A stretch of 64,000 nucleotides of DNA from Candidatus Nomurabacteria bacterium (lineage in GTDB: Bacteria > Patescibacteriota > Minisyncoccia > Phycocordibacterales > UBA918), in contig CP060228.1 in NCBI GenBank assembly GCA_023898565.1, forward strand, positions 25,448 through 89,447, given 5' to 3'. This document shows, in pieces, positions 1-64,000 of this stretch (positions within the stretch are counted from its first letter, which is position 1; every line of letters starts with the position of its first letter). Under the pieces are notes generated by a model, which saw only the letters and a list, made by a program, of their open reading frames with translations, did no database searches and was not told the origin of the DNA. Position numbers and translations under genes: made by a program.

Positions 1-248
1 GTCTTGAGTCCCGCTGCATATCTCCCCAGAGTTGATGGAGCGTAGCGAACACTTCTTCGCCAGCAACGCCAGACAGTGCCAGTCGCACATATTTGTCTGC
101 TCGCGCGGTGGTTTCAAACTGTCGCGCAACTTGATACACCTCGCGCACAGACAGCAAAAAAGCTTGCAATCCCGCTGGTTGAGACAAATCAATCGTGTCT
201 TGTTTGTTGGCGCTTATCACAGTGACTTCAGTGGACATAGTTATTACC

Positions 249-3020
249 TTAGAGTCCAAATCCTGGCGGTGGCGGCACGGGTGGCACCGGTTTCTTATAG
301 CGCGCCTGGATTTCCGCCTCAATCTCTGCCCGTGGCCGGCCCCAGCGCTCGTAGCTTTCTGCAATCATGCGAGCCACTTTGGTTTGGTCAGCTTCATGTG
401 GTGGCATGGTCGCGATACTAAATGGCTTCGCTGGCGTACCATTTGCCAAGACGCGCATAAAGGCATTGCGATTAGGCACGTTCATCAAATCATTCGCCGA
501 GAAGACCGAACCAAACTGCGGCTCAAGCACCTGCGCATCTTCGTTGCCGACGCGAAACGCAGCCATTGAACCCACGTTTCCAAACACCGCATCTTTAATA
601 ACTGGGTCGAGCTGCGCAATAAACTGGTGCGCAACCGTAAGTCCCAACTTGTACTTACGCGCCTCTGAGAGAATTGAGGCAATGGCAGGAGTGGAGATAT
701 TTTGGAATTCGTCGATATGTAGATAGAACGGCGGAAATGACATGGTCGGGTCGTCTACACGAGAGAGTGCCGCCATCAAAATCTTACCAACAAAAATCAT
801 ACCGATAAGGTTGGCGTTGATTTCGCCCAAGCGACCTTTTGATAGGTTTACCAAAAGAATCTTGCGCTCATCCATGAGCTGGCGGAAATTAAATGAGCTG
901 GTCTGCTGACCAATAATTGGTCGAATGTAGTCGTTGGCGGTAAGCGGATCAATCTTTGAGACAATGTACGGCACAATATTTTCAAGCGATGCTTCACCGC
1001 CAGCTTTACCGGCAATCTCACGCCAGAATTGAATCACGACTGGATTAGTCGCTTTCTCAAGCTTCTTCCGACGAAACTGCGCATCAGCCATCACCCGACC
1101 AATATCCATGAGCGTATTGCCGCTCTCTGGATCTTCCATTACGAGCATAGTTGCATTACGGAAGTACTGCTCGAACATTGGCCCCATCGACTCGGGATTG
1201 GCCCCATACAACTTCTGGAAAATAGACAAAAGCTCGTTCACGATAAACGTCTTCTGTTCAGGCTTCGTCACATCGTACTCGAGCATATTAAGCCCAATTA
1301 CCCGATCCATATATGACGGATCGAAGTAAATAACATCTTTCTCACGCTCTGGCGGCACCGCTCCTAACACGTCCACAATGTCCGTACCATGCGGATCAAT
1401 CATACACACACCAGCACCAGACTGGATGTCTTGGTTGATGAGATTTTTAAGGAACACCGACTTACCAGTACCCGTCTGCCCAATCACATAGAAGTGACGC
1501 ATGCGGTCGAGCTCGGCCATGTATGCTGGCTTTTCAGCTCCCTGATGTTTATTGATACCAAGCAGTGTACCCTCGCTCGGCATTTCTGTCTGCATTGGTG
1601 CAGTCTTAGCATATGACTGTTTAAACTGCGACGCAGCCACCACGCCGTCGGCCGGAAAATGCAGCATGGTTGAAAGCTCCTCTACCGATAAAGGCACGAT
1701 AGTTTTGGCGGACAACTGACGGAATGAAAACGCTCGCTGTGCATGCCGTAGATGCACTCCTTTTTGTGGAATGAATGAAAATTGATTGCTATCTTCTCGA
1801 TCGAATTGATTAAAAGAAGCCTGTAATTCACGCATAATTTGCTCGGCTCGCGAAAATTCTGAGGCTGATACTGCCATTCGTATATTTGCCTCAACAACTG
1901 GCGTCTCCAACTTCTTCTTAAACTTCTCAAGTTCGACCGTGTCAATTTCCTTCGGCTGCTCAGGTTCATTTGGATTTTTCTTTGACGCAAAAAACATGTC
2001 ACTCACCGATGCCAGCAAATCCCCTGCTACCGTACTGCGCGCAATTGCCTCTTTTGGCTTCGTCCCTTTTTCGACTGCTCGCACTATCCCATCAAACTGT
2101 TTACGATAATCCTTACTTGGGTACCGCAAGACAAACTGCAGTGCAGCACCACCACCTTCACGTTCAATTTTTGAAAACGCATTCATTACAACCTCAAGTG
2201 GATCTGTCGCAAAGACGTCGTGCGTTTTTAGTGGATAGATTGGATGCTTCTTCAGCACCACATCTGAAATCAGCGTATGCCCACCGTCAACGTAGATATT
2301 GTAATCATGCGGCTGTTCAGTAAGCACGGCTTGCGGAAACAGGGACAGCGTTTGTTTTTCGAACAAGGTCTTAAATTCATTTGGAACTGACACGTAGAAA
2401 ATAATGTCATCGCTCTTATCAGCCACTGCAATTTCAATCACAAAGTGATTACCTTCCTTCGCTGAGCCAATCGTACGGAGCCCGGCAAATAGCTGCTGCA
2501 TCTTTCCGACCAGCTCATTGAGATGAGATGCTTGACCATCGGTACTTTTTTGCGGCGGCATGGTCACTTCGTACAGAGTCATGTGGAGCACGTGCCACGG
2601 CGGTACACCTTCCTTAAGATCAGCCAGCTGCACACCACTCTTAATCTGCTCTATCAGCTGTCGATGCACTTCATCAATAACATACGCATTGGAAACTTTT
2701 TCGAGCACCGTAAGCGCATTACGGACCCCTCGCTCTGCCGCCAACTGCATGATTTCTGTGACCGGATCATGAGCAGTGTCAACCGTACTAACTGACTGTG
2801 CCAGCTCTTCACCCTTGAGCTCGTAGGCTGGATCAAGAATAACTTTTGGCGTAAAGCTCACATATTCTCGCAACTGCTCGCGGCCGATTGTTTCAACGTC
2901 AGCATCGTCAACCTCAGGCGTACGCTCCAAAAGCACACGCTCACGCTCGGCAATCTGTTGACGCAAAAAGGCAATCTCCTCTTCTGGAGACGAAAACTGC
3001 TGCGGAATCCCTTCCTTCAT
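249..3020 (-). CDS. VirD4/TraG-TraD-family type IV secretion coupling protein-like P-loop ATPase. Start moved to the ATG at 3020, because a hairpin terminator lies inside the longer ORF.
   Basis: Walker A VIGQTGTGKSVFLKNL, Walker B-like FYLHIDEFQN, and a long C-terminal region typical of T4SS coupling proteins (TraG-D_C-like). The 3071-3104 hairpin plus U-run sits inside the annotated 5' extension. Confidence 0.55.
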   Translation of the reverse strand: MKEGIPQQFSSPEEEIAFLRQQIAERERVLLERTPEVDDADVETIGREQLREYVSFTPKVILDPAYELKGEELAQSVSTVDTAHDPVTEIMQLAAERGVRNALTVLEKVSNAYVIDEVHRQLIEQIKSGVQLADLKEGVPPWHVLHMTLYEVTMPPQKSTDGQASHLNELVGKMQQLFAGLRTIGSAKEGNHFVIEIAVADKSDDIIFYVSVPNEFKTLFEKQTLSLFPQAVLTEQPHDYNIYVDGGHTLISDVVLKKHPIYPLKTHDVFATDPLEVVMNAFSKIEREGGGAALQFVLRYPSKDYRKQFDGIVRAVEKGTKPKEAIARSTVAGDLLASVSDMFFASKKNPNEPEQPKEIDTVELEKFKKKLETPVVEANIRMAVSASEFSRAEQIMRELQASFNQFDREDSNQFSFIPQKGVHLRHAQRAFSFRQLSAKTIVPLSVEELSTMLHFPADGVVAASQFKQSYAKTAPMQTEMPSEGTLLGINKHQGAEKPAYMAELDRMRHFYVIGQTGTGKSVFLKNLINQDIQSGAGVCMIDPHGTDIVDVLGAVPPEREKDVIYFDPSYMDRVIGLNMLEYDVTKPEQKTFIVNELLSIFQKLYGANPESMGPMFEQYFRNATMLVMEDPESGNTLMDIGRVMADAQFRRKKLEKATNPVVIQFWREIAGKAGGEASLENIVPYIVSKIDPLTANDYIRPIIGQQTSSFNFRQLMDERKILLVNLSKGRLGEINANLIGMIFVGKILMAALSRVDDPTMSFPPFYLHIDEFQNISTPAIASILSEARKYKLGLTVAHQFIAQLDPVIKDAVFGNVGSMAAFRVGNEDAQVLEPQFGSVFSANDLMNVPNRNAFMRVLANGTPAKPFSIATMPPHEADQTKVARMIAESYERWGRPRAEIEAEIQARYKKPVPPVPPPPGFGL

Positions 3021-3070
3021 ATCTCTATATAGTAACGCACTTATGCAGATAAGTAGTCCACTTAATCCCC

Positions 3071-3104
3071 GCAATGAAAATAGCCGGACCCTGAAAGGGT
3101 CCGG
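3071..3104 (-). terminator. rho-independent terminator downstream of mreB
   Basis: Stem ccggaccc / gggtccgg with loop tgaaa, followed on the minus strand by TATTTTCATT. Confidence 0.5.
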
Positions 3105-3153
3105 CATAAAGACACTTTTCAAAAATTTAATGCGTTGCCTCCATGATAGTACG

Positions 3154-3189
3154 CCAGTACTTTTCTCTAGAAAATGAGAAAAGTACTGG
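3154..3189. promoter_or_regulatory. Perfect 14-bp inverted repeat (ccagtacttttctc, 8-nt loop, gagaaaagtactgg) between mreB and the TraG-like gene
   Basis: Seen directly in the sequence. No flanking T-run. Candidate operator or RNA structure. Confidence 0.4.
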
Positions 3190-3274
3190 CGGAGCTATGC
3201 ATACAGAAAATATGTTCGCTAGCTCACGATTTTCCAGCAAAGTTCACAATATGTCCTGTGGGCATTTGTTCACT

Positions 3275-4288
3275 TTATTTTTTCGCCAAGACTGCACGCT
3301 TGTAGACATCGAGATGCTCCAGCGCCACTCCTGTTCCCTTAGCAACACAAAAGAGTGCTTGGTCCGCCACTTGCGCCTTTACACCAGTACGCCGGCGAAT
3401 CAATTCTGGAAAGTTACGCAGCTGCGAAGTGCCCCCAGTCATGATAATGCCGCCATCGATAATATCAGCAGCGAGTTCCGGTGGCGTATTTTGAAACACA
3501 TCCTTAATTGCCTTAATCATTTCCCGCAGTTCCTTGCCAATCGCTTTTACAATCTCATTACTACGCACTTCAGTAGTGCGCGGCAAGCCAGACACCATGT
3601 CACGCCCTTTAATCTCCATCGTGAGCTCTTCTTCAAGCGGCAAAGCTGAACCAACCGTAATTTTAATCTCTTCAGCCGTCTTTTCACCGATAGAGAGATT
3701 GCGACTTTTTTTGACATAATCAATAATCGCCGCATCAATGCGATTCCCAGCACATTTCACTGAGTTGGCTGCTACGATACCACCAAGCGAAATCACTGCC
3801 GCATCAATCGTCCCGCCACCAATGTCGACAATCATGTGTCCTTGCGGCTCATAAATTGGCACACCAGCACCAATCGCAGCCAAAATTGGCTCCTTCACCA
3901 CAAACGCATTACGCGCACCGGCTTTCATCGCCGCTTCCACCACTGCTCGGCGCTCGGTCGAAGTTACCCCGGCCGGCACCGACACCATCACGTCAGGACG
4001 AAGCAGATTGTACTTACTCATTGACTTACGCAAGAAATAGCGAAGCATTGCCTCAGTCACGCGATAATCAGCAATCACACCGTCTTTCATCGGTCGATAG
4101 GCTTTAATACTCTCCGGCGTTCGTCCGATCATAAGCTTAGCTTCGGTGCCAACCGCCAATACTTTATTATCGTCCGACACTGCTACCACCGATGGTTCGT
4201 TGAGCACAATCCCCTGACCAGGCACAAACACCAAAATGCTCGTGGTACCAAGATCAATGCCAATCTTTGGGGTAAGGCTGCCAAACAT
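3275..4288 (-). CDS. mreB: Rod shape-determining actin homologue MreB
   Basis: N-terminus GIDLGTTSILVF, DIGGGT motif, 337 aa, full-length actin fold. Confidence 0.9.
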   Translation of the reverse strand: MFGSLTPKIGIDLGTTSILVFVPGQGIVLNEPSVVAVSDDNKVLAVGTEAKLMIGRTPESIKAYRPMKDGVIADYRVTEAMLRYFLRKSMSKYNLLRPDVMVSVPAGVTSTERRAVVEAAMKAGARNAFVVKEPILAAIGAGVPIYEPQGHMIVDIGGGTIDAAVISLGGIVAANSVKCAGNRIDAAIIDYVKKSRNLSIGEKTAEEIKITVGSALPLEEELTMEIKGRDMVSGLPRTTEVRSNEIVKAIGKELREMIKAIKDVFQNTPPELAADIIDGGIIMTGGTSQLRNFPELIRRRTGVKAQVADQALFCVAKGTGVALEHLDVYKRAVLAKK

Positions 4289-4320
4289 AGTGGGTCAATA
4301 GTACCAGTCTTATGTAAAAA

Positions 4321-4352
4321 GAAAAGGCGCGCCGCGAAGCGGCGCGCCTTTT
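4321..4352. other. GC-rich hairpin (ggcgcgccgc gaa gcggcgcgcc) flanked by an A-run and a T-run, located in the divergent mreB / yciB-like intergenic region and within the mreB leader
   Basis: Palindrome seen in the sequence. Terminator-like, but placed between divergent gene starts. Confidence 0.4.
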
Positions 4353-4406
4353 CTTTTTACCTGCTAATCTAAATCTAGCATTCGTAGTACACTAGTAGTA
4401 TTCTAC

Positions 4407-5069
4407 TTGCTCATGTTGCGTCACGCCCGATTATTCAAACTTCTCATTCTGGACATGCTCATTATTGAGTTTGGGCCTCTGCTGGTTTTTTTTGCGCTAT
4501 ACCATTTCCTCTGTAGCTTTGGCAAAGCTGCTCTCGGTCTGGCCGGCACCACCTTAGTTACCCTCTACATTTCAAAACTAGTAAATCAACGCATTCCGTG
4601 GTTTGTAGTCATTTCAGGAGGCATCACTGCCGGCAGTGCAATCTTAAGCTACTGGTTTAAAACGCCCGATATTCTTATATTTACGGACACTGTTTTTTAT
4701 TTCCTATTTGCCGGGCTACTCGCCAGCGGCGTATTTCACAAGCGACAAGTATTTGCGACCTTTTTTGGCCACGTATTTTGCATCAGTGAAGCTGGCTGGA
4801 AGATTCTCGAACGACGTTTTTTAGGGATTTTTATCGCAGCTGGTATTGCCAATGAACTCGTCCGACATCTTGGAAGCGTACACGACTGGGTTGTTTTTAA
4901 ACAGTGGCTCGTTGTTGTTTTCTTACTTTTTGGCTTCTATCAACTGCGCGTTACTAGCTCACACCGTACTGAGGAAGCAGACCGTTTTGGATTACGTAGC
5001 CAAGAGTTCCGCGAACGCATTGTGATTGAAGTAGACGACAAAACACATCCACACTCTAAGTGTGATTAA
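4407..5069 (+). CDS. Intracellular septation protein A family (YciB/IspZ-like) polytopic membrane protein
   Basis: Pattern matches E. coli YciB (FLPLVVFFAFY vs FGPLLVFFALY; ALFAGALL vs FLFAGLLA; conserved C-terminal TM pair). Confidence 0.6.
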   Translation: MLMLRHARLFKLLILDMLIIEFGPLLVFFALYHFLCSFGKAALGLAGTTLVTLYISKLVNQRIPWFVVISGGITAGSAILSYWFKTPDILIFTDTVFYFLFAGLLASGVFHKRQVFATFFGHVFCISEAGWKILERRFLGIFIAAGIANELVRHLGSVHDWVVFKQWLVVVFLLFGFYQLRVTSSHRTEEADRFGLRSQEFRERIVIEVDDKTHPHSKCD

Positions 5070-5097
5070 TATAGCATATATGCTATATTAGCTTCAT

Positions 5098-6597
5098 ATG
5101 CAACATATCGGAACCCGTATCGCAGACCTGCGCGAAACTTTAGGACTTACCCAGACAGACTTAGCCAAAAAGCTCAAAACCACCCAAAGCGCCATCGCCC
5201 GTATTGAAAGCGGCAAGCAAAATGTGAGTGCCGATATGCTGAAGCGCATCAGCGCAGCCCTAGGGAAAAACCTCATTACCCTCTCCCCTGGCACGATGAA
5301 TATTAAAATCAACGGCGGCAAAAAGCTCACCGGCACCATCGAAACCAACACTTCAAAAAACGGCGCCGTCGGGCTTTTGTGTGCTTCTTTGCTCAACAAA
5401 GGCACCACCACCCTACACCGCATGCCGCGCATTGAAGAAGTACACCGTCTGATTGAAGTGCTTGAGAGTATCGGAGTTAAAGTTGACTGGAGCGGCAGCA
5501 CCGTCACTATTACCCCACCGAAGAAAATCGACCTCAAGAAAATCGACCGTGTTGCCGCCGAGCGCACCCGCAGTATTGTAATGTTCATCGGCCCCCTCAT
5601 TCACCAACTTCAATCATTCTCGCTACCACAATCTGGCGGCTGCAAGCTTGGCAGTCGTACCGTAAAACCTCACTTTTTTGCCCTTGAACACTTTGGTGTC
5701 AATATCGACACTACTGCCACCAGCTTTGACGTGACTGTAAAACCGAAGCAACCAAAAGAAATTATTCTCTATGAATCGGGCGACACCGTGACCGAAAACG
5801 CCCTCTTTGCCGCCGCCGGGAAAACGGGCACCACTACCATTAAGTACGCCACCGCCAACTACATGGTACAGGAAGTGTGCACCTTCCTTCGCTTGCTTGG
5901 CGTGCAGATTGAAGGTCACGGCACCACCACCCTGACGGTTACTGGCGTTGCAGATATCAACCAGAATATTGAATACACCCTCTCAGAAGACCCGACCGAT
6001 AGTATGTTTTTCTTGGCGGCAGCTATTACCACCAATTCCTCCATCACTATCACTCGCTGTCCGATTGAATTTCTTGAACTCGAACTTTTGAAGCTTGAAA
6101 AAATGGGCTTTAAGTACACCAAGTCAAAGCCATACCTCAGCCACAACGGCAGCACCAAGCTGGTCGACATTACGACCAAACCATCTAAACTCGTGGCTCT
6201 GCATGAAAAGATTCACCCAGCAGTGTATCCTGGCCTAAATATCGACAACCTCCCTTTCTTTGCCGTGATTGCTACGCAGGCGGCTGGCCAGACACTGATT
6301 CATGACTGGGTGTATGAGAAACGAGCTATTTACTTCACTGAACTCGACAAACTCGGCGCCGATACCGTACTGGCTGATCCACACCGCATCTTTATTACCG
6401 GACCAACCAAACTCCGCGCTACTGAGCTCGTGTGCCCACCAGCACTTCGCCCAGCCACTATTCTCCTCATTGCCATGCTTGGCGCTGAAGGTGAATCTGT
6501 CCTCAGAAATATCTACAGCATCAATCGTGGCTACGAAAAATTAGTTGACCGCCTCGCTTCGCTCGGCGCCGATGTTTCGTATCTCGATGAATTTTAG
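5098..6597 (+). CDS. murA: UDP-N-acetylglucosamine 1-carboxyvinyltransferase (MurA) with an N-terminal XRE-type helix-turn-helix domain fused in frame
   Basis: N-terminal 60 aa LGLTQTDLAKKLKTTQSAIARIESGK (HTH_3). It is followed by the MurA/EPSP-synthase fold, with the active-site loop QSGGCKLGSRTVKPHF (Cys present) and C-terminal INRGYEKLVDRL. Confidence 0.8.
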   Translation: MQHIGTRIADLRETLGLTQTDLAKKLKTTQSAIARIESGKQNVSADMLKRISAALGKNLITLSPGTMNIKINGGKKLTGTIETNTSKNGAVGLLCASLLNKGTTTLHRMPRIEEVHRLIEVLESIGVKVDWSGSTVTITPPKKIDLKKIDRVAAERTRSIVMFIGPLIHQLQSFSLPQSGGCKLGSRTVKPHFFALEHFGVNIDTTATSFDVTVKPKQPKEIILYESGDTVTENALFAAAGKTGTTTIKYATANYMVQEVCTFLRLLGVQIEGHGTTTLTVTGVADINQNIEYTLSEDPTDSMFFLAAAITTNSSITITRCPIEFLELELLKLEKMGFKYTKSKPYLSHNGSTKLVDITTKPSKLVALHEKIHPAVYPGLNIDNLPFFAVIATQAAGQTLIHDWVYEKRAIYFTELDKLGADTVLADPHRIFITGPTKLRATELVCPPALRPATILLIAMLGAEGESVLRNIYSINRGYEKLVDRLASLGADVSYLDEF

Positions 6598-6618
6598 GAG
6601 AAATCTATAACGAGCCAC

Positions 6619-6658
6619 AACGGCGGATTTTTGGCAAGCCTGCCAAAAATCCGCCGTT
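6619..6658 (+). terminator. Long perfect hairpin (18-bp stem) after murA. A TATAAT box at 6662-6667 follows, 11 nt before the priA ATG.
   Basis: aacggcggatttttggca / tgccaaaaatccgccgtt inverted repeat. Confidence 0.5.
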
Positions 6659-6678
6659 TGCTATAATGGCCAGCACGT

Positions 6679-8571
6679 ATGTTTGTAGTTCAAGTTACTC
6701 CCTTAATTCGCGGCACCCAGCTTGAATCACTCTCTTATTTCTCAAAAATCGACTATCCAGCCGGTGCCTTTCTCCAAGTCCCCATCCGCGGCAAAAATCA
6801 AACCGCCATCGTTACGGAATCAAAGCCCGTCAGTAGCACCAAGACCGCCCTCAAGGCGGCGACGTTTTCTCTTCGCAAACTTCCCAACCAACCAGACCCA
6901 GTCGTGATTCCTGACAGCATCCGGAACACTTGCGAAGCACTCAGTACTCGATATCCGGCGTCTGCTGGCGCGTTGTTATTTTCACTTCTACCACCAGATG
7001 TACGTAATGGCAGTCGCTTGTATCCCAAAACTGACCACATCAAACACAACGAAGAGACCACCCCACAGCTCCTCACCGCCCGCACTGACGACCGCTTCTT
7101 AGCCTACCAAGGCTTTATTCGTAGCACCTTCGCACACAAAGGTTCGATTATGTTTGTCGTGCCTACCGCTGTAGATGTGGAAGTTGCTAAAGACCTACTT
7201 TCAAACGGCATCAAAGACCGACTGGTCGTTTTCTCACCCAGCCAAACCAAGCGTCAGAGAGATGCGTCATACGACAAGCTAGCTGACACCACCTGCGCCA
7301 AGCTCATTATTACCACCCCATCACATGCATACCTGGAGCGAGCCGACCTCCTAACCATCATTGTTGAACAATCTGCCAGCGGGCACTATGTCAGCCGCCA
7401 GCGGCCATACCTCGATCATCGTGATGCGCTCATCGCCTACGCCAAAGTCTCAGGACGTTCGATACTCCTTGGCGACACTGTCCCACGCACCGAAGACGAG
7501 GCACGTCGTCGTGACGAAATCTATCTAACCTACGGTGAAGAAGCGAAGCGGATTGCCTTTTCTGCCCCACTAACCATCGTGTCACAACATGATAAACCAA
7601 AGCCCGAACAAGCCTTCAAACTCTTCTCTAAGGAGCTTGAGATTAGCGTGACGCGTGCGCTTGAAGCGCGAGGCCACGTCTTTTTCTATGCCGCGCGGCG
7701 TGGCCTCGCGCCGGTAGTCGCCTGCATCGACTGTGGCCACATCTTCCGCTGCCCAGACTCAAACACTCCCTACTCACTCATGCGCACTGAGAAAAACGGC
7801 GAGGAACAACGCTGGTTTGTATCAAGCACCTCTGGTCGCCGCGTTCGCGCGGCGGACGTCTGCGAGCAATGCGGCTCCTGGCGCCTGCGCGAACGCGGCA
7901 TCGGCATCCAACACGTCTATGACGAATGGAAAGAGCTCATGCCTGACTGCGACGTCACCATCATGGACAACAACACCGCTCCCAATGCCAAGGCCGCGAG
8001 CAAGATTGCTAAAGAATTTTTTGAAAAGAAGTCTGGCGTGCTTATTGGCACACAAGTAGCCCTGCCGTTTATTACCGCCGGCGTGGACGTTAGCGCGATT
8101 ATTTCGCTTGATGCTGCGCGCACCATTCCGACCTGGCGCGCTGACGAAGCACTCTTTCGCCTACTCCTTCGGCTGCGTGAATGCACCAGCAAAGAAGTAC
8201 TGATTCAAACCCGTACCGAACCAGACCACCTCCTCATGTACGCCACCCGCGGCGCTGTCGAGCGTTTTTATGATGACGAGATTGCACTCCGGCAGATGCT
8301 TCAGTACCCGCCGTACAGTACGTTTATTTTGCTCACCTGGATTGTAAACAACACTTCACTAGAAAGCATGAGCCAGCCGATTGTCGAGCAACTCGCTGCC
8401 TTTGACGTGCAGTACTACAACAACCCAACCACCACCGCCCAAAAAATCGAACGGCACGGCCTCATTCGCATTCCTAAATCCGATACCAAAACCTACGCCG
8501 AGCTACTCCCGAAACTACGCGCTTTGCCACCATACGTAAAAGTAGAAATCAATCCAGAACGTATTGTCTAG
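6679..8571 (+). CDS. priA: Primosomal protein N' (PriA)-like, with degenerate helicase ATPase motifs
   Basis: PriA-type Cys cluster CIDCGHIFRCP...CEQCGS. C-terminal LIGTQ...LDAARTIPTWRADEALFRLLLRL. Walker A GSGKT is absent (region reads FAHKGSIMFVVPT) and the DEAH box is replaced by IIVEQS. Confidence 0.65.
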   Translation: MFVVQVTPLIRGTQLESLSYFSKIDYPAGAFLQVPIRGKNQTAIVTESKPVSSTKTALKAATFSLRKLPNQPDPVVIPDSIRNTCEALSTRYPASAGALLFSLLPPDVRNGSRLYPKTDHIKHNEETTPQLLTARTDDRFLAYQGFIRSTFAHKGSIMFVVPTAVDVEVAKDLLSNGIKDRLVVFSPSQTKRQRDASYDKLADTTCAKLIITTPSHAYLERADLLTIIVEQSASGHYVSRQRPYLDHRDALIAYAKVSGRSILLGDTVPRTEDEARRRDEIYLTYGEEAKRIAFSAPLTIVSQHDKPKPEQAFKLFSKELEISVTRALEARGHVFFYAARRGLAPVVACIDCGHIFRCPDSNTPYSLMRTEKNGEEQRWFVSSTSGRRVRAADVCEQCGSWRLRERGIGIQHVYDEWKELMPDCDVTIMDNNTAPNAKAASKIAKEFFEKKSGVLIGTQVALPFITAGVDVSAIISLDAARTIPTWRADEALFRLLLRLRECTSKEVLIQTRTEPDHLLMYATRGAVERFYDDEIALRQMLQYPPYSTFILLTWIVNNTSLESMSQPIVEQLAAFDVQYYNNPTTTAQKIERHGLIRIPKSDTKTYAELLPKLRALPPYVKVEINPERIV

Positions 8572-8642
8572 CTTGCTTTTACAGCGCAGCGTGCTTAAAT
8601 ACCGCCCAGCAAGTCACTTGTACCATTCTCAAGGAGCCACTA

Positions 8643-9036
8643 ATGTCTACCAGCATTAATGCCAGCATGATAGAAGATGCGATTGCAACTTTTGTCCACC
8701 TGTTTAACAGAGGAGAGTATGAAAAAGCTTCATGGATATACGCCGAAGATGCCGTACTCATCGAAGACGGGTTGCTGAACCGCGGCAGAGCGCAAGTACT
8801 GGGGGGGGGCGGCACAGGAGCAAAACAATTTCATAAAAACGCACGAGGTACGCCTATGCCAAATCAATGAAGCTGGCAATCTTGCACTGGTTTGGTGCGA
8901 TTATGAGATCATTCACCAAACTGGTGACGGACCTTGTGTAACCTACAGTGGATGCTCGACTCTCAATTTTTCAATGACGGAAACAGGTCTCTTGATTATA
9001 GCTGATACCGGGATGATCCACGGTCAAAGCAGCTGA
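8643..9036 (+). pseudogene. NTF2-like (SnoaL/DUF4440-like) protein gene interrupted by a +1 frameshift at a G9 homopolymer (8801-8809)
   Basis: Frame 0 reads MSTSINASMIEDAIATFVHLFNRGEYEKASWIYAEDAVLIEDG...VLGGG. The +1 frame continues AQEQNNF...ALVWCDYEIIHQTGDGPCVTYSGCSTLNFSMTETGLLIIADTGMIHGQSS* to 9036. Deleting one G restores a single ~130-aa ORF. Confidence 0.55.
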
Positions 9037-9098
9037 TGAGCGCGGCGCCCAAAGGGCGCCGCTTTCCTTTTTCTTCGTATATTTGTATAGTACAAACC

Positions 9099-9638
9099 AT
9101 GAATAAGTTAGTCGCCCAAAACCACCCAGCTCTCCATAGTATTGCTGAGGAAATCACTCCCGAAGAATTTGCTGACGGCTCAGTCGCCAAGATTCTCGCT
9201 GGCATGCGCAAAGCTATCAAAACCTACGATGTAGACGGCTACGCAGCTGTTGCAATTGCAGCACCACAAGTCGGTGTCGCCAAGCGGATGTTTTTGGTAG
9301 AAGATCAAAACCAAGACCGTGATGAAGCCTTACCTACCGTCATCGCAATTAACCCGCGGATTGTAAAATACTCTAAGAAAGTCCATGAAGTGGGTGAAGG
9401 TTGTCTCTCCGTACCGAATAAATACGGCGTGGTTGAGCGCCACAAAAATGTCGTACTAGAAGCGCTCGACGAGCATGGTCAGCCATTTTCTCGCGGGGCC
9501 GGCGGCCTCTTGGCACAAATTTTCCAACACGAATGCGATCATCTCGACGGCACACTCTTTATCGACCGCGCTGTAGAGACCTGGCATAAAGACGACCGCC
9601 CAGCTGGTATAACCGAAGCCGAAGATGAACAAAATTAA
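9099..9638 (+). CDS. def: Peptide deformylase
   Basis: Motifs GVAIAAPQ, EGCLSVP, QHECDHLDG. Start chosen at MNKLVAQ. Confidence 0.9.
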   Translation: MNKLVAQNHPALHSIAEEITPEEFADGSVAKILAGMRKAIKTYDVDGYAAVAIAAPQVGVAKRMFLVEDQNQDRDEALPTVIAINPRIVKYSKKVHEVGEGCLSVPNKYGVVERHKNVVLEALDEHGQPFSRGAGGLLAQIFQHECDHLDGTLFIDRAVETWHKDDRPAGITEAEDEQN

Positions 9639-10497
9639 ATTTGCCTATTTTGGTGGTGAACCACTTGGCGTGCCAGTCCTTGAAGCGCTTAAGGCGGCCG
9701 ATTTACTCCCATCACTCATTGTTTGCAACCCCGATCGGCCGAGCGGTCGCGGTCACATGCTCACACCGCCCCCAGTCAAAGTCTGGGCGGAAGAAAATGG
9801 GATCGAAGTCTTTCAACCAACCAACTACAAGGATGACGTCGCGAAATCACGCCTAGAAGCAGAAGACTGGGATGTCTTTGTGGTGGTAGCCTATAATTTC
9901 ATTTTGCCGGAATGGTTTTTGCACCTCCCAAAGCACCAAACTCTCAATGTACACCCCTCACTTTTACCAAAGCTGCGTGGCGCCAGTCCGATTCGCACGG
10001 CAATTTTAAAAGATTTGCGTGAAGATATTGGTGTGACAGTAATGTTGCTCGACAGTGAGATGGATCATGGGCCAATTCTCGACCAGGAGCAGGTCTATAT
10101 AGAGGACGAGAATTGGCCCCTCTCAGGACCTAACCTCGACCAACTTCTGGCCACCACTGGCGGCGAACTCTTGGCCGAAATTATTCCTGCCTGGGTAGCT
10201 GGCGAACTCTCTCCACAAGAACAAGACCACGAACTCGCCACCTACTGCTCACGCTTTGAAAAAGGTCAGAATGAACTTACTATAGACCCGACGCGACTGC
10301 CTGCTGGAGATAAAGCTTGGAACATGTGGCTAAAAATCAACGCCTTTACCGGTATCGGCGACACTTTCTTCATGCACGAAGGCAAGCGCATCAAAATCAA
10401 AGCAGCCCGCTTCGAGAACAATTCCCTCCAGATTCTTCGAGTCATTCCTGAAGGCAAGAAAGAAATAGATTTTAGTGAGTATTTGAAACAAATATAA
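9625..10497 (+). CDS. fmt: Methionyl-tRNA formyltransferase
   Basis: N-terminal Rossmann region IKFAYFGGEPLGVPVLEAL, NVHPSLLPKLRGASPI. Overlaps the end of def by 14 nt in the classic def-fmt arrangement. Confidence 0.9.
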   Translation: MNKIKFAYFGGEPLGVPVLEALKAADLLPSLIVCNPDRPSGRGHMLTPPPVKVWAEENGIEVFQPTNYKDDVAKSRLEAEDWDVFVVVAYNFILPEWFLHLPKHQTLNVHPSLLPKLRGASPIRTAILKDLREDIGVTVMLLDSEMDHGPILDQEQVYIEDENWPLSGPNLDQLLATTGGELLAEIIPAWVAGELSPQEQDHELATYCSRFEKGQNELTIDPTRLPAGDKAWNMWLKINAFTGIGDTFFMHEGKRIKIKAARFENNSLQILRVIPEGKKEIDFSEYLKQI

Positions 10498-10500
10498 CAA

Positions 10501-10536
10501 AAAGCGGCGGGCCCTTCGGGCCCGCCGCTTTTTGTT
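10501..10536. terminator. Bidirectional rho-independent terminator between fmt (+) and hpf (-)
   Basis: aaagcggcgggccc ttcg ggcccgccgcttttt. Confidence 0.8.
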
Positions 10537-10546
10537 ATTACACTCC

Positions 10547-10915
10547 TTACACTTCAGCCGACATCATTTGCTCCTTCGCTTCTCGGCCACCTTGTTTTAC
10601 CAAAGTTTCCTGCTTATCTTTTGCGCGGCGCAATTCCTTATCTAGCTCATCTCGTACTTCGTCGATTGCCTTCTCAAAACTTTCTTCAGTTGCCTCAGCT
10701 CGATAAAGCGTACCCTCAAGCTGCAGATTCACCTCCACCCGGTACACCGCACCATTCTGCTGCGGAGCAACTTTCTGAAATTCAACATCACACGAAGCTG
10801 ACCCAACGCCATGCATGTATTTTTCTAGCGAAGCGCACTTTTGCTCAACAATTGTCGTGAGCTCCTGCGCTTCATGCAGATCATTAAATTTATAGTTGAT
10901 AGTTGGGAATGCCAT
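10547..10915 (-). CDS. hpf: Ribosome hibernation promoting factor / RaiA family (short form)
   Basis: MAFPTINYKFNDLHEAQELTTIVEQKCASLEKY...VYRVEVNLQLEG matches the HPF beta-alpha-beta-beta-beta-alpha fold. Start at MAFP avoids overlap with the upstream gene. Confidence 0.75.
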   Translation of the reverse strand: MAFPTINYKFNDLHEAQELTTIVEQKCASLEKYMHGVGSASCDVEFQKVAPQQNGAVYRVEVNLQLEGTLYRAEATEESFEKAIDEVRDELDKELRRAKDKQETLVKQGGREAKEQMMSAEV

Positions 10916-10937
10916 ATGCAGTATATGTCTTAGACTA

Positions 10938-11252
10938 TTAACCCTCGCATGATTCGCAGGTAGATCCACCCACGTGTACACGCGGCTTAGTTACCGCAGC
11001 TTCACTTGCTCCAGAACCAACATAATTTTCTCGCAAGTAATCAATGATGTCACTTGATTCCAACATCGACACGCTCTTTTCACTATCCACCAAAAATGGC
11101 ACCTGTGTCCCTCCAGATTTTTCCTCAAGCTCAGCCAGTGCCGTTCCGTCTTCTGTAATATCTTTCAGCTCGAGGGTAACGCCCAGATTCTCAGCCATTT
11201 GCATAACGCGCTGACAAAATGGACAAGTTGACTTCATGTACAGTGTTAACAT
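10938..11252 (-). CDS. Glutaredoxin / NrdH-like thiol-disulfide oxidoreductase
   Basis: LYMKSTCPFCQRV CPFC active site and the thioredoxin-fold order. Confidence 0.75.
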   Translation of the reverse strand: MLTLYMKSTCPFCQRVMQMAENLGVTLELKDITEDGTALAELEEKSGGTQVPFLVDSEKSVSMLESSDIIDYLRENYVGSGASEAAVTKPRVHVGGSTCESCEG

Positions 11253-11356
11253 GTTCTCATTGATTGATTAATTGGTAACCTCACACAGTATACTACGCGC
11301 TAAGCCATCCTCCCATTTCAAAGCCAAATCAGAAACATATACCGCTCGTGTCAAAT

Positions 11357-11385
11357 GAAAAACCGTTCCCAAGGGAACGGTTTTA
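11357..11385. terminator. Bidirectional hairpin terminator
   Basis: aaaaaccgttccc aa gggaacggtttt. Confidence 0.7.
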
Positions 11386-11400
11386 TTGAAAGAGCATCTC

Positions 11401-11568
11401 TCAATCGTCGCGAAGCGGCACTTTACCTTGCCGATTCAGCCAGTGTAGCACAACAGCCACCACGATGATAAGAACGAGAAGGCTGAGCAGTACATCGGGC
11501 ATGGCAGAGGAATCCGCAGCTTGCGTAACGGCATGCGCTACGACGCTGTCATGAGTCATATGATACAT
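11401..11568 (-). CDS. Small single-TM membrane protein (55 aa), not in the ORF track
   Basis: RBS aaaggagaggtg then ATG. MYHMTHDSVVAHAVTQAADSSAMPDVLLSLLVLIIVVAVVLHWLNRQGKVPLRDD. The terminator lies immediately downstream. Confidence 0.4.
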   Translation of the reverse strand: MYHMTHDSVVAHAVTQAADSSAMPDVLLSLLVLIIVVAVVLHWLNRQGKVPLRDD

Positions 11569-11624
11569 TCCACACCTCTCCTTTGTGAACGAACGGTTAA
11601 ATTATGCATTGTTTAACAAATGTG

Positions 11625-12110
11625 TCAATAGTACTCGTCAGAATCGTCGGTTGTGCGCTTTGCGGCACATTGCGCTTGATACATACGCTCGTATGCAGCG
11701 TTACTTCCCTTGCCCCAGTAGTCGTGCAAGATTCCACAATCCGGGCAACACTCCACTGAGACCGTCTGGAAATACCGAGGTCCATGGCAGTTTGGACAGC
11801 GCTGATTACCTGAATTTTCAAGGACAGAACCCGTATCAGTGTAGCCATTTTGTTTGCGAGGGAACCGCGGCATACCATCCACAGTCACAGTCAGATCTCC
11901 ATACCTAACCGACGCAATGACGACCCCATGTGCAGCAGGACAATCAAGTACTGCTTGCCCAAAAGCTTGCACGTCAGACACGTCGCGCGCGGCTAACAAT
12001 CGTCCGATTGCAATCGCTTTGCTGGAACCATGCACGTATCTTGCGTGATTACCGGCAAAATATGCACAGTATCCAAATGACCGCTGCAACCAAAAAATTT
12101 TTTGCGCCAT
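11625..12110 (-). CDS. Hypothetical cysteine-rich (zinc-ribbon-like) protein
   Basis: Strong RBS aaaggagg before MAQKIFW. Cys cluster CPNCHGP...CCPDCG. No family recognised. Confidence 0.5.
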   Translation of the reverse strand: MAQKIFWLQRSFGYCAYFAGNHARYVHGSSKAIAIGRLLAARDVSDVQAFGQAVLDCPAAHGVVIASVRYGDLTVTVDGMPRFPRKQNGYTDTGSVLENSGNQRCPNCHGPRYFQTVSVECCPDCGILHDYWGKGSNAAYERMYQAQCAAKRTTDDSDEYY

Positions 12111-12255
12111 CTGATAACCTCCTTTCCAAGTTTCTGTCTTCAGCTTGTCCCCTCTAACGCAAAATGTCAATGCACTTTGCTAGACGCGATGGCGATGCAC
12201 TTACACAAACTCAAATTAACATTTAACGGTGAGCCAATTACCCGAGCCGCTGCAC

Positions 12256-12287
12256 TCAAAAAAAAAGAACGGTTGGAACCGTTCTTT
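12256..12287 (-). terminator. rho-independent terminator of the 12292-12621 gene
   Basis: aaagaacggtt gg aaccgttcttt preceded by an A-run (a U-run on the minus strand). Confidence 0.7.
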
Positions 12288-12291
12288 GAAT

Positions 12292-12621
12292 TTAACGCAG
12301 CCTGCCAGCCACCTTTTTAACAGCAGCGGTACGGGCCAAGCGACGGCGTGACTGGTGATACAGATTGTACAAACGTATCTGCCCCGCCCCTTCCTGCACA
12401 TACACACGAAACCGCGTACGATACTCAGATTTCTTCAACCGCGTGACAATCGTATGATCAGACACCTGATACGCCCCAACCACTTCGCACCCCGTGTCGG
12501 TCACAAAGGCACGCTGCTCAAGCGTATAGCTCGACATCCCGAGATCATTCAGAAATTGTGCGATCAGCTCATTTGCCCCATCATCACACGGCTCAATAAA
12601 ATACCGATACTCACTAGCCAT
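12292..12621 (-). CDS. Hypothetical protein
   Basis: RBS ggagag before MASEYRYF. Basic C-terminal tail. Confidence 0.45.
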   Translation of the reverse strand: MASEYRYFIEPCDDGANELIAQFLNDLGMSSYTLEQRAFVTDTGCEVVGAYQVSDHTIVTRLKKSEYRTRFRVYVQEGAGQIRLYNLYHQSRRRLARTAAVKKVAGRLR

Positions 12622-12735
12622 TTGTCTCTCCAGCAAGAACAATGCAAATTATACTATGTAATAATACGAAAAATTAGTCAAACAAAACCTGTCTCGTTAA
12701 TACTTGTTATACTGGGGACATTACATAATTTTCCT

Positions 12736-13899
12736 ATGAAATTTTCATCTACTGAAATTGAAGCAATTCGAAGCACTCCCACCGCAGAAGTAATTGCGCG
12801 TCAGGGTGATTATGAAACCATCCTGACGCGCCTTAAAGAGCACAACCATCTCACTGAACTCGTAACAAAGGCAAAAGAAGAATTTGGTGAACGTATTTCT
12901 GAACCATGGCTCACAGAAGCAGACTGGGAAATGCTGGCCGTACTGGGTGCTTTTGACCGCACTACACTCCTGCACTCAATCGGTGTCTACGAGATTGCTG
13001 CGCGAAAAGTGCGTGAAAATCTCATCGGACCTGACGGTACAGTGCGAAACATAGAACAACTAATTGCTGCTGAGGGTGTTTCTATGCCTGTGTTTTTGCA
13101 TGCTTGTCTCTTTCACGATATTGGCAAAATTGAGGTGCCATACGAAGTGCTCATGAACCAGCTTACTGAATCAGAGTGGGAGACTTGCTTAGAACGTGCA
13201 CTCGATTCAACTGACCGAAACTCGATACTTCGCAAACTCAACCTCAACCCTGAGGAGGCTCACACGACAGAGACCGTCACCACCACACTCAAAGAGCAGT
13301 GGCTCCGACCAATTTCAGTCGTACCGGCGCGTATCGCTATAACTGAAGCTGAGTTGGCAGCCCTTATTGAACGCGGCTACACCGGCGAAGAAACACTAGC
13401 TGAAATTATCGCTAGTCATGAAACATACTCCGCTCATATCCTGAGCGCTCAGGGCTATCACATTGAAGCTGAGCTAGCCGGACACCATCACAACCTACAT
13501 CGTGAGAAGCTGCGGTACCCACAAAGTACTGAGGCTTTGCGCATTAGTGCGGTTACTTTGGGCGAAAATGCTATCGGTCTCTTGCATGCCGCTGATGTGG
13601 AGGAGGCTCTCACCAGCGCGCATCGCTCCTACAAACAATCACTCTCGCTATTGCACTCACTCGACATTTTAGTTGATCACGCCAGACACCATCAGCTCGA
13701 CACCCACCTAGCCTATTCATGGATTCGTAGCGAACTCCACGGCACCAGCGACACCACCACCGAAACTGTTGGGCTTATCGACAGCTTTTCTGGTAGCAGC
13801 GAAGATGATCCAGAAGCGCTCCAGGAGCTAACGTATCTCAATGACATAAACGCGTTCTTGGCGGAGGTGGAACATGAGCTCCTCGCCAATCGTACATAA
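12736..13899 (+). CDS. HD-domain metal-dependent phosphohydrolase family protein
   Basis: HACLFHDIGK HD motif. Start at MKFSSTEIE, because the longer ORF prefix overlaps the divergent gene. Confidence 0.6.
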   Translation: MKFSSTEIEAIRSTPTAEVIARQGDYETILTRLKEHNHLTELVTKAKEEFGERISEPWLTEADWEMLAVLGAFDRTTLLHSIGVYEIAARKVRENLIGPDGTVRNIEQLIAAEGVSMPVFLHACLFHDIGKIEVPYEVLMNQLTESEWETCLERALDSTDRNSILRKLNLNPEEAHTTETVTTTLKEQWLRPISVVPARIAITEAELAALIERGYTGEETLAEIIASHETYSAHILSAQGYHIEAELAGHHHNLHREKLRYPQSTEALRISAVTLGENAIGLLHAADVEEALTSAHRSYKQSLSLLHSLDILVDHARHHQLDTHLAYSWIRSELHGTSDTTTETVGLIDSFSGSSEDDPEALQELTYLNDINAFLAEVEHELLANRT

Positions 13900-13977
13900 C
13901 CACACGGCGGCTACCACTCTGCTGCAAAGCAGCCTATTTACAGAACAAACAATAGGAATATACTGATAGACAAGAGT

Positions 13978-14271
13978 GTGTCGCATGACATTCCCTCTCT
14001 ATCGTGTCTGCTTACCAGCAAATTGCAGCGATGCACTGGTCGACATTTATCAGCCCTTAACCAAACGTGGCTTATGTGGCAACAATGGATGAACTTCGTT
14101 CTCGGCCTCGTCATACTTACAGTATCCCTCTTCACTGACATGAGCAACCAGGCAACCTGGACACTCGCAGCACTAGGAGCAGCGGTGGCGGTGTTTAGTA
14201 TTTGGGGTGCGCAGGAAACAGCCGATGAGCGAGAAGAAGGTCGCATGATGCGGCATCACCGTCATGCATAA
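13978..14271 (+). CDS. Small membrane protein, hypothetical
   Basis: Two predicted TM helices. A terminator lies at 14305-14343. Confidence 0.4.
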   Translation: MSHDIPSLSCLLTSKLQRCTGRHLSALNQTWLMWQQWMNFVLGLVILTVSLFTDMSNQATWTLAALGAAVAVFSIWGAQETADEREEGRMMRHHRHA

Positions 14272-14304
14272 TGATTCTGGGTATGGATAATGTAGAGCAT
14301 TAAG

Positions 14305-14343
14305 CCGCCGCCAGCATAGCTGGCGGCGGCTTCATTCGTTTTT
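14305..14343 (+). terminator. rho-independent terminator
   Basis: gccgccgccagc atagc tggcggcggc then ttcattcgttttt. Confidence 0.75.
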
Positions 14344-14349
14344 CCCTAC

Positions 14350-14383
14350 CAAAAATAAAGACGCCTTTCTCTGAAAGGCGTCT
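14350..14383 (-). terminator. rho-independent terminator of the BI-1 family gene
   Basis: agacgcctttc tc tgaaaggcgtct followed by a U-run on the minus strand. Confidence 0.7.
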
Positions 14384-14398
14384 TAGCTTAGTCGGACA

Positions 14399-15139
14399 TT
14401 ACTTTCTCTGTCCAAACAGGCGCAATAGATGAATGAGCATGTTGATGAAGTCGAGGTACAGCGTCAGCGCACCGTAGACCGCCAATCCCGGCGACCAACC
14501 CTCTTCGTCATACATCGCACGAAGCTTCTGCATGTCAAAAGCGGTCAAGCCAATGAAGAGCAGGACCGCTGCTCCGCTCACCAGCATGTCCATCATCGGA
14601 GATGAAAAGAACATGTTGACGACCAACACAATCAATAACCCGATAAGGGCCTGCATGAAAAATCCTTGCAGCGACAGAAGACTGCGTTTCGTAACATGCC
14701 CCCAATACGCAGAACAGCCGAATGTGCCAGCAGTGATGAAGAAGACCTTTGCCACGCTCGCTTCGGTGTACATGTACAAGACCGGTGCCAAGGTGAAGCC
14801 ATTGAGTGCAGCATATACCGCAAACAAGAACACCGCCATGCCGAAACCAATTCTTTTGGAAGCACCGAATGTTGCCAAAACAACAACCAGCACCAACTCG
14901 AGAATCGCCGCAGTCCACCACAGCCCTGAAGCGCCGAACTTCTGCACGGTTTCACCATCATCATTGACGACCTCCGTGAGATGTGTGAGCGAGGCAAATA
15001 GCACTTCGTTGCCCTGAACATAGTTTGCGACCAGAGCGGTCACAAGCAATCCAGCGGCCATGATCCAGAACGTGTAAAGAAAGAACAGCCGAAGACCATC
15101 TTCATGGCTTCTTGCTTGCACACCAGAAATGTCGTTCAT
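14399..15139 (-). CDS. Bax inhibitor-1/YccA (TMBIM) family membrane protein
   Basis: Seven-TM pattern with C-terminal LTAFDMQKLRAMYDEEG...YLDFINMLIHLLRLFG typical of BI-1/YccA. Start at MNDISGV. Confidence 0.7.
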   Translation of the reverse strand: MNDISGVQARSHEDGLRLFFLYTFWIMAAGLLVTALVANYVQGNEVLFASLTHLTEVVNDDGETVQKFGASGLWWTAAILELVLVVVLATFGASKRIGFGMAVFLFAVYAALNGFTLAPVLYMYTEASVAKVFFITAGTFGCSAYWGHVTKRSLLSLQGFFMQALIGLLIVLVVNMFFSSPMMDMLVSGAAVLLFIGLTAFDMQKLRAMYDEEGWSPGLAVYGALTLYLDFINMLIHLLRLFGQRK

Positions 15140-15473
15140 CTGTAACTCCTTTTGTAACGATGAGTAATACCCCGATGTTGGGCTATCTGTTTTTATGATA
15201 CAATTATTTTTCGGTAAGTCAATATTATCTATCACACTCGTCACCACGCCTCTCTGCACAGTATCGATTGTTGCCACATAGATTTTCTACATCGTCATCC
15301 TCGCAGTAAACGCCCGCTCGGCTTTCGCAAAGGGAACCTCCGTATCTGCGACATTTCTAATTGGCAGATTAATATACGTGTTTTTCATATACAAAGCATA
15401 CCGGACACACCAACCAAAGCTATGCTCTAAAAAAAGAAAACCGCTTCCGTAGAATTGGTTTTCTAGAAAGCGG

Positions 15474-16088
15474 TTAGTACCACTCATTGAGCGGAATCTT
15501 TTCATTAATCCTTCGCCACACCAAAGGCGCAGCGACCGACCAAGAGCCGATGAACATGTACCCTGGCAAAGCCCAATTGACCACCGTATGATCAGAAATG
15601 GCAAAACCGGTTACTCCATACCCGAGACCGAAGACGAGCCACGCCCCGGGCTTGTCTGACATTGGCTTCTTAAATGCCTGCTCTAGAGTAGGCCAAAGCG
15701 CAAGAACATCCACCCCAATCATCCAGTACAAAGACCACTGAGCCAGCTCGGGCTGATCCTTAAGAGCAAACCAGAGCACGTAACCAACAATCGCAAACAC
15801 CAGGCAAGCTTTTTCTCGGCGCGTGAGCGTGTAGACGCGATTAGTTTCTCGAAGCAAAACAATCACAAAAATGATGACCGGCGCTACTGCACTGACCAAT
15901 GCTGCGTAGTAGACCTCTTTTGCCTCTGAAGCTTCAGCGGTCAGGAAAAGGGCCACCCCTACCACCGCCCACACAAAGAAACTCACCGGATTGGGATACA
16001 CCTCCCGTTTCCAAGCCAGCACTGCGTAGCGAATACCCCAGACCGCCAAGACGAGAGCGGAAACCACCGTCCAATTAATAGCGTTCAC
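15474..16088 (-). CDS. Polytopic membrane protein, hypothetical (GTG start after RBS aggag)
   Basis: Six predicted TM segments. Promoter and repeat A lie upstream. Confidence 0.5.
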   Translation of the reverse strand: MNAINWTVVSALVLAVWGIRYAVLAWKREVYPNPVSFFVWAVVGVALFLTAEASEAKEVYYAALVSAVAPVIIFVIVLLRETNRVYTLTRREKACLVFAIVGYVLWFALKDQPELAQWSLYWMIGVDVLALWPTLEQAFKKPMSDKPGAWLVFGLGYGVTGFAISDHTVVNWALPGYMFIGSWSVAAPLVWRRINEKIPLNEWY

Positions 16089-16125
16089 TTAGTTCTCCTT
16101 CAGGTTCAATAACAAACTAAATAAA

Positions 16126-16153
16126 ATAATACAATTATATTTAGTAATGTCAA
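16126..16153 (-). promoter_or_regulatory. sigma70-like promoter (TTGACA, 16-nt spacer, TATTAT) for the 15474-16088 gene
   Basis: Minus-sense sequence ttgacattactaaatataattgtattat. Confidence 0.45.
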
Positions 16154-16265
16154 TTACTTTGAAGCATTACAAAGCTTGGCTACCTCAATCGAGTATCATT
16201 AAAATAATACAAAAGTCCGTACGAAATGCTCGCACGGACCCCTGTAAATGCTTCTTTTTCTGATT

Positions 16266-16360
16266 TGCTCCGCGTACTGGACGAGTTTCGAACATTAGAC
16301 TGGTTGGGTATTGAAAAAGATTTGCGGTTCGTTGAGTTTGCAAAATGAAAAAGCCGCCCC
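16266..16360 (-). repeat. Repeat copy A of a ~90-nt intergenic element related to the tRNA-Asn 3' end
   Basis: Shares tttgctccgcg...tttcgaac...caaaatgaaaa with copy B. There is an 11-nt identity with the tRNA-Asn 3' end plus its flank. Confidence 0.6.
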
Positions 16361-16407
16361 TTCGTTCGAGACGAAAGATTGGCTTCCCCGTCCCGCCAAA
16401 GTGGCGA

Positions 16408-16731
16408 CTAGCCGATAGCTATACCGACTGCAAGACCTGTAGCGAAGTTTGAGCCGTCATCCTCTGCAGCTTCCTGGATTGATTCGAGTTCCTCGTGATC
16501 CAGCCAGACGCCACTGCACTTTGGACAGCGATCGATAATGATGACTCCATCAAGGATGGGTTCCTTTTTCATCGCCATACCATCGACAGGGCAGTTCCTC
16601 ACTTCTTCGCCCTGCATTCGCAACTCGATTTCACAATCCGAGCAGATTGGATTTCCAGACTCATCCTTGCGACGAGTTCTATTCTCGCCACAGTTTTGAC
16701 AGGTTTCCTTCGATTTGAATAGACCGAACAT
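16408..16731 (-). CDS. Zinc-ribbon protein (zf-TFIIB-like) with a hydrophobic C-terminal tail
   Basis: CQNCG...CSDC and CPVDGMAMKKEPILDGVIIIDRCPKCSGVWLDHEEL match the zf-TFIIB (PF13453-like) pattern. Confidence 0.55.
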   Translation of the reverse strand: MFGLFKSKETCQNCGENRTRRKDESGNPICSDCEIELRMQGEEVRNCPVDGMAMKKEPILDGVIIIDRCPKCSGVWLDHEELESIQEAAEDDGSNFATGLAVGIAIG

Positions 16732-16762
16732 TTGCGCCTCCTAAGACGTTGAATTCAAATCG

Positions 16763-16791
16763 AATGATAGCACGTATAACTTGCTATGTCA
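16763..16791 (-). promoter_or_regulatory. sigma70-like promoter (TTGACA, 17-nt spacer, TATCAT) for the 16408-16731 gene
   Basis: Minus-sense sequence ttgacatagcaagttatacgtgctatcat, immediately downstream of repeat B. Confidence 0.45.
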
Positions 16792-16795
16792 AGTA

Positions 16796-16887
16796 ATGCT
16801 CCGCCTGTTGGATGAGTTTCGAACATTGGACTGGATAAGTATAGAAAAGGATTTGCTGTATTGTGATCTGACAAAATGAAAACCGCC
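16796..16887 (-). repeat. Repeat copy B
   Basis: tgctccgcctgttggatgagtttcgaacattggactgg...caaaatgaaaaccgccc, closely similar to copy A. Confidence 0.6.
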
Positions 16888-16911
16888 CTCCAACGGTTCT
16901 CGTTGTGGGCG
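16868..16911 (-). terminator. rho-independent terminator of the 16914-17417 gene
   Basis: ccgccc..caacg..cgttg..gggcgg nested stem followed by TTTTCATTTTG on the minus strand. Confidence 0.6.
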
Positions 16912-16913
16912 GT

Positions 16914-17417
16914 TCAGAGCAGTGGCGTTTTTGAATATTCACCACCATCTCCGATACGTCCTCGTGAAATTTCTTGAAGCTTGAGTTGATCACCTTCGGA
17001 ATTGACTCCGAAGAATGAAACATCTCCTGGGCCAAGTAGAAGCCGCACGGGTCCACGAACCTTGATTCGTGATACACCTGCCACATCGTGAGCGAGCCAA
17101 CCAATGTGCCATTCCTGGTCAACATGGGTGGGTTGCAGAACGACGTAATCCTTCCATCCTCCAAGAAGAGGGATATGAAAGAATGGCATCTTAAGCCAAA
17201 AGCGTGCTCCAGCAGATTTGTTCCCTTCGCAGAACACTTGCATATCATCCTTCAGGTGTGCAACCTGACCAGATTTCAACTTAGTGTTGTTCCAGCGATG
17301 GGTTTGCTGAGGAGTTTCTCTGAAAGTTCCTGAGATGATGTACATAATGGGAAGCATTAGCACATCAGCAATACGTTCCAACCATCCAAGAGGTTGGACG
17401 TGGATTTTGTTCAACAC
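16914..17417 (-). CDS. Hypothetical protein (GTG start after RBS aggagg)
   Basis: 167-aa ORF with host-like GC content. No family recognised. Confidence 0.45.
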   Translation of the reverse strand: MLNKIHVQPLGWLERIADVLMLPIMYIISGTFRETPQQTHRWNNTKLKSGQVAHLKDDMQVFCEGNKSAGARFWLKMPFFHIPLLGGWKDYVVLQPTHVDQEWHIGWLAHDVAGVSRIKVRGPVRLLLGPGDVSFFGVNSEGDQLKLQEISRGRIGDGGEYSKTPLL

Positions 17418-17451
17418 GACATACCTCCTGAAGGTTGTTTAGACTGGTTGT

Positions 17452-17480
17452 ATAATAAAACAGTATTTATACTGTGTCAA
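17452..17480 (-). promoter_or_regulatory. sigma70-like promoter (TTGACA, 17-nt spacer, TATTAT) for the 16914-17417 gene
   Basis: Minus-sense sequence ttgacacagtataaatactgttttattat. Confidence 0.45.
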
Positions 17481-17484
17481 GTGA

Positions 17485-17555
17485 TGCTCGCCTGGCGGGA
17501 TGCTTTCCGAAGCTATGATTGGCACAATTGCTTTGTTTCTGTTGAAAGTGACATT
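17485..17555 (-). repeat. Repeat copy C (more diverged), at the left boundary of the AT-rich island
   Basis: tgctcgcctggcgggatgctttccgaagc...ttgctttgtttctgttgaaagtgaca aligns with copies A and B. Confidence 0.45.
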
Positions 17556-17758
17556 AGAGAGATCAATAGATTAGTCGCATTGGTCTAGACCGTTTCCCTT
17601 CTCAACAATTTCAACTAAACGCAGTAATTTAGACGCTTTTTCATACGCCACATCTCGCTCTAAAGTTTCACCGTAATGCTTTTGATAGAGCTCAATAAAT
17701 TGATCTAAGTGCTCGTTAGATATTTTTGCCAAAACTATTTGATACAAAAACTCATGCT

Positions 17759-17947
17759 TTACGCATGAATTTTTTCTGCTTTATTTGATATAGTCTCCTG
17801 ATCTTCCTGCGCTCTTTTTAAAGCGCTGTTGTAGACTCGTTTGCGTTCTCGTGACTTCGTTTCAATAAAAAACTTGTACACAGGGTCAGCTGACGTCTCT
17901 GGACGCTTATAGAATAACCCTTTTATAGTTGCGACTAGGTGTGTCAT
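17759..17947 (-). CDS. Small protein (62 aa) translationally coupled downstream of the zeta-toxin-like kinase
   Basis: 4-nt ATGA overlap with the upstream gene. Basic and charged composition. Confidence 0.4.
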   Translation of the reverse strand: MTHLVATIKGLFYKRPETSADPVYKFFIETKSRERKRVYNSALKRAQEDQETISNKAEKIHA

Positions 17948-18648
17948 ATCAAACTCTCAATCTCATCTTTACTGTACTTTTTTGGCAGGTATGTGTCAAG
18001 ATTATCGATGTTGAATGTAATTTTATACTGTTTGGTCTTAAGGTTTCTTTCAATAAGATCAACCCGAACACGATTACCGTACTCCCGCTTAATCGTAGCC
18101 ACATTGTCTCGCGCGGCAATAAATTGCTCAATGAAGTCTTCTCTTTGAATATTTCTACCGTCCACCTTTTCCCTGTCTTGAGTAAACTTCCAAGCAATCT
18201 CTGGAGGCTGAAGTACATACTCAATGAATATAGGTCTATCTTTACTGAGCGATAGATCAATATTGTTTCTGGCTTGATCAATTTTTGAAAAAGTACCATC
18301 TAACAAAAAACTATACGATTTACTCTTTACATAGTCATGTAATTTATTAACCCCAAGCGCAACAGCACCTTGGAACAAATGAGCTTTCCCCGGTTCATAC
18401 TGAGGGAGCCAAAGGCGAATTGCATCTGGATCAATCTGAACAATCTTATCTTCTGCTCCCATAATCTCATTGATCAGCCGAGTCGAGAACTCAGTCTTTC
18501 CTGCACCCGGAGATCCAGCCATGAAAATTGATACTGGTCTTCCAACAGGAGTAACCTTACCCACAAAATGATCAACAAGCTCCTTTTGATGCTTCTTGAC
18601 GTGTTCTATTGCTTCAGCAGAAAGATTGTTCTCCTCTGGGCTAGTCAT
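17944..18648 (-). CDS. Zeta-toxin family P-loop kinase (PezT/zeta-like, AAA_33)
   Basis: Walker A FMAGSPGAGKTEFS in the zeta-toxin G(S/Q)PG(A/S)GKT form, LLDGTF, size about 230 aa. Confidence 0.65.
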   Translation of the reverse strand: MTSPEENNLSAEAIEHVKKHQKELVDHFVGKVTPVGRPVSIFMAGSPGAGKTEFSTRLINEIMGAEDKIVQIDPDAIRLWLPQYEPGKAHLFQGAVALGVNKLHDYVKSKSYSFLLDGTFSKIDQARNNIDLSLSKDRPIFIEYVLQPPEIAWKFTQDREKVDGRNIQREDFIEQFIAARDNVATIKREYGNRVRVDLIERNLKTKQYKITFNIDNLDTYLPKKYSKDEIESLI

Positions 18649-21600
18649 GAGTTCTCAATAGTAGCAATCTCCTCGGGGGTCAGGTCATAGAGCTTGTAAA
18701 CTAACTCGTCAGCTTCATTCAAATACTTTTCTGCCGGAATGTTTTGCGTAGTTGCTTTAACTATCTCTTCATAACACACTTTTAGCTTATCAATGCTCAC
18801 GGGATCATGATCTAAACTTGGTAATGGCATATCTCTCAAGTGTCTTGGGTAAAAATGCAATCCATTTGACAACAGTTCACTGAAAAACCAGCTAAGTAAT
18901 TTTGAGTTCAGAATTACAGTTACCGCTTTCATATCATACTTTTGTGACAACTTGATCCGTTCCTGACTTAATTTTCCTTTGACTTGGGAGTAGGTTAAGT
19001 GTTCTAACAAGTGATATGGCACAGCATTAATAAGAGCGTCGTTATTGTAATAACCAACATCGTCATACACCGCTTGGATACCAGTCCTTCCAACAACGTT
19101 TTTCACAACGATCTTGTGACTTTCAAACAACTCCGGGAAACAGGGGGCTTTATGTTTGCTTGGTTGATAGTCTAGATACAGCTTTTTCTTTACCACATAC
19201 CTCTCGAAGTTCTTCCCCTCCAAGTACTGCTTATATCCGTCTGCATAAACATCGTGTATAAAGTCACCCTTACCAATTTTGAGTTTTGTGTTATGTATCT
19301 CTGCCCCCTTTGATACATAAAATGCATTTTCAAACTTGATCGTTGATTTAATGATCTTTTGGATTATCTGGACCTTGCCGTCATCTAAATCAAGTTTGAA
19401 ATTGTAATCTGGATGTATTTTAAAAACCTCCTTGCTAACAGTACTGAATGGTAACGAGTATAGATTGGGTAATTTTTTCGTCTTGTGGACATACGCTTCA
19501 AACTCACCTCCTCCTTCAGCATCATCGTCAGCATTAGATATAATACTTATCTGTGTGTCCACTGTAGCAGAGTCAAACACTTGATGGGCTGAGAAGTCTA
19601 GTAATCTTAATATTCTCTTTCCAAGCAAAAGTGCCCTTAATTGCTTACCGTACGATTGCGCAAGCCACTTGTTACTTGTTATATACGATATGATGCCATT
19701 TACTGCCAAAAGGCCAAAAGCTCGCTCATAGAAAAGAACGTATAGGTCATAATGACCTTTCGCTGTAGTGTATATATTTTGATATTTATCTTTCTGTTCT
19801 GGCTTTATTTTCCAAATACTAACGTATGGTGGGTTCCCTATAACTACATCAAACTTAGCTTCCACATCATGCATAAGCAACTGGTCATAGAAGCTGGCAG
19901 GATGCTCATTACTGAACGGATCATAAGTATGAAGCTGGTCGTTAAGCTGTGAGCCAAACATAGTCCCTTGTTTACGAAGAGTTGAGTATTTTGTCTCAAG
20001 CTTTTCACGTTGCTTAGGAGTTGCCTTAAAATACTCTTTCTTGATCTCTAACAAGGTCTCATATTTACCACCATCATCCAAAGCCGCTTCTTCACTCAGA
20101 GGTAAAAGTGTATTGGCACAGACGAATTTAAACTCTAGGTTTGGCAAGGTGTCCACACCACCATTTGGTTTCTTTTCAACATACTCTTGATCAACCACAA
20201 GAGCAAGAAAACTTCGAAGTCGAGCGATCTCAATAGCAAGTGGCTCGATGTCTACTCCGTAAATGTTACGCTCCATAATACCAAGCTTGGTCCGATACGG
20301 ATCAAAACGAGCATCGAGTCGTTCGTATATCTGGACCAGAAGATGCAGCATACCAATTGGAAAAGCCCCAGACCCACAAGCAGGATCAAGCACTTTCATA
20401 CCATCCAGCGCCTTTACAATCTTCTCTCGCAGCACAGGCTCTACCACGTCCCGCTTACTGTTTGTTCCTGACTTTGCCCAATCACTATCAGGAGTATCAA
20501 GCAATCTATCTATAGAGTTTTTAGCCTTATCTCCAGCCTCTAGTGCAGTACACAAGTATGCCCTGACACTCTCTCGACACATATAAGCCACAATCTCTCT
20601 TGGTGTATAGAAGGCACCTTTCGCTTTTCGAGCCTGCTCTCCTGTTTCTTCATTAATCTCAGCTAACAAGTTTTCAAAGATACGTCCGAGCATTTCAGGA
20701 TCAATCGCAATTTGCTCATAGTCAGGAGTTGACTCATCTGTTGTGAAATTAAACTCGCTGAAATGTTCATAGAGATTAACAAAAAAACCCTTTGGGAAAG
20801 GAATGTCACTTCCCCTCCAATCATCTGGGCGATCTTCAAAGAGTCCTCCGTTTAAGTACGGTGTCTTAAGGTCAGGATGCGGACGCTCACGATCATTCTG
20901 TGGAGTATTTAAAACACCAAAGAAGAGCAGCTCGAGTTTTTCCTTATAGTACGAACTGGCATCCGTGTGTGTAGTATCAAAATAATTGACGTCTCTCGAG
21001 ATAAAACCTTTTTTGTCTAGAAACCAACAAAAGAGCAAACGACCGTGTAGACGATTAGCAAAATGGCGAGCTTCGTCAGAACTTTTACCACCCTCCTCTA
21101 GATGAGAGACCAGATGTTTAAAACTGTTGGCAATACCCTTATAAAAAGCTTCGTTAATGCTTTTTAGCTTGAAACTATCCCAAATAGTTAGATGGAGGGC
21201 TTCACGACCCAAATTGGCTACTCCTTCCCATTTGGAGAAGATGTCTTTTTGCGTATTTGAGAGCTGATCTTTCAGTTCAACAATACGAAGAGACTTATTG
21301 TTAGACAATACTATCAGCAACGCATCATTTTCTGGAGTTAAGAAAAAGTCCACTCCTATCTTCGAAGCAGGGTCCTGTCTTGTAAATAAGGCGTCTTCAT
21401 AGTTTGGCGTAAAATGCACCGCGCCAGACACGTAGAGCTTTGACTTCTTCTTAAGTGCATACAACTTTGCTTCGAGAGGACCTTCTTTTGTGTCATTAAG
21501 GGCAAAGCATGCACGATTACTCTTGAACTTAGGATGAGCCTGAAACCAATGATCATAACGCTCGGCATTGGGCAATTTAAGTGCTGTAAGTAGTACATAA

Positions 21601-21749
21601 TCACTACTTGAGGGGTCATCTGTCTTAACTCCATTCACGTCAGCCAACATCAATACCTCACGAGCGACTCCCAATCCAGCCTCTATGGTTCTTTCGCTAC
21701 TTAATTTACTTAGCGCAGCATCAATTTTTTCAAAAGTATTATTTTGCAT
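18645..21749 (-). CDS. gamma-class N6-adenine DNA methyltransferase of Type IIG / MmeI- or PglX-like architecture (1034 aa)
   Basis: Motif X GAFYTPREIV, motif I VLDPACGSGAFPIGML, YGVDIEPLAIEIARL, motif IV VIGNPPYVSIWK. Includes an N-terminal ~350-aa region with a possible D...ExK nuclease-like segment (VDFFL...IVELK) and a C-terminal ~400-aa TRD-like region. Confidence 0.8.
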   Translation of the reverse strand: MQNNTFEKIDAALSKLSSERTIEAGLGVAREVLMLADVNGVKTDDPSSSDYVLLTALKLPNAERYDHWFQAHPKFKSNRACFALNDTKEGPLEAKLYALKKKSKLYVSGAVHFTPNYEDALFTRQDPASKIGVDFFLTPENDALLIVLSNNKSLRIVELKDQLSNTQKDIFSKWEGVANLGREALHLTIWDSFKLKSINEAFYKGIANSFKHLVSHLEEGGKSSDEARHFANRLHGRLLFCWFLDKKGFISRDVNYFDTTHTDASSYYKEKLELLFFGVLNTPQNDRERPHPDLKTPYLNGGLFEDRPDDWRGSDIPFPKGFFVNLYEHFSEFNFTTDESTPDYEQIAIDPEMLGRIFENLLAEINEETGEQARKAKGAFYTPREIVAYMCRESVRAYLCTALEAGDKAKNSIDRLLDTPDSDWAKSGTNSKRDVVEPVLREKIVKALDGMKVLDPACGSGAFPIGMLHLLVQIYERLDARFDPYRTKLGIMERNIYGVDIEPLAIEIARLRSFLALVVDQEYVEKKPNGGVDTLPNLEFKFVCANTLLPLSEEAALDDGGKYETLLEIKKEYFKATPKQREKLETKYSTLRKQGTMFGSQLNDQLHTYDPFSNEHPASFYDQLLMHDVEAKFDVVIGNPPYVSIWKIKPEQKDKYQNIYTTAKGHYDLYVLFYERAFGLLAVNGIISYITSNKWLAQSYGKQLRALLLGKRILRLLDFSAHQVFDSATVDTQISIISNADDDAEGGGEFEAYVHKTKKLPNLYSLPFSTVSKEVFKIHPDYNFKLDLDDGKVQIIQKIIKSTIKFENAFYVSKGAEIHNTKLKIGKGDFIHDVYADGYKQYLEGKNFERYVVKKKLYLDYQPSKHKAPCFPELFESHKIVVKNVVGRTGIQAVYDDVGYYNNDALINAVPYHLLEHLTYSQVKGKLSQERIKLSQKYDMKAVTVILNSKLLSWFFSELLSNGLHFYPRHLRDMPLPSLDHDPVSIDKLKVCYEEIVKATTQNIPAEKYLNEADELVYKLYDLTPEEIATIENS

Positions 21750-24700
21750 AAAATAATAATGCTTCAGAAGACTCTACCGTTAGGTCTTCAGGTGTATGAG
21801 CAGCAGATGACTGTTCTTCATACGCCTCCTTCAAAGCGTTAATTGTTTGAGGCAGCAGCTGACCACTTTCCTTAATGTCTCGATTTGCAGCTGTAAACAA
21901 CTTATTCCATTTTGTCTTAGATTGGATCGTCATAATGTTCTGAACAACTGACTGGAACTGCAAACCAGGCAAAACACGAGCCAGCTCATCAAGCACCTTA
22001 ACTTGGGATGGTTTGAGCTTACCTGGGGTTGATACTGAAACAGCTTCATTTGAAGCCTGTGCTTCTACCAGCCGACGTACAGCTCCCCTGTCTGCAGTAA
22101 TAGTATCTATCTGACGGCTGTTTTCTTCACTAGTTGTACGCAGATATGTAAGGGCCTCTAGCGTCTCAACCGGATCTGACACGTCACCATCTGATGCCAC
22201 AAAAATGTTTGCACGCAGCTCGTCAGTACCATTTTGCGTGTATACTTCGGTAAGAGAAAGTACTGTCGGGCAATCATGATCATTTCGTGCATGGCTAGGA
22301 AAATAACCCCATTTACCTCGAGGTATACGTTCCATTTGTCGGAAGGCTTCTTCTGTTGCGTTTTTACTAAACGCCCTCAAGTCATTTACATACTCATCTT
22401 CAGACAAAAAGTCATCATCATCCTCCAAAGTTTCAGCATACTCAGTGGCTTTTTCAGAGTATAAGTTCTCGACGTACTCAATTGGGTTTTCTTTCTCCCC
22501 CAAGACGGACTGGTCAGTTCCTATGGAACGACGAATACGTTCGACTTTTCCTTCAAGACGTTTTACTAGTTTCAAATAAGCTTCTAGCTGTGCGGCAGGA
22601 TTTAGATTGTAGATCCAAACCTTTTCATGCGGAGAACCCAAACGATTAATACGGCCGTTACGCTGGATCATGCGGACCGGGTTCCAGTGGAGATCAAAGT
22701 TTATGATAATACCAGAGTCCTGCAAGTTTTGACCCTCAGAAAGTACATCTGTAGCAAATAGGTATTGCAACTCATCCTCCGGGGAGACTTCCGCTTTCTT
22801 TGCTCTAGGCGCAAACCTCTTAGTAAGATCTTCAATTTCTTTTATGTTAGCTCCTGAGATAAATGCCGCCTTCTTAGCAAAGTCCTCACCTAGAATAGTT
22901 GGCAATTTGTCCTGAAGATACGCAATCGTGTCTGCATAAAAACTAAAAACAAGCACCTTACCACCATTTAATTTTTCTTCCCGTAAACCATTTATCAAAG
23001 AAACAAATGCCTGGAGTTTATCGTCTTGTTCCTCAAGTAGTTTACAAACAGAGATGAGGGCTTCGATTATCTTTCGATCGCGATTAAGGTCTGTGCGGAT
23101 TGCTGGGATATTGAATACATTATCGTCTGCTTCAACATGATCAGTATCCAGCTCTACTGCTGCATCGGCCTCAACATCATCACCCTGATCCTTCACAATG
23201 TCATAAATTTGCTTGAAGGTAAGAATGTACCCCTTGGTGAGCCACTCTTCGAAGAGATCAATCTTACCGATGTATGCCTCTAGCGAACGACGTAATGCAT
23301 ACGGAGAAGACTCTAACCTCTTTAGGAGACTCACCCGCAGCATATTGTGGATACTAAGTGCACTCATTAACTTAAAACTCTCTCGCTCATTGAGGTCGTA
23401 TGACTTCACCACCTCAATGTCTTTAGCATAAAACTGATGCTTGTATGTCTCTGATCGATACGGAGTGAAGCCAAGAGTAAGAAGAGAGCGGAAGAGTGAC
23501 ACAAATGTGTCAGGAACTCCTTCTCCCTCTACTATTAGTGATTGGTCTCCTTTCACAATATCTAATGGATGCTGTGTTCTTTGGGTCACTTCCAGAAAAC
23601 GGTCGTGGTCAAGATTGGTCACCGACACTCCCTCGAAATGTTCTACACACTTTTGCAGAGTCTCATATACCACCCGATCTCGCTCACCACCATACTCGTA
23701 AGGAGAGGGTACAACCTCACTCTTAGGGAATGTTCGAAGCACACCATCGTTTCCTAACAGACCACCGAACTCTTTTTCAATACCCGCTCTAGTTGAACGC
23801 ACCAAAAACTGCCTCAACCCCTGTCTCATCACTCGATGTATCCGGTCCCAATCAGGCTCTTGGCTGTCTTTTTCTGACTTTTTTATCTCAGTTGAAAGTC
23901 GACTAACAGCATCGTAGAAGTCGATCACTTCATTTTTCTTGGTCGTTTTAAATACAACAGGAAATGAAGTCAGTTTCCCTTTTGCTGCAAGCTGGACCTG
24001 GTTAACAAAGTCTTCAAGCTGGTTATTAATTGGCGTAGCCGTCAACAGAAGCACCTTGCTGTCTGGATTGGCAGCCAGCCACTCTAGTATCTGCTGATGC
24101 CGTTTACTGGCGTTATTTCGAAGGTTGTGCGCTTCATCAATCACAAAGAGGTCTACAGGCGCATACTTATCAATCACACGAGCTTTCTCGATCGCATCGG
24201 GATTTTGCATCGATATCAACTCGTAACCGTTCACTAACCCATGATGATCAGCCAACTCTTCCCTCCACTGCGACTCCAGTCTCTTGGGAACGATTACATT
24301 GATACGCCGAAAACCTTGCTCGACATAATGCTTAATCACTGCCCCACCGGTGATAGTTTTACCAAGACCTACTGAGTCTGAAAGCATGGCCAAACCATGC
24401 TTTTCTAGCTTATTTATTAGTAATTGAGCATTTCGCTGTTGAAACGCATAGAGCACTTTTTCTACGTCGGCCGAGAGTTCAACATTATCAGCAATTTCTT
24501 CCGAATATAAAGTCAGTAGGGTTTTAATGTACATCTCGTATGGGCTGGGTGTGAGATCCCCAACCGGAGAAGTGCGGACCAGCTCAATAAATGCACCAGT
24601 CCAATCTTCTGTTTTTTCATCTGACCACATCTCATCAAACCATGATAAATGACCTGTTTCCTGCTCAGGACTATTAGGCTTATATGTGACTACACGGTAA

Positions 24701-25188
24701 TCAGTCTCAAGTGCGTTCAGTTCTGCGTTGTCTGTGAGGCCATTTCTCGTGAAGTTTGATGAGCCAATTATCCCCACCGCTTCTGGCGACTCATATGTAC
24801 CAAAGATATAGCATTTAGCATGCAAAAAACTCTTTCGATAGACACGAACTTGAACCTTCCCTTCATCAATCAAACTCTTCAGATGAAACACCACCTCTCG
24901 TAACTCTGGAGTTGGATCAATGCGTTGTAGATCCTGGAAAAAGTCCTCATCAGGATAATCAAGCTCAGGTTCCTCAATATCCTTTTTATTATCGCGCTTG
25001 AGTAACGGTTCTCTCCCTATGAGAATACGCACCTGTTTATAGTCTTTCAGAGCATCTATCACTAGTTTCATCCCCTCAATATCCCAATAACCAGTCGCAA
25101 TGGAAAGATGATCGTGCTGCTTACTTGCTTCAAGAAAAGCATCTAGCATTACGCGACGATTGTTATCAATGATATTTGGGAGTGACAT
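21739..25188 (-). CDS. Fusion protein: N-terminal single-HKD phospholipase-D-family nuclease domain plus SNF2/SF2 helicase (1149 aa)
   Basis: HKD motif SFLHAKCYIFG...IIGSSNFTRNG. SNF2 ATPase motifs DSVGLGKTITGG, LFVIDEAHNLRN, LLLTATPINNQLEDF. C-terminal helicase domain LFATDVLSEGQNLQD, HWNPVRMIQRNGRINRLGS. Confidence 0.8.
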   Translation of the reverse strand: MSLPNIIDNNRRVMLDAFLEASKQHDHLSIATGYWDIEGMKLVIDALKDYKQVRILIGREPLLKRDNKKDIEEPELDYPDEDFFQDLQRIDPTPELREVVFHLKSLIDEGKVQVRVYRKSFLHAKCYIFGTYESPEAVGIIGSSNFTRNGLTDNAELNALETDYRVVTYKPNSPEQETGHLSWFDEMWSDEKTEDWTGAFIELVRTSPVGDLTPSPYEMYIKTLLTLYSEEIADNVELSADVEKVLYAFQQRNAQLLINKLEKHGLAMLSDSVGLGKTITGGAVIKHYVEQGFRRINVIVPKRLESQWREELADHHGLVNGYELISMQNPDAIEKARVIDKYAPVDLFVIDEAHNLRNNASKRHQQILEWLAANPDSKVLLLTATPINNQLEDFVNQVQLAAKGKLTSFPVVFKTTKKNEVIDFYDAVSRLSTEIKKSEKDSQEPDWDRIHRVMRQGLRQFLVRSTRAGIEKEFGGLLGNDGVLRTFPKSEVVPSPYEYGGERDRVVYETLQKCVEHFEGVSVTNLDHDRFLEVTQRTQHPLDIVKGDQSLIVEGEGVPDTFVSLFRSLLTLGFTPYRSETYKHQFYAKDIEVVKSYDLNERESFKLMSALSIHNMLRVSLLKRLESSPYALRRSLEAYIGKIDLFEEWLTKGYILTFKQIYDIVKDQGDDVEADAAVELDTDHVEADDNVFNIPAIRTDLNRDRKIIEALISVCKLLEEQDDKLQAFVSLINGLREEKLNGGKVLVFSFYADTIAYLQDKLPTILGEDFAKKAAFISGANIKEIEDLTKRFAPRAKKAEVSPEDELQYLFATDVLSEGQNLQDSGIIINFDLHWNPVRMIQRNGRINRLGSPHEKVWIYNLNPAAQLEAYLKLVKRLEGKVERIRRSIGTDQSVLGEKENPIEYVENLYSEKATEYAETLEDDDDFLSEDEYVNDLRAFSKNATEEAFRQMERIPRGKWGYFPSHARNDHDCPTVLSLTEVYTQNGTDELRANIFVASDGDVSDPVETLEALTYLRTTSEENSRQIDTITADRGAVRRLVEAQASNEAVSVSTPGKLKPSQVKVLDELARVLPGLQFQSVVQNIMTIQSKTKWNKLFTAANRDIKESGQLLPQTINALKEAYEEQSSAAHTPEDLTVESSEALLFYAK

Positions 25189-25219
25189 AGCTAAAAGAGT
25201 ACCATTTTAAGGGGTGTTT

Positions 25220-25633
25220 TCAAATTAAAATGTCACGGGTTATCTCGACCAACTGGTTTGGATTGGACCTGAGATCAACTTCTATAAACTGCTGGTCTAA
25301 CTCCACGCTATCAAAACGGGCACGTTCTTCAGGAAAGATTTCATTATCAAACCAAATGAGGTCATAGTCCCAATCTATCCCTTCGGTTTTGTTTACATCC
25401 CAGACTGTGCCTTTAATGTCGTCAATAAGCCGGTGTATGTCAGGCGAAGTAACTCGCTTTACTATCTCCTGCGCTCTTGTCGGATCACCTTCTCTACAGT
25501 GAGTTGTAAGCCAATAAAGCTCATGTGTTTGTAAGGCCAAAATAAAGTCTTCAAGACCAGCTGCTGGTTTACCGTAATTTTCTGTTAAGTCCTCATGTAT
25601 AAGAGTACCGTCGATATCTAAGTAAACCTTCAT
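25220..25633 (-). CDS. Small HAD-superfamily-like hydrolase (137 aa)
   Basis: N-terminal LDIDGTL (DxDGT motif I). Abuts the FtsK-like gene. Confidence 0.4.
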   Translation of the reverse strand: MKVYLDIDGTLIHEDLTENYGKPAAGLEDFILALQTHELYWLTTHCREGDPTRAQEIVKRVTSPDIHRLIDDIKGTVWDVNKTEGIDWDYDLIWFDNEIFPEERARFDSVELDQQFIEVDLRSNPNQLVEITRDILI

Positions 25634-25634
25634 G

Positions 25635-27068
25635 TTATTCAGGGTCCACTAATACATTCCGTGGCTTCGATCCATCCTGTGGACCTATCACCCCACTATC
25701 CTCTAGAAGATCCAGCAATCGAGCCGCTCGGGAGTACCCAATACGTAAACTACGTTGTATATACGACGTAGAAGCTTTACCTGCCTTAATCACTGCCGCT
25801 TTAGCATCTTCATACAGATCATCTTCTTCTCCATCTCCACCCACCATGGCGTTGAATATCGCATCATTTCCGTTGTAATGATCGAAGTCTAAGGTGTCCA
25901 GTTCCCCTTCATCATACTTCTTCCAAACTTTGACCCGGTCGATGATCTCATCCTCTGAAATATAGAGTCCCTGAATGCGTTGTGGTCTGAAGTCTTCGGG
26001 AGATTGTAAGAGCATATCCCCCTCGCCTCGCAACTTCTCTGCTCCACCGACATCTAGAATGGTTCGTGAGTCCACCTGACAAGCCACCATCATAGCGATA
26101 CGAGCTGGGATATTGGCCTTAATAGATCCTGTAATAACACTGGTGGATGGTCGCTGGGTGGTCAAAATAAGGTGAATACCGACTGCTCTACTCATTTGTG
26201 CTAAGCGGACCACACAAGCTTCAAACTCGGCAGGATATGTCTGCATAATGTCATTGAGCTCGTCTACAATGATCAGAATAAATGGGAGGGCTTCAGGCAG
26301 CTCAGCACGATCCGCTTCCTTAGCTCCTGCTTTTTCCCAGCTTTCTTTAGCAGGCTGGTACACATCCTTGTGGTAGACAGAAATGTTCATTACTCCTTCT
26401 GCTTCCAGAATGTCATATCGCCGCTCCATCTCCTTTACCGCCCAGGAAAGCGCCTGGACAGCCTTCTTGGCCTGTGTAACAGGCTTAGTGAGCGAGTGTG
26501 GCAATCCATCATATAAAGTAAGCTCAACCAGCTTAGGATCAATGAACATAAAACGGACCTGCTCGGGTGTGTTCTTCTCAATCAGTGCGTTAATGAGTGA
26601 GTGAAGCAAGACAGACTTACCCGAACCAGTGGTCCCGGCAGCCAGGATGTGTGGCATCCGGGCAATGTTCATTAAGTGTCGATTACCAAACTCATCAATA
26701 CCGAGTGGCACCACTAGAGGGCCACTTTCTCTGAACTCTTCCCACTTGAGTGCATCGCTAAAGGGTATGGCTGGTAAGTCTTCCTTCTTAGGTACCGTTA
26801 TACCAACCAGCTTCTTGTTAGGGACCGGAGCCTGGATCTCTACGCCGTCATTACTTAGTTCATACCTGAGGTCCTCCACAAAGCTAGCGAAGGCTTTCAT
26901 CCGCATCGGCTTCTTTGGTTGAAGGTAGAAATGGTAACTACTAAACCCATCAACCGCCTCCACCACCTCAACTGGCACCTTAAACTCCTTAAACATGCTC
27001 ACAATGGTCTCTGCCATCTTCTTAACCACTTCCCTACTCTGAGCAAGGGGGGTATGCTTTTTTAACAT
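25635..27068 (-). CDS. FtsK/SpoIIIE-family DNA translocase lacking an N-terminal membrane anchor (TraB/Tra-like)
   Basis: Walker A LAAGTTGSGKSVLLHSL, Walker B ILIIVDELNDIM, C-terminal gamma winged-helix domain YEDAKAAVIKAGKASTSYIQRSLRIGYSRAARLLDLLEDSGVIGPQDGSKPRNVL. Confidence 0.8.
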   Translation of the reverse strand: MLKKHTPLAQSREVVKKMAETIVSMFKEFKVPVEVVEAVDGFSSYHFYLQPKKPMRMKAFASFVEDLRYELSNDGVEIQAPVPNKKLVGITVPKKEDLPAIPFSDALKWEEFRESGPLVVPLGIDEFGNRHLMNIARMPHILAAGTTGSGKSVLLHSLINALIEKNTPEQVRFMFIDPKLVELTLYDGLPHSLTKPVTQAKKAVQALSWAVKEMERRYDILEAEGVMNISVYHKDVYQPAKESWEKAGAKEADRAELPEALPFILIIVDELNDIMQTYPAEFEACVVRLAQMSRAVGIHLILTTQRPSTSVITGSIKANIPARIAMMVACQVDSRTILDVGGAEKLRGEGDMLLQSPEDFRPQRIQGLYISEDEIIDRVKVWKKYDEGELDTLDFDHYNGNDAIFNAMVGGDGEEDDLYEDAKAAVIKAGKASTSYIQRSLRIGYSRAARLLDLLEDSGVIGPQDGSKPRNVLVDPE

Positions 27069-27267
27069 ACCTTAACTTTACACCCAAAAGGTCCCTCACG
27101 CACAAAACTTATCCCCTACCAGTCAAACACCTAAAATAGGTTGATAAATAAGCCCAGAATGCTTAAATTAGCACATTTACATTTTTGCCCCTTGTCGTGG
27201 TACTAGACTTTATGCAAGCTGCTTGTACAGACACAACTTACTCACATTTATGTTGTAATTTAAAACA

Positions 27268-27807
27268 CTATTGATAGTGCATATCACCGTCTTCATCGTA
27301 CTCAAAAACACCATTTTCACAAAAAGGACAGGTGTCTCCACTCTCACAAAAGTCCTTATTGCCGCAATGTATGCACGACTCATCTGCTTTATATACAAAT
27401 TTCGGGACCAGATCATCCTTCTTGAACTCATCAGTAAGCAACACCTTGCGATGTTTGAAAAAGTAGTGATGTTGCTCCTCTGGACCAAGTATCCCCCTTT
27501 TTTCTAGATACGGTACAGCGTCATACCAAATGCCGACATCTTCAAGATCCTGCTCGCACACATACTCATAAGCCTTTAAGGCTTGGACCTGCTCCCACAG
27601 CTCGTCAAAGTCTGTTCTGAAGCGATACGTCTTTACATCTGTCTTGCAGTGCTTACAGATCTTTTCGGTAGAGAAAACGCCATCAAAAGGAGCTCTCCTC
27701 TCAAGAGATGCTAACTCCCCCTTCTCATTAAGCGCAATCGGGATGCCTGTCCCGGACCTTAGACAGTGCCCACAATTGTTGCAATAGCTGAATGATATGT
27801 ATCCCAT
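27268..27807 (-). CDS. Cysteine-rich hypothetical protein (multiple CxxC pairs)
   Basis: CNNCGHC...CKHC...CIHCGNKDFC...CPFC. Confidence 0.45.
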   Translation of the reverse strand: MGYISFSYCNNCGHCLRSGTGIPIALNEKGELASLERRAPFDGVFSTEKICKHCKTDVKTYRFRTDFDELWEQVQALKAYEYVCEQDLEDVGIWYDAVPYLEKRGILGPEEQHHYFFKHRKVLLTDEFKKDDLVPKFVYKADESCIHCGNKDFCESGDTCPFCENGVFEYDEDGDMHYQ

Positions 27808-27811
27808 ATCT

Positions 27812-28216
27812 TTACTTTTCTAGACGTAGTTTGAACTCTTCTTTTACCCGACCAGCTATCTCTGACTCCCACCCTTCAGCATTAGATAAAAAATACGCAA
27901 CAATTGACCTTGCGGAGTCAGACCCGTAGCTGTCAGCCATAGTCTCTATCTCCATCATCGCCGTCACATACGGGTAGGCACTTCGAGACACACTATCACC
28001 CCAATCCTCCATAATAATGTCCGCCAGTTGACTCAACGTTAGTTCTGAAAGATCTTGATTGTCGTACCAGTGCTCTGCTTTCCCATCAAAGAAATGTTGG
28101 CACGAGTCACACATCCACTGTTTCTGGACCTCATTGGATATATCCATGAGATCACACATGTCTTCTACACTCGTTGCCTCATTTCCACCACATTTGGGAC
28201 AGATCACTTTTGTCAT
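27812..28216 (-). CDS. Zinc-ribbon hypothetical protein
   Basis: MTKVICPKCGG...CDSC. Confidence 0.45.
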   Translation of the reverse strand: MTKVICPKCGGNEATSVEDMCDLMDISNEVQKQWMCDSCQHFFDGKAEHWYDNQDLSELTLSQLADIIMEDWGDSVSRSAYPYVTAMMEIETMADSYGSDSARSIVAYFLSNAEGWESEIAGRVKEEFKLRLEK

Positions 28217-28226
28217 ATCAAACCTC

Positions 28227-28619
28227 TTAAGTCCCAGAGACAGCGTCAAAGAAACTAATAACTAAACCAATCAACGCCCAAACCCCAATAAATATGAACA
28301 GGTATTTAAAAACTTTACTCTGAGTTCTAGGCTCATCAGATCCATTACCATCAACACTATTGCCTCCGTTTTTTGATTGTCTCTTTGGACCAATGTCTGG
28401 ATTATTACGCTTGATAGCTTCGACAATATCAATCGCAAAAAAGAAGCGTTGTAATAGGAGGGTTCCTATAACATATCCGAGCACCCCTAAAGGAAATATC
28501 TTACCGATAATAAAAATAGTGATCAACGCTACTACAGATGCCTGGAAGTTTCTATGCCGTTTTACCTCTTTGCCTATCTGCTCCTGGGTCTTAACCGGCT
28601 TTTCTTGCTGGTCTTTCAT
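28227..28619 (-). CDS. Small membrane protein, hypothetical
   Basis: Two TM segments with a Gly/Asn-rich loop. Confidence 0.4.
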   Translation of the reverse strand: MKDQQEKPVKTQEQIGKEVKRHRNFQASVVALITIFIIGKIFPLGVLGYVIGTLLLQRFFFAIDIVEAIKRNNPDIGPKRQSKNGGNSVDGNGSDEPRTQSKVFKYLFIFIGVWALIGLVISFFDAVSGT

Positions 28620-28836
28620 ATTAAAAAGTGACTAGTTTACTCTGGCAGCAGGCACAACAAAGCCCGCTACTAAGGAAAGCTCCTTACGGAAACTTCTACC
28701 AGCGTTTCCACTGGTAACGATAGACACGCCCTTAATAACGGGTTCTCTTGTGTCTATCGTTTTTCGACCATGCCGCTATCTCACGACTGCGGGTTAGGTC
28801 ATTGAAATATTTAGTTGTTCGAGTATTGTATCAGAA

Positions 28837-29583
28837 GTGACAAAAAACATCGAAACAGACAAAGTAAAAATAATAAAGGAGGCTGCAGAACTTCATCTGA
28901 ACCCCATTTTACGTGACAAAACATATCTTCTTCTAAAGACACTAAGCAGGGTCAGCAACCCAAGACTTTCACACCACAAAAAAGAGGTATCTGTTACAGA
29001 ACTCACTCATACGGAACTTTCAGAAGAGGACTTAGACAAAATTTTGCAGTTTATTGAAGACTGTTTAACACGAATAAGAACATTGGCCGACATTGGTTGG
29101 TCTGGAAAAAGTGTAATGGAAAGGCCATCATTTGGACCTAAATTTAAAGGACCGTATATCCAAGGCTCAAAAGTCGTACTCAATACTTTTTTCGATTATC
29201 ACCCCTTTATCTCTGCACTGTCTAACAGCACTGAAGAGGACGGCGCAAACAAACTAGCATCGACGCCCACAAACACACTTGTAGCAAGTAGAAGTCTTAA
29301 AGGTATTTACTTCAAGAATGAACCGGGGCTTATTGTGAAATACAAAATGCGCAGACTTAATCTGATCCTTCACTTATTCAAATACGGAGAAACAAAAACA
29401 TCTGATCTTACAAATGATTTGACGCCCGATGGAAGCGATAATGATTATGATGTTGAAGACGCTGTGAGACACATCAACAATAGGTTCATAGAAGAACTCA
29501 AATTGGAAGATAAATTGATTATCGGTGAGTGGGGTTCAGGGTACCGCATCAACGAAAAGTACAATACTGAAATTGCCGACTAA
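28837..29583 (+). CDS. Hypothetical protein (possible DNA-binding or replication/regulatory protein of the element)
   Basis: 248-aa AT-rich ORF. Tandem 11-bp repeats lie just downstream. Confidence 0.4.
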   Translation: MTKNIETDKVKIIKEAAELHLNPILRDKTYLLLKTLSRVSNPRLSHHKKEVSVTELTHTELSEEDLDKILQFIEDCLTRIRTLADIGWSGKSVMERPSFGPKFKGPYIQGSKVVLNTFFDYHPFISALSNSTEEDGANKLASTPTNTLVASRSLKGIYFKNEPGLIVKYKMRRLNLILHLFKYGETKTSDLTNDLTPDGSDNDYDVEDAVRHINNRFIEELKLEDKLIIGEWGSGYRINEKYNTEIAD

Positions 29584-29689
29584 CTACTTTAAAACAGGGT
29601 CAAAACAGGGTCAGTCATCTTAAAAGAAGTGGAAAAGACTACAAAAAAGCCAGGTCATAACAGGACCAGGCTTTTGTTATTTTTGTGAC

Positions 29690-29857
29690 ATGGCTATTAA
29701 ACATGGCACCAAAGAGTCGTTTAGAGACATCGCAGCTAAAGAGTGTGGGCTAGAACTTAGTCCTTCTGAAGCAGCTGTTCTACTAAACGATCTCGTCAAG
29801 TATTATCGCCTACTTCATCAGCTTGACCAGAAGATCAAACAAGCTAGTGAAGGCTAA
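29690..29857 (+). CDS. Possible small protein (55 aa), not in the ORF track
   Basis: ATG at 29690 and TAA at 29855 in frame. MAIKHGTKESFRDIAAKECGLELSPSEAAVLLNDLVKYYRLLHQLDQKIKQASEG. Confidence 0.25.
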   Translation: MAIKHGTKESFRDIAAKECGLELSPSEAAVLLNDLVKYYRLLHQLDQKIKQASEG

Positions 29858-30115
29858 TGCACATTGACCAGAGGTGGTAAGTGGCTCCTCTCTAAAAAAG
29901 TAACTTGGAGGTGGTGTGCAGATGCCAATCCCCCGCTCTGACTTTAGGGTTGTCAACGGGGGACCTCATCTGCACGTCACTAATCTTCCTGCTTCTATCA
30001 AAGTTAGAGGGTAAATAGAAGATAAGGTTGGTCAATAGAACATAAACCTCCCCTTTTACATAGTATGAGGGGAACAAAACCCTAATTTAAAAATGTAACG
30101 TTTTATACAAAAACT

Positions 30116-30349
30116 ATGGTACGATCTCGATTAATAAGGGTTCACGAGGATATACACCAGAAACTAAAGGGCATGGCCATTGAAAAGAAGATAACCTGCG
30201 CTGCCCTCGTCGAACAAATGCTTTTATCATACTTCCGCTGGAACAATATTGACTTCAAGTTTAAACCTAAGAAAAAACTTAGTGCTCAACAGGAAATTAA
30301 TAAACAGACAAAGAAAGACCTAAAAATAATTGATAAACTAAATAAGTAA
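30116..30349 (+). CDS. Ribbon-helix-helix (CopG/Arc-like) DNA-binding protein, possible recombination directionality or regulatory factor
   Basis: SRLIRVHEDIHQKLKGMAIEKKITCAALVEQML beta-alpha-alpha pattern. Ends 2 nt before the recombinase start. Confidence 0.45.
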   Translation: MVRSRLIRVHEDIHQKLKGMAIEKKITCAALVEQMLLSYFRWNNIDFKFKPKKKLSAQQEINKQTKKDLKIIDKLNK

Positions 30350-30351
30350 CT

Positions 30352-31935
30352 ATGGAAAAAGCAGTAATCTACGCACGAGTATCATCAAAAGAACAAGAAG
30401 AAACTGGCTACTCCTTACCAGCCCAGCTGGACCTACTTCGTAAATACGCTGAGAAAAATGGTTTTAAGGTCTGCAAAGAGTTTTCTATTGCTGAGTCTGC
30501 GACGAGTCAAAGCGGTCGTAAGACCTTCCAAGCAATGCTTGCGTACACCAACCAGAAGAAAATACACACGATCATTTGTGAAAAGATCGACCGACTCACT
30601 AGGACCCCTAAAGATGCAGGTGTAATTGACGACTGGGTGCGCTCAACTGAAACCCGGACCGTCCACTTTGCCAAAGAAGGCTTCATTCTCAGTAAGCAAA
30701 CCAAAGCGCACGAGAACCTCGTTTGGAACATGAAAGTAGCTATCGCTAAGTTCTACACCGACAATCTATCTGAGGAGGTTCGTAAAGGTCAGGCTGCCAA
30801 GATTGCTGCCGGCCACCTCCCCACCAAACCACCGCTTGGATACCGAACCGTCGGGGAGCAAGGTAAGAAGGTGCACGTTATTGACGACAACACAGCCCCG
30901 CTGGTTAAGAAAATGTTTGAGATGTATGCCACCGGGAACTTCTCTGTCGTCGAACTAACAAAACGAATTAATCTGATAGGTCTCCGTAATCGAAACGGGA
31001 ACAAGCTGAGCAAGACACGAGTTCATGACTTTCTCTCAGACCCATTCTATTACGGAGACATGCGTTGGAACGACAAGATATTCAAAGGAGCTCATGAACC
31101 ACTGATCACTCTGGAGCTCTTCAACAAGGTTCAGGAGAAGCTAGGTCGAGGTACTGCTAGCCCATACTACCGAACTCATCCACTGCTATACAAAGCGAAG
31201 GTCACTTGTGCCACTTGCGGCTTCTTGGTGAGTTGGGAAAGACAGAAAGGACACGTCTATGGCTCTTGTAAGCATTGTAAGAGCCCTCTAGGAGCATCAT
31301 CCAAGTACTTACGAGAAGAAGAGTTAGACAAGAAGATCATCGAGAAAGTGCTAAAAGTAGCACCTAAGAACCAAAAGGTGCTCGACATCCTCAACCAAGC
31401 GTTAAAAGAGGACGCTGAGGAGGAAATACATGCTTACGAAACCAGTAAACGCCAGCTGGAAGAAAACCTACGCCGTGGCGACCTAAGAGTCGACACAGCT
31501 TACACGGACCGCTTAGATGGACGTATCGGCACAGAACGATATGACGGTATTAAAGCTGAATGGGATGCAGAAAGAAAAGCGATCTTGAACGAACTGACTC
31601 GTCTTAGCAACGATAAGTCAAAGTATTACGACGCTGGTTTCTCAATCCATGTCTTGGCTACAAAAACCCGAGAGATCTACGAGAGTCAACACGTTACAGA
31701 CGATGATCGTCGCCTGCTGTTAAGTTACGCCTTCAACAAAGTCACACTAGAAAGAGGCAACATCGAAGTTGAGTACACTCCAGCGTTCGAATATCTGCAA
31801 AAATGGGTACCTGCAGTAAACCAGAGTTTCGAACTTGCAAATAGTGGCTCTAATGAAAGACAAAAGGTGCCTTTCGGCACCTCTCATCCTACTTTGCTCC
31901 GCGGGCAGGATTCGAACCTGCGACCAATCGGTTAA
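30352..31935 (+). CDS. Large serine recombinase (resolvase/invertase N-terminal catalytic domain plus recombinase and zinc-ribbon domains). The 3' end overlaps tRNA-Asn.
   Basis: AVIYARVSSKEQ catalytic Ser motif. Central recombinase domain. CATCG...CKHC zinc ribbon. Coiled-coil tail. Confidence 0.85.
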   Translation: MEKAVIYARVSSKEQEETGYSLPAQLDLLRKYAEKNGFKVCKEFSIAESATSQSGRKTFQAMLAYTNQKKIHTIICEKIDRLTRTPKDAGVIDDWVRSTETRTVHFAKEGFILSKQTKAHENLVWNMKVAIAKFYTDNLSEEVRKGQAAKIAAGHLPTKPPLGYRTVGEQGKKVHVIDDNTAPLVKKMFEMYATGNFSVVELTKRINLIGLRNRNGNKLSKTRVHDFLSDPFYYGDMRWNDKIFKGAHEPLITLELFNKVQEKLGRGTASPYYRTHPLLYKAKVTCATCGFLVSWERQKGHVYGSCKHCKSPLGASSKYLREEELDKKIIEKVLKVAPKNQKVLDILNQALKEDAEEEIHAYETSKRQLEENLRRGDLRVDTAYTDRLDGRIGTERYDGIKAEWDAERKAILNELTRLSNDKSKYYDAGFSIHVLATKTREIYESQHVTDDDRRLLLSYAFNKVTLERGNIEVEYTPAFEYLQKWVPAVNQSFELANSGSNERQKVPFGTSHPTLLRGQDSNLRPIG

Positions 31936-31968
31936 CAGCCGACTGCTCTACCGCTGAGCTACCGCGGA
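31897..31968 (-). tRNA. tRNA-Asn (anticodon GTT)
   Basis: Minus-sense TCCGCGG TA GCTC AGCGGTA GAGC A GTCGG CTGTTAA CCGAT TGGTC GCAGG TTCGAAT CCTGC CCGCGGA G cloverleaf. CCA is not encoded. Confidence 0.85.
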
Positions 31969-32070
31969 ATATATGTGTAGCTCTACCTGAATCAATCAGG
32001 TATGGGTATTTTACAGATTTTTTAAGAAGATACAACCTCTTTATGAATACAGTGCTACACTATAGAACGT

Positions 32071-32235
32071 ATGGAAAAACGAATGATTTGGCTCATGGCC
32101 GGAATTGGCGGATGGATTGGTGGATATATACCGACACTCTGGGGCGCCGGTGGCTTTAGCATATCGACCATTATTTTTAATGGCCTTGGTGCCCTCTTGG
32201 GGATTTGGGTTGGATTTAAAATGACACACTACTAG
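32071..32235 (+). CDS. Small membrane protein (54 aa) of the GlsB/YeaQ/YmgE transglycosylase-associated type. Not in the ORF track.
   Basis: MEKRMIWLMAGIGGWIGGYIPTLWGAGGFSISTIIFNGLGALLGIWVGFKMTHY, with Gly-zipper TM helices. Confidence 0.5.
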   Translation: MEKRMIWLMAGIGGWIGGYIPTLWGAGGFSISTIIFNGLGALLGIWVGFKMTHY

Positions 32236-32285
32236 GAGCCCGCTTCCCTACTTGCCGAAGCAGTGAATATGGCTACTATGTAGCT

Positions 32286-33143
32286 ATGCCAGAACTACCA
32301 GAAGTAGAGACTGTCCGCCTGCAGCTCTTGCGAAAAGTGCTTGGAAAAACCATTGCCTCAGTGGAGGTATTTCATGCGAAGACAGTGGCGCATGATGAGC
32401 ACGTCGAAGACGCGCTCATTGGGAAGACTATCGCTCACATCGACCGCATCGGTAAGCTGATGATATTTTCGTTTGTTGACGAAGACAATCTCTTTCTCCT
32501 TGCACACCTGAAGATGACCGGGCAATTCTTTTTTGTCGCGGAAGGTGGCGAAGCGGTCGGCGGCGGTCATTCCATGACCGCCGACCGCGACCTAGGTCGC
32601 CACACGCGAGTCGCATTTCACTTTACCGACCATTCCACGCTCTTTTTCAACGACATGCGTCTTTTCGGTTACACTAAACTCGCCACCAAAGCCGAAGTAG
32701 AAAAAGCACGCAGCGGCTTTGGACCCGAACCAATCGACCCAGACTTTGATATAGAATGGTTTACCAAAAAACTGCGCATGAGAAAGACGCCAGTAAAGGC
32801 AGCCTTGCTCGACCAATCATTCGTCGCTGGCCTTGGTAATATTTACGTAGACGAAGCACTCTGGCGCGCCAAAATACGACCCACCAGACGGGCGGACAAA
32901 GTCACTAAAGCTGAAGCAGCTCTCCTCGCCACCGCCGCCGGCGAGGTGATGCGCGAGTCTATAAGAGTCGGCGGCACCACCTTCCAACACTTCGTCGACA
33001 CCGGCGGCGATAACGGCAACTTCACCGACTACCTTAAAGTATTCGGCAAGCAAGGCGCCTCCTGCTCACGTTGTGGCAGCATAATAAAAAAGATTCGTTG
33101 CGCTGGACGTGGCACCCACTACTGTCCTAGCTGTCAAAAATAG
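32286..33143 (+). CDS. mutM: Formamidopyrimidine-DNA glycosylase
   Basis: N-terminal MPELPEVETVR, H2TH region, C-terminal zinc finger CSRCGS...CPSC. Confidence 0.9.
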   Translation: MPELPEVETVRLQLLRKVLGKTIASVEVFHAKTVAHDEHVEDALIGKTIAHIDRIGKLMIFSFVDEDNLFLLAHLKMTGQFFFVAEGGEAVGGGHSMTADRDLGRHTRVAFHFTDHSTLFFNDMRLFGYTKLATKAEVEKARSGFGPEPIDPDFDIEWFTKKLRMRKTPVKAALLDQSFVAGLGNIYVDEALWRAKIRPTRRADKVTKAEAALLATAAGEVMRESIRVGGTTFQHFVDTGGDNGNFTDYLKVFGKQGASCSRCGSIIKKIRCAGRGTHYCPSCQK

Positions 33144-33162
33144 TTGTTATAATGTCTCACGT

Positions 33163-33825
33163 ATGGAAGTCGCTATCGAATCATCTTGGAAACAAATGCT
33201 TGCTGACGAGTTTGAGCAACCATATTTTAAAGATCTGGCAAAGACAGTACGACACTCATACCTTTCACAAACAATCTTCCCTGCTCCCAAGAACATCTTT
33301 AATGCATTTACGCTTTGTCCATTTAATCAGGTTAAAGTGGTTATTCTGGGACAAGATCCCTACCATGGCATTGGACAAGCACACGGGCTTTCTTTTTCGG
33401 TACCTGAAGGTATCAAAACTCCACCGTCACTTCAAAATATATACAAAGAAATTAAAGCAGACCTTGGTATAGAAATACCTGAAAGCGGAAACCTAGAGCG
33501 CTGGGCCACGGAAGGTGTACTGCTACTCAACGCGACCTTAACTGTCGAAGCTGGAAAGGCTGGCTCACACCAAGGCCTGGGGTGGGAACAGTTTACTGAT
33601 GCGGTTATTAAGAAAATCTCTCACGAAAAAGAACATATTGTCTTTCTGCTTTGGGGAAACTTTGCCCGCTCCAAAGCAGCGCTCATTGATACAGAAAAAC
33701 ACCTCGTACTTGAAGCACCCCACCCATCTCCCTTCTCCGCACACAGCGGCTTCTTTGGCTGCAAGCATTTTAGCAAAGCAAACAACTATCTCACCGAACA
33801 CGAAGAAGCTCCGATTAACTGGTAA
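33163..33825 (+). CDS. ung: Uracil-DNA glycosylase (family 1)
   Basis: VVILGQDPYHG, GVLLLNATLTV, HPSPFS motifs. Confidence 0.9.
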   Translation: MEVAIESSWKQMLADEFEQPYFKDLAKTVRHSYLSQTIFPAPKNIFNAFTLCPFNQVKVVILGQDPYHGIGQAHGLSFSVPEGIKTPPSLQNIYKEIKADLGIEIPESGNLERWATEGVLLLNATLTVEAGKAGSHQGLGWEQFTDAVIKKISHEKEHIVFLLWGNFARSKAALIDTEKHLVLEAPHPSPFSAHSGFFGCKHFSKANNYLTEHEEAPINW

Positions 33826-33828
33826 AAG

Positions 33829-33854
33829 AAAAGCGACGCTACCGCGTCGCTTTA
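33829..33854. terminator. Bidirectional hairpin terminator after ung
   Basis: aaagcgacgc taccgcgtcgcttt. Confidence 0.7.
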
Positions 33855-33864
33855 AAACATCTGC

Positions 33865-34224
33865 TCAGACATACCCGAGAAGCACATCGGCTGCGTCAAG
33901 CTGCTGGATGTCTTCATATTTCACTCGTCGGCCGTCGGCCAAGAGCCATTCTCCACCAGGCTCATCAGGAGCCGACTGCACAAGTATTGGCCACGACTCT
34001 TCGTCAAAGAGAATAACCATGGGTGCTCTCTTCGGGCCTTGTTCTTTCAGGTACTTGTAGTGCTCAATCCAGACTTGCTCGCCGCTTGACCAGCAACGAA
34101 ACCGAGCCCACCAAGACCTCCAACCAGTTTTTCTCTGTGCGCCTGACATAACTTCTCCTTGAAAGAACATTTCTGGCGCCAGTGTCTCATAAATTGAAAC
34201 GTTGTCAAAGTGGCACAGATTCAA
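33865..34224 (-). CDS. Hypothetical protein
   Basis: ORF only. Trp/Arg-rich N-terminus. Confidence 0.35.
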   Translation of the reverse strand: MNLCHFDNVSIYETLAPEMFFQGEVMSGAQRKTGWRSWWARFRCWSSGEQVWIEHYKYLKEQGPKRAPMVILFDEESWPILVQSAPDEPGGEWLLADGRRVKYEDIQQLDAADVLLGYV

Positions 34225-34274
34225 AGAAAAAAGCGATGTCCGAAGACATCGCTTTGTGTGTGAACCAGAGCTTA

Positions 34275-34559
34275 TTAGCCCTGGTAATATTCCTTGCTCG
34301 CGATCTCGACGATCTTCGAGCCGGGAACCCGACGTTCTTTGCCACTCGGCAGCATGACCACGAAGGTCGTACCGTCGATACGGACGCCGTGTGCCAGAGG
34401 CACACGCACACCTTTTTCGAGCACCAGCTCGAGACCTTCATCGTAACGCCGCTTGCGCAGCGCCACGAGCAGACCGATGTGATGTGCGAAAGCCTTGATA
34501 GCCTTCACCAGTCCAGCGCCGAACGTCGGAAGAACAAATTGCTTTGCAGTTGCTTGCAT
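34275..34559 (-). CDS. Hypothetical small protein
   Basis: ORF only. Confidence 0.35.
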   Translation of the reverse strand: MQATAKQFVLPTFGAGLVKAIKAFAHHIGLLVALRKRRYDEGLELVLEKGVRVPLAHGVRIDGTTFVVMLPSGKERRVPGSKIVEIASKEYYQG

Positions 34560-34617
34560 GATAATCTCCTTCCTTCCGTGGTTGACTAATTACAGTTTGC
34601 CAGACCCACTTATTTTG

Positions 34618-35985
34618 TCAAGTAGACTTGCGGAACTTTTCAAATGGACGGAACCAAACCTTGCCTTTTTCCAGATCAGCTCCTTTGCGCGAACCCCACA
34701 CGCTGATGCGCCCGGGCGTAAACAACGCTTGGAAACGAATGAATTGCCAGAAGGTCACCAAAACCACAAAGACCGGCAGTAGCAGCAGTCGCGATGGGTA
34801 TCGCAGTAAGTGCCACAACTGACGAACCGTGAACGTGAGCAACACTCCTGCCACCGAGTACGCTAGAAGCATCCACAGCGGCATTGCCAGACCCGCTTCT
34901 CCCCAGATAGCCAGATATCCCATCCTGACTACCAAAAATACCGAGATAAGGGTTAGCAATAGGTCTGTGTAGTACTGATACATCACAAACCCGAGCCGCC
35001 AAAACCAGCTTTTGCCGGTATACCTGAAGGTCAACCACTGACTGGAGGTTGCCCAGCGCCGGAATATGCGGTTTATCTGCCGGAGTTTTTTCGGAAGCGT
35101 TGTTTCCACGGTCGCCCGCGGATTCATCACTGTCCGATACCCCAACTCTTCCACTCGCAGGGTCATTCGCCGATCGTCACCCGCATGCGCTTGCACGCGA
35201 GCGATTGAAACAAATGGCCACTTGAATGAATATGTCGGCACCTTCCAGTACTCTTCGACCAGCTCGTCCATCCAGTCAGCGATGATACAGGAGCGGACCA
35301 TATACAGGCGCCCCGGCAAACACCCGACCTGACCAAACAGACTACCAGCCGCCATTGATCCACCGATGCGAGCATCCTCAAGCCAGTCAAGAATGCGCAG
35401 CAGCCAATGATTGGGGTTGCGAATACGTTGCGCAGTCGTCACCCCACCCACTCTTTCATCGACAAACGGCCGAAGCAGTTCGCCAATGATATTGTGGTCT
35501 GGCGTGGTCGGCACCGTATCAGAGTCATGGAAGGCAGAAAATTCATACAGCACTCCATGCTTCTTGGCCCACTCCACTGCATTGCGCAGATTTTTTCGCT
35601 TACTGCGCGCATTGGTCATGAAGACGTGTGCACCATATTGCTCGGCGATTTCAGCCAAGGCGCCTCCTTCTTTCGGATACACGTCGGCCGCGTCGACAAT
35701 ACATATGATGGCGTACTTGTCTGCCCATTTTTCAAGCGACGCCCGCAAGGCTGCGAGCGCCTCGTGTAAGACTTCAGGATCCTCCAGGTATATTGGTTCG
35801 AAGAGTGTCACGCCAGTAGCTCGAGTGAGCGGATGCTGCATGAACAGCTTTCCGCGTCGAATCTGGTGATGAAAGTACACACCAAGTAGCTGCCGCGGCA
35901 ACATAATCATCGTTGCAATGAAAAATAAGACTACGAACAGCGTTACTTCGTGACGAATATAGAGGTCGATGTATGTTTGACCCAC
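34618..35985 (-). CDS. Membrane-embedded family-2 glycosyltransferase of the processive synthase type (cellulose/chitin/PNAG-synthase-like)
   Basis: Ordered motifs IVDAAD, HDSDTV (DxD), LEDARIGG (TED-like), FRRW (QxxRW-like). N- and C-terminal TM helices. Confidence 0.6.
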   Translation of the reverse strand: MGQTYIDLYIRHEVTLFVVLFFIATMIMLPRQLLGVYFHHQIRRGKLFMQHPLTRATGVTLFEPIYLEDPEVLHEALAALRASLEKWADKYAIICIVDAADVYPKEGGALAEIAEQYGAHVFMTNARSKRKNLRNAVEWAKKHGVLYEFSAFHDSDTVPTTPDHNIIGELLRPFVDERVGGVTTAQRIRNPNHWLLRILDWLEDARIGGSMAAGSLFGQVGCLPGRLYMVRSCIIADWMDELVEEYWKVPTYSFKWPFVSIARVQAHAGDDRRMTLRVEELGYRTVMNPRATVETTLPKKLRQINRIFRRWATSSQWLTFRYTGKSWFWRLGFVMYQYYTDLLLTLISVFLVVRMGYLAIWGEAGLAMPLWMLLAYSVAGVLLTFTVRQLWHLLRYPSRLLLLPVFVVLVTFWQFIRFQALFTPGRISVWGSRKGADLEKGKVWFRPFEKFRKST

Positions 35986-35988
35986 CTT

Positions 35989-37452
35989 TCACCTCCTGTA
36001 GCCCTTGGTCCAGTCACCACCAAATGTGACGCCAACACGAATGCCGGCTCGCGTTTCACTGCGTCCGTCGAAGCGACTCGGCACCGGCACTGTATAGATT
36101 CGGTGCTCGAGATACACTTCAGCAAACTTTCTACCCCACTGCACTCCTGGTTGTAGCTCAGCATACAGACCGTAGCTCGCCGTGAGCGAAATTTGGTTAT
36201 TCCACCACTTTTCGTCATTTGGTGATTCCACGAAACCAATCTGTACACCTGGCCCATGCTTGAATGATCCAGCCGTCGGAAAAAGAATACGCTGGTTTAC
36301 GTACCCACGAAGCACAAAATCATCTTCGCCAAACGGCTGACCCGACACGGGGTTGATGGCTTGATTTGGCACCTCCCCCGCAAAGGACTTACTCAATGTC
36401 ACGAAGACACTCCACGGCGCGTCAAAACTTGTGAGAACGACACCTTCCTTGAGAATATTGTCGACACGATCACGTTGCGGCCAGTACAGCCTCATCGTGC
36501 CCGCGAACGACGCACGATCTTCTGGAGCAATATCCCAGTCAATCGCCACATCATTTGAAACAGTGCCTGGTTTCCGTTTTCCGAAGAAAAAGGTCACCGT
36601 GTCTACCTGGTCAAACTCTGGCGCCTCGAGATCGAGGAACATTTGTTCAAACCATGGCAACTTCGGCGCGCACAATCCTGAGGTGGATGTCTCAGCAACG
36701 TTGATAGGCCGTTTTGTAAATGCGGCCGCCCGATCGTATGCCGGAGCAAATCCTGCAATGAACGGCTGCTCGTACTCCGAGACAGAATCATTACTACCAG
36801 ATTCGGGACGATACTTTGGCGCCGTTCCACAGCGGTTGTAGCTGGAGATTGAGTACTGATCGACAAATTTATCGAGCGCCGACATGTAACGTCCTGCTTC
36901 TCCCAATACCTGCCCTTTACCATCAGCACGATTGAAGTTCACCTCAAAGAGCACACCGCTGTGAGCGTGATCAAAGAGACTGTGAATGTGACGCAATGCT
37001 GCAATTGCCTCTTCGGGCGTGTTGCCTTTTGCGTACATTCCCCACGGATGCCAAGAGGCATCTACCTCATGCAGTGGTCGAAGTACAATCTGCTTGTCCG
37101 CGCGACTGATAGCCGCCGCCAGATTGTTAAGATCAGGATCAAACCTCCCTTGCGCAATCCGACGAAGCAATCCCTCGCCCTGTTTATCGTCGATGATAAG
37201 CACCAAGATGAGATCATATCCTGCATCGAGATACTTTGCTTTTACCCACGACAGCGGTGCTCTCCGATTAACATCTGAGAGCAAGTTGTAGTAGACCGTG
37301 GCACACTTGATACCCAGTTCTTCCATGCGCTTGATATGCTCAGTGGAAGTCCATGCACTATCTTTTGCCAAACACGGCCGCGGCACACTCGCCTCCGCAA
37401 AAAGCGGAAACAAAAGCAGCGCAGCAAAGAGTGCTACCAGTAGCTTTTTCAT
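35989..37452 (-). CDS. Secreted protein with a signal peptide, an N-terminal glycoside-hydrolase-like domain and a C-terminal beta-rich (barrel-like) domain
   Basis: MKKLLVALFAALLLFPLFAEA signal peptide. HPWGMY...FEVNFN segment. Alternating hydrophobic beta pattern at the C-terminus. Confidence 0.45.
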   Translation of the reverse strand: MKKLLVALFAALLLFPLFAEASVPRPCLAKDSAWTSTEHIKRMEELGIKCATVYYNLLSDVNRRAPLSWVKAKYLDAGYDLILVLIIDDKQGEGLLRRIAQGRFDPDLNNLAAAISRADKQIVLRPLHEVDASWHPWGMYAKGNTPEEAIAALRHIHSLFDHAHSGVLFEVNFNRADGKGQVLGEAGRYMSALDKFVDQYSISSYNRCGTAPKYRPESGSNDSVSEYEQPFIAGFAPAYDRAAAFTKRPINVAETSTSGLCAPKLPWFEQMFLDLEAPEFDQVDTVTFFFGKRKPGTVSNDVAIDWDIAPEDRASFAGTMRLYWPQRDRVDNILKEGVVLTSFDAPWSVFVTLSKSFAGEVPNQAINPVSGQPFGEDDFVLRGYVNQRILFPTAGSFKHGPGVQIGFVESPNDEKWWNNQISLTASYGLYAELQPGVQWGRKFAEVYLEHRIYTVPVPSRFDGRSETRAGIRVGVTFGGDWTKGYRR

Positions 37453-37555
37453 GACATTCCTCCATGAAGACAGTCATATAAGTTGTAAAGAACAAACAAA
37501 CAGCTCATTACAAGCTATTTTTACTAGATTACAATACAACTAATTATCGACTTAG

Positions 37556-40500
37556 TCAATTATCTGCTGAAGCTTCGACTTCGGCGGTCTCTACTGGAGG
37601 TTCTGGCTCTACAGTGGCAGATGGGACCGTCTCTTCCATTTGTTCATACGTATCAGCCTTAGCATCAAAAGAATCTTCCTCCCCAAGCATTTCGACAGCA
37701 CCCGCGCCAACTTCTTGCGCCGTCTCCTCGGCTACCGATACCGAACTTGATGCTGATTCAAACACATCATCCAACACTCTTTCAACACTCGTAGTAGCAG
37801 TCACACTCTCTTCCTCAGCATGCTGAGTATCAGTATTAGAAGAAGCACCTATCGACGCTGAATCAGCTTCACTGTCTGAATCATTCGAAGCGTTAATTGC
37901 AGCTTCCAACGACGACACACGCACTTCAAGTTCAGCAATCTTCTGCTGATTGCCAGTCACGGTCTGCCATATTTCTTTCACTGCCTCCACCACAACGGCG
38001 AGTAAGTTGGCAGTATTGAGTGACCAATAGTCACCTCCTTTACGTACCACTTCAGGCACCACTTCATCTACCTCTTGTGCAATAAATCCGATTTCTTCTT
38101 GATCACCAAATCGTTCGTGATCTTTCCACTCATAGCGTACGCCACGAAGCTGAAGTAGTTTCTCTAAAGCTCCATCGAGGCTCTCAATATTTTGCTTTAA
38201 TCGACGATCAGACGGATTGCGAATAATATTACCGTTTGCATCAGTAGCCAGCGTAGTTGCACCACCGAGCAACACGGAAGATTGCACTGTGCCAATCACA
38301 TCGAGTGCCTGGTCAGGAGAAGTCGTTCCAATTCCCACATAACCATTGGTATCGATGGTGAGTCGCGAAGTGTTATTGGTCTGGAAACGAAGTTGATGAT
38401 TTGAAAAGGTACCAAAAAATCCTTGGTAGTCCTCTGCGCGCATATCGAAAATAACATTGTTGGTAGTATCACGGAACCGTGCACCAGCTCCTGACGGCGC
38501 CACAATGTTAAGCAGTCGGCTATCAGTGCTACTGCCGATACTGATCCGCCCATCGTAACGTAGGCCGCCAACCGTACTTGACGCAATCCACTTGTCATTA
38601 AAGAGAGGGGCGATACTTTCTGTAACACCGTCGTTGCCAACCTTGATAATGGAATCTTCTTCGATAATGAAGTGATCGTTACCACCATCATCGCGATACG
38701 CTTCATTTACTCCCCATAGTTGCCCATCTACTTTTACGTATGAAGCATTTGTCACGCGCACACCTGTCAGCGGTGCAAGCGGCGGGTTGCCACTATCATC
38801 CACACCAATAATCTGCGAGAGGCCATTAATAAAGACGGGCGCCACCTTCTCTGATGTCGTACCAATAATTGCCACACCAGCATATGGAGTCTCGGTGCCG
38901 CCACTGAGATTGGCGCCGTCACGACGGGTCAAAAGACCATTAAAGGTTACAGTAGTAGTACCAGTAAGCGAGATGCGTACTCCATGACGGTCGTTGCGGT
39001 CGGTTGAAAAGTCAGTAAACATGAGTCCCCCATTGGCAGATGAGCCATCAATGTACAAGCCAGTCAGACCATTAAACACTGCACGAGAGTTGTTGATCTT
39101 TGTTTCACCCATTGATGAAAGATAGATACCGCGTAGCGCATTACCGACAGAAAGCAAGTCTTCAATGTATGAGTCATTGAGTGCAGTAGCACGAAAACCA
39201 TGCCCATCAGCACTGTAGATAGAAAGTCCGCGAATCGTAAATCCGCGTGGATTACCGCTACCGGCACCCACCGCTGATTCAAAACCATTACCGGTCACTT
39301 GAGAAATATCGACATCAGTCAGTTTCCAATCACGCACCAAGCCTTCAAAGTAAACACCATCCACGTCCGTACTGGCCGACCCACCATCGAGACTCAGATA
39401 CTCTAAGCGCCCACCGTTGTTATTGTTGACTTCGCCGGAAATTGCTTTATCGCGCACATGAATCATGGCCACTCCTGAGAAGCTGCCGAAATCTGCACGA
39501 ATTGAGCTGCGCGGGGTACTTGAGTATGACCAACGCGGCGAATATGCACCGCGGAGCGTCACTGGCCGATCAAGTATGATTGGACTTGAAATACGATATT
39601 GCCCCATCGGAAAAAACACGGTGCCACCGTCGCCACAGGCGGCGATTGCGGCAGCAATCGCCGCGTCATTGATAGTGGAATTATCTCCGACAGCGCCATA
39701 TGCCTCCACGTTACACACCTCACCACCAAGATCAACAATGCGTGCAGTCGTGGTACCTGCCAAAATAGTACCAGCTACGGTCAAAGTAGCTGACGGAGTG
39801 GTTGTGCCAATCCCAACGCTACCAGTTGACCGAAATACATCAGTGCCATTGCCTTGCCAAGTGCTTGCAGTAGAGCTAGAGAGGGCTTGCCCATTCCAAT
39901 ATAAATCGCCGTTTACGTTGTACAATCGATTAGCCACGCTTGTTGGTGCAGTCGCTCCTAAATAAAGCGCACCTGCCACAGCCAGTACGTCAGACGGGCT
40001 AGAGGTGCCAACTCCGAGCCAGCCAGTTGTATACGTTGTTCCCCCTAAAATTGCATCAGTGAGCTGTGGACTTGAAAAATCTCCGTCAGACAAAACCGAA
40101 TCAAATCGATTACCAACAGTATCGTAGATTTTATCTACTGATTTAATAACATAATCTCGATCAGCACCTCCGGCAGAGCCTTTCACAGATAACGGAACAG
40201 CTGCTTGGTGCGGCAAAGAGTTAATATACATCAACACCTGTGTGATTCTCTCATTGAGACGCGCTTCTGTAACACCAGCGTACGACACTACCAGCTGCTG
40301 GCTCTCGAGAGTTTCATTCACCACGGGATACGACGATGTTGCTGCGGGTAATTCATCTGAAACTGGGCTAGTGACTACCGGCGGACGCACTACTACATCA
40401 AGCACTTCTGCATCACTAGTTACCACCTCAACTCGAACAGTAGTCTGGCAAAAACCAAGTGGACGCACTACCCACCCGAAAGCCGTACAAAAAAGACTGT

Positions 40501-40588
40501 CAGTTGATTCATCAGCATCAGCAAAAACTGGCGACACCAGTCCCACAAACACAACAACCAACGCAAGAAGCGAGTTAACAACCTTCAT
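37556..40588 (-). CDS. Large secreted right-handed beta-helix (pectate-lyase/tailspike-like) protein with a C-terminal intramolecular chaperone (peptidase S74 / endosialidase-chaperone) domain and an acidic tail
   Basis: Signal peptide. GDGGTVFFPMGQYRISSPIIL pectate_lyase_3-like. SDRRLKQNIESLDGALEKLLQLRGVRYEWKD...IGFIAQEVDEVVPEVV chaperone-of-endosialidase signature. Confidence 0.7.
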   Translation of the reverse strand: MKVVNSLLALVVVFVGLVSPVFADADESTDSLFCTAFGWVVRPLGFCQTTVRVEVVTSDAEVLDVVVRPPVVTSPVSDELPAATSSYPVVNETLESQQLVVSYAGVTEARLNERITQVLMYINSLPHQAAVPLSVKGSAGGADRDYVIKSVDKIYDTVGNRFDSVLSDGDFSSPQLTDAILGGTTYTTGWLGVGTSSPSDVLAVAGALYLGATAPTSVANRLYNVNGDLYWNGQALSSSTASTWQGNGTDVFRSTGSVGIGTTTPSATLTVAGTILAGTTTARIVDLGGEVCNVEAYGAVGDNSTINDAAIAAAIAACGDGGTVFFPMGQYRISSPIILDRPVTLRGAYSPRWSYSSTPRSSIRADFGSFSGVAMIHVRDKAISGEVNNNNGGRLEYLSLDGGSASTDVDGVYFEGLVRDWKLTDVDISQVTGNGFESAVGAGSGNPRGFTIRGLSIYSADGHGFRATALNDSYIEDLLSVGNALRGIYLSSMGETKINNSRAVFNGLTGLYIDGSSANGGLMFTDFSTDRNDRHGVRISLTGTTTVTFNGLLTRRDGANLSGGTETPYAGVAIIGTTSEKVAPVFINGLSQIIGVDDSGNPPLAPLTGVRVTNASYVKVDGQLWGVNEAYRDDGGNDHFIIEEDSIIKVGNDGVTESIAPLFNDKWIASSTVGGLRYDGRISIGSSTDSRLLNIVAPSGAGARFRDTTNNVIFDMRAEDYQGFFGTFSNHQLRFQTNNTSRLTIDTNGYVGIGTTSPDQALDVIGTVQSSVLLGGATTLATDANGNIIRNPSDRRLKQNIESLDGALEKLLQLRGVRYEWKDHERFGDQEEIGFIAQEVDEVVPEVVRKGGDYWSLNTANLLAVVVEAVKEIWQTVTGNQQKIAELEVRVSSLEAAINASNDSDSEADSASIGASSNTDTQHAEEESVTATTSVERVLDDVFESASSSVSVAEETAQEVGAGAVEMLGEEDSFDAKADTYEQMEETVPSATVEPEPPVETAEVEASADN

Positions 40589-40641
40589 CTCTCCTATTGT
40601 ACCAAGTACAGTAAATCGTGCCGAAGAAAGTGGGTACAGCG

Positions 40642-42162
40642 CTAGGCCACACCAGGGAAAAAATCACGAACAATTCGGCTTTTTGCCACACCCATACCAC
40701 GCAAAAGCTTTGTGTAAGCATCTACCATACCTGGAGGACCAGAGAGATACCACGTGCGTTCAAGATAATCAGGCGTACGACGCTTTACCATTTCCTCCGT
40801 TAGATACCCAGATTCGTATGGCTGAGAGACCTCTTCTTTCGCCACCACAGGGATAAGCTCGAGCTGTACCGTACGCATCACACGTCCAAACACCTGTGAA
40901 TACGCCAGTTCATTCATCATATTTACGCAATAGTACAGCGCCACATCACGGGGTTGATCAGCGTCTGCCAAGTATTGTAAATGACTACGAAATGGGGTCA
41001 CGCCAATACCACCAGCGACAAACGCTAATTTTTCCGTTGAATCTTTCGGTAATAAAAAATCTCCTGCTAATTGACTGGCAATGATTTTTTCACCAACGTC
41101 CAGCTTGAGCAGCTCACGTTTATACGAACTGCCGTTTTCCGTTATTTTGAAAGCCATGCGCACTTTGCTTTCTGTCGGAGCAGCTGCAATTGTAAAGTAA
41201 CGGCGAATACCCTTACTGTCTGATTTTTCATGGGGAAACATCCACTCTAGATACTGACCGGCTTTAAACGTAAAACCAGCTGGTTTCTTGAATACAAATT
41301 CATATGTGTTGGCGGCGATACGTTCTTTTGATTCAAACTCAAGATAGAGCTTACGACGCAACCTGGCTGGCAGCATAAAAATGTTGCCGATAATGAGCGC
41401 CAACTCTGGCGAAAAACTAACCAATGAGCTGTTTGAAAGAAAACCAACAAGACCTCCGTAGAGCGTCTGTGGCCCCTTTGTCGCCGGCATCGTAAACGGC
41501 TCAGTAAGCATGTAAAAGGCCAGGAAAAGCGTCGGCCATGACAAGAAAAAAGTACGTAGTGCATCTGGAATCAGCAAACCATAGCTGTACCCCTCAGCCA
41601 CATAAATGACTACACTCACTAACACAAACGCTATTACCGGCACCCACTTACGCACCTTCATCACCACCAAAACACCAGTAATTATGAGCGGAACAAACAG
41701 CGCCGGATTAGCTACCCACCAACTAAACGTGTACACGCCTGTCACACTAAGTGCTGCAGCGCCAACGGCCGCTGGATTCATAAAGTGTTGCCGCCGGTAT
41801 ACAAAAATGAACTTTGACAGAATCGCAATCGTCACTGCTGCCACCAGCGGCCAATTTGAAAGAACATCTTCCTCAGGGATGGTAAGGAAGAAAAGTATAA
41901 AGGCTGTAATCACCGCAGATTCATGATTGACGGGAATGTTGGTGACAAGAGCAATAATCCAGTTAAGTGACAGTGCCACCAGCAATGCCAGCAATAATGC
42001 AAACAGTTGACCGAGTCCACTGTACGCTAAAAAGCCACTGAACCCAGCTACAATGGAACAAAACGCCAACGCAACCAATGAACCGAGCACCAAGCGGTAC
42101 ATACCAATTCCATCAACGAAGTGCTGTAGTGAGCGATATGGCTTTGTAATAATGTGCATCAT
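40642..42162 (-). CDS. Polytopic membrane domain fused to a ferredoxin-NADP-reductase-like FAD/NAD(P)-binding oxidoreductase domain
   Basis: About 270 aa of TM helices, then FTFKAGQYLEW...RRYFTIAAAP (FAD binding), GGIGVTPFRS, YLSGPPGMVDA (NAD binding). Confidence 0.6.
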   Translation of the reverse strand: MMHIITKPYRSLQHFVDGIGMYRLVLGSLVALAFCSIVAGFSGFLAYSGLGQLFALLLALLVALSLNWIIALVTNIPVNHESAVITAFILFFLTIPEEDVLSNWPLVAAVTIAILSKFIFVYRRQHFMNPAAVGAAALSVTGVYTFSWWVANPALFVPLIITGVLVVMKVRKWVPVIAFVLVSVVIYVAEGYSYGLLIPDALRTFFLSWPTLFLAFYMLTEPFTMPATKGPQTLYGGLVGFLSNSSLVSFSPELALIIGNIFMLPARLRRKLYLEFESKERIAANTYEFVFKKPAGFTFKAGQYLEWMFPHEKSDSKGIRRYFTIAAAPTESKVRMAFKITENGSSYKRELLKLDVGEKIIASQLAGDFLLPKDSTEKLAFVAGGIGVTPFRSHLQYLADADQPRDVALYYCVNMMNELAYSQVFGRVMRTVQLELIPVVAKEEVSQPYESGYLTEEMVKRRTPDYLERTWYLSGPPGMVDAYTKLLRGMGVAKSRIVRDFFPGVA

Positions 42163-42236
42163 GCAGTGTAGTACTTAACGGTGATAATAGTTTCAGTATA
42201 CTACTACACCGTTTTACTGATTTAATTTCATTTACA

Positions 42237-42884
42237 ATGCCGTACATAATTGCCGTATTAGCCCTAGCAGTTGTTGGTGTAGGTTTTGCTCTTTCACACA
42301 ATCAGACTGACATAGCTGTCACTCAAAACACGGAAGCGACGGTAGCTGCTACCGAAGAAACTATTCCAAACCTCGTCTCAATTGATGATGAGTTAACTGA
42401 AGCACCAGAAACACCGATTGAAACCGAGGTTGTTATCGAAACAGAAAATACTGCCACCGTAGTAGCCAAGACTGAAATAACTTCTACACAAACGACACCC
42501 CAAACCAACACCATAGAACCAAACACTGCGACCACACCGAGTACGCCGGCCCCTGCAGCACCCACCCCAAGTACACCAGCTATTACGTATACATATGCAA
42601 ACGGTACCTACAATGCTACCCGCAGTTATCGCACACCAGATGGAAACTACAGCATGGATGTGAGCCTGACAGTCAGCAACGATACAGTTACCGCTGTAGA
42701 CATTTCCTTTAGTGGCAAAGCAGCTCGCGATAGCTACACCAAGCGCTTTTTAAAGAGTTATGAAGGTGGCGTTGTTGGGAAAGACCTTGAAAACGTTGAC
42801 CTCGCTCGAGTTGGTGGCGCTTCACTAACAACAAACGCCTTTAACGTAGCAATCGACAGTATCAGGGCACAAGCTATCCTCTAG
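42237..42884 (+). CDS. Extracytoplasmic FMN-binding-domain protein (N-terminal anchor/signal, Thr/Pro-rich linker)
   Basis: C-terminal VDLARVGGASLTTNAFNVAI resembles the FMN_bind D..SGAT(I/L)(S/T) flavinylation motif. Confidence 0.5.
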   Translation: MPYIIAVLALAVVGVGFALSHNQTDIAVTQNTEATVAATEETIPNLVSIDDELTEAPETPIETEVVIETENTATVVAKTEITSTQTTPQTNTIEPNTATTPSTPAPAAPTPSTPAITYTYANGTYNATRSYRTPDGNYSMDVSLTVSNDTVTAVDISFSGKAARDSYTKRFLKSYEGGVVGKDLENVDLARVGGASLTTNAFNVAIDSIRAQAIL

Positions 42885-42959
42885 GTACAGATTTGGTTTT
42901 TCTTACGAATGTATTACTATACTAGTGTTGTTAGTTTAATTTTTAAACCATTACCACGT

Positions 42960-43394
42960 ATGTCGTACATTATTGGTATTATCGTCATAGCTGTTGTCGC
43001 GATTGGATTCACCCTTACGAGGAACGGTGATATACCACCGAGTCAAACAGAGGTTGCTACCTCCGAAACGGTCACCAGAGAAACGTCTGGCGATGCTGTT
43101 GCCACGATTACAGACGGCACACACAGCACATCAGTTACCTATTTCACACCAGCACGCAACGAGTATTTGCTGGACGTAACACTCATCACCGAAAACGGGA
43201 TAATCACTGACGCGAACGTGGCATATAGCCAAGGAGCAGAAAAGGACCCGAATGCACAACGCTTTGAAGCGGCATACAAAGAGGTTGTTATTGGCCAATC
43301 AATTTCTGACCTTGAAGTATCACGCGTTGGCGGAGCCTCACTCACTAGCGCAGCCTTCAACGAAGCGCTTGCCAAGATTCGATCTGAAGCATAA
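42960..43394 (+). CDS. Extracytoplasmic FMN-binding-domain protein (paralogue)
   Basis: LEVSRVGGASLTSAAFNEAL. N-terminal MSYIIGIIVIAVVAIGF anchor parallels the upstream gene. Confidence 0.5.
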   Translation: MSYIIGIIVIAVVAIGFTLTRNGDIPPSQTEVATSETVTRETSGDAVATITDGTHSTSVTYFTPARNEYLLDVTLITENGIITDANVAYSQGAEKDPNAQRFEAAYKEVVIGQSISDLEVSRVGGASLTSAAFNEALAKIRSEA

Positions 43395-43403
43395 AGTTAG
43401 CAC

Positions 43404-44273
43404 ATGACTCATGAATTCGAGGCGCTCGGCACCAAGTGGTGGATTACCATCTTTGGCGACGCTTCGAAGGAAACGCTCGAGGCGGCCTTTGGCCGCCTCG
43501 AGCGTTTTACACGTGAATACGAAATGCGCTACTCACGATTTCGTACTGACTCACTCATCAGCAAACTTAATACCCAACGGAAATTTGAAGCGCCAGATGA
43601 GGCATTCCGCACCCTTCTTGAGTTCGGCAAAGGCCTTTACCTACGCACAAACACCAACTTCAATCTTTTGACCGGAAACATTCTTGAAGCCCGCGGCTAT
43701 AACGCTGACTACACATTCACACCATCCAACCCTGAACGAGAAACAGCCGGAAACCCTATAACCGACTTACAAATTACATTAGAAAAAATCACTCTCGCTC
43801 ATGGGAAGGTTGACATTGGCGGATACGGCAAAGGATACTTGATTGATGAACTGGCAAGAATTCTTCAAGAAGAATTCTTGCTGCCCTACTTTTTAATCAA
43901 TGGCGGCGGTGACATGTTCGTGAGTAGTAACTGTAATAAGCCAGTTGAAATCTATCTCGAACACCCGACTGCTCCAAAAAAGTATATCCACACCACCCTA
44001 CTACACAACCAAGGCTTCGCAGCATCTAGTCCCTTTAAACGTATCTGGAAATCAGCCGACCAAACCTTCACACACATCATCACCAATCACACCGCACCAA
44101 AAGTTGCCTCGTTTGTGAAAGCTTCTTCAGCACGAGATGCCGACGCCTTTGCCACCACAGCTCTTCTCTTGCATGAAACTGAATTAGTAAAGCTTGCCCA
44201 CGAGGAACACTTCAGTATTGCACGCTTCAATCCAGAAACAAGTCAGCTCTGGCAAACAACAAACTTTACGTAA
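43404..44273 (+). CDS. apbE: ApbE-family FAD:protein FMN transferase
   Basis: DIGGYGKGYLIDE ApbE signature. Size 289 aa. Confidence 0.7.
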   Translation: MTHEFEALGTKWWITIFGDASKETLEAAFGRLERFTREYEMRYSRFRTDSLISKLNTQRKFEAPDEAFRTLLEFGKGLYLRTNTNFNLLTGNILEARGYNADYTFTPSNPERETAGNPITDLQITLEKITLAHGKVDIGGYGKGYLIDELARILQEEFLLPYFLINGGGDMFVSSNCNKPVEIYLEHPTAPKKYIHTTLLHNQGFAASSPFKRIWKSADQTFTHIITNHTAPKVASFVKASSARDADAFATTALLLHETELVKLAHEEHFSIARFNPETSQLWQTTNFT

Positions 44274-44310
44274 AAAAAACTCAGGCTTTCGCCTGAGTTT
44301 TATTGAATGT

Positions 44311-44955
44311 TTATTTCATATCGGGAAGATGAATGGCTGCCCAAACATGATCACCGTCGGGTATCACCTCAGTACTGTGAAGCTGCAGCGACAAATTTTG
44401 CCCAGTACGCGTAACACCGAGCACAAATCGCCGGCCGTGTACAAGCACCGGCTTCATGAAAAAGATTACTTCTCGACCCAGCGGAAGCTTATCTCCATAG
44501 TGCAACACAACCGTGAACACGATGTCGAGAGAACACTCTGAAAGCTGATGCGACTGCAGACCGTTTCGAACCAGCGGAATCGTCGCAACCCCACCACACA
44601 GGTCTACCGTTTCCATTAAATACAACTGGGAGAAACATGCGGTACCATTCACCTCCCCCAGTTCAATGAGTTTAAATACTAAAGGGTCGAGAGGGGTGAC
44701 ACACCCTTCTGCAACCGCTCTCCTGAAAGCTGCCAAGTACTGCGCTGCAGCACTATAGACACCCGTAACTTCAACATCGAATCCGGTCATGTGATCATAT
44801 CTGCCAACCACAGACTCTGCATGTCCGCTCATCGCTCTCGGATCTGCGATGGCGTAGCTGAGACCACGCAGCTGTGCAGGGGTTAGCACCAGTGTTCGAA
44901 GCATTGATTCAAACCCTCGAACAAATTGTGCGACAACATCATCATTTTTCAACAT
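44311..44955 (-). CDS. Hypothetical protein
   Basis: ORF only. Start chosen at MLKNDD. Confidence 0.35.
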   Translation of the reverse strand: MLKNDDVVAQFVRGFESMLRTLVLTPAQLRGLSYAIADPRAMSGHAESVVGRYDHMTGFDVEVTGVYSAAAQYLAAFRRAVAEGCVTPLDPLVFKLIELGEVNGTACFSQLYLMETVDLCGGVATIPLVRNGLQSHQLSECSLDIVFTVVLHYGDKLPLGREVIFFMKPVLVHGRRFVLGVTRTGQNLSLQLHSTEVIPDGDHVWAAIHLPDMK

Positions 44956-45100
44956 GACAATCTCCTTGTGACAAAAGTAGAAAGAACAATTTTTCGGCGA
45001 TTCAATCGCACCAATCGCTACTATGTCATAGATTAGCAATATTGCAAAAGCGGCGCGGACCGAAGGTCCGCGCCGCTGTTTCTTTTGTAAAAATAGTTAC

Positions 45101-45739
45101 CTATTCACCACTTTCCTCTTTCGCCATAATCATCGCTTTTACGCGCATGGTTGATACCACCGCGTCGCGATTGCGTTCATCGAGCTGCATCGTGATGAAC
45201 TTAATCGTGTCATTGAGATTTGGAATACGCACGTTCTCGAGCGCTGACACGCGACGGCGCGTCTTTTCGATTTCCTGCGCTAGGTTTTCCGCTGTCTTCT
45301 CAAGCTCAGCGAGCTTCAGGATATCGACAATCACCGCATCAAATTTCACCATGGCATTGTCGAGATCACCAGTGGTTTCGAGCATGCCGTAGGCAAATGC
45401 AGAGCCGTGCTTCTCGATGGTAAACTCAGGAATCTTCACTGACATCACGCTGTTTACCCTCACGCCAAGATCAATCTTGGCGTTTGGCACCATGAAGGCA
45501 GTGTTGAGCGCAGCTGCAGAAGTCATACCACTCGCCCGAGCGTATGAATCAAACGCTGAGCCAAGACGCGCCTCAACCGACTCACGCTTCGCCTTTGCCT
45601 CATAGATAATCGCCATGAATTTCTTCACGAGACCATCGCGCTTATCTTTGAGTAGCTTATGTCCCTTCTTCGCAGTCTTGAGTTCCTTCTTGAGTGAAAG
45701 GAGCGCAATGCGAGTGGGGTTAACTTTTAATATAGCCAT
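45101..45739 (-). CDS. atpD: V/A-type ATPase subunit D
   Basis: Coiled-coil 212 aa at the last position of the operon. Confidence 0.8.
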   Translation of the reverse strand: MAILKVNPTRIALLSLKKELKTAKKGHKLLKDKRDGLVKKFMAIIYEAKAKRESVEARLGSAFDSYARASGMTSAAALNTAFMVPNAKIDLGVRVNSVMSVKIPEFTIEKHGSAFAYGMLETTGDLDNAMVKFDAVIVDILKLAELEKTAENLAQEIEKTRRRVSALENVRIPNLNDTIKFITMQLDERNRDAVVSTMRVKAMIMAKEESGE

Positions 45740-45752
45740 AATTCAGAAGAAA

Positions 45753-47135
45753 TTATGCAGCTACCGTTGGCATCCATTTATCGATTTCAGCTGGCTTAAC
45801 ACGCTTCAGTGATGTGCGCGGCAGCATAGCAAGCAACTTCCAACCAATATCAAGTGATTCTTCTACCGAACGGTTTTCAAATTCTCCCTGACCAACGAAC
45901 TCTCGTTCGAACGCATCAGCGAAGCGAAGGTGTGCCTTGTCGGTATCGTCGAGTGATGCTTCACCAAGCACCACCGCGAGCTCACGCACTTCACGACCTG
46001 TCGCATATGATGCGAAGAGCTGATCCTTGAGATTCTTGTGATCCTCACGAGTCTTCCCTTCACCTACACCAGCTGACCAGAGTCGAGACAGTGAACCTTG
46101 TACGTCCACCGGTGGAAATACACCCTTGCGGTAAAGTTCACGAGAAATCACGAACTGACCTTCAGTAATGTACCCCGTAAGGTCTGGCACTGGGTGAGTC
46201 TTGTCGTCGTCTGGCATCGTGAGAATTGGAATCTGGGTAATCGTACCCTTCTTGCCTTTTACGCGACCAGCGCGTTCATAAATAGTTGAGAGGTCAGTGT
46301 AGAGATATCCTGGATACCCACGACGTCCCGGCACTTCCTTACGCGCTGAAGACACTTCGCGAAGCGCTTCACAGTAGTTGGTAAGGTCAGTGAGAATTAC
46401 AAGTACGTGCATTCCCTTTTCAAACGCCAAGTACTCAGCGGTAGTGAGGGCCATGCGCGGAGTTGATACACGCTCTACCACTGGGTCAGCCGCTGTGTTG
46501 ATGAAGAGTACAGAACGCTCAAGCGCACCTGCCTCTTCGAATTCACGACGGAAGTATTCTGCTTCTTCAAATGACACACCGAGTGTCGCAAAAACAATCG
46601 CGAAGTCACTACCGTCCTTTACCGATGCTTGACGCGCAATCTGTGCTGCGAGGCGTGAGTGTGGAAGACCAGCACCCGAGAAAATCGGCAGCTTCTGTCC
46701 GCGCACGAGTGTGTTCATTACGTCGATTGAACCAATACCAGTCTGAATGAAGTCGTTTGGGAATTCACGTGAGAATGGATTGATTGGCTCGCCGGCAATG
46801 TCGCGACGTTGTTCTGGCACGAGTTCCGGACCACCATCAGCTACCTGACCAGCACCATTGAACACACGACCAAGCATGTCTTCTGACACACCAAGCTTGA
46901 GCGTTTCGCCACGGAAACGCGCACGCGTACCGTCGGCAGTCATACCACTCGTCGCATCAAACATCTGCACCACTGCCTTGTCCTTAGACACATCAAGCAC
47001 CTTACCAAAGCGCGGCTTTGACTCTCCTGGTACGTTTACCTCAACAAGTTCTTCGTACTTAGCACCTTCAACTCCTTCTACCACCATTAGTGGTCCAGCA
47101 ATTGAAGCAATGTCTGTATATTCTTTTTGACTCAT
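45753..47135 (-). CDS. atpB: V/A-type ATPase subunit B
   Basis: 460-aa non-catalytic nucleotide-binding subunit. [18 protein letters not shown]. Confidence 0.85.
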
Positions 47136-47145
47136 GATACGAAAC

Positions 47146-48945
47146 TTAGTTAGCTGCCAAGGCGCTCACTTCAGCGCGAACGGTATCCTGGAACTTCTGA
47201 TAATCCTCCTTCTTCCACGTAAGCTGATCCTTAAGGGTAGCTACCTGTGCGTATGACGGAATGGCTGTGAAAGCTGCAAATTCAAACTCTGGCTGATTCA
47301 CCACTTCCTGACCAGCGTCGAAGAATGTAATAATTGACTTAAGCATACCGTACTGACGTTCGAGTGGTGTGTAGGCATCATCCTTTGAGAAGGCATCCTG
47401 GAAGAGGAAGTCTTCACGAATCATGCGAGCCACTTCGAGGATAAGTCGGTCTCCGTTTGAAAGTGATTCCATACCTACGAGACGAACAATTTCGAGCAAC
47501 TTTGATTCCTTTTCAAGAAGGGTCATGGCTGTCTTTCGCACATCCACAAAGTCTTCTGCCACTTCTTCCTTCCAGAACTTTTCGAAGTTTGGTGCGTAGA
47601 GTGAGTATGATACGAGCCAGTTGATTGATGGGAAGTGCTTCTTGTACGCCAAGTCTGAGTCGAGTGACCAGAACGTCTTGGTTACACGAAGTGTTGCCTG
47701 TGATACCGGCTCTGAAAGGTCTCCACCTGGAGGCGACACCGCACCAATCACCGTAAGTGACCCAGTACGTCCTTCGCTACCAAGCGTCTTTACGATACCG
47801 GCTCGTTCGTAGAACTCAGCAGTACGTGATGAAAGATACGCAGGATATCCTTCTTCACCTGGCATTTCTTCAAGACGACCAGAAATTTCACGCATCGCTT
47901 CTGCCCAACGTGAGGTTGAGTCTGCCATGAGCGCTACGTTGTAGCCCATGTCACGGTAGTACTCAGCAATGGTGATACCGGTATAGACCGACGCTTCACG
48001 CGCGGCTACTGGCATGTTTGACGTGTTCGCAATGAGAATGGTTCGCTTCATGAGCGGCTCGCCAGTATTTGGGTCGATGAGGTGCGGGAATTCTGAAAGC
48101 ACTTCAGTCATCTCGTTACCACGCTCACCACAACCGATGTACACGATGATTTCCGCGTCACAGTACTTTGCAATACCCTGCTGCGTTACCGTCTTACCAG
48201 CACCAAATGGGCCAGGAATACACCCAGCTCCTCCCTTGGCAATTGGGAAGAAGGTGTCGATGGAACGTCCACCGGTACGAAGTGGCTGCGTTGGGAAGAT
48301 CTTTGATGCCTTTGGGCGAGCCTGACGAATTGGCCAGTGCTGAAGCATTGCAATGCTTGCTATTGTTCCATCAGCGCGAGTGAGTGTAGCTACTTCTTCA
48401 GTCACGGTAAATTCACCGCTCTTGATAGACGCTACTACTCCACCCTCTCCTGGTGGCACCATGACTTTATGCACGATAAGTGAAGTCTCTTGCACTTCAC
48501 CAAGCACATCACCTTCTACAACCGTCGCACCCTCCTTAACTACTGGAGTGAACTTCCACTTCTTACTGGTGTCGATTGCTTCCGCTTCGATACCTCGCTT
48601 AATGAAACAGTTTCCTGCTGCCGCTTCAATCTTGTGGAGCGGTCGCTGCACACCGTCATAAATAGATTCAAGAAGTCCTGGAGCAAGCGCTACTGACATC
48701 GTGCGACCAGTACGGTACACCACGTCACCTGGGCCAACACCCGCTGTTTCTTCATACACCTGAATCGCTGCCACGTCGCCATGGAGCTCGATGATTTCGC
48801 CGAGGAGCTTTTCCTCAGACACCTTTACCACCTCGTAGAGCTTCGCCTCCTTCATACCGTTGGCGCGCACGAGTGGTCCAGTCACACGGAGAATAACACC
48901 AGCCTTGATGTCACCTTGTGTGGTTGTTTCCTGTGATTTCGTCAT
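47146..48945 (-). CDS. atpA: V/A-type ATPase catalytic subunit A
   Basis: GPFGAGKT Walker A. 599 aa with the non-homologous insert typical of A subunits. Confidence 0.9.
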
Positions 48946-48985
48946 GATGATTTTAATAAATACTAATAGTGAATGAATAAATGAT

Positions 48986-49336
48986 TTAAATGATTGCTGA
49001 TCCTACTGCCTGTTCGGCCAATCGACGGAGTCGCTCGATGGCGAAGCCGCTGCTTCCCTCTGGACCTGGTAACAACACTACTGCTGGCAATGCCCCCTCT
49101 ACTACCTTGGCGTATTCGGCTTGATCAACCATAGTGACCAAATCTTCGATAATACACACAATGGCGTACTTCTTTTCTGATACCGGGTCGAGTGTTTGCT
49201 GTCTAATCTGCCGGAGCTGCTCAAGCGCTTCATCTGCAGTATTGGCTGCAAATGGTTCAACTCCCAAAGCTTTGAACCCAGACACCGTGTCGGCTGGGCC
49301 AACAATGGCAATTTTGTATTCGTTAGTTGTTGACAT
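48986..49336 (-). CDS. atpF: V/A-type ATPase subunit F
   Basis: YKIAIVGPADTVSGFKALGVE. Start at MSTTNEYK. Confidence 0.7.
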   Translation of the reverse strand: MSTTNEYKIAIVGPADTVSGFKALGVEPFAANTADEALEQLRQIRQQTLDPVSEKKYAIVCIIEDLVTMVDQAEYAKVVEGALPAVVLLPGPEGSSGFAIERLRRLAEQAVGSAII

Positions 49337-50306
49337 AAGCCATGCGGAGATTAGCGCGGATATCTTCAAGTGCAAGTCCGTTGTTTCGTCCAACCACAAT
49401 TGCACGAACATTGGCCGCAGCCTGACGACACTTTAAGTAATAGAAGACGAGTGAAGCTGATGAGAACATGTCTGTACTCCCCTCCTTAGCGACTCGAAGC
49501 AGATAGTCGGCCGATGCCGCATCAATGCGTGTGAAGTTTCCTTCTTCAGCAAAGTAGGTAAGCGCATCCTTCCAGAAAGCCTCACCACCAAAGCGCGCGA
49601 AGATTGCCTCAACATCGGCCATGGTTTCGATTTGGTGCGCTCCAAACGTACCACCAGATACAAATGCTGGTTCGAGCTCAACCGACTCATTCTTGAGGCG
49701 ACGGAGTCGACTCTTGAGATTATAGAGATCAATCAAGACACCGAGGTACTGCTTCATAAAAGCATCACCCGCATCTACAATCCGTGTACTCGTCTTAAAG
49801 TAGAGCTCGTCAAAAACAGCGTCCACTTTACTTAGTTCACCGGCTTCTACGAGCGCCGCTGCCGCAGCGAAGGCTTCTTGCCATCCTGCCTGCAATGATG
49901 AGAGCGAACGTTCGGCCACATGCTTATGCAGCTGCTCAGGCTCGTAGATACCGCGGCCTGAAAGGAACGGTGTACACTCCTCATACGAGAGCCCGGTCGC
50001 CAAACCTTTAGCAAAAGCACGAAGATTATGAATGTCATACTGCACCCACAACACGCGAAGCATATCGCCGTCAGGCGCAATACTGTGAATGAGCTTTTTT
50101 GCATCAATCAAAGTCTGCTCGATTGCGAGACCAAGGTCTTCGTTTGGTACACGAAGTACGTATGGCGCAAGGTACGTTTCCTTAAGCGCTGACTGCAAGT
50201 CGGCACCAGGCTCAGCCACCAGCAAACGCTCGATGTCTGTCTTTGAAAGGAGAAACTGCGCTAAGGCATTAACTCGACTGACACTGTAAATATAAGCGGT
50301 TTGCAT
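49323..50306 (-). CDS. atpC: V/A-type ATPase subunit C (d)
   Basis: 327-aa helical protein at the expected operon position. Confidence 0.7.
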   Translation of the reverse strand: MQTAYIYSVSRVNALAQFLLSKTDIERLLVAEPGADLQSALKETYLAPYVLRVPNEDLGLAIEQTLIDAKKLIHSIAPDGDMLRVLWVQYDIHNLRAFAKGLATGLSYEECTPFLSGRGIYEPEQLHKHVAERSLSSLQAGWQEAFAAAAALVEAGELSKVDAVFDELYFKTSTRIVDAGDAFMKQYLGVLIDLYNLKSRLRRLKNESVELEPAFVSGGTFGAHQIETMADVEAIFARFGGEAFWKDALTYFAEEGNFTRIDAASADYLLRVAKEGSTDMFSSASLVFYYLKCRQAAANVRAIVVGRNNGLALEDIRANLRMAYVNN

Positions 50307-50314
50307 GATTATAA

Positions 50315-50884
50315 TTACGCCATTACTTTGCGAGTAATTTCCATCTCGACTTCAGCACGAACATCACTCATAAGACGTCCGAGTGTTACGTCGTACACGC
50401 CATCCTTAGCCATCACCACAAGTCCAGCTTGCAGTTTTGCATTTTCTACAATATCGCCAGCAAGTCCGGCCTCTTTAAGAATAGCTTCGGTTTCTGCTAC
50501 GCGAGTAGCCGGCGCCTCAACTGACACTACCTCGACATCTTTACCAACAATCGCTGCAACTTGCTTAGCAAAGAATGCTGTATATGCAGCCGCGTCAAGA
50601 GCGAGAATTTCTGCTGTAACTTCAGCAAAGACCGCATCAACTTGCGTACGCTTTGCTTCCTGCACAGCAATCTTCCCAGCTTGTTTCGCTTTAGCGAGTG
50701 TCACCAACTCAAGATGCGCCTTGCGCTTGGCAAGTTCCGCTTCTTTAGTAGTAGTAAGCGCTGTTACCGCAGCGTCGGTCTCACGCTTGATCGCTTCAAC
50801 CTTCGCTTCGCCAGCAGCTTGAATATCAGCTACTGTCGCAGCCGCTTCTTGTTTGATTTTTTCAACCAGCGTGTTTTCCGACAT
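50315..50884 (-). CDS. atpE: V/A-type ATPase subunit E
   Basis: 189-aa coiled-coil N-terminus plus globular C-terminus. Confidence 0.7.
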   Translation of the reverse strand: MSENTLVEKIKQEAAATVADIQAAGEAKVEAIKRETDAAVTALTTTKEAELAKRKAHLELVTLAKAKQAGKIAVQEAKRTQVDAVFAEVTAEILALDAAAYTAFFAKQVAAIVGKDVEVVSVEAPATRVAETEAILKEAGLAGDIVENAKLQAGLVVMAKDGVYDVTLGRLMSDVRAEVEMEITRKVMA

Positions 50885-50904
50885 AGTGGATTTGTTACGA
50901 ATAA

Positions 50905-51402
<498 letters not shown>

Positions 51403-51440
51403 TTAATTGTTGCTAATAAATAATCATTTATTCATTACGA

Positions 51441-53402
51441 TCAATCATCATTAATCGTAACGTAATCTTCTGATCGAGCGAGAGGAGAGAAATCTTTACC
51501 AGTGCCGGCAATAAATTTACCGAAGAATTCCACAAATTGGAGACGAGCACTATGTACGAAGGCACCAAGTGTATTGATGGCGAGGGTAAACATATGCCCT
51601 ACAAAGAGAATAATGGCTGAAAGGATGAATCCGATATACGGCACATCAATGAGCATGCTCGCGATAAGATTTACCGCAAACGCGAGCGCTGAAGTCGCTA
51701 GTCCAAGCGCAAGGAGACGTGAGTATGAAAGCACGTCTGAGAAATAACCAACGCCAGCGTAGAGACCAGCCGCCGCTGAGATAATTTTCCCGACAATACC
51801 ATTTCCGTTACGGCCGCTTGAGAGCACAATCAGTGCGGCACCGAGGTAGCCAAGTTTTCCAATTACATCAACCGAAACCACATCTACCCAGCCAATTGCC
51901 GTAAGCACATAGAGAATACCGACACCAAAAGTAAAGAGCCACGGCCCCTGATCAAGCACACCATTCATCAACTGACCATTGCGTGCGTCGCTGTAGATCT
52001 TAAGAATCATACCTACCATCACCTGGAACACACCAAGAGAAAGCGCTAAGTAGAACACTGGAAGCGGGTTGCCAATCGGGTCAAATTTTTGCATCGCTTG
52101 CAGAGGTGCGGGAAGCTGATCAACCGCAATTCCAAAGTATCCACCAAAGAGTGCGCCCACAAGCACTGTCGCAAAACCAATATACAAAAGCAGCTTAGCA
52201 AATGAGCGAGTAGCTGCCTTTACCTTACAGAACAGCAAAATAAATGAAGACGCGATTACTAACGCCAGACCGTACCCTACGTCAGTCAGACACAAACCAA
52301 AGTACAGGAAGAAGAATCCTGCGAGGTAGGCGGTTGGATCTAGGTCTTTGTACCCAGGCATACCATAGAGACGAGTCACTGCTTCAAATGGCTGTACAAA
52401 CTTGGAGTTAACCACATCAACTGGCGGCTCTTCACCTTCCTCAAGCGGTGCTTCTGCAATAACTGCGGCAAGCCCCTTCTCTTTGAAGGAAGCTTCAATC
52501 GTCGGACGACTTTCAGCCTTAAGCCAACCATCAAATACCACTGAGTATTTAGTCGCTACCGCCGAAGCGGTCACTGCAAAACGATCTCGCTGCCATGACA
52601 AAATTTCAGAAGCGATCTGCAGCTTCTTGTAGTGCGTAATCGCAAAGTGTTCTGCTTGGTCGTGCAAAAGTGCTAGTTCGCTCTTAACGGCCGCAAGCTG
52701 CTCAGCCACTGCGACCACTTCAATATCAGCTGTTTCTGTGCCGATTGGCAATGAGACCACTTCACCATCAACTGATTCAATCAGCTTCTTAGCTTCATTA
52801 ATACTTACTTCGTCATTAGCTACCGTAAGCGCAGCGGTCTGCACTGACACTACCGTAACAACTGCAGACAAGCCAGACTCACTAAGCGCAGTAAGGAGCT
52901 CAGCTTCAATAGTATGCGCGTCGGTTGCCTGATGTCCTTTTATTAAAAAAGTCTGTGTTCGCTTAGTACTGAGCTCACTAAGCTTGATTGGAAGCGCGCT
53001 CCATTCCACCAACAAATCATGTTTAGCCTGCAACTCTTCAGACTTTTCAGTCACTTCAGCAAATTCCACCTGTAGCTTTTCTAGGTCATCTACCACAGAA
53101 GAAACTACATCAGTATCTTTAAGCTGCTTTGCTACATCAGCCTCGGTAAGCGAGGTTAGAGATCCTTCACGAAGCGTCTTCCAAAGACCGACTTCAGGCG
53201 CATATGGCGCAAGCCACTGAATAGCGTGCTGTACACGAGGCAAGAGTGCTGCATGCGGGAATGATAAATCAGCTGCAGCGGCATTCTCCAGCTTAGTTTC
53301 ACGAAATTCCAGTGCACCAGCACGCTGCACTACATCAAGTGCGGCATCCACGTCATGTTCGTGGACCATCAAACGCACCTTTTGCATTGGAATAACTGCC
53401 AT
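51441..53402 (-). CDS. atpI: V/A-type ATPase subunit I (a)
   Basis: 653 aa, with an N-terminal soluble coiled-coil and a C-terminal 8-TM domain. Confidence 0.8.
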   Translation of the reverse strand: MAVIPMQKVRLMVHEHDVDAALDVVQRAGALEFRETKLENAAAADLSFPHAALLPRVQHAIQWLAPYAPEVGLWKTLREGSLTSLTEADVAKQLKDTDVVSSVVDDLEKLQVEFAEVTEKSEELQAKHDLLVEWSALPIKLSELSTKRTQTFLIKGHQATDAHTIEAELLTALSESGLSAVVTVVSVQTAALTVANDEVSINEAKKLIESVDGEVVSLPIGTETADIEVVAVAEQLAAVKSELALLHDQAEHFAITHYKKLQIASEILSWQRDRFAVTASAVATKYSVVFDGWLKAESRPTIEASFKEKGLAAVIAEAPLEEGEEPPVDVVNSKFVQPFEAVTRLYGMPGYKDLDPTAYLAGFFFLYFGLCLTDVGYGLALVIASSFILLFCKVKAATRSFAKLLLYIGFATVLVGALFGGYFGIAVDQLPAPLQAMQKFDPIGNPLPVFYLALSLGVFQVMVGMILKIYSDARNGQLMNGVLDQGPWLFTFGVGILYVLTAIGWVDVVSVDVIGKLGYLGAALIVLSSGRNGNGIVGKIISAAAGLYAGVGYFSDVLSYSRLLALGLATSALAFAVNLIASMLIDVPYIGFILSAIILFVGHMFTLAINTLGAFVHSARLQFVEFFGKFIAGTGKDFSPLARSEDYVTINDD

Positions 53403-53419
53403 ATCGAAATATTAAGAAA

Positions 53420-53719
53420 TTAAAAACGTTCTTTTAGAATCTTCACAGCCTCTGCTTTTTTTGATGCAAACTGCTTTTCTACTGCAGCCACTTCGGTCGT
53501 AGCCGCTGCAGCAATCTTTTCTGCCGCCGCTTCAAGACTCTTTTGATGCGCCGCCATTTCGGCTTCAGCCTTAGCGGTAAGTGCAGCTTCAGCTTCTGCT
53601 ACCGCAGTTTTGCGTGCAGCTTCAGCTTCTGCTACCGCAGCCGCTACGGTCTCTTTTGCTGTCTGGATTGCTTGCTCAGCTTCCTGCTCAGCAGTCATAA
53701 CTTCATTAAACGCAGTCAT
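53420..53719 (-). CDS. V/A-type ATPase subunit G/H-like (Ala-rich coiled coil)
   Basis: About 99 aa with AEAEAA repeats at the first operon position. Start at MTAFNEV. Confidence 0.55.
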   Translation of the reverse strand: MTAFNEVMTAEQEAEQAIQTAKETVAAAVAEAEAARKTAVAEAEAALTAKAEAEMAAHQKSLEAAAEKIAAAATTEVAAVEKQFASKKAEAVKILKERF

Positions 53720-54005
53720 AAAATAAAAAGCGATAAAACTTATATAAAGCAAACAGAGCACCTGTTTGCGAGGCTGCAAAACGTCTACCAAGGAGGTGGT
53801 CGAAACTCCGACCGGTCTTGCGACTGCATACTACTACTTTGTTTTATGCAGTCAAGCAAACGACCTTGATAACACGAGAAAAGTGACAGCTGTCAAACGT
53901 GACTCTGCTATACTAAAAGACATGCAATACGTTATCATGGCGATTCTAGGTTTTATCCTACTTGCAATCATCAACTCATACTTCGGCGGCAATCCGCTTG
54001 GCTAA

Positions 54006-54362
54006 TCATGGGAGCCAAATGCGACTGCGGTTTCGAGCAATCAGACGATAAAACCATTCACCAAAGCGCTGCATAAACCTTGGGCGCGCTAACGGCACCA
54101 GTATCCATAGTATCGATGAGTGCCGTGCCACCTCTACCCCAGCTTGAAATGTCGTAAATGTTTCGCCTTTTTCATTTACCACCACCCACGAATCATACTT
54201 TTGCATAATTGCGTACATTCCACTGTCTGCTTGTGCTGGACCAGTGTGTGAAGTGTGCACTAAGAAATACCGCACTATGAGTTCTACACCTCGACGACAG
54301 AAGCCACAATTACCATCATAGTAAATGGCGACTTTTGGTTTTTGTGGTACTTTTTGAGACAT
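54006..54362 (-). CDS. Thiol-disulfide oxidoreductase DCC family (DUF393) protein
   Basis: AIYYDGNCGFCRRGVE matches the YDGxCxxC motif. The start codon overlaps the divergent truB start. Confidence 0.65.
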   Translation of the reverse strand: MSQKVPQKPKVAIYYDGNCGFCRRGVELIVRYFLVHTSHTGPAQADSGMYAIMQKYDSWVVVNEKGETFTTFQAGVEVARHSSILWILVPLARPRFMQRFGEWFYRLIARNRSRIWLP

Positions 54363-55248
54363 GAAGATACCTAAGTATATCATTCTTGATAAAGCCGTTG
54401 GCGAAACGCCACTTTCTTGTACCGAAGCGTACCGTGCGACACGCCCTGAGCTTATTGGTGTGCCAATGGCATACGCCGGTCGCCTAGACCCGATGGCTTC
54501 GGGTAAGCTACTTGTACTCCTTGGTGACGAATGTAAAAACCAAACAAACTACCACGGACTCGATAAAGAGTATGAGTTTTCGGTGCTGTTTGGTATTGCG
54601 TCAGATACGCAGGATGTGTTGGGGCGACTCTCAACTTGTACCTTCGACAGCACTGACAATCAATCATCGGACTGTGTAGGACTCGGGCTAGCGCCCCGGA
54701 GCGCACAGGATGAGGATTCGATTGTCAGTGCACTACAAAAAGAAATTGCAACTCTGATTGGCCCCATCGAACTCCCCTACCCACACTTCTCAGCCAAAAC
54801 CGTCCAAGGCAAACCACTGCATATGTGGACCTTAGAAGGCCGACTTAATGAAATCACTATTCCAACCCAAGCTTCTGAAATCTACGAACTGGAACTGGTC
54901 GGCACCGAAACCAAAACGCGCGAAGTGGTGGCTGCGGAAGCGCGAGCAAAAATCGATACCATCCCCCCAGTGACCGACCTACGCAAAGCACTTGGCAATG
55001 ATTTTAGGCGCGTTGATGTACGAAAGGACTGGGCCGAAATTGCCTCTGGCAATTTCGGCCCAGTCCCCCTCCCTGATTCATACCTTATCGCCCATTTACG
55101 CTGCATTGCGTCTTCGGGCACCTACATGCGTTCACTCGCCGAGCTCATCGGAGAAAAACTCGGCAGCTGCAGTCTCGCCTGGCGCATTCACCGTACCAAA
55201 ATCGGCACGTTTGATACCACCACTAAAAACTGGACCACGCAGCACTAA
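54361..55248 (+). CDS. truB: tRNA pseudouridine(55) synthase TruB-like
   Basis: AYAGRLDPMASGKLLVLLG catalytic Asp motif. Confidence 0.75.
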   Translation: MKIPKYIILDKAVGETPLSCTEAYRATRPELIGVPMAYAGRLDPMASGKLLVLLGDECKNQTNYHGLDKEYEFSVLFGIASDTQDVLGRLSTCTFDSTDNQSSDCVGLGLAPRSAQDEDSIVSALQKEIATLIGPIELPYPHFSAKTVQGKPLHMWTLEGRLNEITIPTQASEIYELELVGTETKTREVVAAEARAKIDTIPPVTDLRKALGNDFRRVDVRKDWAEIASGNFGPVPLPDSYLIAHLRCIASSGTYMRSLAELIGEKLGSCSLAWRIHRTKIGTFDTTTKNWTTQH

Positions 55249-55280
55249 AGCGGGCGGACCCAAAGGGTCCGCCGCTTTTA
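55247..55280. terminator. Bidirectional terminator between truB and the GH15 gene
   Basis: aaagcgggcggaccc aaa gggtccgccgctttt. Confidence 0.8.
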
Positions 55281-55284
55281 GTAC

Positions 55285-57258
55285 CTACTTCTCTTTCAGC
55301 TCCCCGGCTTTTTCCAAGTACGCCTGAACCGCCAATACAAACTCCGCATGACTCCACACCAAAGGCGCAGTTGAGAGTTGCTCACGCGTATCCGGATGCA
55401 TCTGCTCAGCCAACACTCCGCCAGCTGTTGCATGTGAAGCAGTCCACTCCAAGAGCTCCAAGACTGGCTTCAAATCCTTTAATTTTTCCGCTTTCAAAAT
55501 ATGATACCGTGCCACCCACAGGGTCGTAATTACCCACGGGTTTGGTGATGCTGCCTCACGCATGCGATAGTACTGATCACCTTCGTAGCGCACATACCCC
55601 TTACTGTTTCCCGACACTGCCAAACAAGACTCTACCGCCTGCATCATACGCGTAATCTTCTCGTCCTCAACATCAAACACTCGAAACACCAATAAGCCGT
55701 ACAGACTACTTGTGTCGACTGTTTTATCAAAAACAAGCTCGCTATCCGCAGTGTGCACCACATGCTTCACAAAAATTCCTCGCTCTTCATCAAACAACAC
55801 TTTTTCAATCGCGCTACGCATACGCTGTGCTACTGCTTGATATGTGCGTGACGGCTCGTCTTTCCCGAGTAAGTTGGCAAACTTTGCCGCCGCCATCAGA
55901 CCACCATAAACTGACGCCGCAGTGTAGGTTGATGTTCCGTACTTTTCTTCCCACAAATCAAAAGATGCTTGCGGCAAACCAGTCAAGGACTCGGTGTACT
56001 GACACATGAATTCAGCCGCTGGCTCGATAAAGCGATTGTACATTGATTCTACAAACTCGATATCTCGGTATCGCTCGTAGTGTTCCCACAGCGTAAACAC
56101 GATTGTTGCCGTCTCGTCTTCCTGAATCGGTAAGCGAGGCTCACCATTTATAATCCATGGATGCCACGAACTACCAAGCACCCCATCAGATCGATACTTG
56201 TGCATCAGATAACCGCTCGGATCAAGTCGATCGGCCACAAACTCAAAGAAACGAGTCGACACATCACGATACCCTGCTTTCCCCAACGCCTCGGCGATAA
56301 ACGCAGCATCACGCGGCCATACGTAACTGTAGGTATCGCGACCATGATGCAACATATCAGTATCACTCGACGCAATAATGCCACCACGATTATCCGTATG
56401 CACACGCATGACCATGAGCGAACGTTTGTATAGAGTTTGCAGTTCTTCGGAAAGCAGCGAAAGATCGGTCCTCTCCTTCTCAAGCCAGGCGTGCCAATAC
56501 GCGTCAGTCGACGCGATGAGTCGGTCAGCACCCTCGCTTAATACCAGCTCATCCAGCACATGTGCCTCAGCAATTGATGGCGCGCACACAATCCAGTAAT
56601 ACGCATCATTTGAAGCATGCCCCGCCACTGAAAAAGCAAGACCAATCACCGAATCAACCGAGCCGTGCTCAATCGGATTTCGCTCCAACACTCCATCGAC
56701 GGCATCAAAGTAGGTACCTTCCTTGCCCTCAATGCCAAATAAGCCAATGTTGTACTCTTGGAACGGCTGACCACCACTCATAGCATTTACCAAAATAGTC
56801 GTGTCTCCCTTGTAGTGGACAATGGCATTCACCCGCGGATCAAAAAAGCCAGTGTCGCCGCGCCGCGATTCAAAGATACGAAATTGCTGCGAAATAAACA
56901 GCTTGATAGTGCGCGTTTCTTTCCGGTGGTTATGAATGGTGAAGTGACGCAGAAAAACATCGTGCTCATTATGCACCGCATCACGACTTGATATTGAAAT
57001 ACCGAGAGATTCATTTTCAGCAAAGAGCGAACCAATGCAAGTCTCGGCCTCAAAGCCAGCCGTCACTTTCCAATCGGAGTCATCAAGCCAGGAAATTCGA
57101 TCATCGACATACACGCCAATGCGGTGCACATAATTACCGCTCGCACCACTAACATGATTGGCTTCACCAACATATGGGTAGTACAAATCACGCACCTGAC
57201 CTTTCGTATCAAGTCCGACCAACACTTTTCCATTACCAATAGTGACCGCGCGAGCCAT
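55285..57258 (-). CDS. Glycoside hydrolase family 15 (glucoamylase/glucodextranase/trehalase-like)
   Basis: (alpha/alpha)6 barrel signatures. SFDLWEEKYG catalytic-region motif. 657 aa with an N-terminal beta-sandwich. Confidence 0.7.
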   Translation of the reverse strand: MARAVTIGNGKVLVGLDTKGQVRDLYYPYVGEANHVSGASGNYVHRIGVYVDDRISWLDDSDWKVTAGFEAETCIGSLFAENESLGISISSRDAVHNEHDVFLRHFTIHNHRKETRTIKLFISQQFRIFESRRGDTGFFDPRVNAIVHYKGDTTILVNAMSGGQPFQEYNIGLFGIEGKEGTYFDAVDGVLERNPIEHGSVDSVIGLAFSVAGHASNDAYYWIVCAPSIAEAHVLDELVLSEGADRLIASTDAYWHAWLEKERTDLSLLSEELQTLYKRSLMVMRVHTDNRGGIIASSDTDMLHHGRDTYSYVWPRDAAFIAEALGKAGYRDVSTRFFEFVADRLDPSGYLMHKYRSDGVLGSSWHPWIINGEPRLPIQEDETATIVFTLWEHYERYRDIEFVESMYNRFIEPAAEFMCQYTESLTGLPQASFDLWEEKYGTSTYTAASVYGGLMAAAKFANLLGKDEPSRTYQAVAQRMRSAIEKVLFDEERGIFVKHVVHTADSELVFDKTVDTSSLYGLLVFRVFDVEDEKITRMMQAVESCLAVSGNSKGYVRYEGDQYYRMREAASPNPWVITTLWVARYHILKAEKLKDLKPVLELLEWTASHATAGGVLAEQMHPDTREQLSTAPLVWSHAEFVLAVQAYLEKAGELKEK

Positions 57259-57263
57259 ACTAA

Positions 57264-57668
57264 TTACACAGCGTAGAATTTAAGATGCTTCACCACTGCA
57301 GTCTTGGCAGACTTTTTTGTCTTTGCCTTGCCGAGGTCCTTGGCACAATCAGCATCACAGAGCACTTGCTCAACCCAAATTGCAAAGTCGTTTTGCACTG
57401 GGCCAGCATGAAAACCGTAGACCTCCTTTTCCATTGCATCAAGCGCATCACGGAGTGCAATGAGACTATTTAAAACTTGACCGTCACTAACCCAGAATGA
57501 GCGCTCATTATCGGCATATACTAATTCTTTCTTAGACTGTTTTGCAGTCTTTTTGGGCACAGTCTTTTTTGCTGCCACCTTTTTCTTTGGCGCCGACTTA
57601 GTGACTGACTTCTTCACAGCCTCTTTTTTTGACGCTGCTTTAGTTGTCTTTTTTGTTGTCATGTACAT
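57264..57668 (-). CDS. Protein with a Lys/Ala-rich histone-H1-like N-terminal tail and a conserved C-terminal domain of unknown function
   Basis: KKTTKAASKKEAVKKSVTKSAPKKKVAAKKTVPKKTAK low-complexity tail. Confidence 0.45.
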   Translation of the reverse strand: MYMTTKKTTKAASKKEAVKKSVTKSAPKKKVAAKKTVPKKTAKQSKKELVYADNERSFWVSDGQVLNSLIALRDALDAMEKEVYGFHAGPVQNDFAIWVEQVLCDADCAKDLGKAKTKKSAKTAVVKHLKFYAV

Positions 57669-57686
57669 TAAGAACTTATCTCCAAA

Positions 57687-59084
57687 CTAGGAGAGATTAT
57701 TAAGAAACGGAAGTTTGCTGCGAAGTTTGCTCCACCAGTGTCCAAGGAGTGAACCAAGTGTAGGCTCACTAACCTCACGCACCGCTATTGGAGCTGACTC
57801 TTCAACAAGTAGCTCTGGCCGTAAAGTTACCTCTTCCCGTTCGACAGATACCGCTTGTTTTAGCTTCTCCTTTGCTTCACGTTTCGCCACCACATGGCTT
57901 ACCCTTAATTGTAAATCACTGAGCGCGTTCATAAAAGCAATATACGCATCATATGGGGATTTGTACGGACTGAAGTACGCATGCACGTCGCCGTCATTCG
58001 CCCACTTGGTGCACATATAATAAAAGTGATCTGACGTTTGGAGTTTGCGCCAGGTTTCAATGATTTTTTTATCCTTGGTCCTCATCACTGCATCTTCCAT
58101 GCCATAGGTGGCAGCAATTGCATCTCGTTGGATATCATTACCGTTCCACGCAGTAAGGTCGCGATCAGTGTCTGCCCAAGTCAACACATCTGGTACATCA
58201 TATTCACCGGCTGCATCATATGCTTCGACCGTCTCAGTTGCCGTTTTGAAGCTTGTATCAGGGTGCCGCATGACCATTTCTGGCATGGCACGTAAGAAAT
58301 CAAATATACCCGTATCTTCCCATTGATGTTCACCGAAGCTTTCGTAGTCCATGAACAGATTGACGGTTTGCCCGTCACCATGGTGCGCATGAATCCAGTT
58401 AGCGTACGTATCGGCTGAAAGCGGCCAGCTTTCCCAAGCCTTATTTCCAAATCGAAACGCAATATCATCGGAGAGTTTATAATTCTTAAGAAGCACCTTA
58501 ATCTTGGAACAACCCGCTGGACGGTAGAGATAATTCGGACTACGCCACCCGAGGTACTTATCCCATCCCTCAGCCATAATGCCCAAGTAGCCATTGTCTT
58601 CGCACCACTTTGCTAAATCGTTGCGGTACGACAATTCAGTGTTGCGAAACACGCGTGGTTTTACACCAAAGAGCTGCTTGATGCGCTTCTCATGCTGTTT
58701 CACTTGTCGTTCAAACTCTGGCACTGAATAGAAAAATGCCAGTGAGTGATGATAGGTGTCAGCCAAAATTTCCACTCGGCCAGTTGCCACCAGCTCTTGG
58801 AAAGACTCCAGCACGTCTGGTGCATACGCTTCAAATTGATCTAGAGCCGTACCTGAAAAAGAGAGATTAAAACGAAACTCAGGATGTCGATCTAAAAGCT
58901 CTTTAAGCACTTTATTGGTCGGTCGATACGACTTGTTTGCTACCTTTTCAACAATGAAGCGATTGTCGAGGTCGGTGCCGCTTTCGTCATTAAAATATTC
59001 GGCGTCATTACCGATGTCAAAAACACGATATTTCTTTACTCGAAATGGTTGATGAACGTGAAAATAGGGACAAACAGTAAGCAT
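57687..59084 (-). CDS. Glycoside hydrolase family 57 (alpha-glucan-active enzyme)
   Basis: N-terminal CPYFHVHQPFR GH57 hallmark. 465 aa. Confidence 0.75.
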   Translation of the reverse strand: MLTVCPYFHVHQPFRVKKYRVFDIGNDAEYFNDESGTDLDNRFIVEKVANKSYRPTNKVLKELLDRHPEFRFNLSFSGTALDQFEAYAPDVLESFQELVATGRVEILADTYHHSLAFFYSVPEFERQVKQHEKRIKQLFGVKPRVFRNTELSYRNDLAKWCEDNGYLGIMAEGWDKYLGWRSPNYLYRPAGCSKIKVLLKNYKLSDDIAFRFGNKAWESWPLSADTYANWIHAHHGDGQTVNLFMDYESFGEHQWEDTGIFDFLRAMPEMVMRHPDTSFKTATETVEAYDAAGEYDVPDVLTWADTDRDLTAWNGNDIQRDAIAATYGMEDAVMRTKDKKIIETWRKLQTSDHFYYMCTKWANDGDVHAYFSPYKSPYDAYIAFMNALSDLQLRVSHVVAKREAKEKLKQAVSVEREEVTLRPELLVEESAPIAVREVSEPTLGSLLGHWWSKLRSKLPFLNNLS

Positions 59085-59087
59085 AGA

Positions 59088-60311
59088 CTATGGTGTTACG
59101 TATTGTACCAGATGGCGATACATGTCTCGAATTTTATCTGCCGCCTTCTTCCATGAGATATCGCGCAACTGCCACTTACCTTCTTTAACCAACTGCTGAC
59201 GCATCACTGGATATCGCAAGCCAGCTAATATCTTATTCGCAAGCTCATCGATATCCCAAAAATCCACCTTAAGCGCATGCGTAAGCACCTCAGCCACGCC
59301 AGACTGCTTGGAAATAATAGCAGGCGTACCGTGCTGAATAGCTTCAAGTGGCACCAGACCAAACGGCTCTGAAACAGACGGCATCACGATAAGGTCGGCA
59401 CTTTGGTACATACGGTCACGTTCTTCATCCCAGAGCGGCCCGGCAAAGCGAACGTGTTTAGAAAGACCAAGTGCGCCGACCTGATTGATAATTTGATTGG
59501 TCATGTCACCCCAACCAGAAATCACAAAGATGACGTTCGGATCAACATCTACTACGCGTCTTGCCGCTTCCACAAACTTGTCGACGCCTTTTTGAATACT
59601 AATGCGCCCGTGATACAAAACCACTTTCTTGCCCTGTGCTTTAAGCTCTTTGAGTGTTGGCTCGAGCCGAGGGGGCTCATGTGAATCACAGCCATTATGC
59701 ACCACCTCTACCTTAGCGGCAGGTACGTGATGTTTCTTGACCACAATCTCCTTAGTGTAGCCACTCACGGTCACTACTTTATCCGCCGCTGCAAATGCTT
59801 CGTATTCAATTTGGTAAATCGATGGATCAACATTGTTGCCAGCTGCTTGATCAAACGATGTTGCATGTACGTGGAGTACGAGTGGCTTCCCGCTTGCTTT
59901 CTTGGCAGCCACGCCGGCTAAATACGAGGTCCAGTCATGAGCATGGATCACATCAAACTCCTCTTCGCGTGCAATGATTGAGGCTTGGTGTGCAAATCGA
60001 TGCGCTTCCTCAAGAATAGTGCGCGACTTGTAGATTGGCTTACCATGCTTATCATAGCCAACAATCACTTGTACCATGCTGTCGGCTTGGTGATACGGAA
60101 GCAGCGAGACATCAGCATGACGTACTTTCACCAGACGTTCCTGATCAGCAAATAAAAAACGCGCGTCACCACGCGTGTCTTGTGTCTTAGGGAGCACGAA
60201 AATAACTTCTACACCGCTTTGTAGAAGTTCTCGAGTTAGACCGTAACAGGCGACTCCGAGGCCCCCGTTCTTGGCCGGCGGAAATTCCCAACCAAAGGTA
60301 AGTACTCTCAT
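59088..60311 (-). CDS. GT-B glycosyltransferase (GT4/GT5 type), likely alpha-glucan/glycogen synthase
   Basis: N-terminal FPPAKNGGLGVA. C-terminal E-x7-E-like region PSVSEPFGLVPLEAIQHGTP. Confidence 0.65.
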   Translation of the reverse strand: MRVLTFGWEFPPAKNGGLGVACYGLTRELLQSGVEVIFVLPKTQDTRGDARFLFADQERLVKVRHADVSLLPYHQADSMVQVIVGYDKHGKPIYKSRTILEEAHRFAHQASIIAREEEFDVIHAHDWTSYLAGVAAKKASGKPLVLHVHATSFDQAAGNNVDPSIYQIEYEAFAAADKVVTVSGYTKEIVVKKHHVPAAKVEVVHNGCDSHEPPRLEPTLKELKAQGKKVVLYHGRISIQKGVDKFVEAARRVVDVDPNVIFVISGWGDMTNQIINQVGALGLSKHVRFAGPLWDEERDRMYQSADLIVMPSVSEPFGLVPLEAIQHGTPAIISKQSGVAEVLTHALKVDFWDIDELANKILAGLRYPVMRQQLVKEGKWQLRDISWKKAADKIRDMYRHLVQYVTP

Positions 60312-60475
60312 GGCTAATGCACGCTATGCCTACTGCACCACTTAGCTATAGCTGACCCCATAGTACCACGCCCGCTTTTTAATCGCCGACTTTGGGAGGT
60401 GTATAAACTGTTGACTAGCAACTGTTTGTTTAACAGATTGACCTTTTTCGACTCTTCTGCTAAAATCTCGCCACT

Positions 60476-60655
60476 ATGTCACAGGATTTGTTAGTAAAAC
60501 TCGTATCTCAAGGCGACGAAAAAGGCGTTGGGAAAGGTCACGTGTACTACACTCGCTTCAATAATAAAAACAAGAAGGACCCGAGCAAGAAGTACGAAAC
60601 AGTAAAGTTCAACCCGGTTGCCAAAAAGCACACCGTCTACAAGCAGAAGAAGTAA
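60476..60655 (+). CDS. rpmG: 50S ribosomal protein bL33 (zinc-less type), 59 aa, missing from the ORF track
   Basis: KLVSQGDEKGVGKGHVYYTRFNNKNK...KFNPVAKKHTVYKQKK aligns with E. coli L33 ([20 protein letters not shown]...KFDPVVRQHVIYKEAK). A terminator follows. Confidence 0.75.
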   Translation: MSQDLLVKLVSQGDEKGVGKGHVYYTRFNNKNKKDPSKKYETVKFNPVAKKHTVYKQKK

Positions 60656-60660
60656 ACATG

Positions 60661-60682
60661 AGCCCGCAAGGGCTTTTTGTTT
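60661..60682 (+). terminator. rho-independent terminator of rpmG
   Basis: agcccgc aa gggct then ttttgttt. Confidence 0.75.
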
Positions 60683-60752
60683 ACCTTGTTCTACATCAAC
60701 CACGTAATCCTGCGGCCAATTCCAGATTAAGCACTTGTAGTAACTGATAAAA

Positions 60753-60782
60753 AGGGCCAGCACCTTTCAGGTGCTGGCCCTT
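60753..60782. terminator. Hairpin terminator downstream of fba
   Basis: gggccagcacc tttc aggtgctggccc with T-runs on both sides. Confidence 0.65.
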
Positions 60783-60787
60783 TTCTC

Positions 60788-61789
60788 CTACAATCTACCT
60801 AAACTTGCTTCGCTATTTCGCTTACACACATCTCGTAAAACATCCATCGCTTTCTGTTCATTTTCCCGCTTTCCATCCCAGGCGCGAAGCATCGGCTCTT
60901 CGATTGCGCGAGAGAATGAAAACGTAATTGGCCATGGCTGCTCACCAAGCTTAGCGATAGCATTGAGATTATCAGTCGAACGCTCCGGCGACTGACCGCC
61001 TGAAAGAAACACAATACCAGCAACATCATGTGGCACACTCATATGAAAAGTGCGAAGTGTCGCAGTAGCTACTTCTTCGGGGCTAGTCTGCTCAGAATAT
61101 GCATCTCCCGCCAGAACCATAGATGACTTAAGAATAAGCCCAGCCATATCCACTTTATATTCCATAAGTGTCTGGAAGAGGATTTGCAGCGTGCGCGTTG
61201 TAACCATTTCTGCCTTTTCGAGCGAATGATCACCAGCATGGATCACCTCAGGTTCTACAATTGGTACAATTCCCGCCTCCTGCGCCATTTGTGCATAGCG
61301 TGCGAGCATGACGGCATTCATTTTAATTGATGCGTCAGTAGGAGTTTCATCTTCATCGATCGAAATCACCGCTCGCCATTTTGCAAAGCGCGCACCCATA
61401 TCGTAGTACTCAGCAAAACGCTGGTCGAGGTCATCCAGCCCTTGAGTAACCACCTCGCCTTTAAAGCCTTGTAAATCCTTCACCCCAAGATCTACCTTAA
61501 TACCAGGAATAATACCACGGGCGGTGAGCACATCGGCAAACGGAATACCATCACGCGTGGAGTTACGTAATGATGAGTCGTACATAATGACACCTGAGAG
61601 ATACTTCTCGATGTCTGGCGCGGTGAATAATAATTCGCGGAAAATTTGTCGGTTTTCTGGTTCGTTCGGCAAGTGCACCATATCTAGACGCTTGCCCGCT
61701 GTTCCATCGCTTTCATCAGCTGCCAAAATCCCCTTACCTGGCTCCATGAGCGCTGCTGCAATCTCATATAATTTAGTGTTCTTTTTCAT
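60788..61789 (-). CDS. fba: Fructose-bisphosphate aldolase class I
   Basis: GKGILAADESDGTAGKRL class-I FBA signature. 333 aa. Confidence 0.85.
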   Translation of the reverse strand: MKKNTKLYEIAAALMEPGKGILAADESDGTAGKRLDMVHLPNEPENRQIFRELLFTAPDIEKYLSGVIMYDSSLRNSTRDGIPFADVLTARGIIPGIKVDLGVKDLQGFKGEVVTQGLDDLDQRFAEYYDMGARFAKWRAVISIDEDETPTDASIKMNAVMLARYAQMAQEAGIVPIVEPEVIHAGDHSLEKAEMVTTRTLQILFQTLMEYKVDMAGLILKSSMVLAGDAYSEQTSPEEVATATLRTFHMSVPHDVAGIVFLSGGQSPERSTDNLNAIAKLGEQPWPITFSFSRAIEEPMLRAWDGKRENEQKAMDVLRDVCKRNSEASLGRL

Positions 61790-61807
61790 ACTATATAAAG
61801 TGTAACA

Positions 61808-61835
61808 AAGGGCGGCCCCAAAGGGGCCGCCCTTC
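61808..61835. terminator. Hairpin terminator between the ABC transporter operon and fba
   Basis: aaagggcggcccc aaa ggggccgccctt. Confidence 0.75.
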
Positions 61836-61846
61836 TGTGGGCAACT

Positions 61847-62611
61847 CTACGACCGAATCTTCCAACCGTTTTTAAAGAGAGTCACAACCAGAATAGCCAG
61901 CGCCACCACCAACCCGATAATCACGACCAAACCTGTTCCTGTATCCGCTTCGCTGTACCCTATCATGCTGCTTCTAATGCCGTCTGCGAAATAGAAGAAT
62001 GGATTAAAATGCGTAATCGTTGCAGCCAAAGGCGGCAAAAAAGTCACCGAGTAAAAGATGCCACCTAAGTACGTTAGCGGTGTAATGACAAAAGTATTTA
62101 GAATTTGCAACTGCTCAAAACTCTCCGCCCAGAGTGCAACCAAAATACCCAGCATCGCAAAAATTGCCGCAATCATGACCACATACAAAACAAAACCGAG
62201 CGGATTAACGAGCGAAACTGCTCCGTAGATTACTCCAACTGCCAAAATAAGGAACGCCACCATAATAGACCGAACTACCGCACTACCGACCAAGCCAATG
62301 AGCATTTCCAAATATGAAAAGGGTGCAATCAACATTTCCTCAATGCCACGCGTAAAGCGCATAAAGTAGAGGGACGATGACGCACTCGCAAACGACGCAT
62401 TGATGAGTGAAAGCATTAGCACACCCGGAAACACGAAGCTGATATACGGCACACCAGCAAAATCTTCAATCTTTGTTCCGATTACGGTACCAAAAATAAA
62501 AAGATACAACGCAGCTGACACCACCGGCGCAATCAGTGTCTGCGTCACCACCCGGAAGGTACGACGCACCTCCCGCTCAAACATTGTACATAGACCAATC
62601 CAGTTCACCAT
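61847..62611 (-). CDS. ABC-2 family transporter permease
   Basis: Six-TM ABC-2 topology, directly downstream of the ATPase gene. Confidence 0.7.
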   Translation of the reverse strand: MVNWIGLCTMFEREVRRTFRVVTQTLIAPVVSAALYLFIFGTVIGTKIEDFAGVPYISFVFPGVLMLSLINASFASASSSLYFMRFTRGIEEMLIAPFSYLEMLIGLVGSAVVRSIMVAFLILAVGVIYGAVSLVNPLGFVLYVVMIAAIFAMLGILVALWAESFEQLQILNTFVITPLTYLGGIFYSVTFLPPLAATITHFNPFFYFADGIRSSMIGYSEADTGTGLVVIIGLVVALAILVVTLFKNGWKIRS

Positions 62612-62613
62612 AC

Positions 62614-63360
62614 TTACACTTTTTTAGTTTCGCGAGTAATTTCTAAGTACCGCTCTTCGATACTCTTGCCGTCTTTCATAAATTCCTCCTTTGTCCCTTC
62701 AGCCACAATCTTGCCGTGATTAATAATCGCAATTTCATTGCAAAGATACTGGATCTCTTCCAAATAGTGGGAGGTGAGAATGATTGTCTTTCCAGCCTCA
62801 TTTAGTTCTTTGAGATACCGCCACAGGTCGTGCCGCTGCTCGACATCTACACCAGCAGTTGGCTCATCGAGAATGAGTAAATCTGGCGTATGCACCAAGG
62901 CGCGCCCAAGCATGGCACGACGCTTAAGTCCACCTGACAGTTTCTGGAACTTCATATTTTGGTGTTTTTCCAAGTCGAATTGCGTAATGAGTTCGTCAAT
63001 ACGAGCACTGCGCACCTCTCGCGGGATGCCATAGTATCCCCCCATATAACTCATGAGCTGGCGCGGCGTCGCGAAAATATCAACATTAAACTCCTGTGGC
63101 GAAAGACCAACCTTGGTGCGTGCCTTCTTGTAGTCTTCGACCACATCGATGCCGTCAATCAATATTTGCCCGGAAGTCGGCTGTGCAATCCCAGTGATAC
63201 AATGAATTGTTGTACTCTTACCTGCACCGTTTGGCCCAAGCAAACCAAAAAAGCTTCCTTTCTTGATCGACAGCGAAATATGCTCGACCGCGCAAGTAGC
63301 GTCTTTCCCTCTACCGTAAATCTTTACTAAATTCTTAATTTCCAACATTGGTGTATTCAT
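62614..63360 (-). CDS. ABC transporter ATP-binding protein
   Basis: Walker A GLLGPNGAGKSTT, signature LSGGLKRR, Walker B LLILDEPTAGVD. Confidence 0.85.
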   Translation of the reverse strand: MNTPMLEIKNLVKIYGRGKDATCAVEHISLSIKKGSFFGLLGPNGAGKSTTIHCITGIAQPTSGQILIDGIDVVEDYKKARTKVGLSPQEFNVDIFATPRQLMSYMGGYYGIPREVRSARIDELITQFDLEKHQNMKFQKLSGGLKRRAMLGRALVHTPDLLILDEPTAGVDVEQRHDLWRYLKELNEAGKTIILTSHYLEEIQYLCNEIAIINHGKIVAEGTKEEFMKDGKSIEERYLEITRETKKV

Positions 63361-63387
63361 AAGTTTCCTTAGTATACCAAAGACAAA

Positions 63388-63420
63388 GAAAAAAGCCGGC
63401 GCGCTAGCGCGCCGGCTTTT
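63388..63420. terminator. Bidirectional hairpin terminator
   Basis: aaaaaagccggcgcgc ta gcgcgccggctttt. Confidence 0.8.
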
Positions 63421-63434
63421 GGCCACTCAAGGAA

Positions 63435-63875
63435 TCAAGCTCCTGGCGACACCTCGATGTCCGGGTCAAAATTGTCAGTCGCCGTAAGACACGCCTGCAA
63501 CTGACTCTTATCTGCTTCACATTCGGCGGACTCATCCTGCAACTGACTCATGAGCTCCATCACAAGACAAAGCAAGATGTGCTTACCTGGTTTTTCTGCC
63601 GGTATAGCCTCACCTTTCAGCCACATCTTGATTGCACCAGGCATGCCAATACACTCTTCAAGATCTTCGATTCGATCGTCTGACACCGTGACTACCTGTG
63701 ACAGCTGATCTCTGAAAACCCACGAATCAATTGAAGATTGTTCGCAAAGCCACCGACTGACCGCATCGAGAAACTTCACCCGCAGAGCGAGCGAGTTAAT
63801 ACGATATTCAAGAAATAACAACTTCTGAACTCGAAAGCTTCCTGTTTGAAAATCAGACTCAGAGACGGTATCCAT
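63435..63875 (-). CDS. Hypothetical acidic protein
   Basis: ORF only. Confidence 0.35.
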   Translation of the reverse strand: MDTVSESDFQTGSFRVQKLLFLEYRINSLALRVKFLDAVSRWLCEQSSIDSWVFRDQLSQVVTVSDDRIEDLEECIGMPGAIKMWLKGEAIPAEKPGKHILLCLVMELMSQLQDESAECEADKSQLQACLTATDNFDPDIEVSPGA

Positions 63876-64000
63876 CTCGCTCTCCTAAAATAGTTGACTT
63901 TAAATACTCCGTATTGGATAGTACTGATATATGGCTCAAAGTCAAGAAATTGAATGGTTGCTGAGGGAGAAATATAGCGGCGAAAAAAGCGAAGCTTTTT

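Follow-up and report, generated by a model that had tools for sequence, protein, structure and literature searches.

Gene Organization of the Locus

Within the analysed window, a stretch of 64,000 nucleotides from the Candidatus Nomurabacteria contig CP060228.1, four genes that may encode a flavin-based electron-transfer module are arranged around a short divergent intergenic region. The minus strand carries an ORF for a 506-aa fusion protein (40642–42162), residues 1–270 of which form an NqrB/RnfD-like membrane domain of about ten helices (41353..42162), followed by a predicted cytoplasmic FNR-type FAD/NAD(P)H-binding module that takes up residues 271–506 and, with the stop codon, positions 40642..41352. 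Divergently oriented to it on the plus strand are three genes coding for an NqrC/RnfG-like subunit of a long-tether type (42237..42884, 215 aa), a second such subunit of a short-tether type (42909..43394, 161 aa as an ORF) and an ApbE-family FAD:protein FMN transferase (43404..44273, 289 aa). The 74 bp separating the fusion gene from the small-protein/ApbE operon (42163..42236) presumably hold a shared promoter region, in which a single weak sigma-70-like match was detected on the plus strand (42175–42202), a match that does not imply function. Beginning 3 nt past the ApbE stop codon, a hairpin with an 11-bp stem and A and T runs at its flanks (44276..44301) matches the terminator consensus, and is likely to be a bidirectional terminator ending the three-gene operon.

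All four ORFs reported in the first-pass annotation were recovered with unchanged coordinates and lengths, as was every motif it had quoted from the four proteins. With 1666 database relatives of the fusion protein and 1369 of the small proteins, these ORFs do not owe their existence to chance.

The Membrane Fusion Protein

HMM searches located PF03116 and PF00175 in one protein, the fusion, with PF02424 encoded in its neighbourhood. The fusion carries the motifs RRYFTIAAAP (320–329), GGIGVTPFRS (384–393) and YLSGPPGMVDA (472–482), and a ferredoxin domain is absent from its FNR module. The membrane domain is NqrB/RnfD-like, its fold matching that of RnfD/NqrB. Profile searches of PDB sequences with this domain returned no match, which makes it distant in sequence from NQR/RNF. 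When aligned to E. coli RsxD by hhalign, it was found to have lost the entire loop containing GISQAT, which is the periplasmic loop bearing the flavinylated Thr in RnfD/NqrB. A flavinylation site within the fusion was also considered and rejected, as inspection by eye of the invariant residues among 34 homologues revealed nothing resembling [ST]-G-A-[ST]. The NqrB/RnfD-like nature of the membrane domain had been missed in the first-pass annotation.

It had been remarked previously that the TM domain is poor in histidines and that a bis-haem ferric-reductase fold is not evident, and both remarks proved correct. Histidines occur only at positions 3, 14, 80 and 126, the paired haem-ligating residues of a bis-haem ferric-reductase or NOX-type domain are absent, Ferric_reduct (PF01794) gave no match in the fusion at E ≤ 0.1, and the fold is that of RnfD/NqrB.

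The Two Small FMN_bind-like Proteins

Both small proteins possess an N-terminal hydrophobic helix that lacks a positive n-region. In the 215-aa protein the TM helix begins at residue 1 and is followed by a linker of about 93 residues (21–113), rich in Thr, Glu, Ala and Pro, and by an FMN_bind-fold domain comprising residues 114–215. The 161-aa protein is 35 % identical to this domain and resembles the single-copy 164-aa orthologue of the related locus L005.

The proposal that both carry FMN_bind-like domains stands at the level of the fold, though not at that of the Pfam model. Against a gathering threshold of 22 bits for FMN_bind (PF04205), the 161-aa protein scored 17.9 bits and the 215-aa protein gave no match, and in 19 of 59 homologues the model matched only below threshold. 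The assignment nevertheless holds on the strength of profile-profile comparison (95.6 %, E 1e-8) and of the FMN_bind fold of both proteins. A match of the 215-aa protein to YidC_periplas (23.1 bits, cut-off 24) maps to the low-complexity linker and the edge of the domain, and FMN_bind was preferred.

The flavinylation-type motif reads VGGASLTT at 192–199 of the 215-aa protein and VGGASLTS at 140–147 of the 161-aa protein. Both thus contain G-G-A-S, with Gly at the first position, compared to A/S-G-A-S in relatives and the usual [S/T]-G-A-[S/T], and the domains form a divergent G-G-A-S subtype that does not reach the Pfam cut-off. The Ser of this motif is invariant among the 59 homologues, aligns with the Thr of the canonical G-A-T in RsxG and in the Pfam-passing partners of the same system, and begins the last helix (83–100) in the structure model. 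Ser196 of the 215-aa protein (codon 42822–42824) and Ser144 of the 161-aa protein in ORF numbering (codon 43338–43340) are the predicted flavinylated residues.

The ApbE-Family Transferase

Assignment of the 289-aa protein to the ApbE family was borne out by a PF02424 match of 105 bits that passes the family HMM threshold and covers residues 8–268, by matches to ApbE proteins in the PDB with E values down to 6e-9, and by an hhalign alignment of residues 7–277 to residues 41–329 of E. coli ApbE/Ftp at 94.7 %. The segment DIGGYGKGYLIDE occupies residues 137–149, and the motifs DIGGYGKGY (137–145), THII (223–226) and ADAFAT (246–251) align with their E. coli counterparts. We take D-x-G-G-x-G-K-G-Y, the His before I-I/V-D, and A-D-A-x-x-T with its Asp and Thr to be the FAD-binding and catalytic motifs of the family.

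A lipoprotein or secretion signal is typical of ApbEs acting on extracytosolic targets, without being strictly defining. The ApbE of this locus has no N-terminal signal peptide, lipobox, TM or hydrophobic segment, its N-terminus corresponds to about residue 35–41 of E. coli ApbE, and a longer N-terminus is ruled out by an in-frame TAG immediately upstream. A signal peptide was likewise found in none of 73 clustered ApbEs, as judged from the position of the core motif, by which the E. coli control was cleanly separated; a hydropathy threshold was too lax for this purpose (control 1.99). This lack of an export signal, which the first-pass annotation had overlooked, complicates the simple picture of extracytoplasmic flavinylation.

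Two ways around it were considered and rejected. Stop-codon readthrough from the 161-aa ORF into ApbE would yield a fusion in which the latter is exported, and the two ORFs do share a frame here, but they are separated by TAA and then the in-frame TAG, and arithmetic on the coordinates places them in different frames in the related loci L001 and L005. Tat export of a pre-flavinylated domain does not serve as a general answer either: of about 10 orthologues from Actinobacteria and spirochaetes only 4 possess an RR motif, and of those examined from the candidate phyla radiation none does.

Conservation and Relation to the NQR/RNF-like Class

We compared 80 related loci spanning five phyla, i.e. 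Patescibacteria, Chloroflexota, Actinomycetota, Alphaproteobacteria and Spirochaetota. Genes for the fusion, ApbE and FMN_bind proteins lie within 2.5 kb of each other in 70 of them, and the gene set is thus syntenic in relatives, a point on which the first-pass annotation had staked its reading beforehand. In 65 of the 80 loci all three lie on the same strand, ordered FMN_bind, ApbE, fusion. Across all 80, no fourth conserved gene family accompanies the three, and the neighbourhoods have no conserved gene for an acceptor or terminal reductase in common. Culturable bacteria with an orthologous system include Dictyobacter or Ktedonobacter, Mesorhizobium, and Agreia, Herbiconiux or Arthrobacter. 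The layout with two paralogues that differ in linker length, long in one and short in the other, recurs in two relatives (L089 and L090). A 187-aa gene downstream of the L001 fusion was dismissed as a further family member (20 % identity, motif absent).

The same architecture has been described by comparative genomics as the NQR/RNF-like system, operationally defined as a protein with PF03116 and PF00175 beside PF02424 (Méheust et al. 2021, eLife, PMC8238504). In the window, ApbE is encoded two genes from the fusion with the two FMN_bind-fold proteins between them, and on sequence grounds the locus is a member of this published system. Both share the PF03116-PF00175 fusion, an NqrC/RnfG-like FMN_bind subunit, ApbE alongside and the absence of the flavinylated Thr of NqrB/RnfD, as reported for the class (Huang et al. 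2024, PMC10979944). Differences lie in the number of NqrC-like proteins, as the literature describes two apparent subunits of which only one is NqrC-like, whereas the locus has two NqrC-like paralogues with a long and a short tether. The fusion gene is furthermore divergent here, unlike at most of the loci compared, and the FMN_bind domains belong to the G-G-A-S subtype that remains sub-threshold in Pfam. The first-pass annotation had not recognized that the architecture is identical to that of the published system.

The class is reported mainly from the candidate phyla radiation and Actinobacteria. In the literature searched it is predicted and modelled, and we found no experimental test of it there. 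Since the class had already been predicted, the locus adds an example and not a concept.

Proposed Electron Path and Alternative Readings

Members of the candidate phyla radiation are regarded as fermentative organisms with no electron-transport chains. With a probability of roughly 65 %, we read the four genes as a minimal, NQR/RNF-derived conduit by which electrons of NAD(P)H pass through the membrane and reach tethered flavoproteins, a complex built of homologues of three NQR/RNF parts plus their maturation enzyme. NAD(P)H would reduce the FAD bound by the FNR module on the cytoplasmic side, from which electrons would cross the membrane via the flavin site or sites of the fused NqrB/RnfD-like domain, whose own covalent-FMN loop has been lost. 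At the outer face they would be taken up by covalent FMN on Ser196 and Ser144 of the two membrane-tethered subunits, this FMN being installed by ApbE with FAD as donor. The short-tether subunit could then act as a docked acceptor and the long-tether subunit, by virtue of its linker, as a far-reaching shuttle to an external acceptor. For a cell of this radiation that lives by fermentation and has no respiratory chain, such a system would likely serve to regenerate NAD(P)+ or to reduce extracellular iron or other oxidants. The sequence analysis itself shows which domains and folds are present, that the RnfD flavinylation loop is lost, that the Ser motif is conserved and that the three genes cluster closely. 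As in the literature, it is by inference that we arrive at a route from NAD(P)H to the outside, with its cofactors, direction of electron flow, topology, acceptor and division of labour between the two paralogues; the earlier reading had proposed such a conduit, and each of the component assignments on which it was built held up.

A self-contained conduit of a few hundred residues would offer an outlet for reducing equivalents or a means of reducing external substrates. No smaller derivative of the NQR/RNF machinery is known, which makes the system a tractable model for the way in which electrons cross the NqrB/RnfD fold.

An outer-face position of the FMN subunit is supported by its orthologues, of which those from Actinobacteria carry lipoprotein boxes and those from several other phyla a K/R-rich n-region followed by a TM segment, and by linkers with a high content of Thr, Pro, Glu and Ala. 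In the clade of the window, the anchor helix starts at residue 1–2 without a positive n-region and is followed directly by one K/R on average, so charge-bias rules do not establish an N-in/C-out orientation. Tentatively, and with more doubt than confidence, we suggest for the whole family that ApbE is cytoplasmic and its target exported or anchored, FMN being attached before or during export unless another topology applies, and for the clade of the window that short and long tethers together form a two-step relay. If true, extracytosolic covalent flavoproteins could be obtained without FAD outside the cell, as would suit minimal candidate-phyla-radiation cells, and the relay of this clade could reach tens of nanometres from the membrane. 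The family-wide absence of a signal from ApbE bears on the place and timing of flavinylation and merits specialist attention.

The 0/73 count of signal peptides in clustered ApbEs speaks for a cytoplasmic geometry, in which the FMN_bind domains reside inside the cell, are flavinylated there, and pass single electrons from the FNR FAD through FMN to the RnfD-like domain and on to a membrane or external acceptor, comparable to diflavin reductases. The known signal-less ApbE has a cytoplasmic target, the anchors of the window's clade point the same way in lacking a positive n-region and often having K/R after the helix, and some relay is needed because the FNR module has no ferredoxin domain, the one-electron relay of NqrF. 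We still consider this geometry unlikely in view of the lipoprotein signals of actinobacterial orthologues and the standard positive-inside signal anchors of others, of the acidic, Thr/Pro-rich linkers typical of exported tethers, and of the lost loop, which in RnfD/NqrB lies on the periplasmic side, where the FMN domain is docked in the multimer model from the literature.

A role as an ion-motive or ion-driven machine appears more improbable still. The NqrB/RnfD-like domain would in this case keep the cation path of NQR/RNF, couple NAD(P)H-linked electron transfer to Na+ or H+ movement and work together with the neighbouring V/A-type ATPase; NqrB/RnfD are indeed part of ion-translocating complexes, and a complete V/A-type ATPase operon adjoins the cluster in the window and in the 57–68 % identical loci L001 and L005. 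This adjacency, however, is absent from L003/L004, L089 and nearly all distant loci, with weak ATPase-like matches at L008 and L024 (E 1e-20 to 1e-32), and may be no more than a gene order inherited in a single clade. NqrD/E and RnfA/E are missing. As the adjacency is confined to the near clade, we retain a functional link to the ATPase as a low-confidence rival. To a similar degree we doubt that the system is an assimilatory reductase for ferric iron or other metals instead of a device for energy or redox balance, with extracellular Fe(III) reduced by the tethered FMN so that it can be taken up: analogous MsrQ-like and PepSY-like FNR fusions have been linked to iron reduction, but genes for iron transporters or siderophores occur neither within the cluster nor next to it, nor are any conserved among the 80 loci.

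Comparison with Other Known Systems

The preferred transmembrane conduit shares with Na+-NQR (NqrA–F) and RNF (RnfA–E, G) homologues of NqrB/RnfD, NqrC/RnfG and the FAD domain of NqrF as well as ApbE-dependent maturation. A complete complex is not present, as the ORFs that surround the cluster in the window include none of NqrA/D/E or RnfA/B/C/E. In contrast to both complexes, the locus has no Fe-S domain, lacks the covalent-FMN loop of NqrB/RnfD and shows no evident quinone or ferredoxin site, and its electron flow is presumed to be one-way instead of semicircular.

In the single-membrane cell of Listeria monocytogenes, flavin-based extracellular electron transfer (Ndh2, EetA/B, PplA, FmnB) passes electrons of cytoplasmic NADH on to proteins tethered at the surface, which the ApbE enzyme FmnB flavinylates. 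The locus follows the same logic, yet it has no Ndh2, quinone step or EetA/B, encodes two single-domain, N-terminally anchored proteins in place of one two-domain lipoprotein, and its ApbE lacks the lipoprotein signal of FmnB. MsrQ-like and NOX-type fusions likewise combine a membrane domain with a C-terminal FNR module beside apbE and an FMN_bind gene, but differ in that their membrane domain is a bis-haem ferric reductase and not of the RnfD/NqrB fold.

In the papers available, we found no discussion of a signal-less ApbE beside targets that bear export signals. The sole precedent that we found for an ApbE of this kind concerns cytoplasmic targets (review PMC12052999): in Klebsiella pneumoniae, a cytoplasmic ApbE has the soluble NADH:fumarate reductase as its target. 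The Klebsiella enzyme and the ApbE described here both lack a signal peptide; the FMN_bind target is soluble and cytoplasmic in the former case, whereas the targets at the locus carry membrane anchors and their orthologues anchors or export signals.

Two start codons call for minor correction. The fusion protein has an identical public counterpart (P0001, 505 aa) whose first residue is the second Met of the ORF, which suggests this codon as the start in place of the first. Orthologues of the 161-aa ORF start at MSYII or MPFII, corresponding to its Met18 (MSYII, nt 42960), and the short-tether subunit probably starts there as well, giving a protein of 144 aa.

Results and Discussion

The four open reading frames (ORFs), in which the first-pass annotation saw a compact conduit from NAD(P)H to extracytoplasmic flavoproteins, were recovered at exactly its coordinates, and all motifs it quoted were found in the four proteins. 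The 506-aa fusion of a membrane half with an FNR-type FAD/NAD(P)-binding half (40642–42162, minus strand) is divergent, across a gap of 74 bp, from three plus-strand genes encoding a long-tether protein of 215 aa (42237–42884), a short-tether protein of 161 aa (42909–43394) and an ApbE of 289 aa (43404–44273), which are spaced by 24 and 9 nt. A terminator-like hairpin (44276–44301) lies 3 nt past the ApbE stop codon. The public protein P0001 (505 aa), identical to the fusion, begins at the second Met of our ORF, and Met18 of the 161-aa ORF is the start in its orthologues.

In its features, this cluster corresponds to the “NQR/RNF-like system”, defined by Meheust et al. (2021, PMC8238504) as a flavinylation gene cluster encoding a fusion of NqrB/RnfD (PF03116) and an NAD-binding domain (PF00175). 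These authors described 127 such clusters, mainly from the candidate phyla radiation and Actinobacteria. Huang et al. modelled the Ktedonobacter complex (2024, PMC10979944), where the flavin of the NqrC-like subunit nears the vacated NqrB/RnfD flavin site, and noted the lack of conservation of the Thr that is flavinylated in NqrB/RnfD. We found no experimental work on the class in the literature searched. The first-pass interpretation of the gene set is supported, and the locus is a further member of this computationally defined class. Its lineage-level twists are the presence of two tethers and the divergent subtype of its FMN_bind domains.

Pfam assigned the membrane half of the fusion to NQR2_RnfD_RnfE (PF03116, 38.5 bits, cut-off 27.7) and its C-terminal half to NAD_binding_1 (PF00175, 45.8 bits), with no ferric-reductase match. 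A profile search of the membrane domain against PDB sequences gave zero matches, and the domain is remote by sequence. Using hhalign, residues 3–266 aligned with residues 4–334 of E. coli RsxD, the RnfD counterpart (E 8e-5), retaining the LTDPVT/LTEPFT motif, and the single large gap spans RsxD 150–229, the periplasmic loop with the flavinylated Thr (GIDGISQATPLD). The membrane domain is thus an NqrB/RnfD fold now without a covalent-flavin loop of its own, which solves the puzzle of its low histidine content.

Database searches returned 1666 relatives of the fusion, the nearest (50–69 % identity) from Parcubacteria, Nomurabacteria and Pacebacteria. From 454 relatives found in a scan of species-representative genomes, 80 loci were retained, covering many Patescibacteria classes, Ktedonobacteria, Anaerolineae, Actinomycetota, Mesorhizobium, Kaistia and Spirochaetota; their neighbouring ORFs were called and searched with iterated profiles. 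Fusion, ApbE and FMN_bind genes lie inside 2.5 kb in 70 of the 80 loci, so that the proposed gene set proved syntenic in relatives, and 65 show the order FMN_bind, ApbE, fusion on the same strand; the fusion is inverted in the window's clade. Clustering of all neighbours of the 80 loci revealed no fourth conserved gene. Two subtypes can be distinguished, one combining an ApbE of ~247 aa with an S-G-A-T FMN_bind domain above the Pfam threshold, the other, including the window, an ApbE of ~290 aa with a divergent G/S/A-G-A/S-S domain failing Pfam. Several MAGs labelled ‘uncultured Gammaproteobacteria’ (loci L010–L013, L047, L055, L086) also carry fusion, ApbE and FMN_bind genes, those of L010, L012 and L013 being of the divergent subtype as in the window and Saccharibacteria. 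These bins may not be reliably labelled as to taxonomy.

In both small proteins, a hydrophobic helix forms the very N-terminus and is followed by a Thr/Glu/Ala/Pro-rich linker of ~93 (215-aa protein) or ~30–40 residues (161-aa protein) and a domain of ~100 residues. Their annotation as FMN_bind proteins, which was to fall with a failed FMN_bind model, literally missed the Pfam threshold: the 161-aa protein scored 17.9 bits (threshold 22), the 215-aa protein had no match, and only 19 of 59 homologues reached FMN_bind at E ≤ 0.05. It stood, however, in profile alignment, where the family profile matched, along the full length of the domain, FMN_bind partners that pass Pfam and belong to this system in other phyla (hhalign 95.6 %, E 1e-8). 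In alignments with these partners and with E. coli RsxG, the RnfG counterpart, the Ser of G-G-A-S sits on the Thr of G-A-T; it is invariant in the 59 homologues, and the last helix of the structure model begins at it. Ser196 (215 aa) and Ser144 (161 aa; ORF numbering), excluding the trailing Thr residues, are therefore the predicted flavinylated residues.

A single FMN_bind gene is usual among the loci; the window carries two, a long-tether and a short-tether one. The 215-aa protein falls together with the single-copy proteins (~200 aa) of the related loci L001 (57 % identity in the domain) and L003 (56 %), and the 161-aa protein is similar to its 164-aa counterpart in L005. Long and short forms also stand in tandem in L089 (195 and 146 aa) and L090 (191 and 151 aa), and apparently both occur on several further contigs. 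Judged from linker lengths, the two tethers might act as docked acceptor and far-reaching shuttle.

The ApbE assignment was borne out by Pfam (PF02424, 105 bits), by profile matches to ApbEs of solved structure and by hhalign against E. coli ApbE/Ftp (94.7 %, residues 7–277 on 41–329), where DxGGxGKGY, the His of THII and ADAFAT are kept. By this alignment, the start of the protein corresponds roughly to the first residues of the mature core in E. coli ApbE. A TAG in frame immediately before it rules out a longer form, and no hydrophobic segment was found in the protein. None of the 73 ApbEs clustered with NqrB/RnfD–FNR fusions (window and loci L001–L087) has a signal-like N-terminus, signal peptide or lipobox. 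The distance from the start of the longest possible ORF to the beginning of the first core strand is ≤18 residues in 47 of these enzymes; the others have a polar N-terminal extension (12-residue hydropathy ≤ 1.5; E. coli control 2.68) or a variant core strand outside the motif pattern, assessed by eye over the first 40 residues.

The FMN_bind partners of these signal-less enzymes carry export signals, namely lipoprotein boxes (e.g. LAGC, VTGC, AACG) among actinobacterial orthologues and a K/R-rich n-region ahead of the helix in several other phyla. In the window's clade, the anchors begin at residue 1–2 without a positive n-region, so their orientation is not fixed by charge rules. Signal-less ApbE is cited only with cytoplasmic targets in a review (PMC12052999), and its pairing with exported targets is not discussed in PMC8238504 or PMC10979944. 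A variant system facing the cytoplasm seems unlikely to us, and the published model with outward-facing FMN domains is kept as the best, with FMN attachment before export as a possibility. Tat export was rejected as a general explanation, its motif occurring in only 4 of ~10 actinobacterial and spirochaete FMN_bind orthologues, and stop codons exclude a readthrough fusion supplying ApbE export. ApbE without a signal is a family-wide oddity worth an experiment.

The flavinylation cluster directly adjoins an operon for a V/A-type ATPase (45101–53402, minus strand), which is complete, with D, B, A, AC39/C, I and small subunits. This adjacency recurs in the near relatives L001 and L005 and is absent from L003/L004, L089 and almost all distant loci; we treat it as inherited gene order, and ion coupling between the two appears doubtful. 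An ORF without family match (44311–45039, minus strand; 242 aa from a TTG start, 214 aa as called in the identical public contigs L091 and L092) separates the ATPase D gene from ApbE; it is flanked by strong hairpins (44276–44301 and 45049–45077) and missing at the equivalent position in L001 and L005.

On the other side, the ~9 kb that separates the fusion from the UDG/Fpg genes is absent from L001 and L005 and is an insertion relative to them. Its three largest ORFs (34618–40588, minus strand) encode a 1010-aa pectate-lyase-type beta-helix surface protein, a protein of 487 aa with no family and a 455-aa glycosyltransferase, its family taken from public gene calls in L091/L092. The beta-helix protein also contains an intramolecular-chaperone domain (Peptidase_S74), as is typical of surface proteins resembling tail spikes or fibres. 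A low-GC block (~16000–31968; 39–44 % vs about 48–50 % elsewhere) resembles a mobile or defence island that has integrated; it encodes a methylase-endonuclease of the Eco57I/MmeI type (1034 aa), an overlapping PLD-nuclease/SNF2-helicase protein (1149 aa), an FtsK-like translocase and a large serine recombinase (527 aa). At its 3′ end, the recombinase gene overlaps tRNA-Asn (31896–31968). A 499-aa protein (5098–6597, plus strand) shows an unusual pairing of an N-terminal HTH_3 DNA-binding domain with a full EPSP-synthase-fold (AroA/MurA-type) domain.
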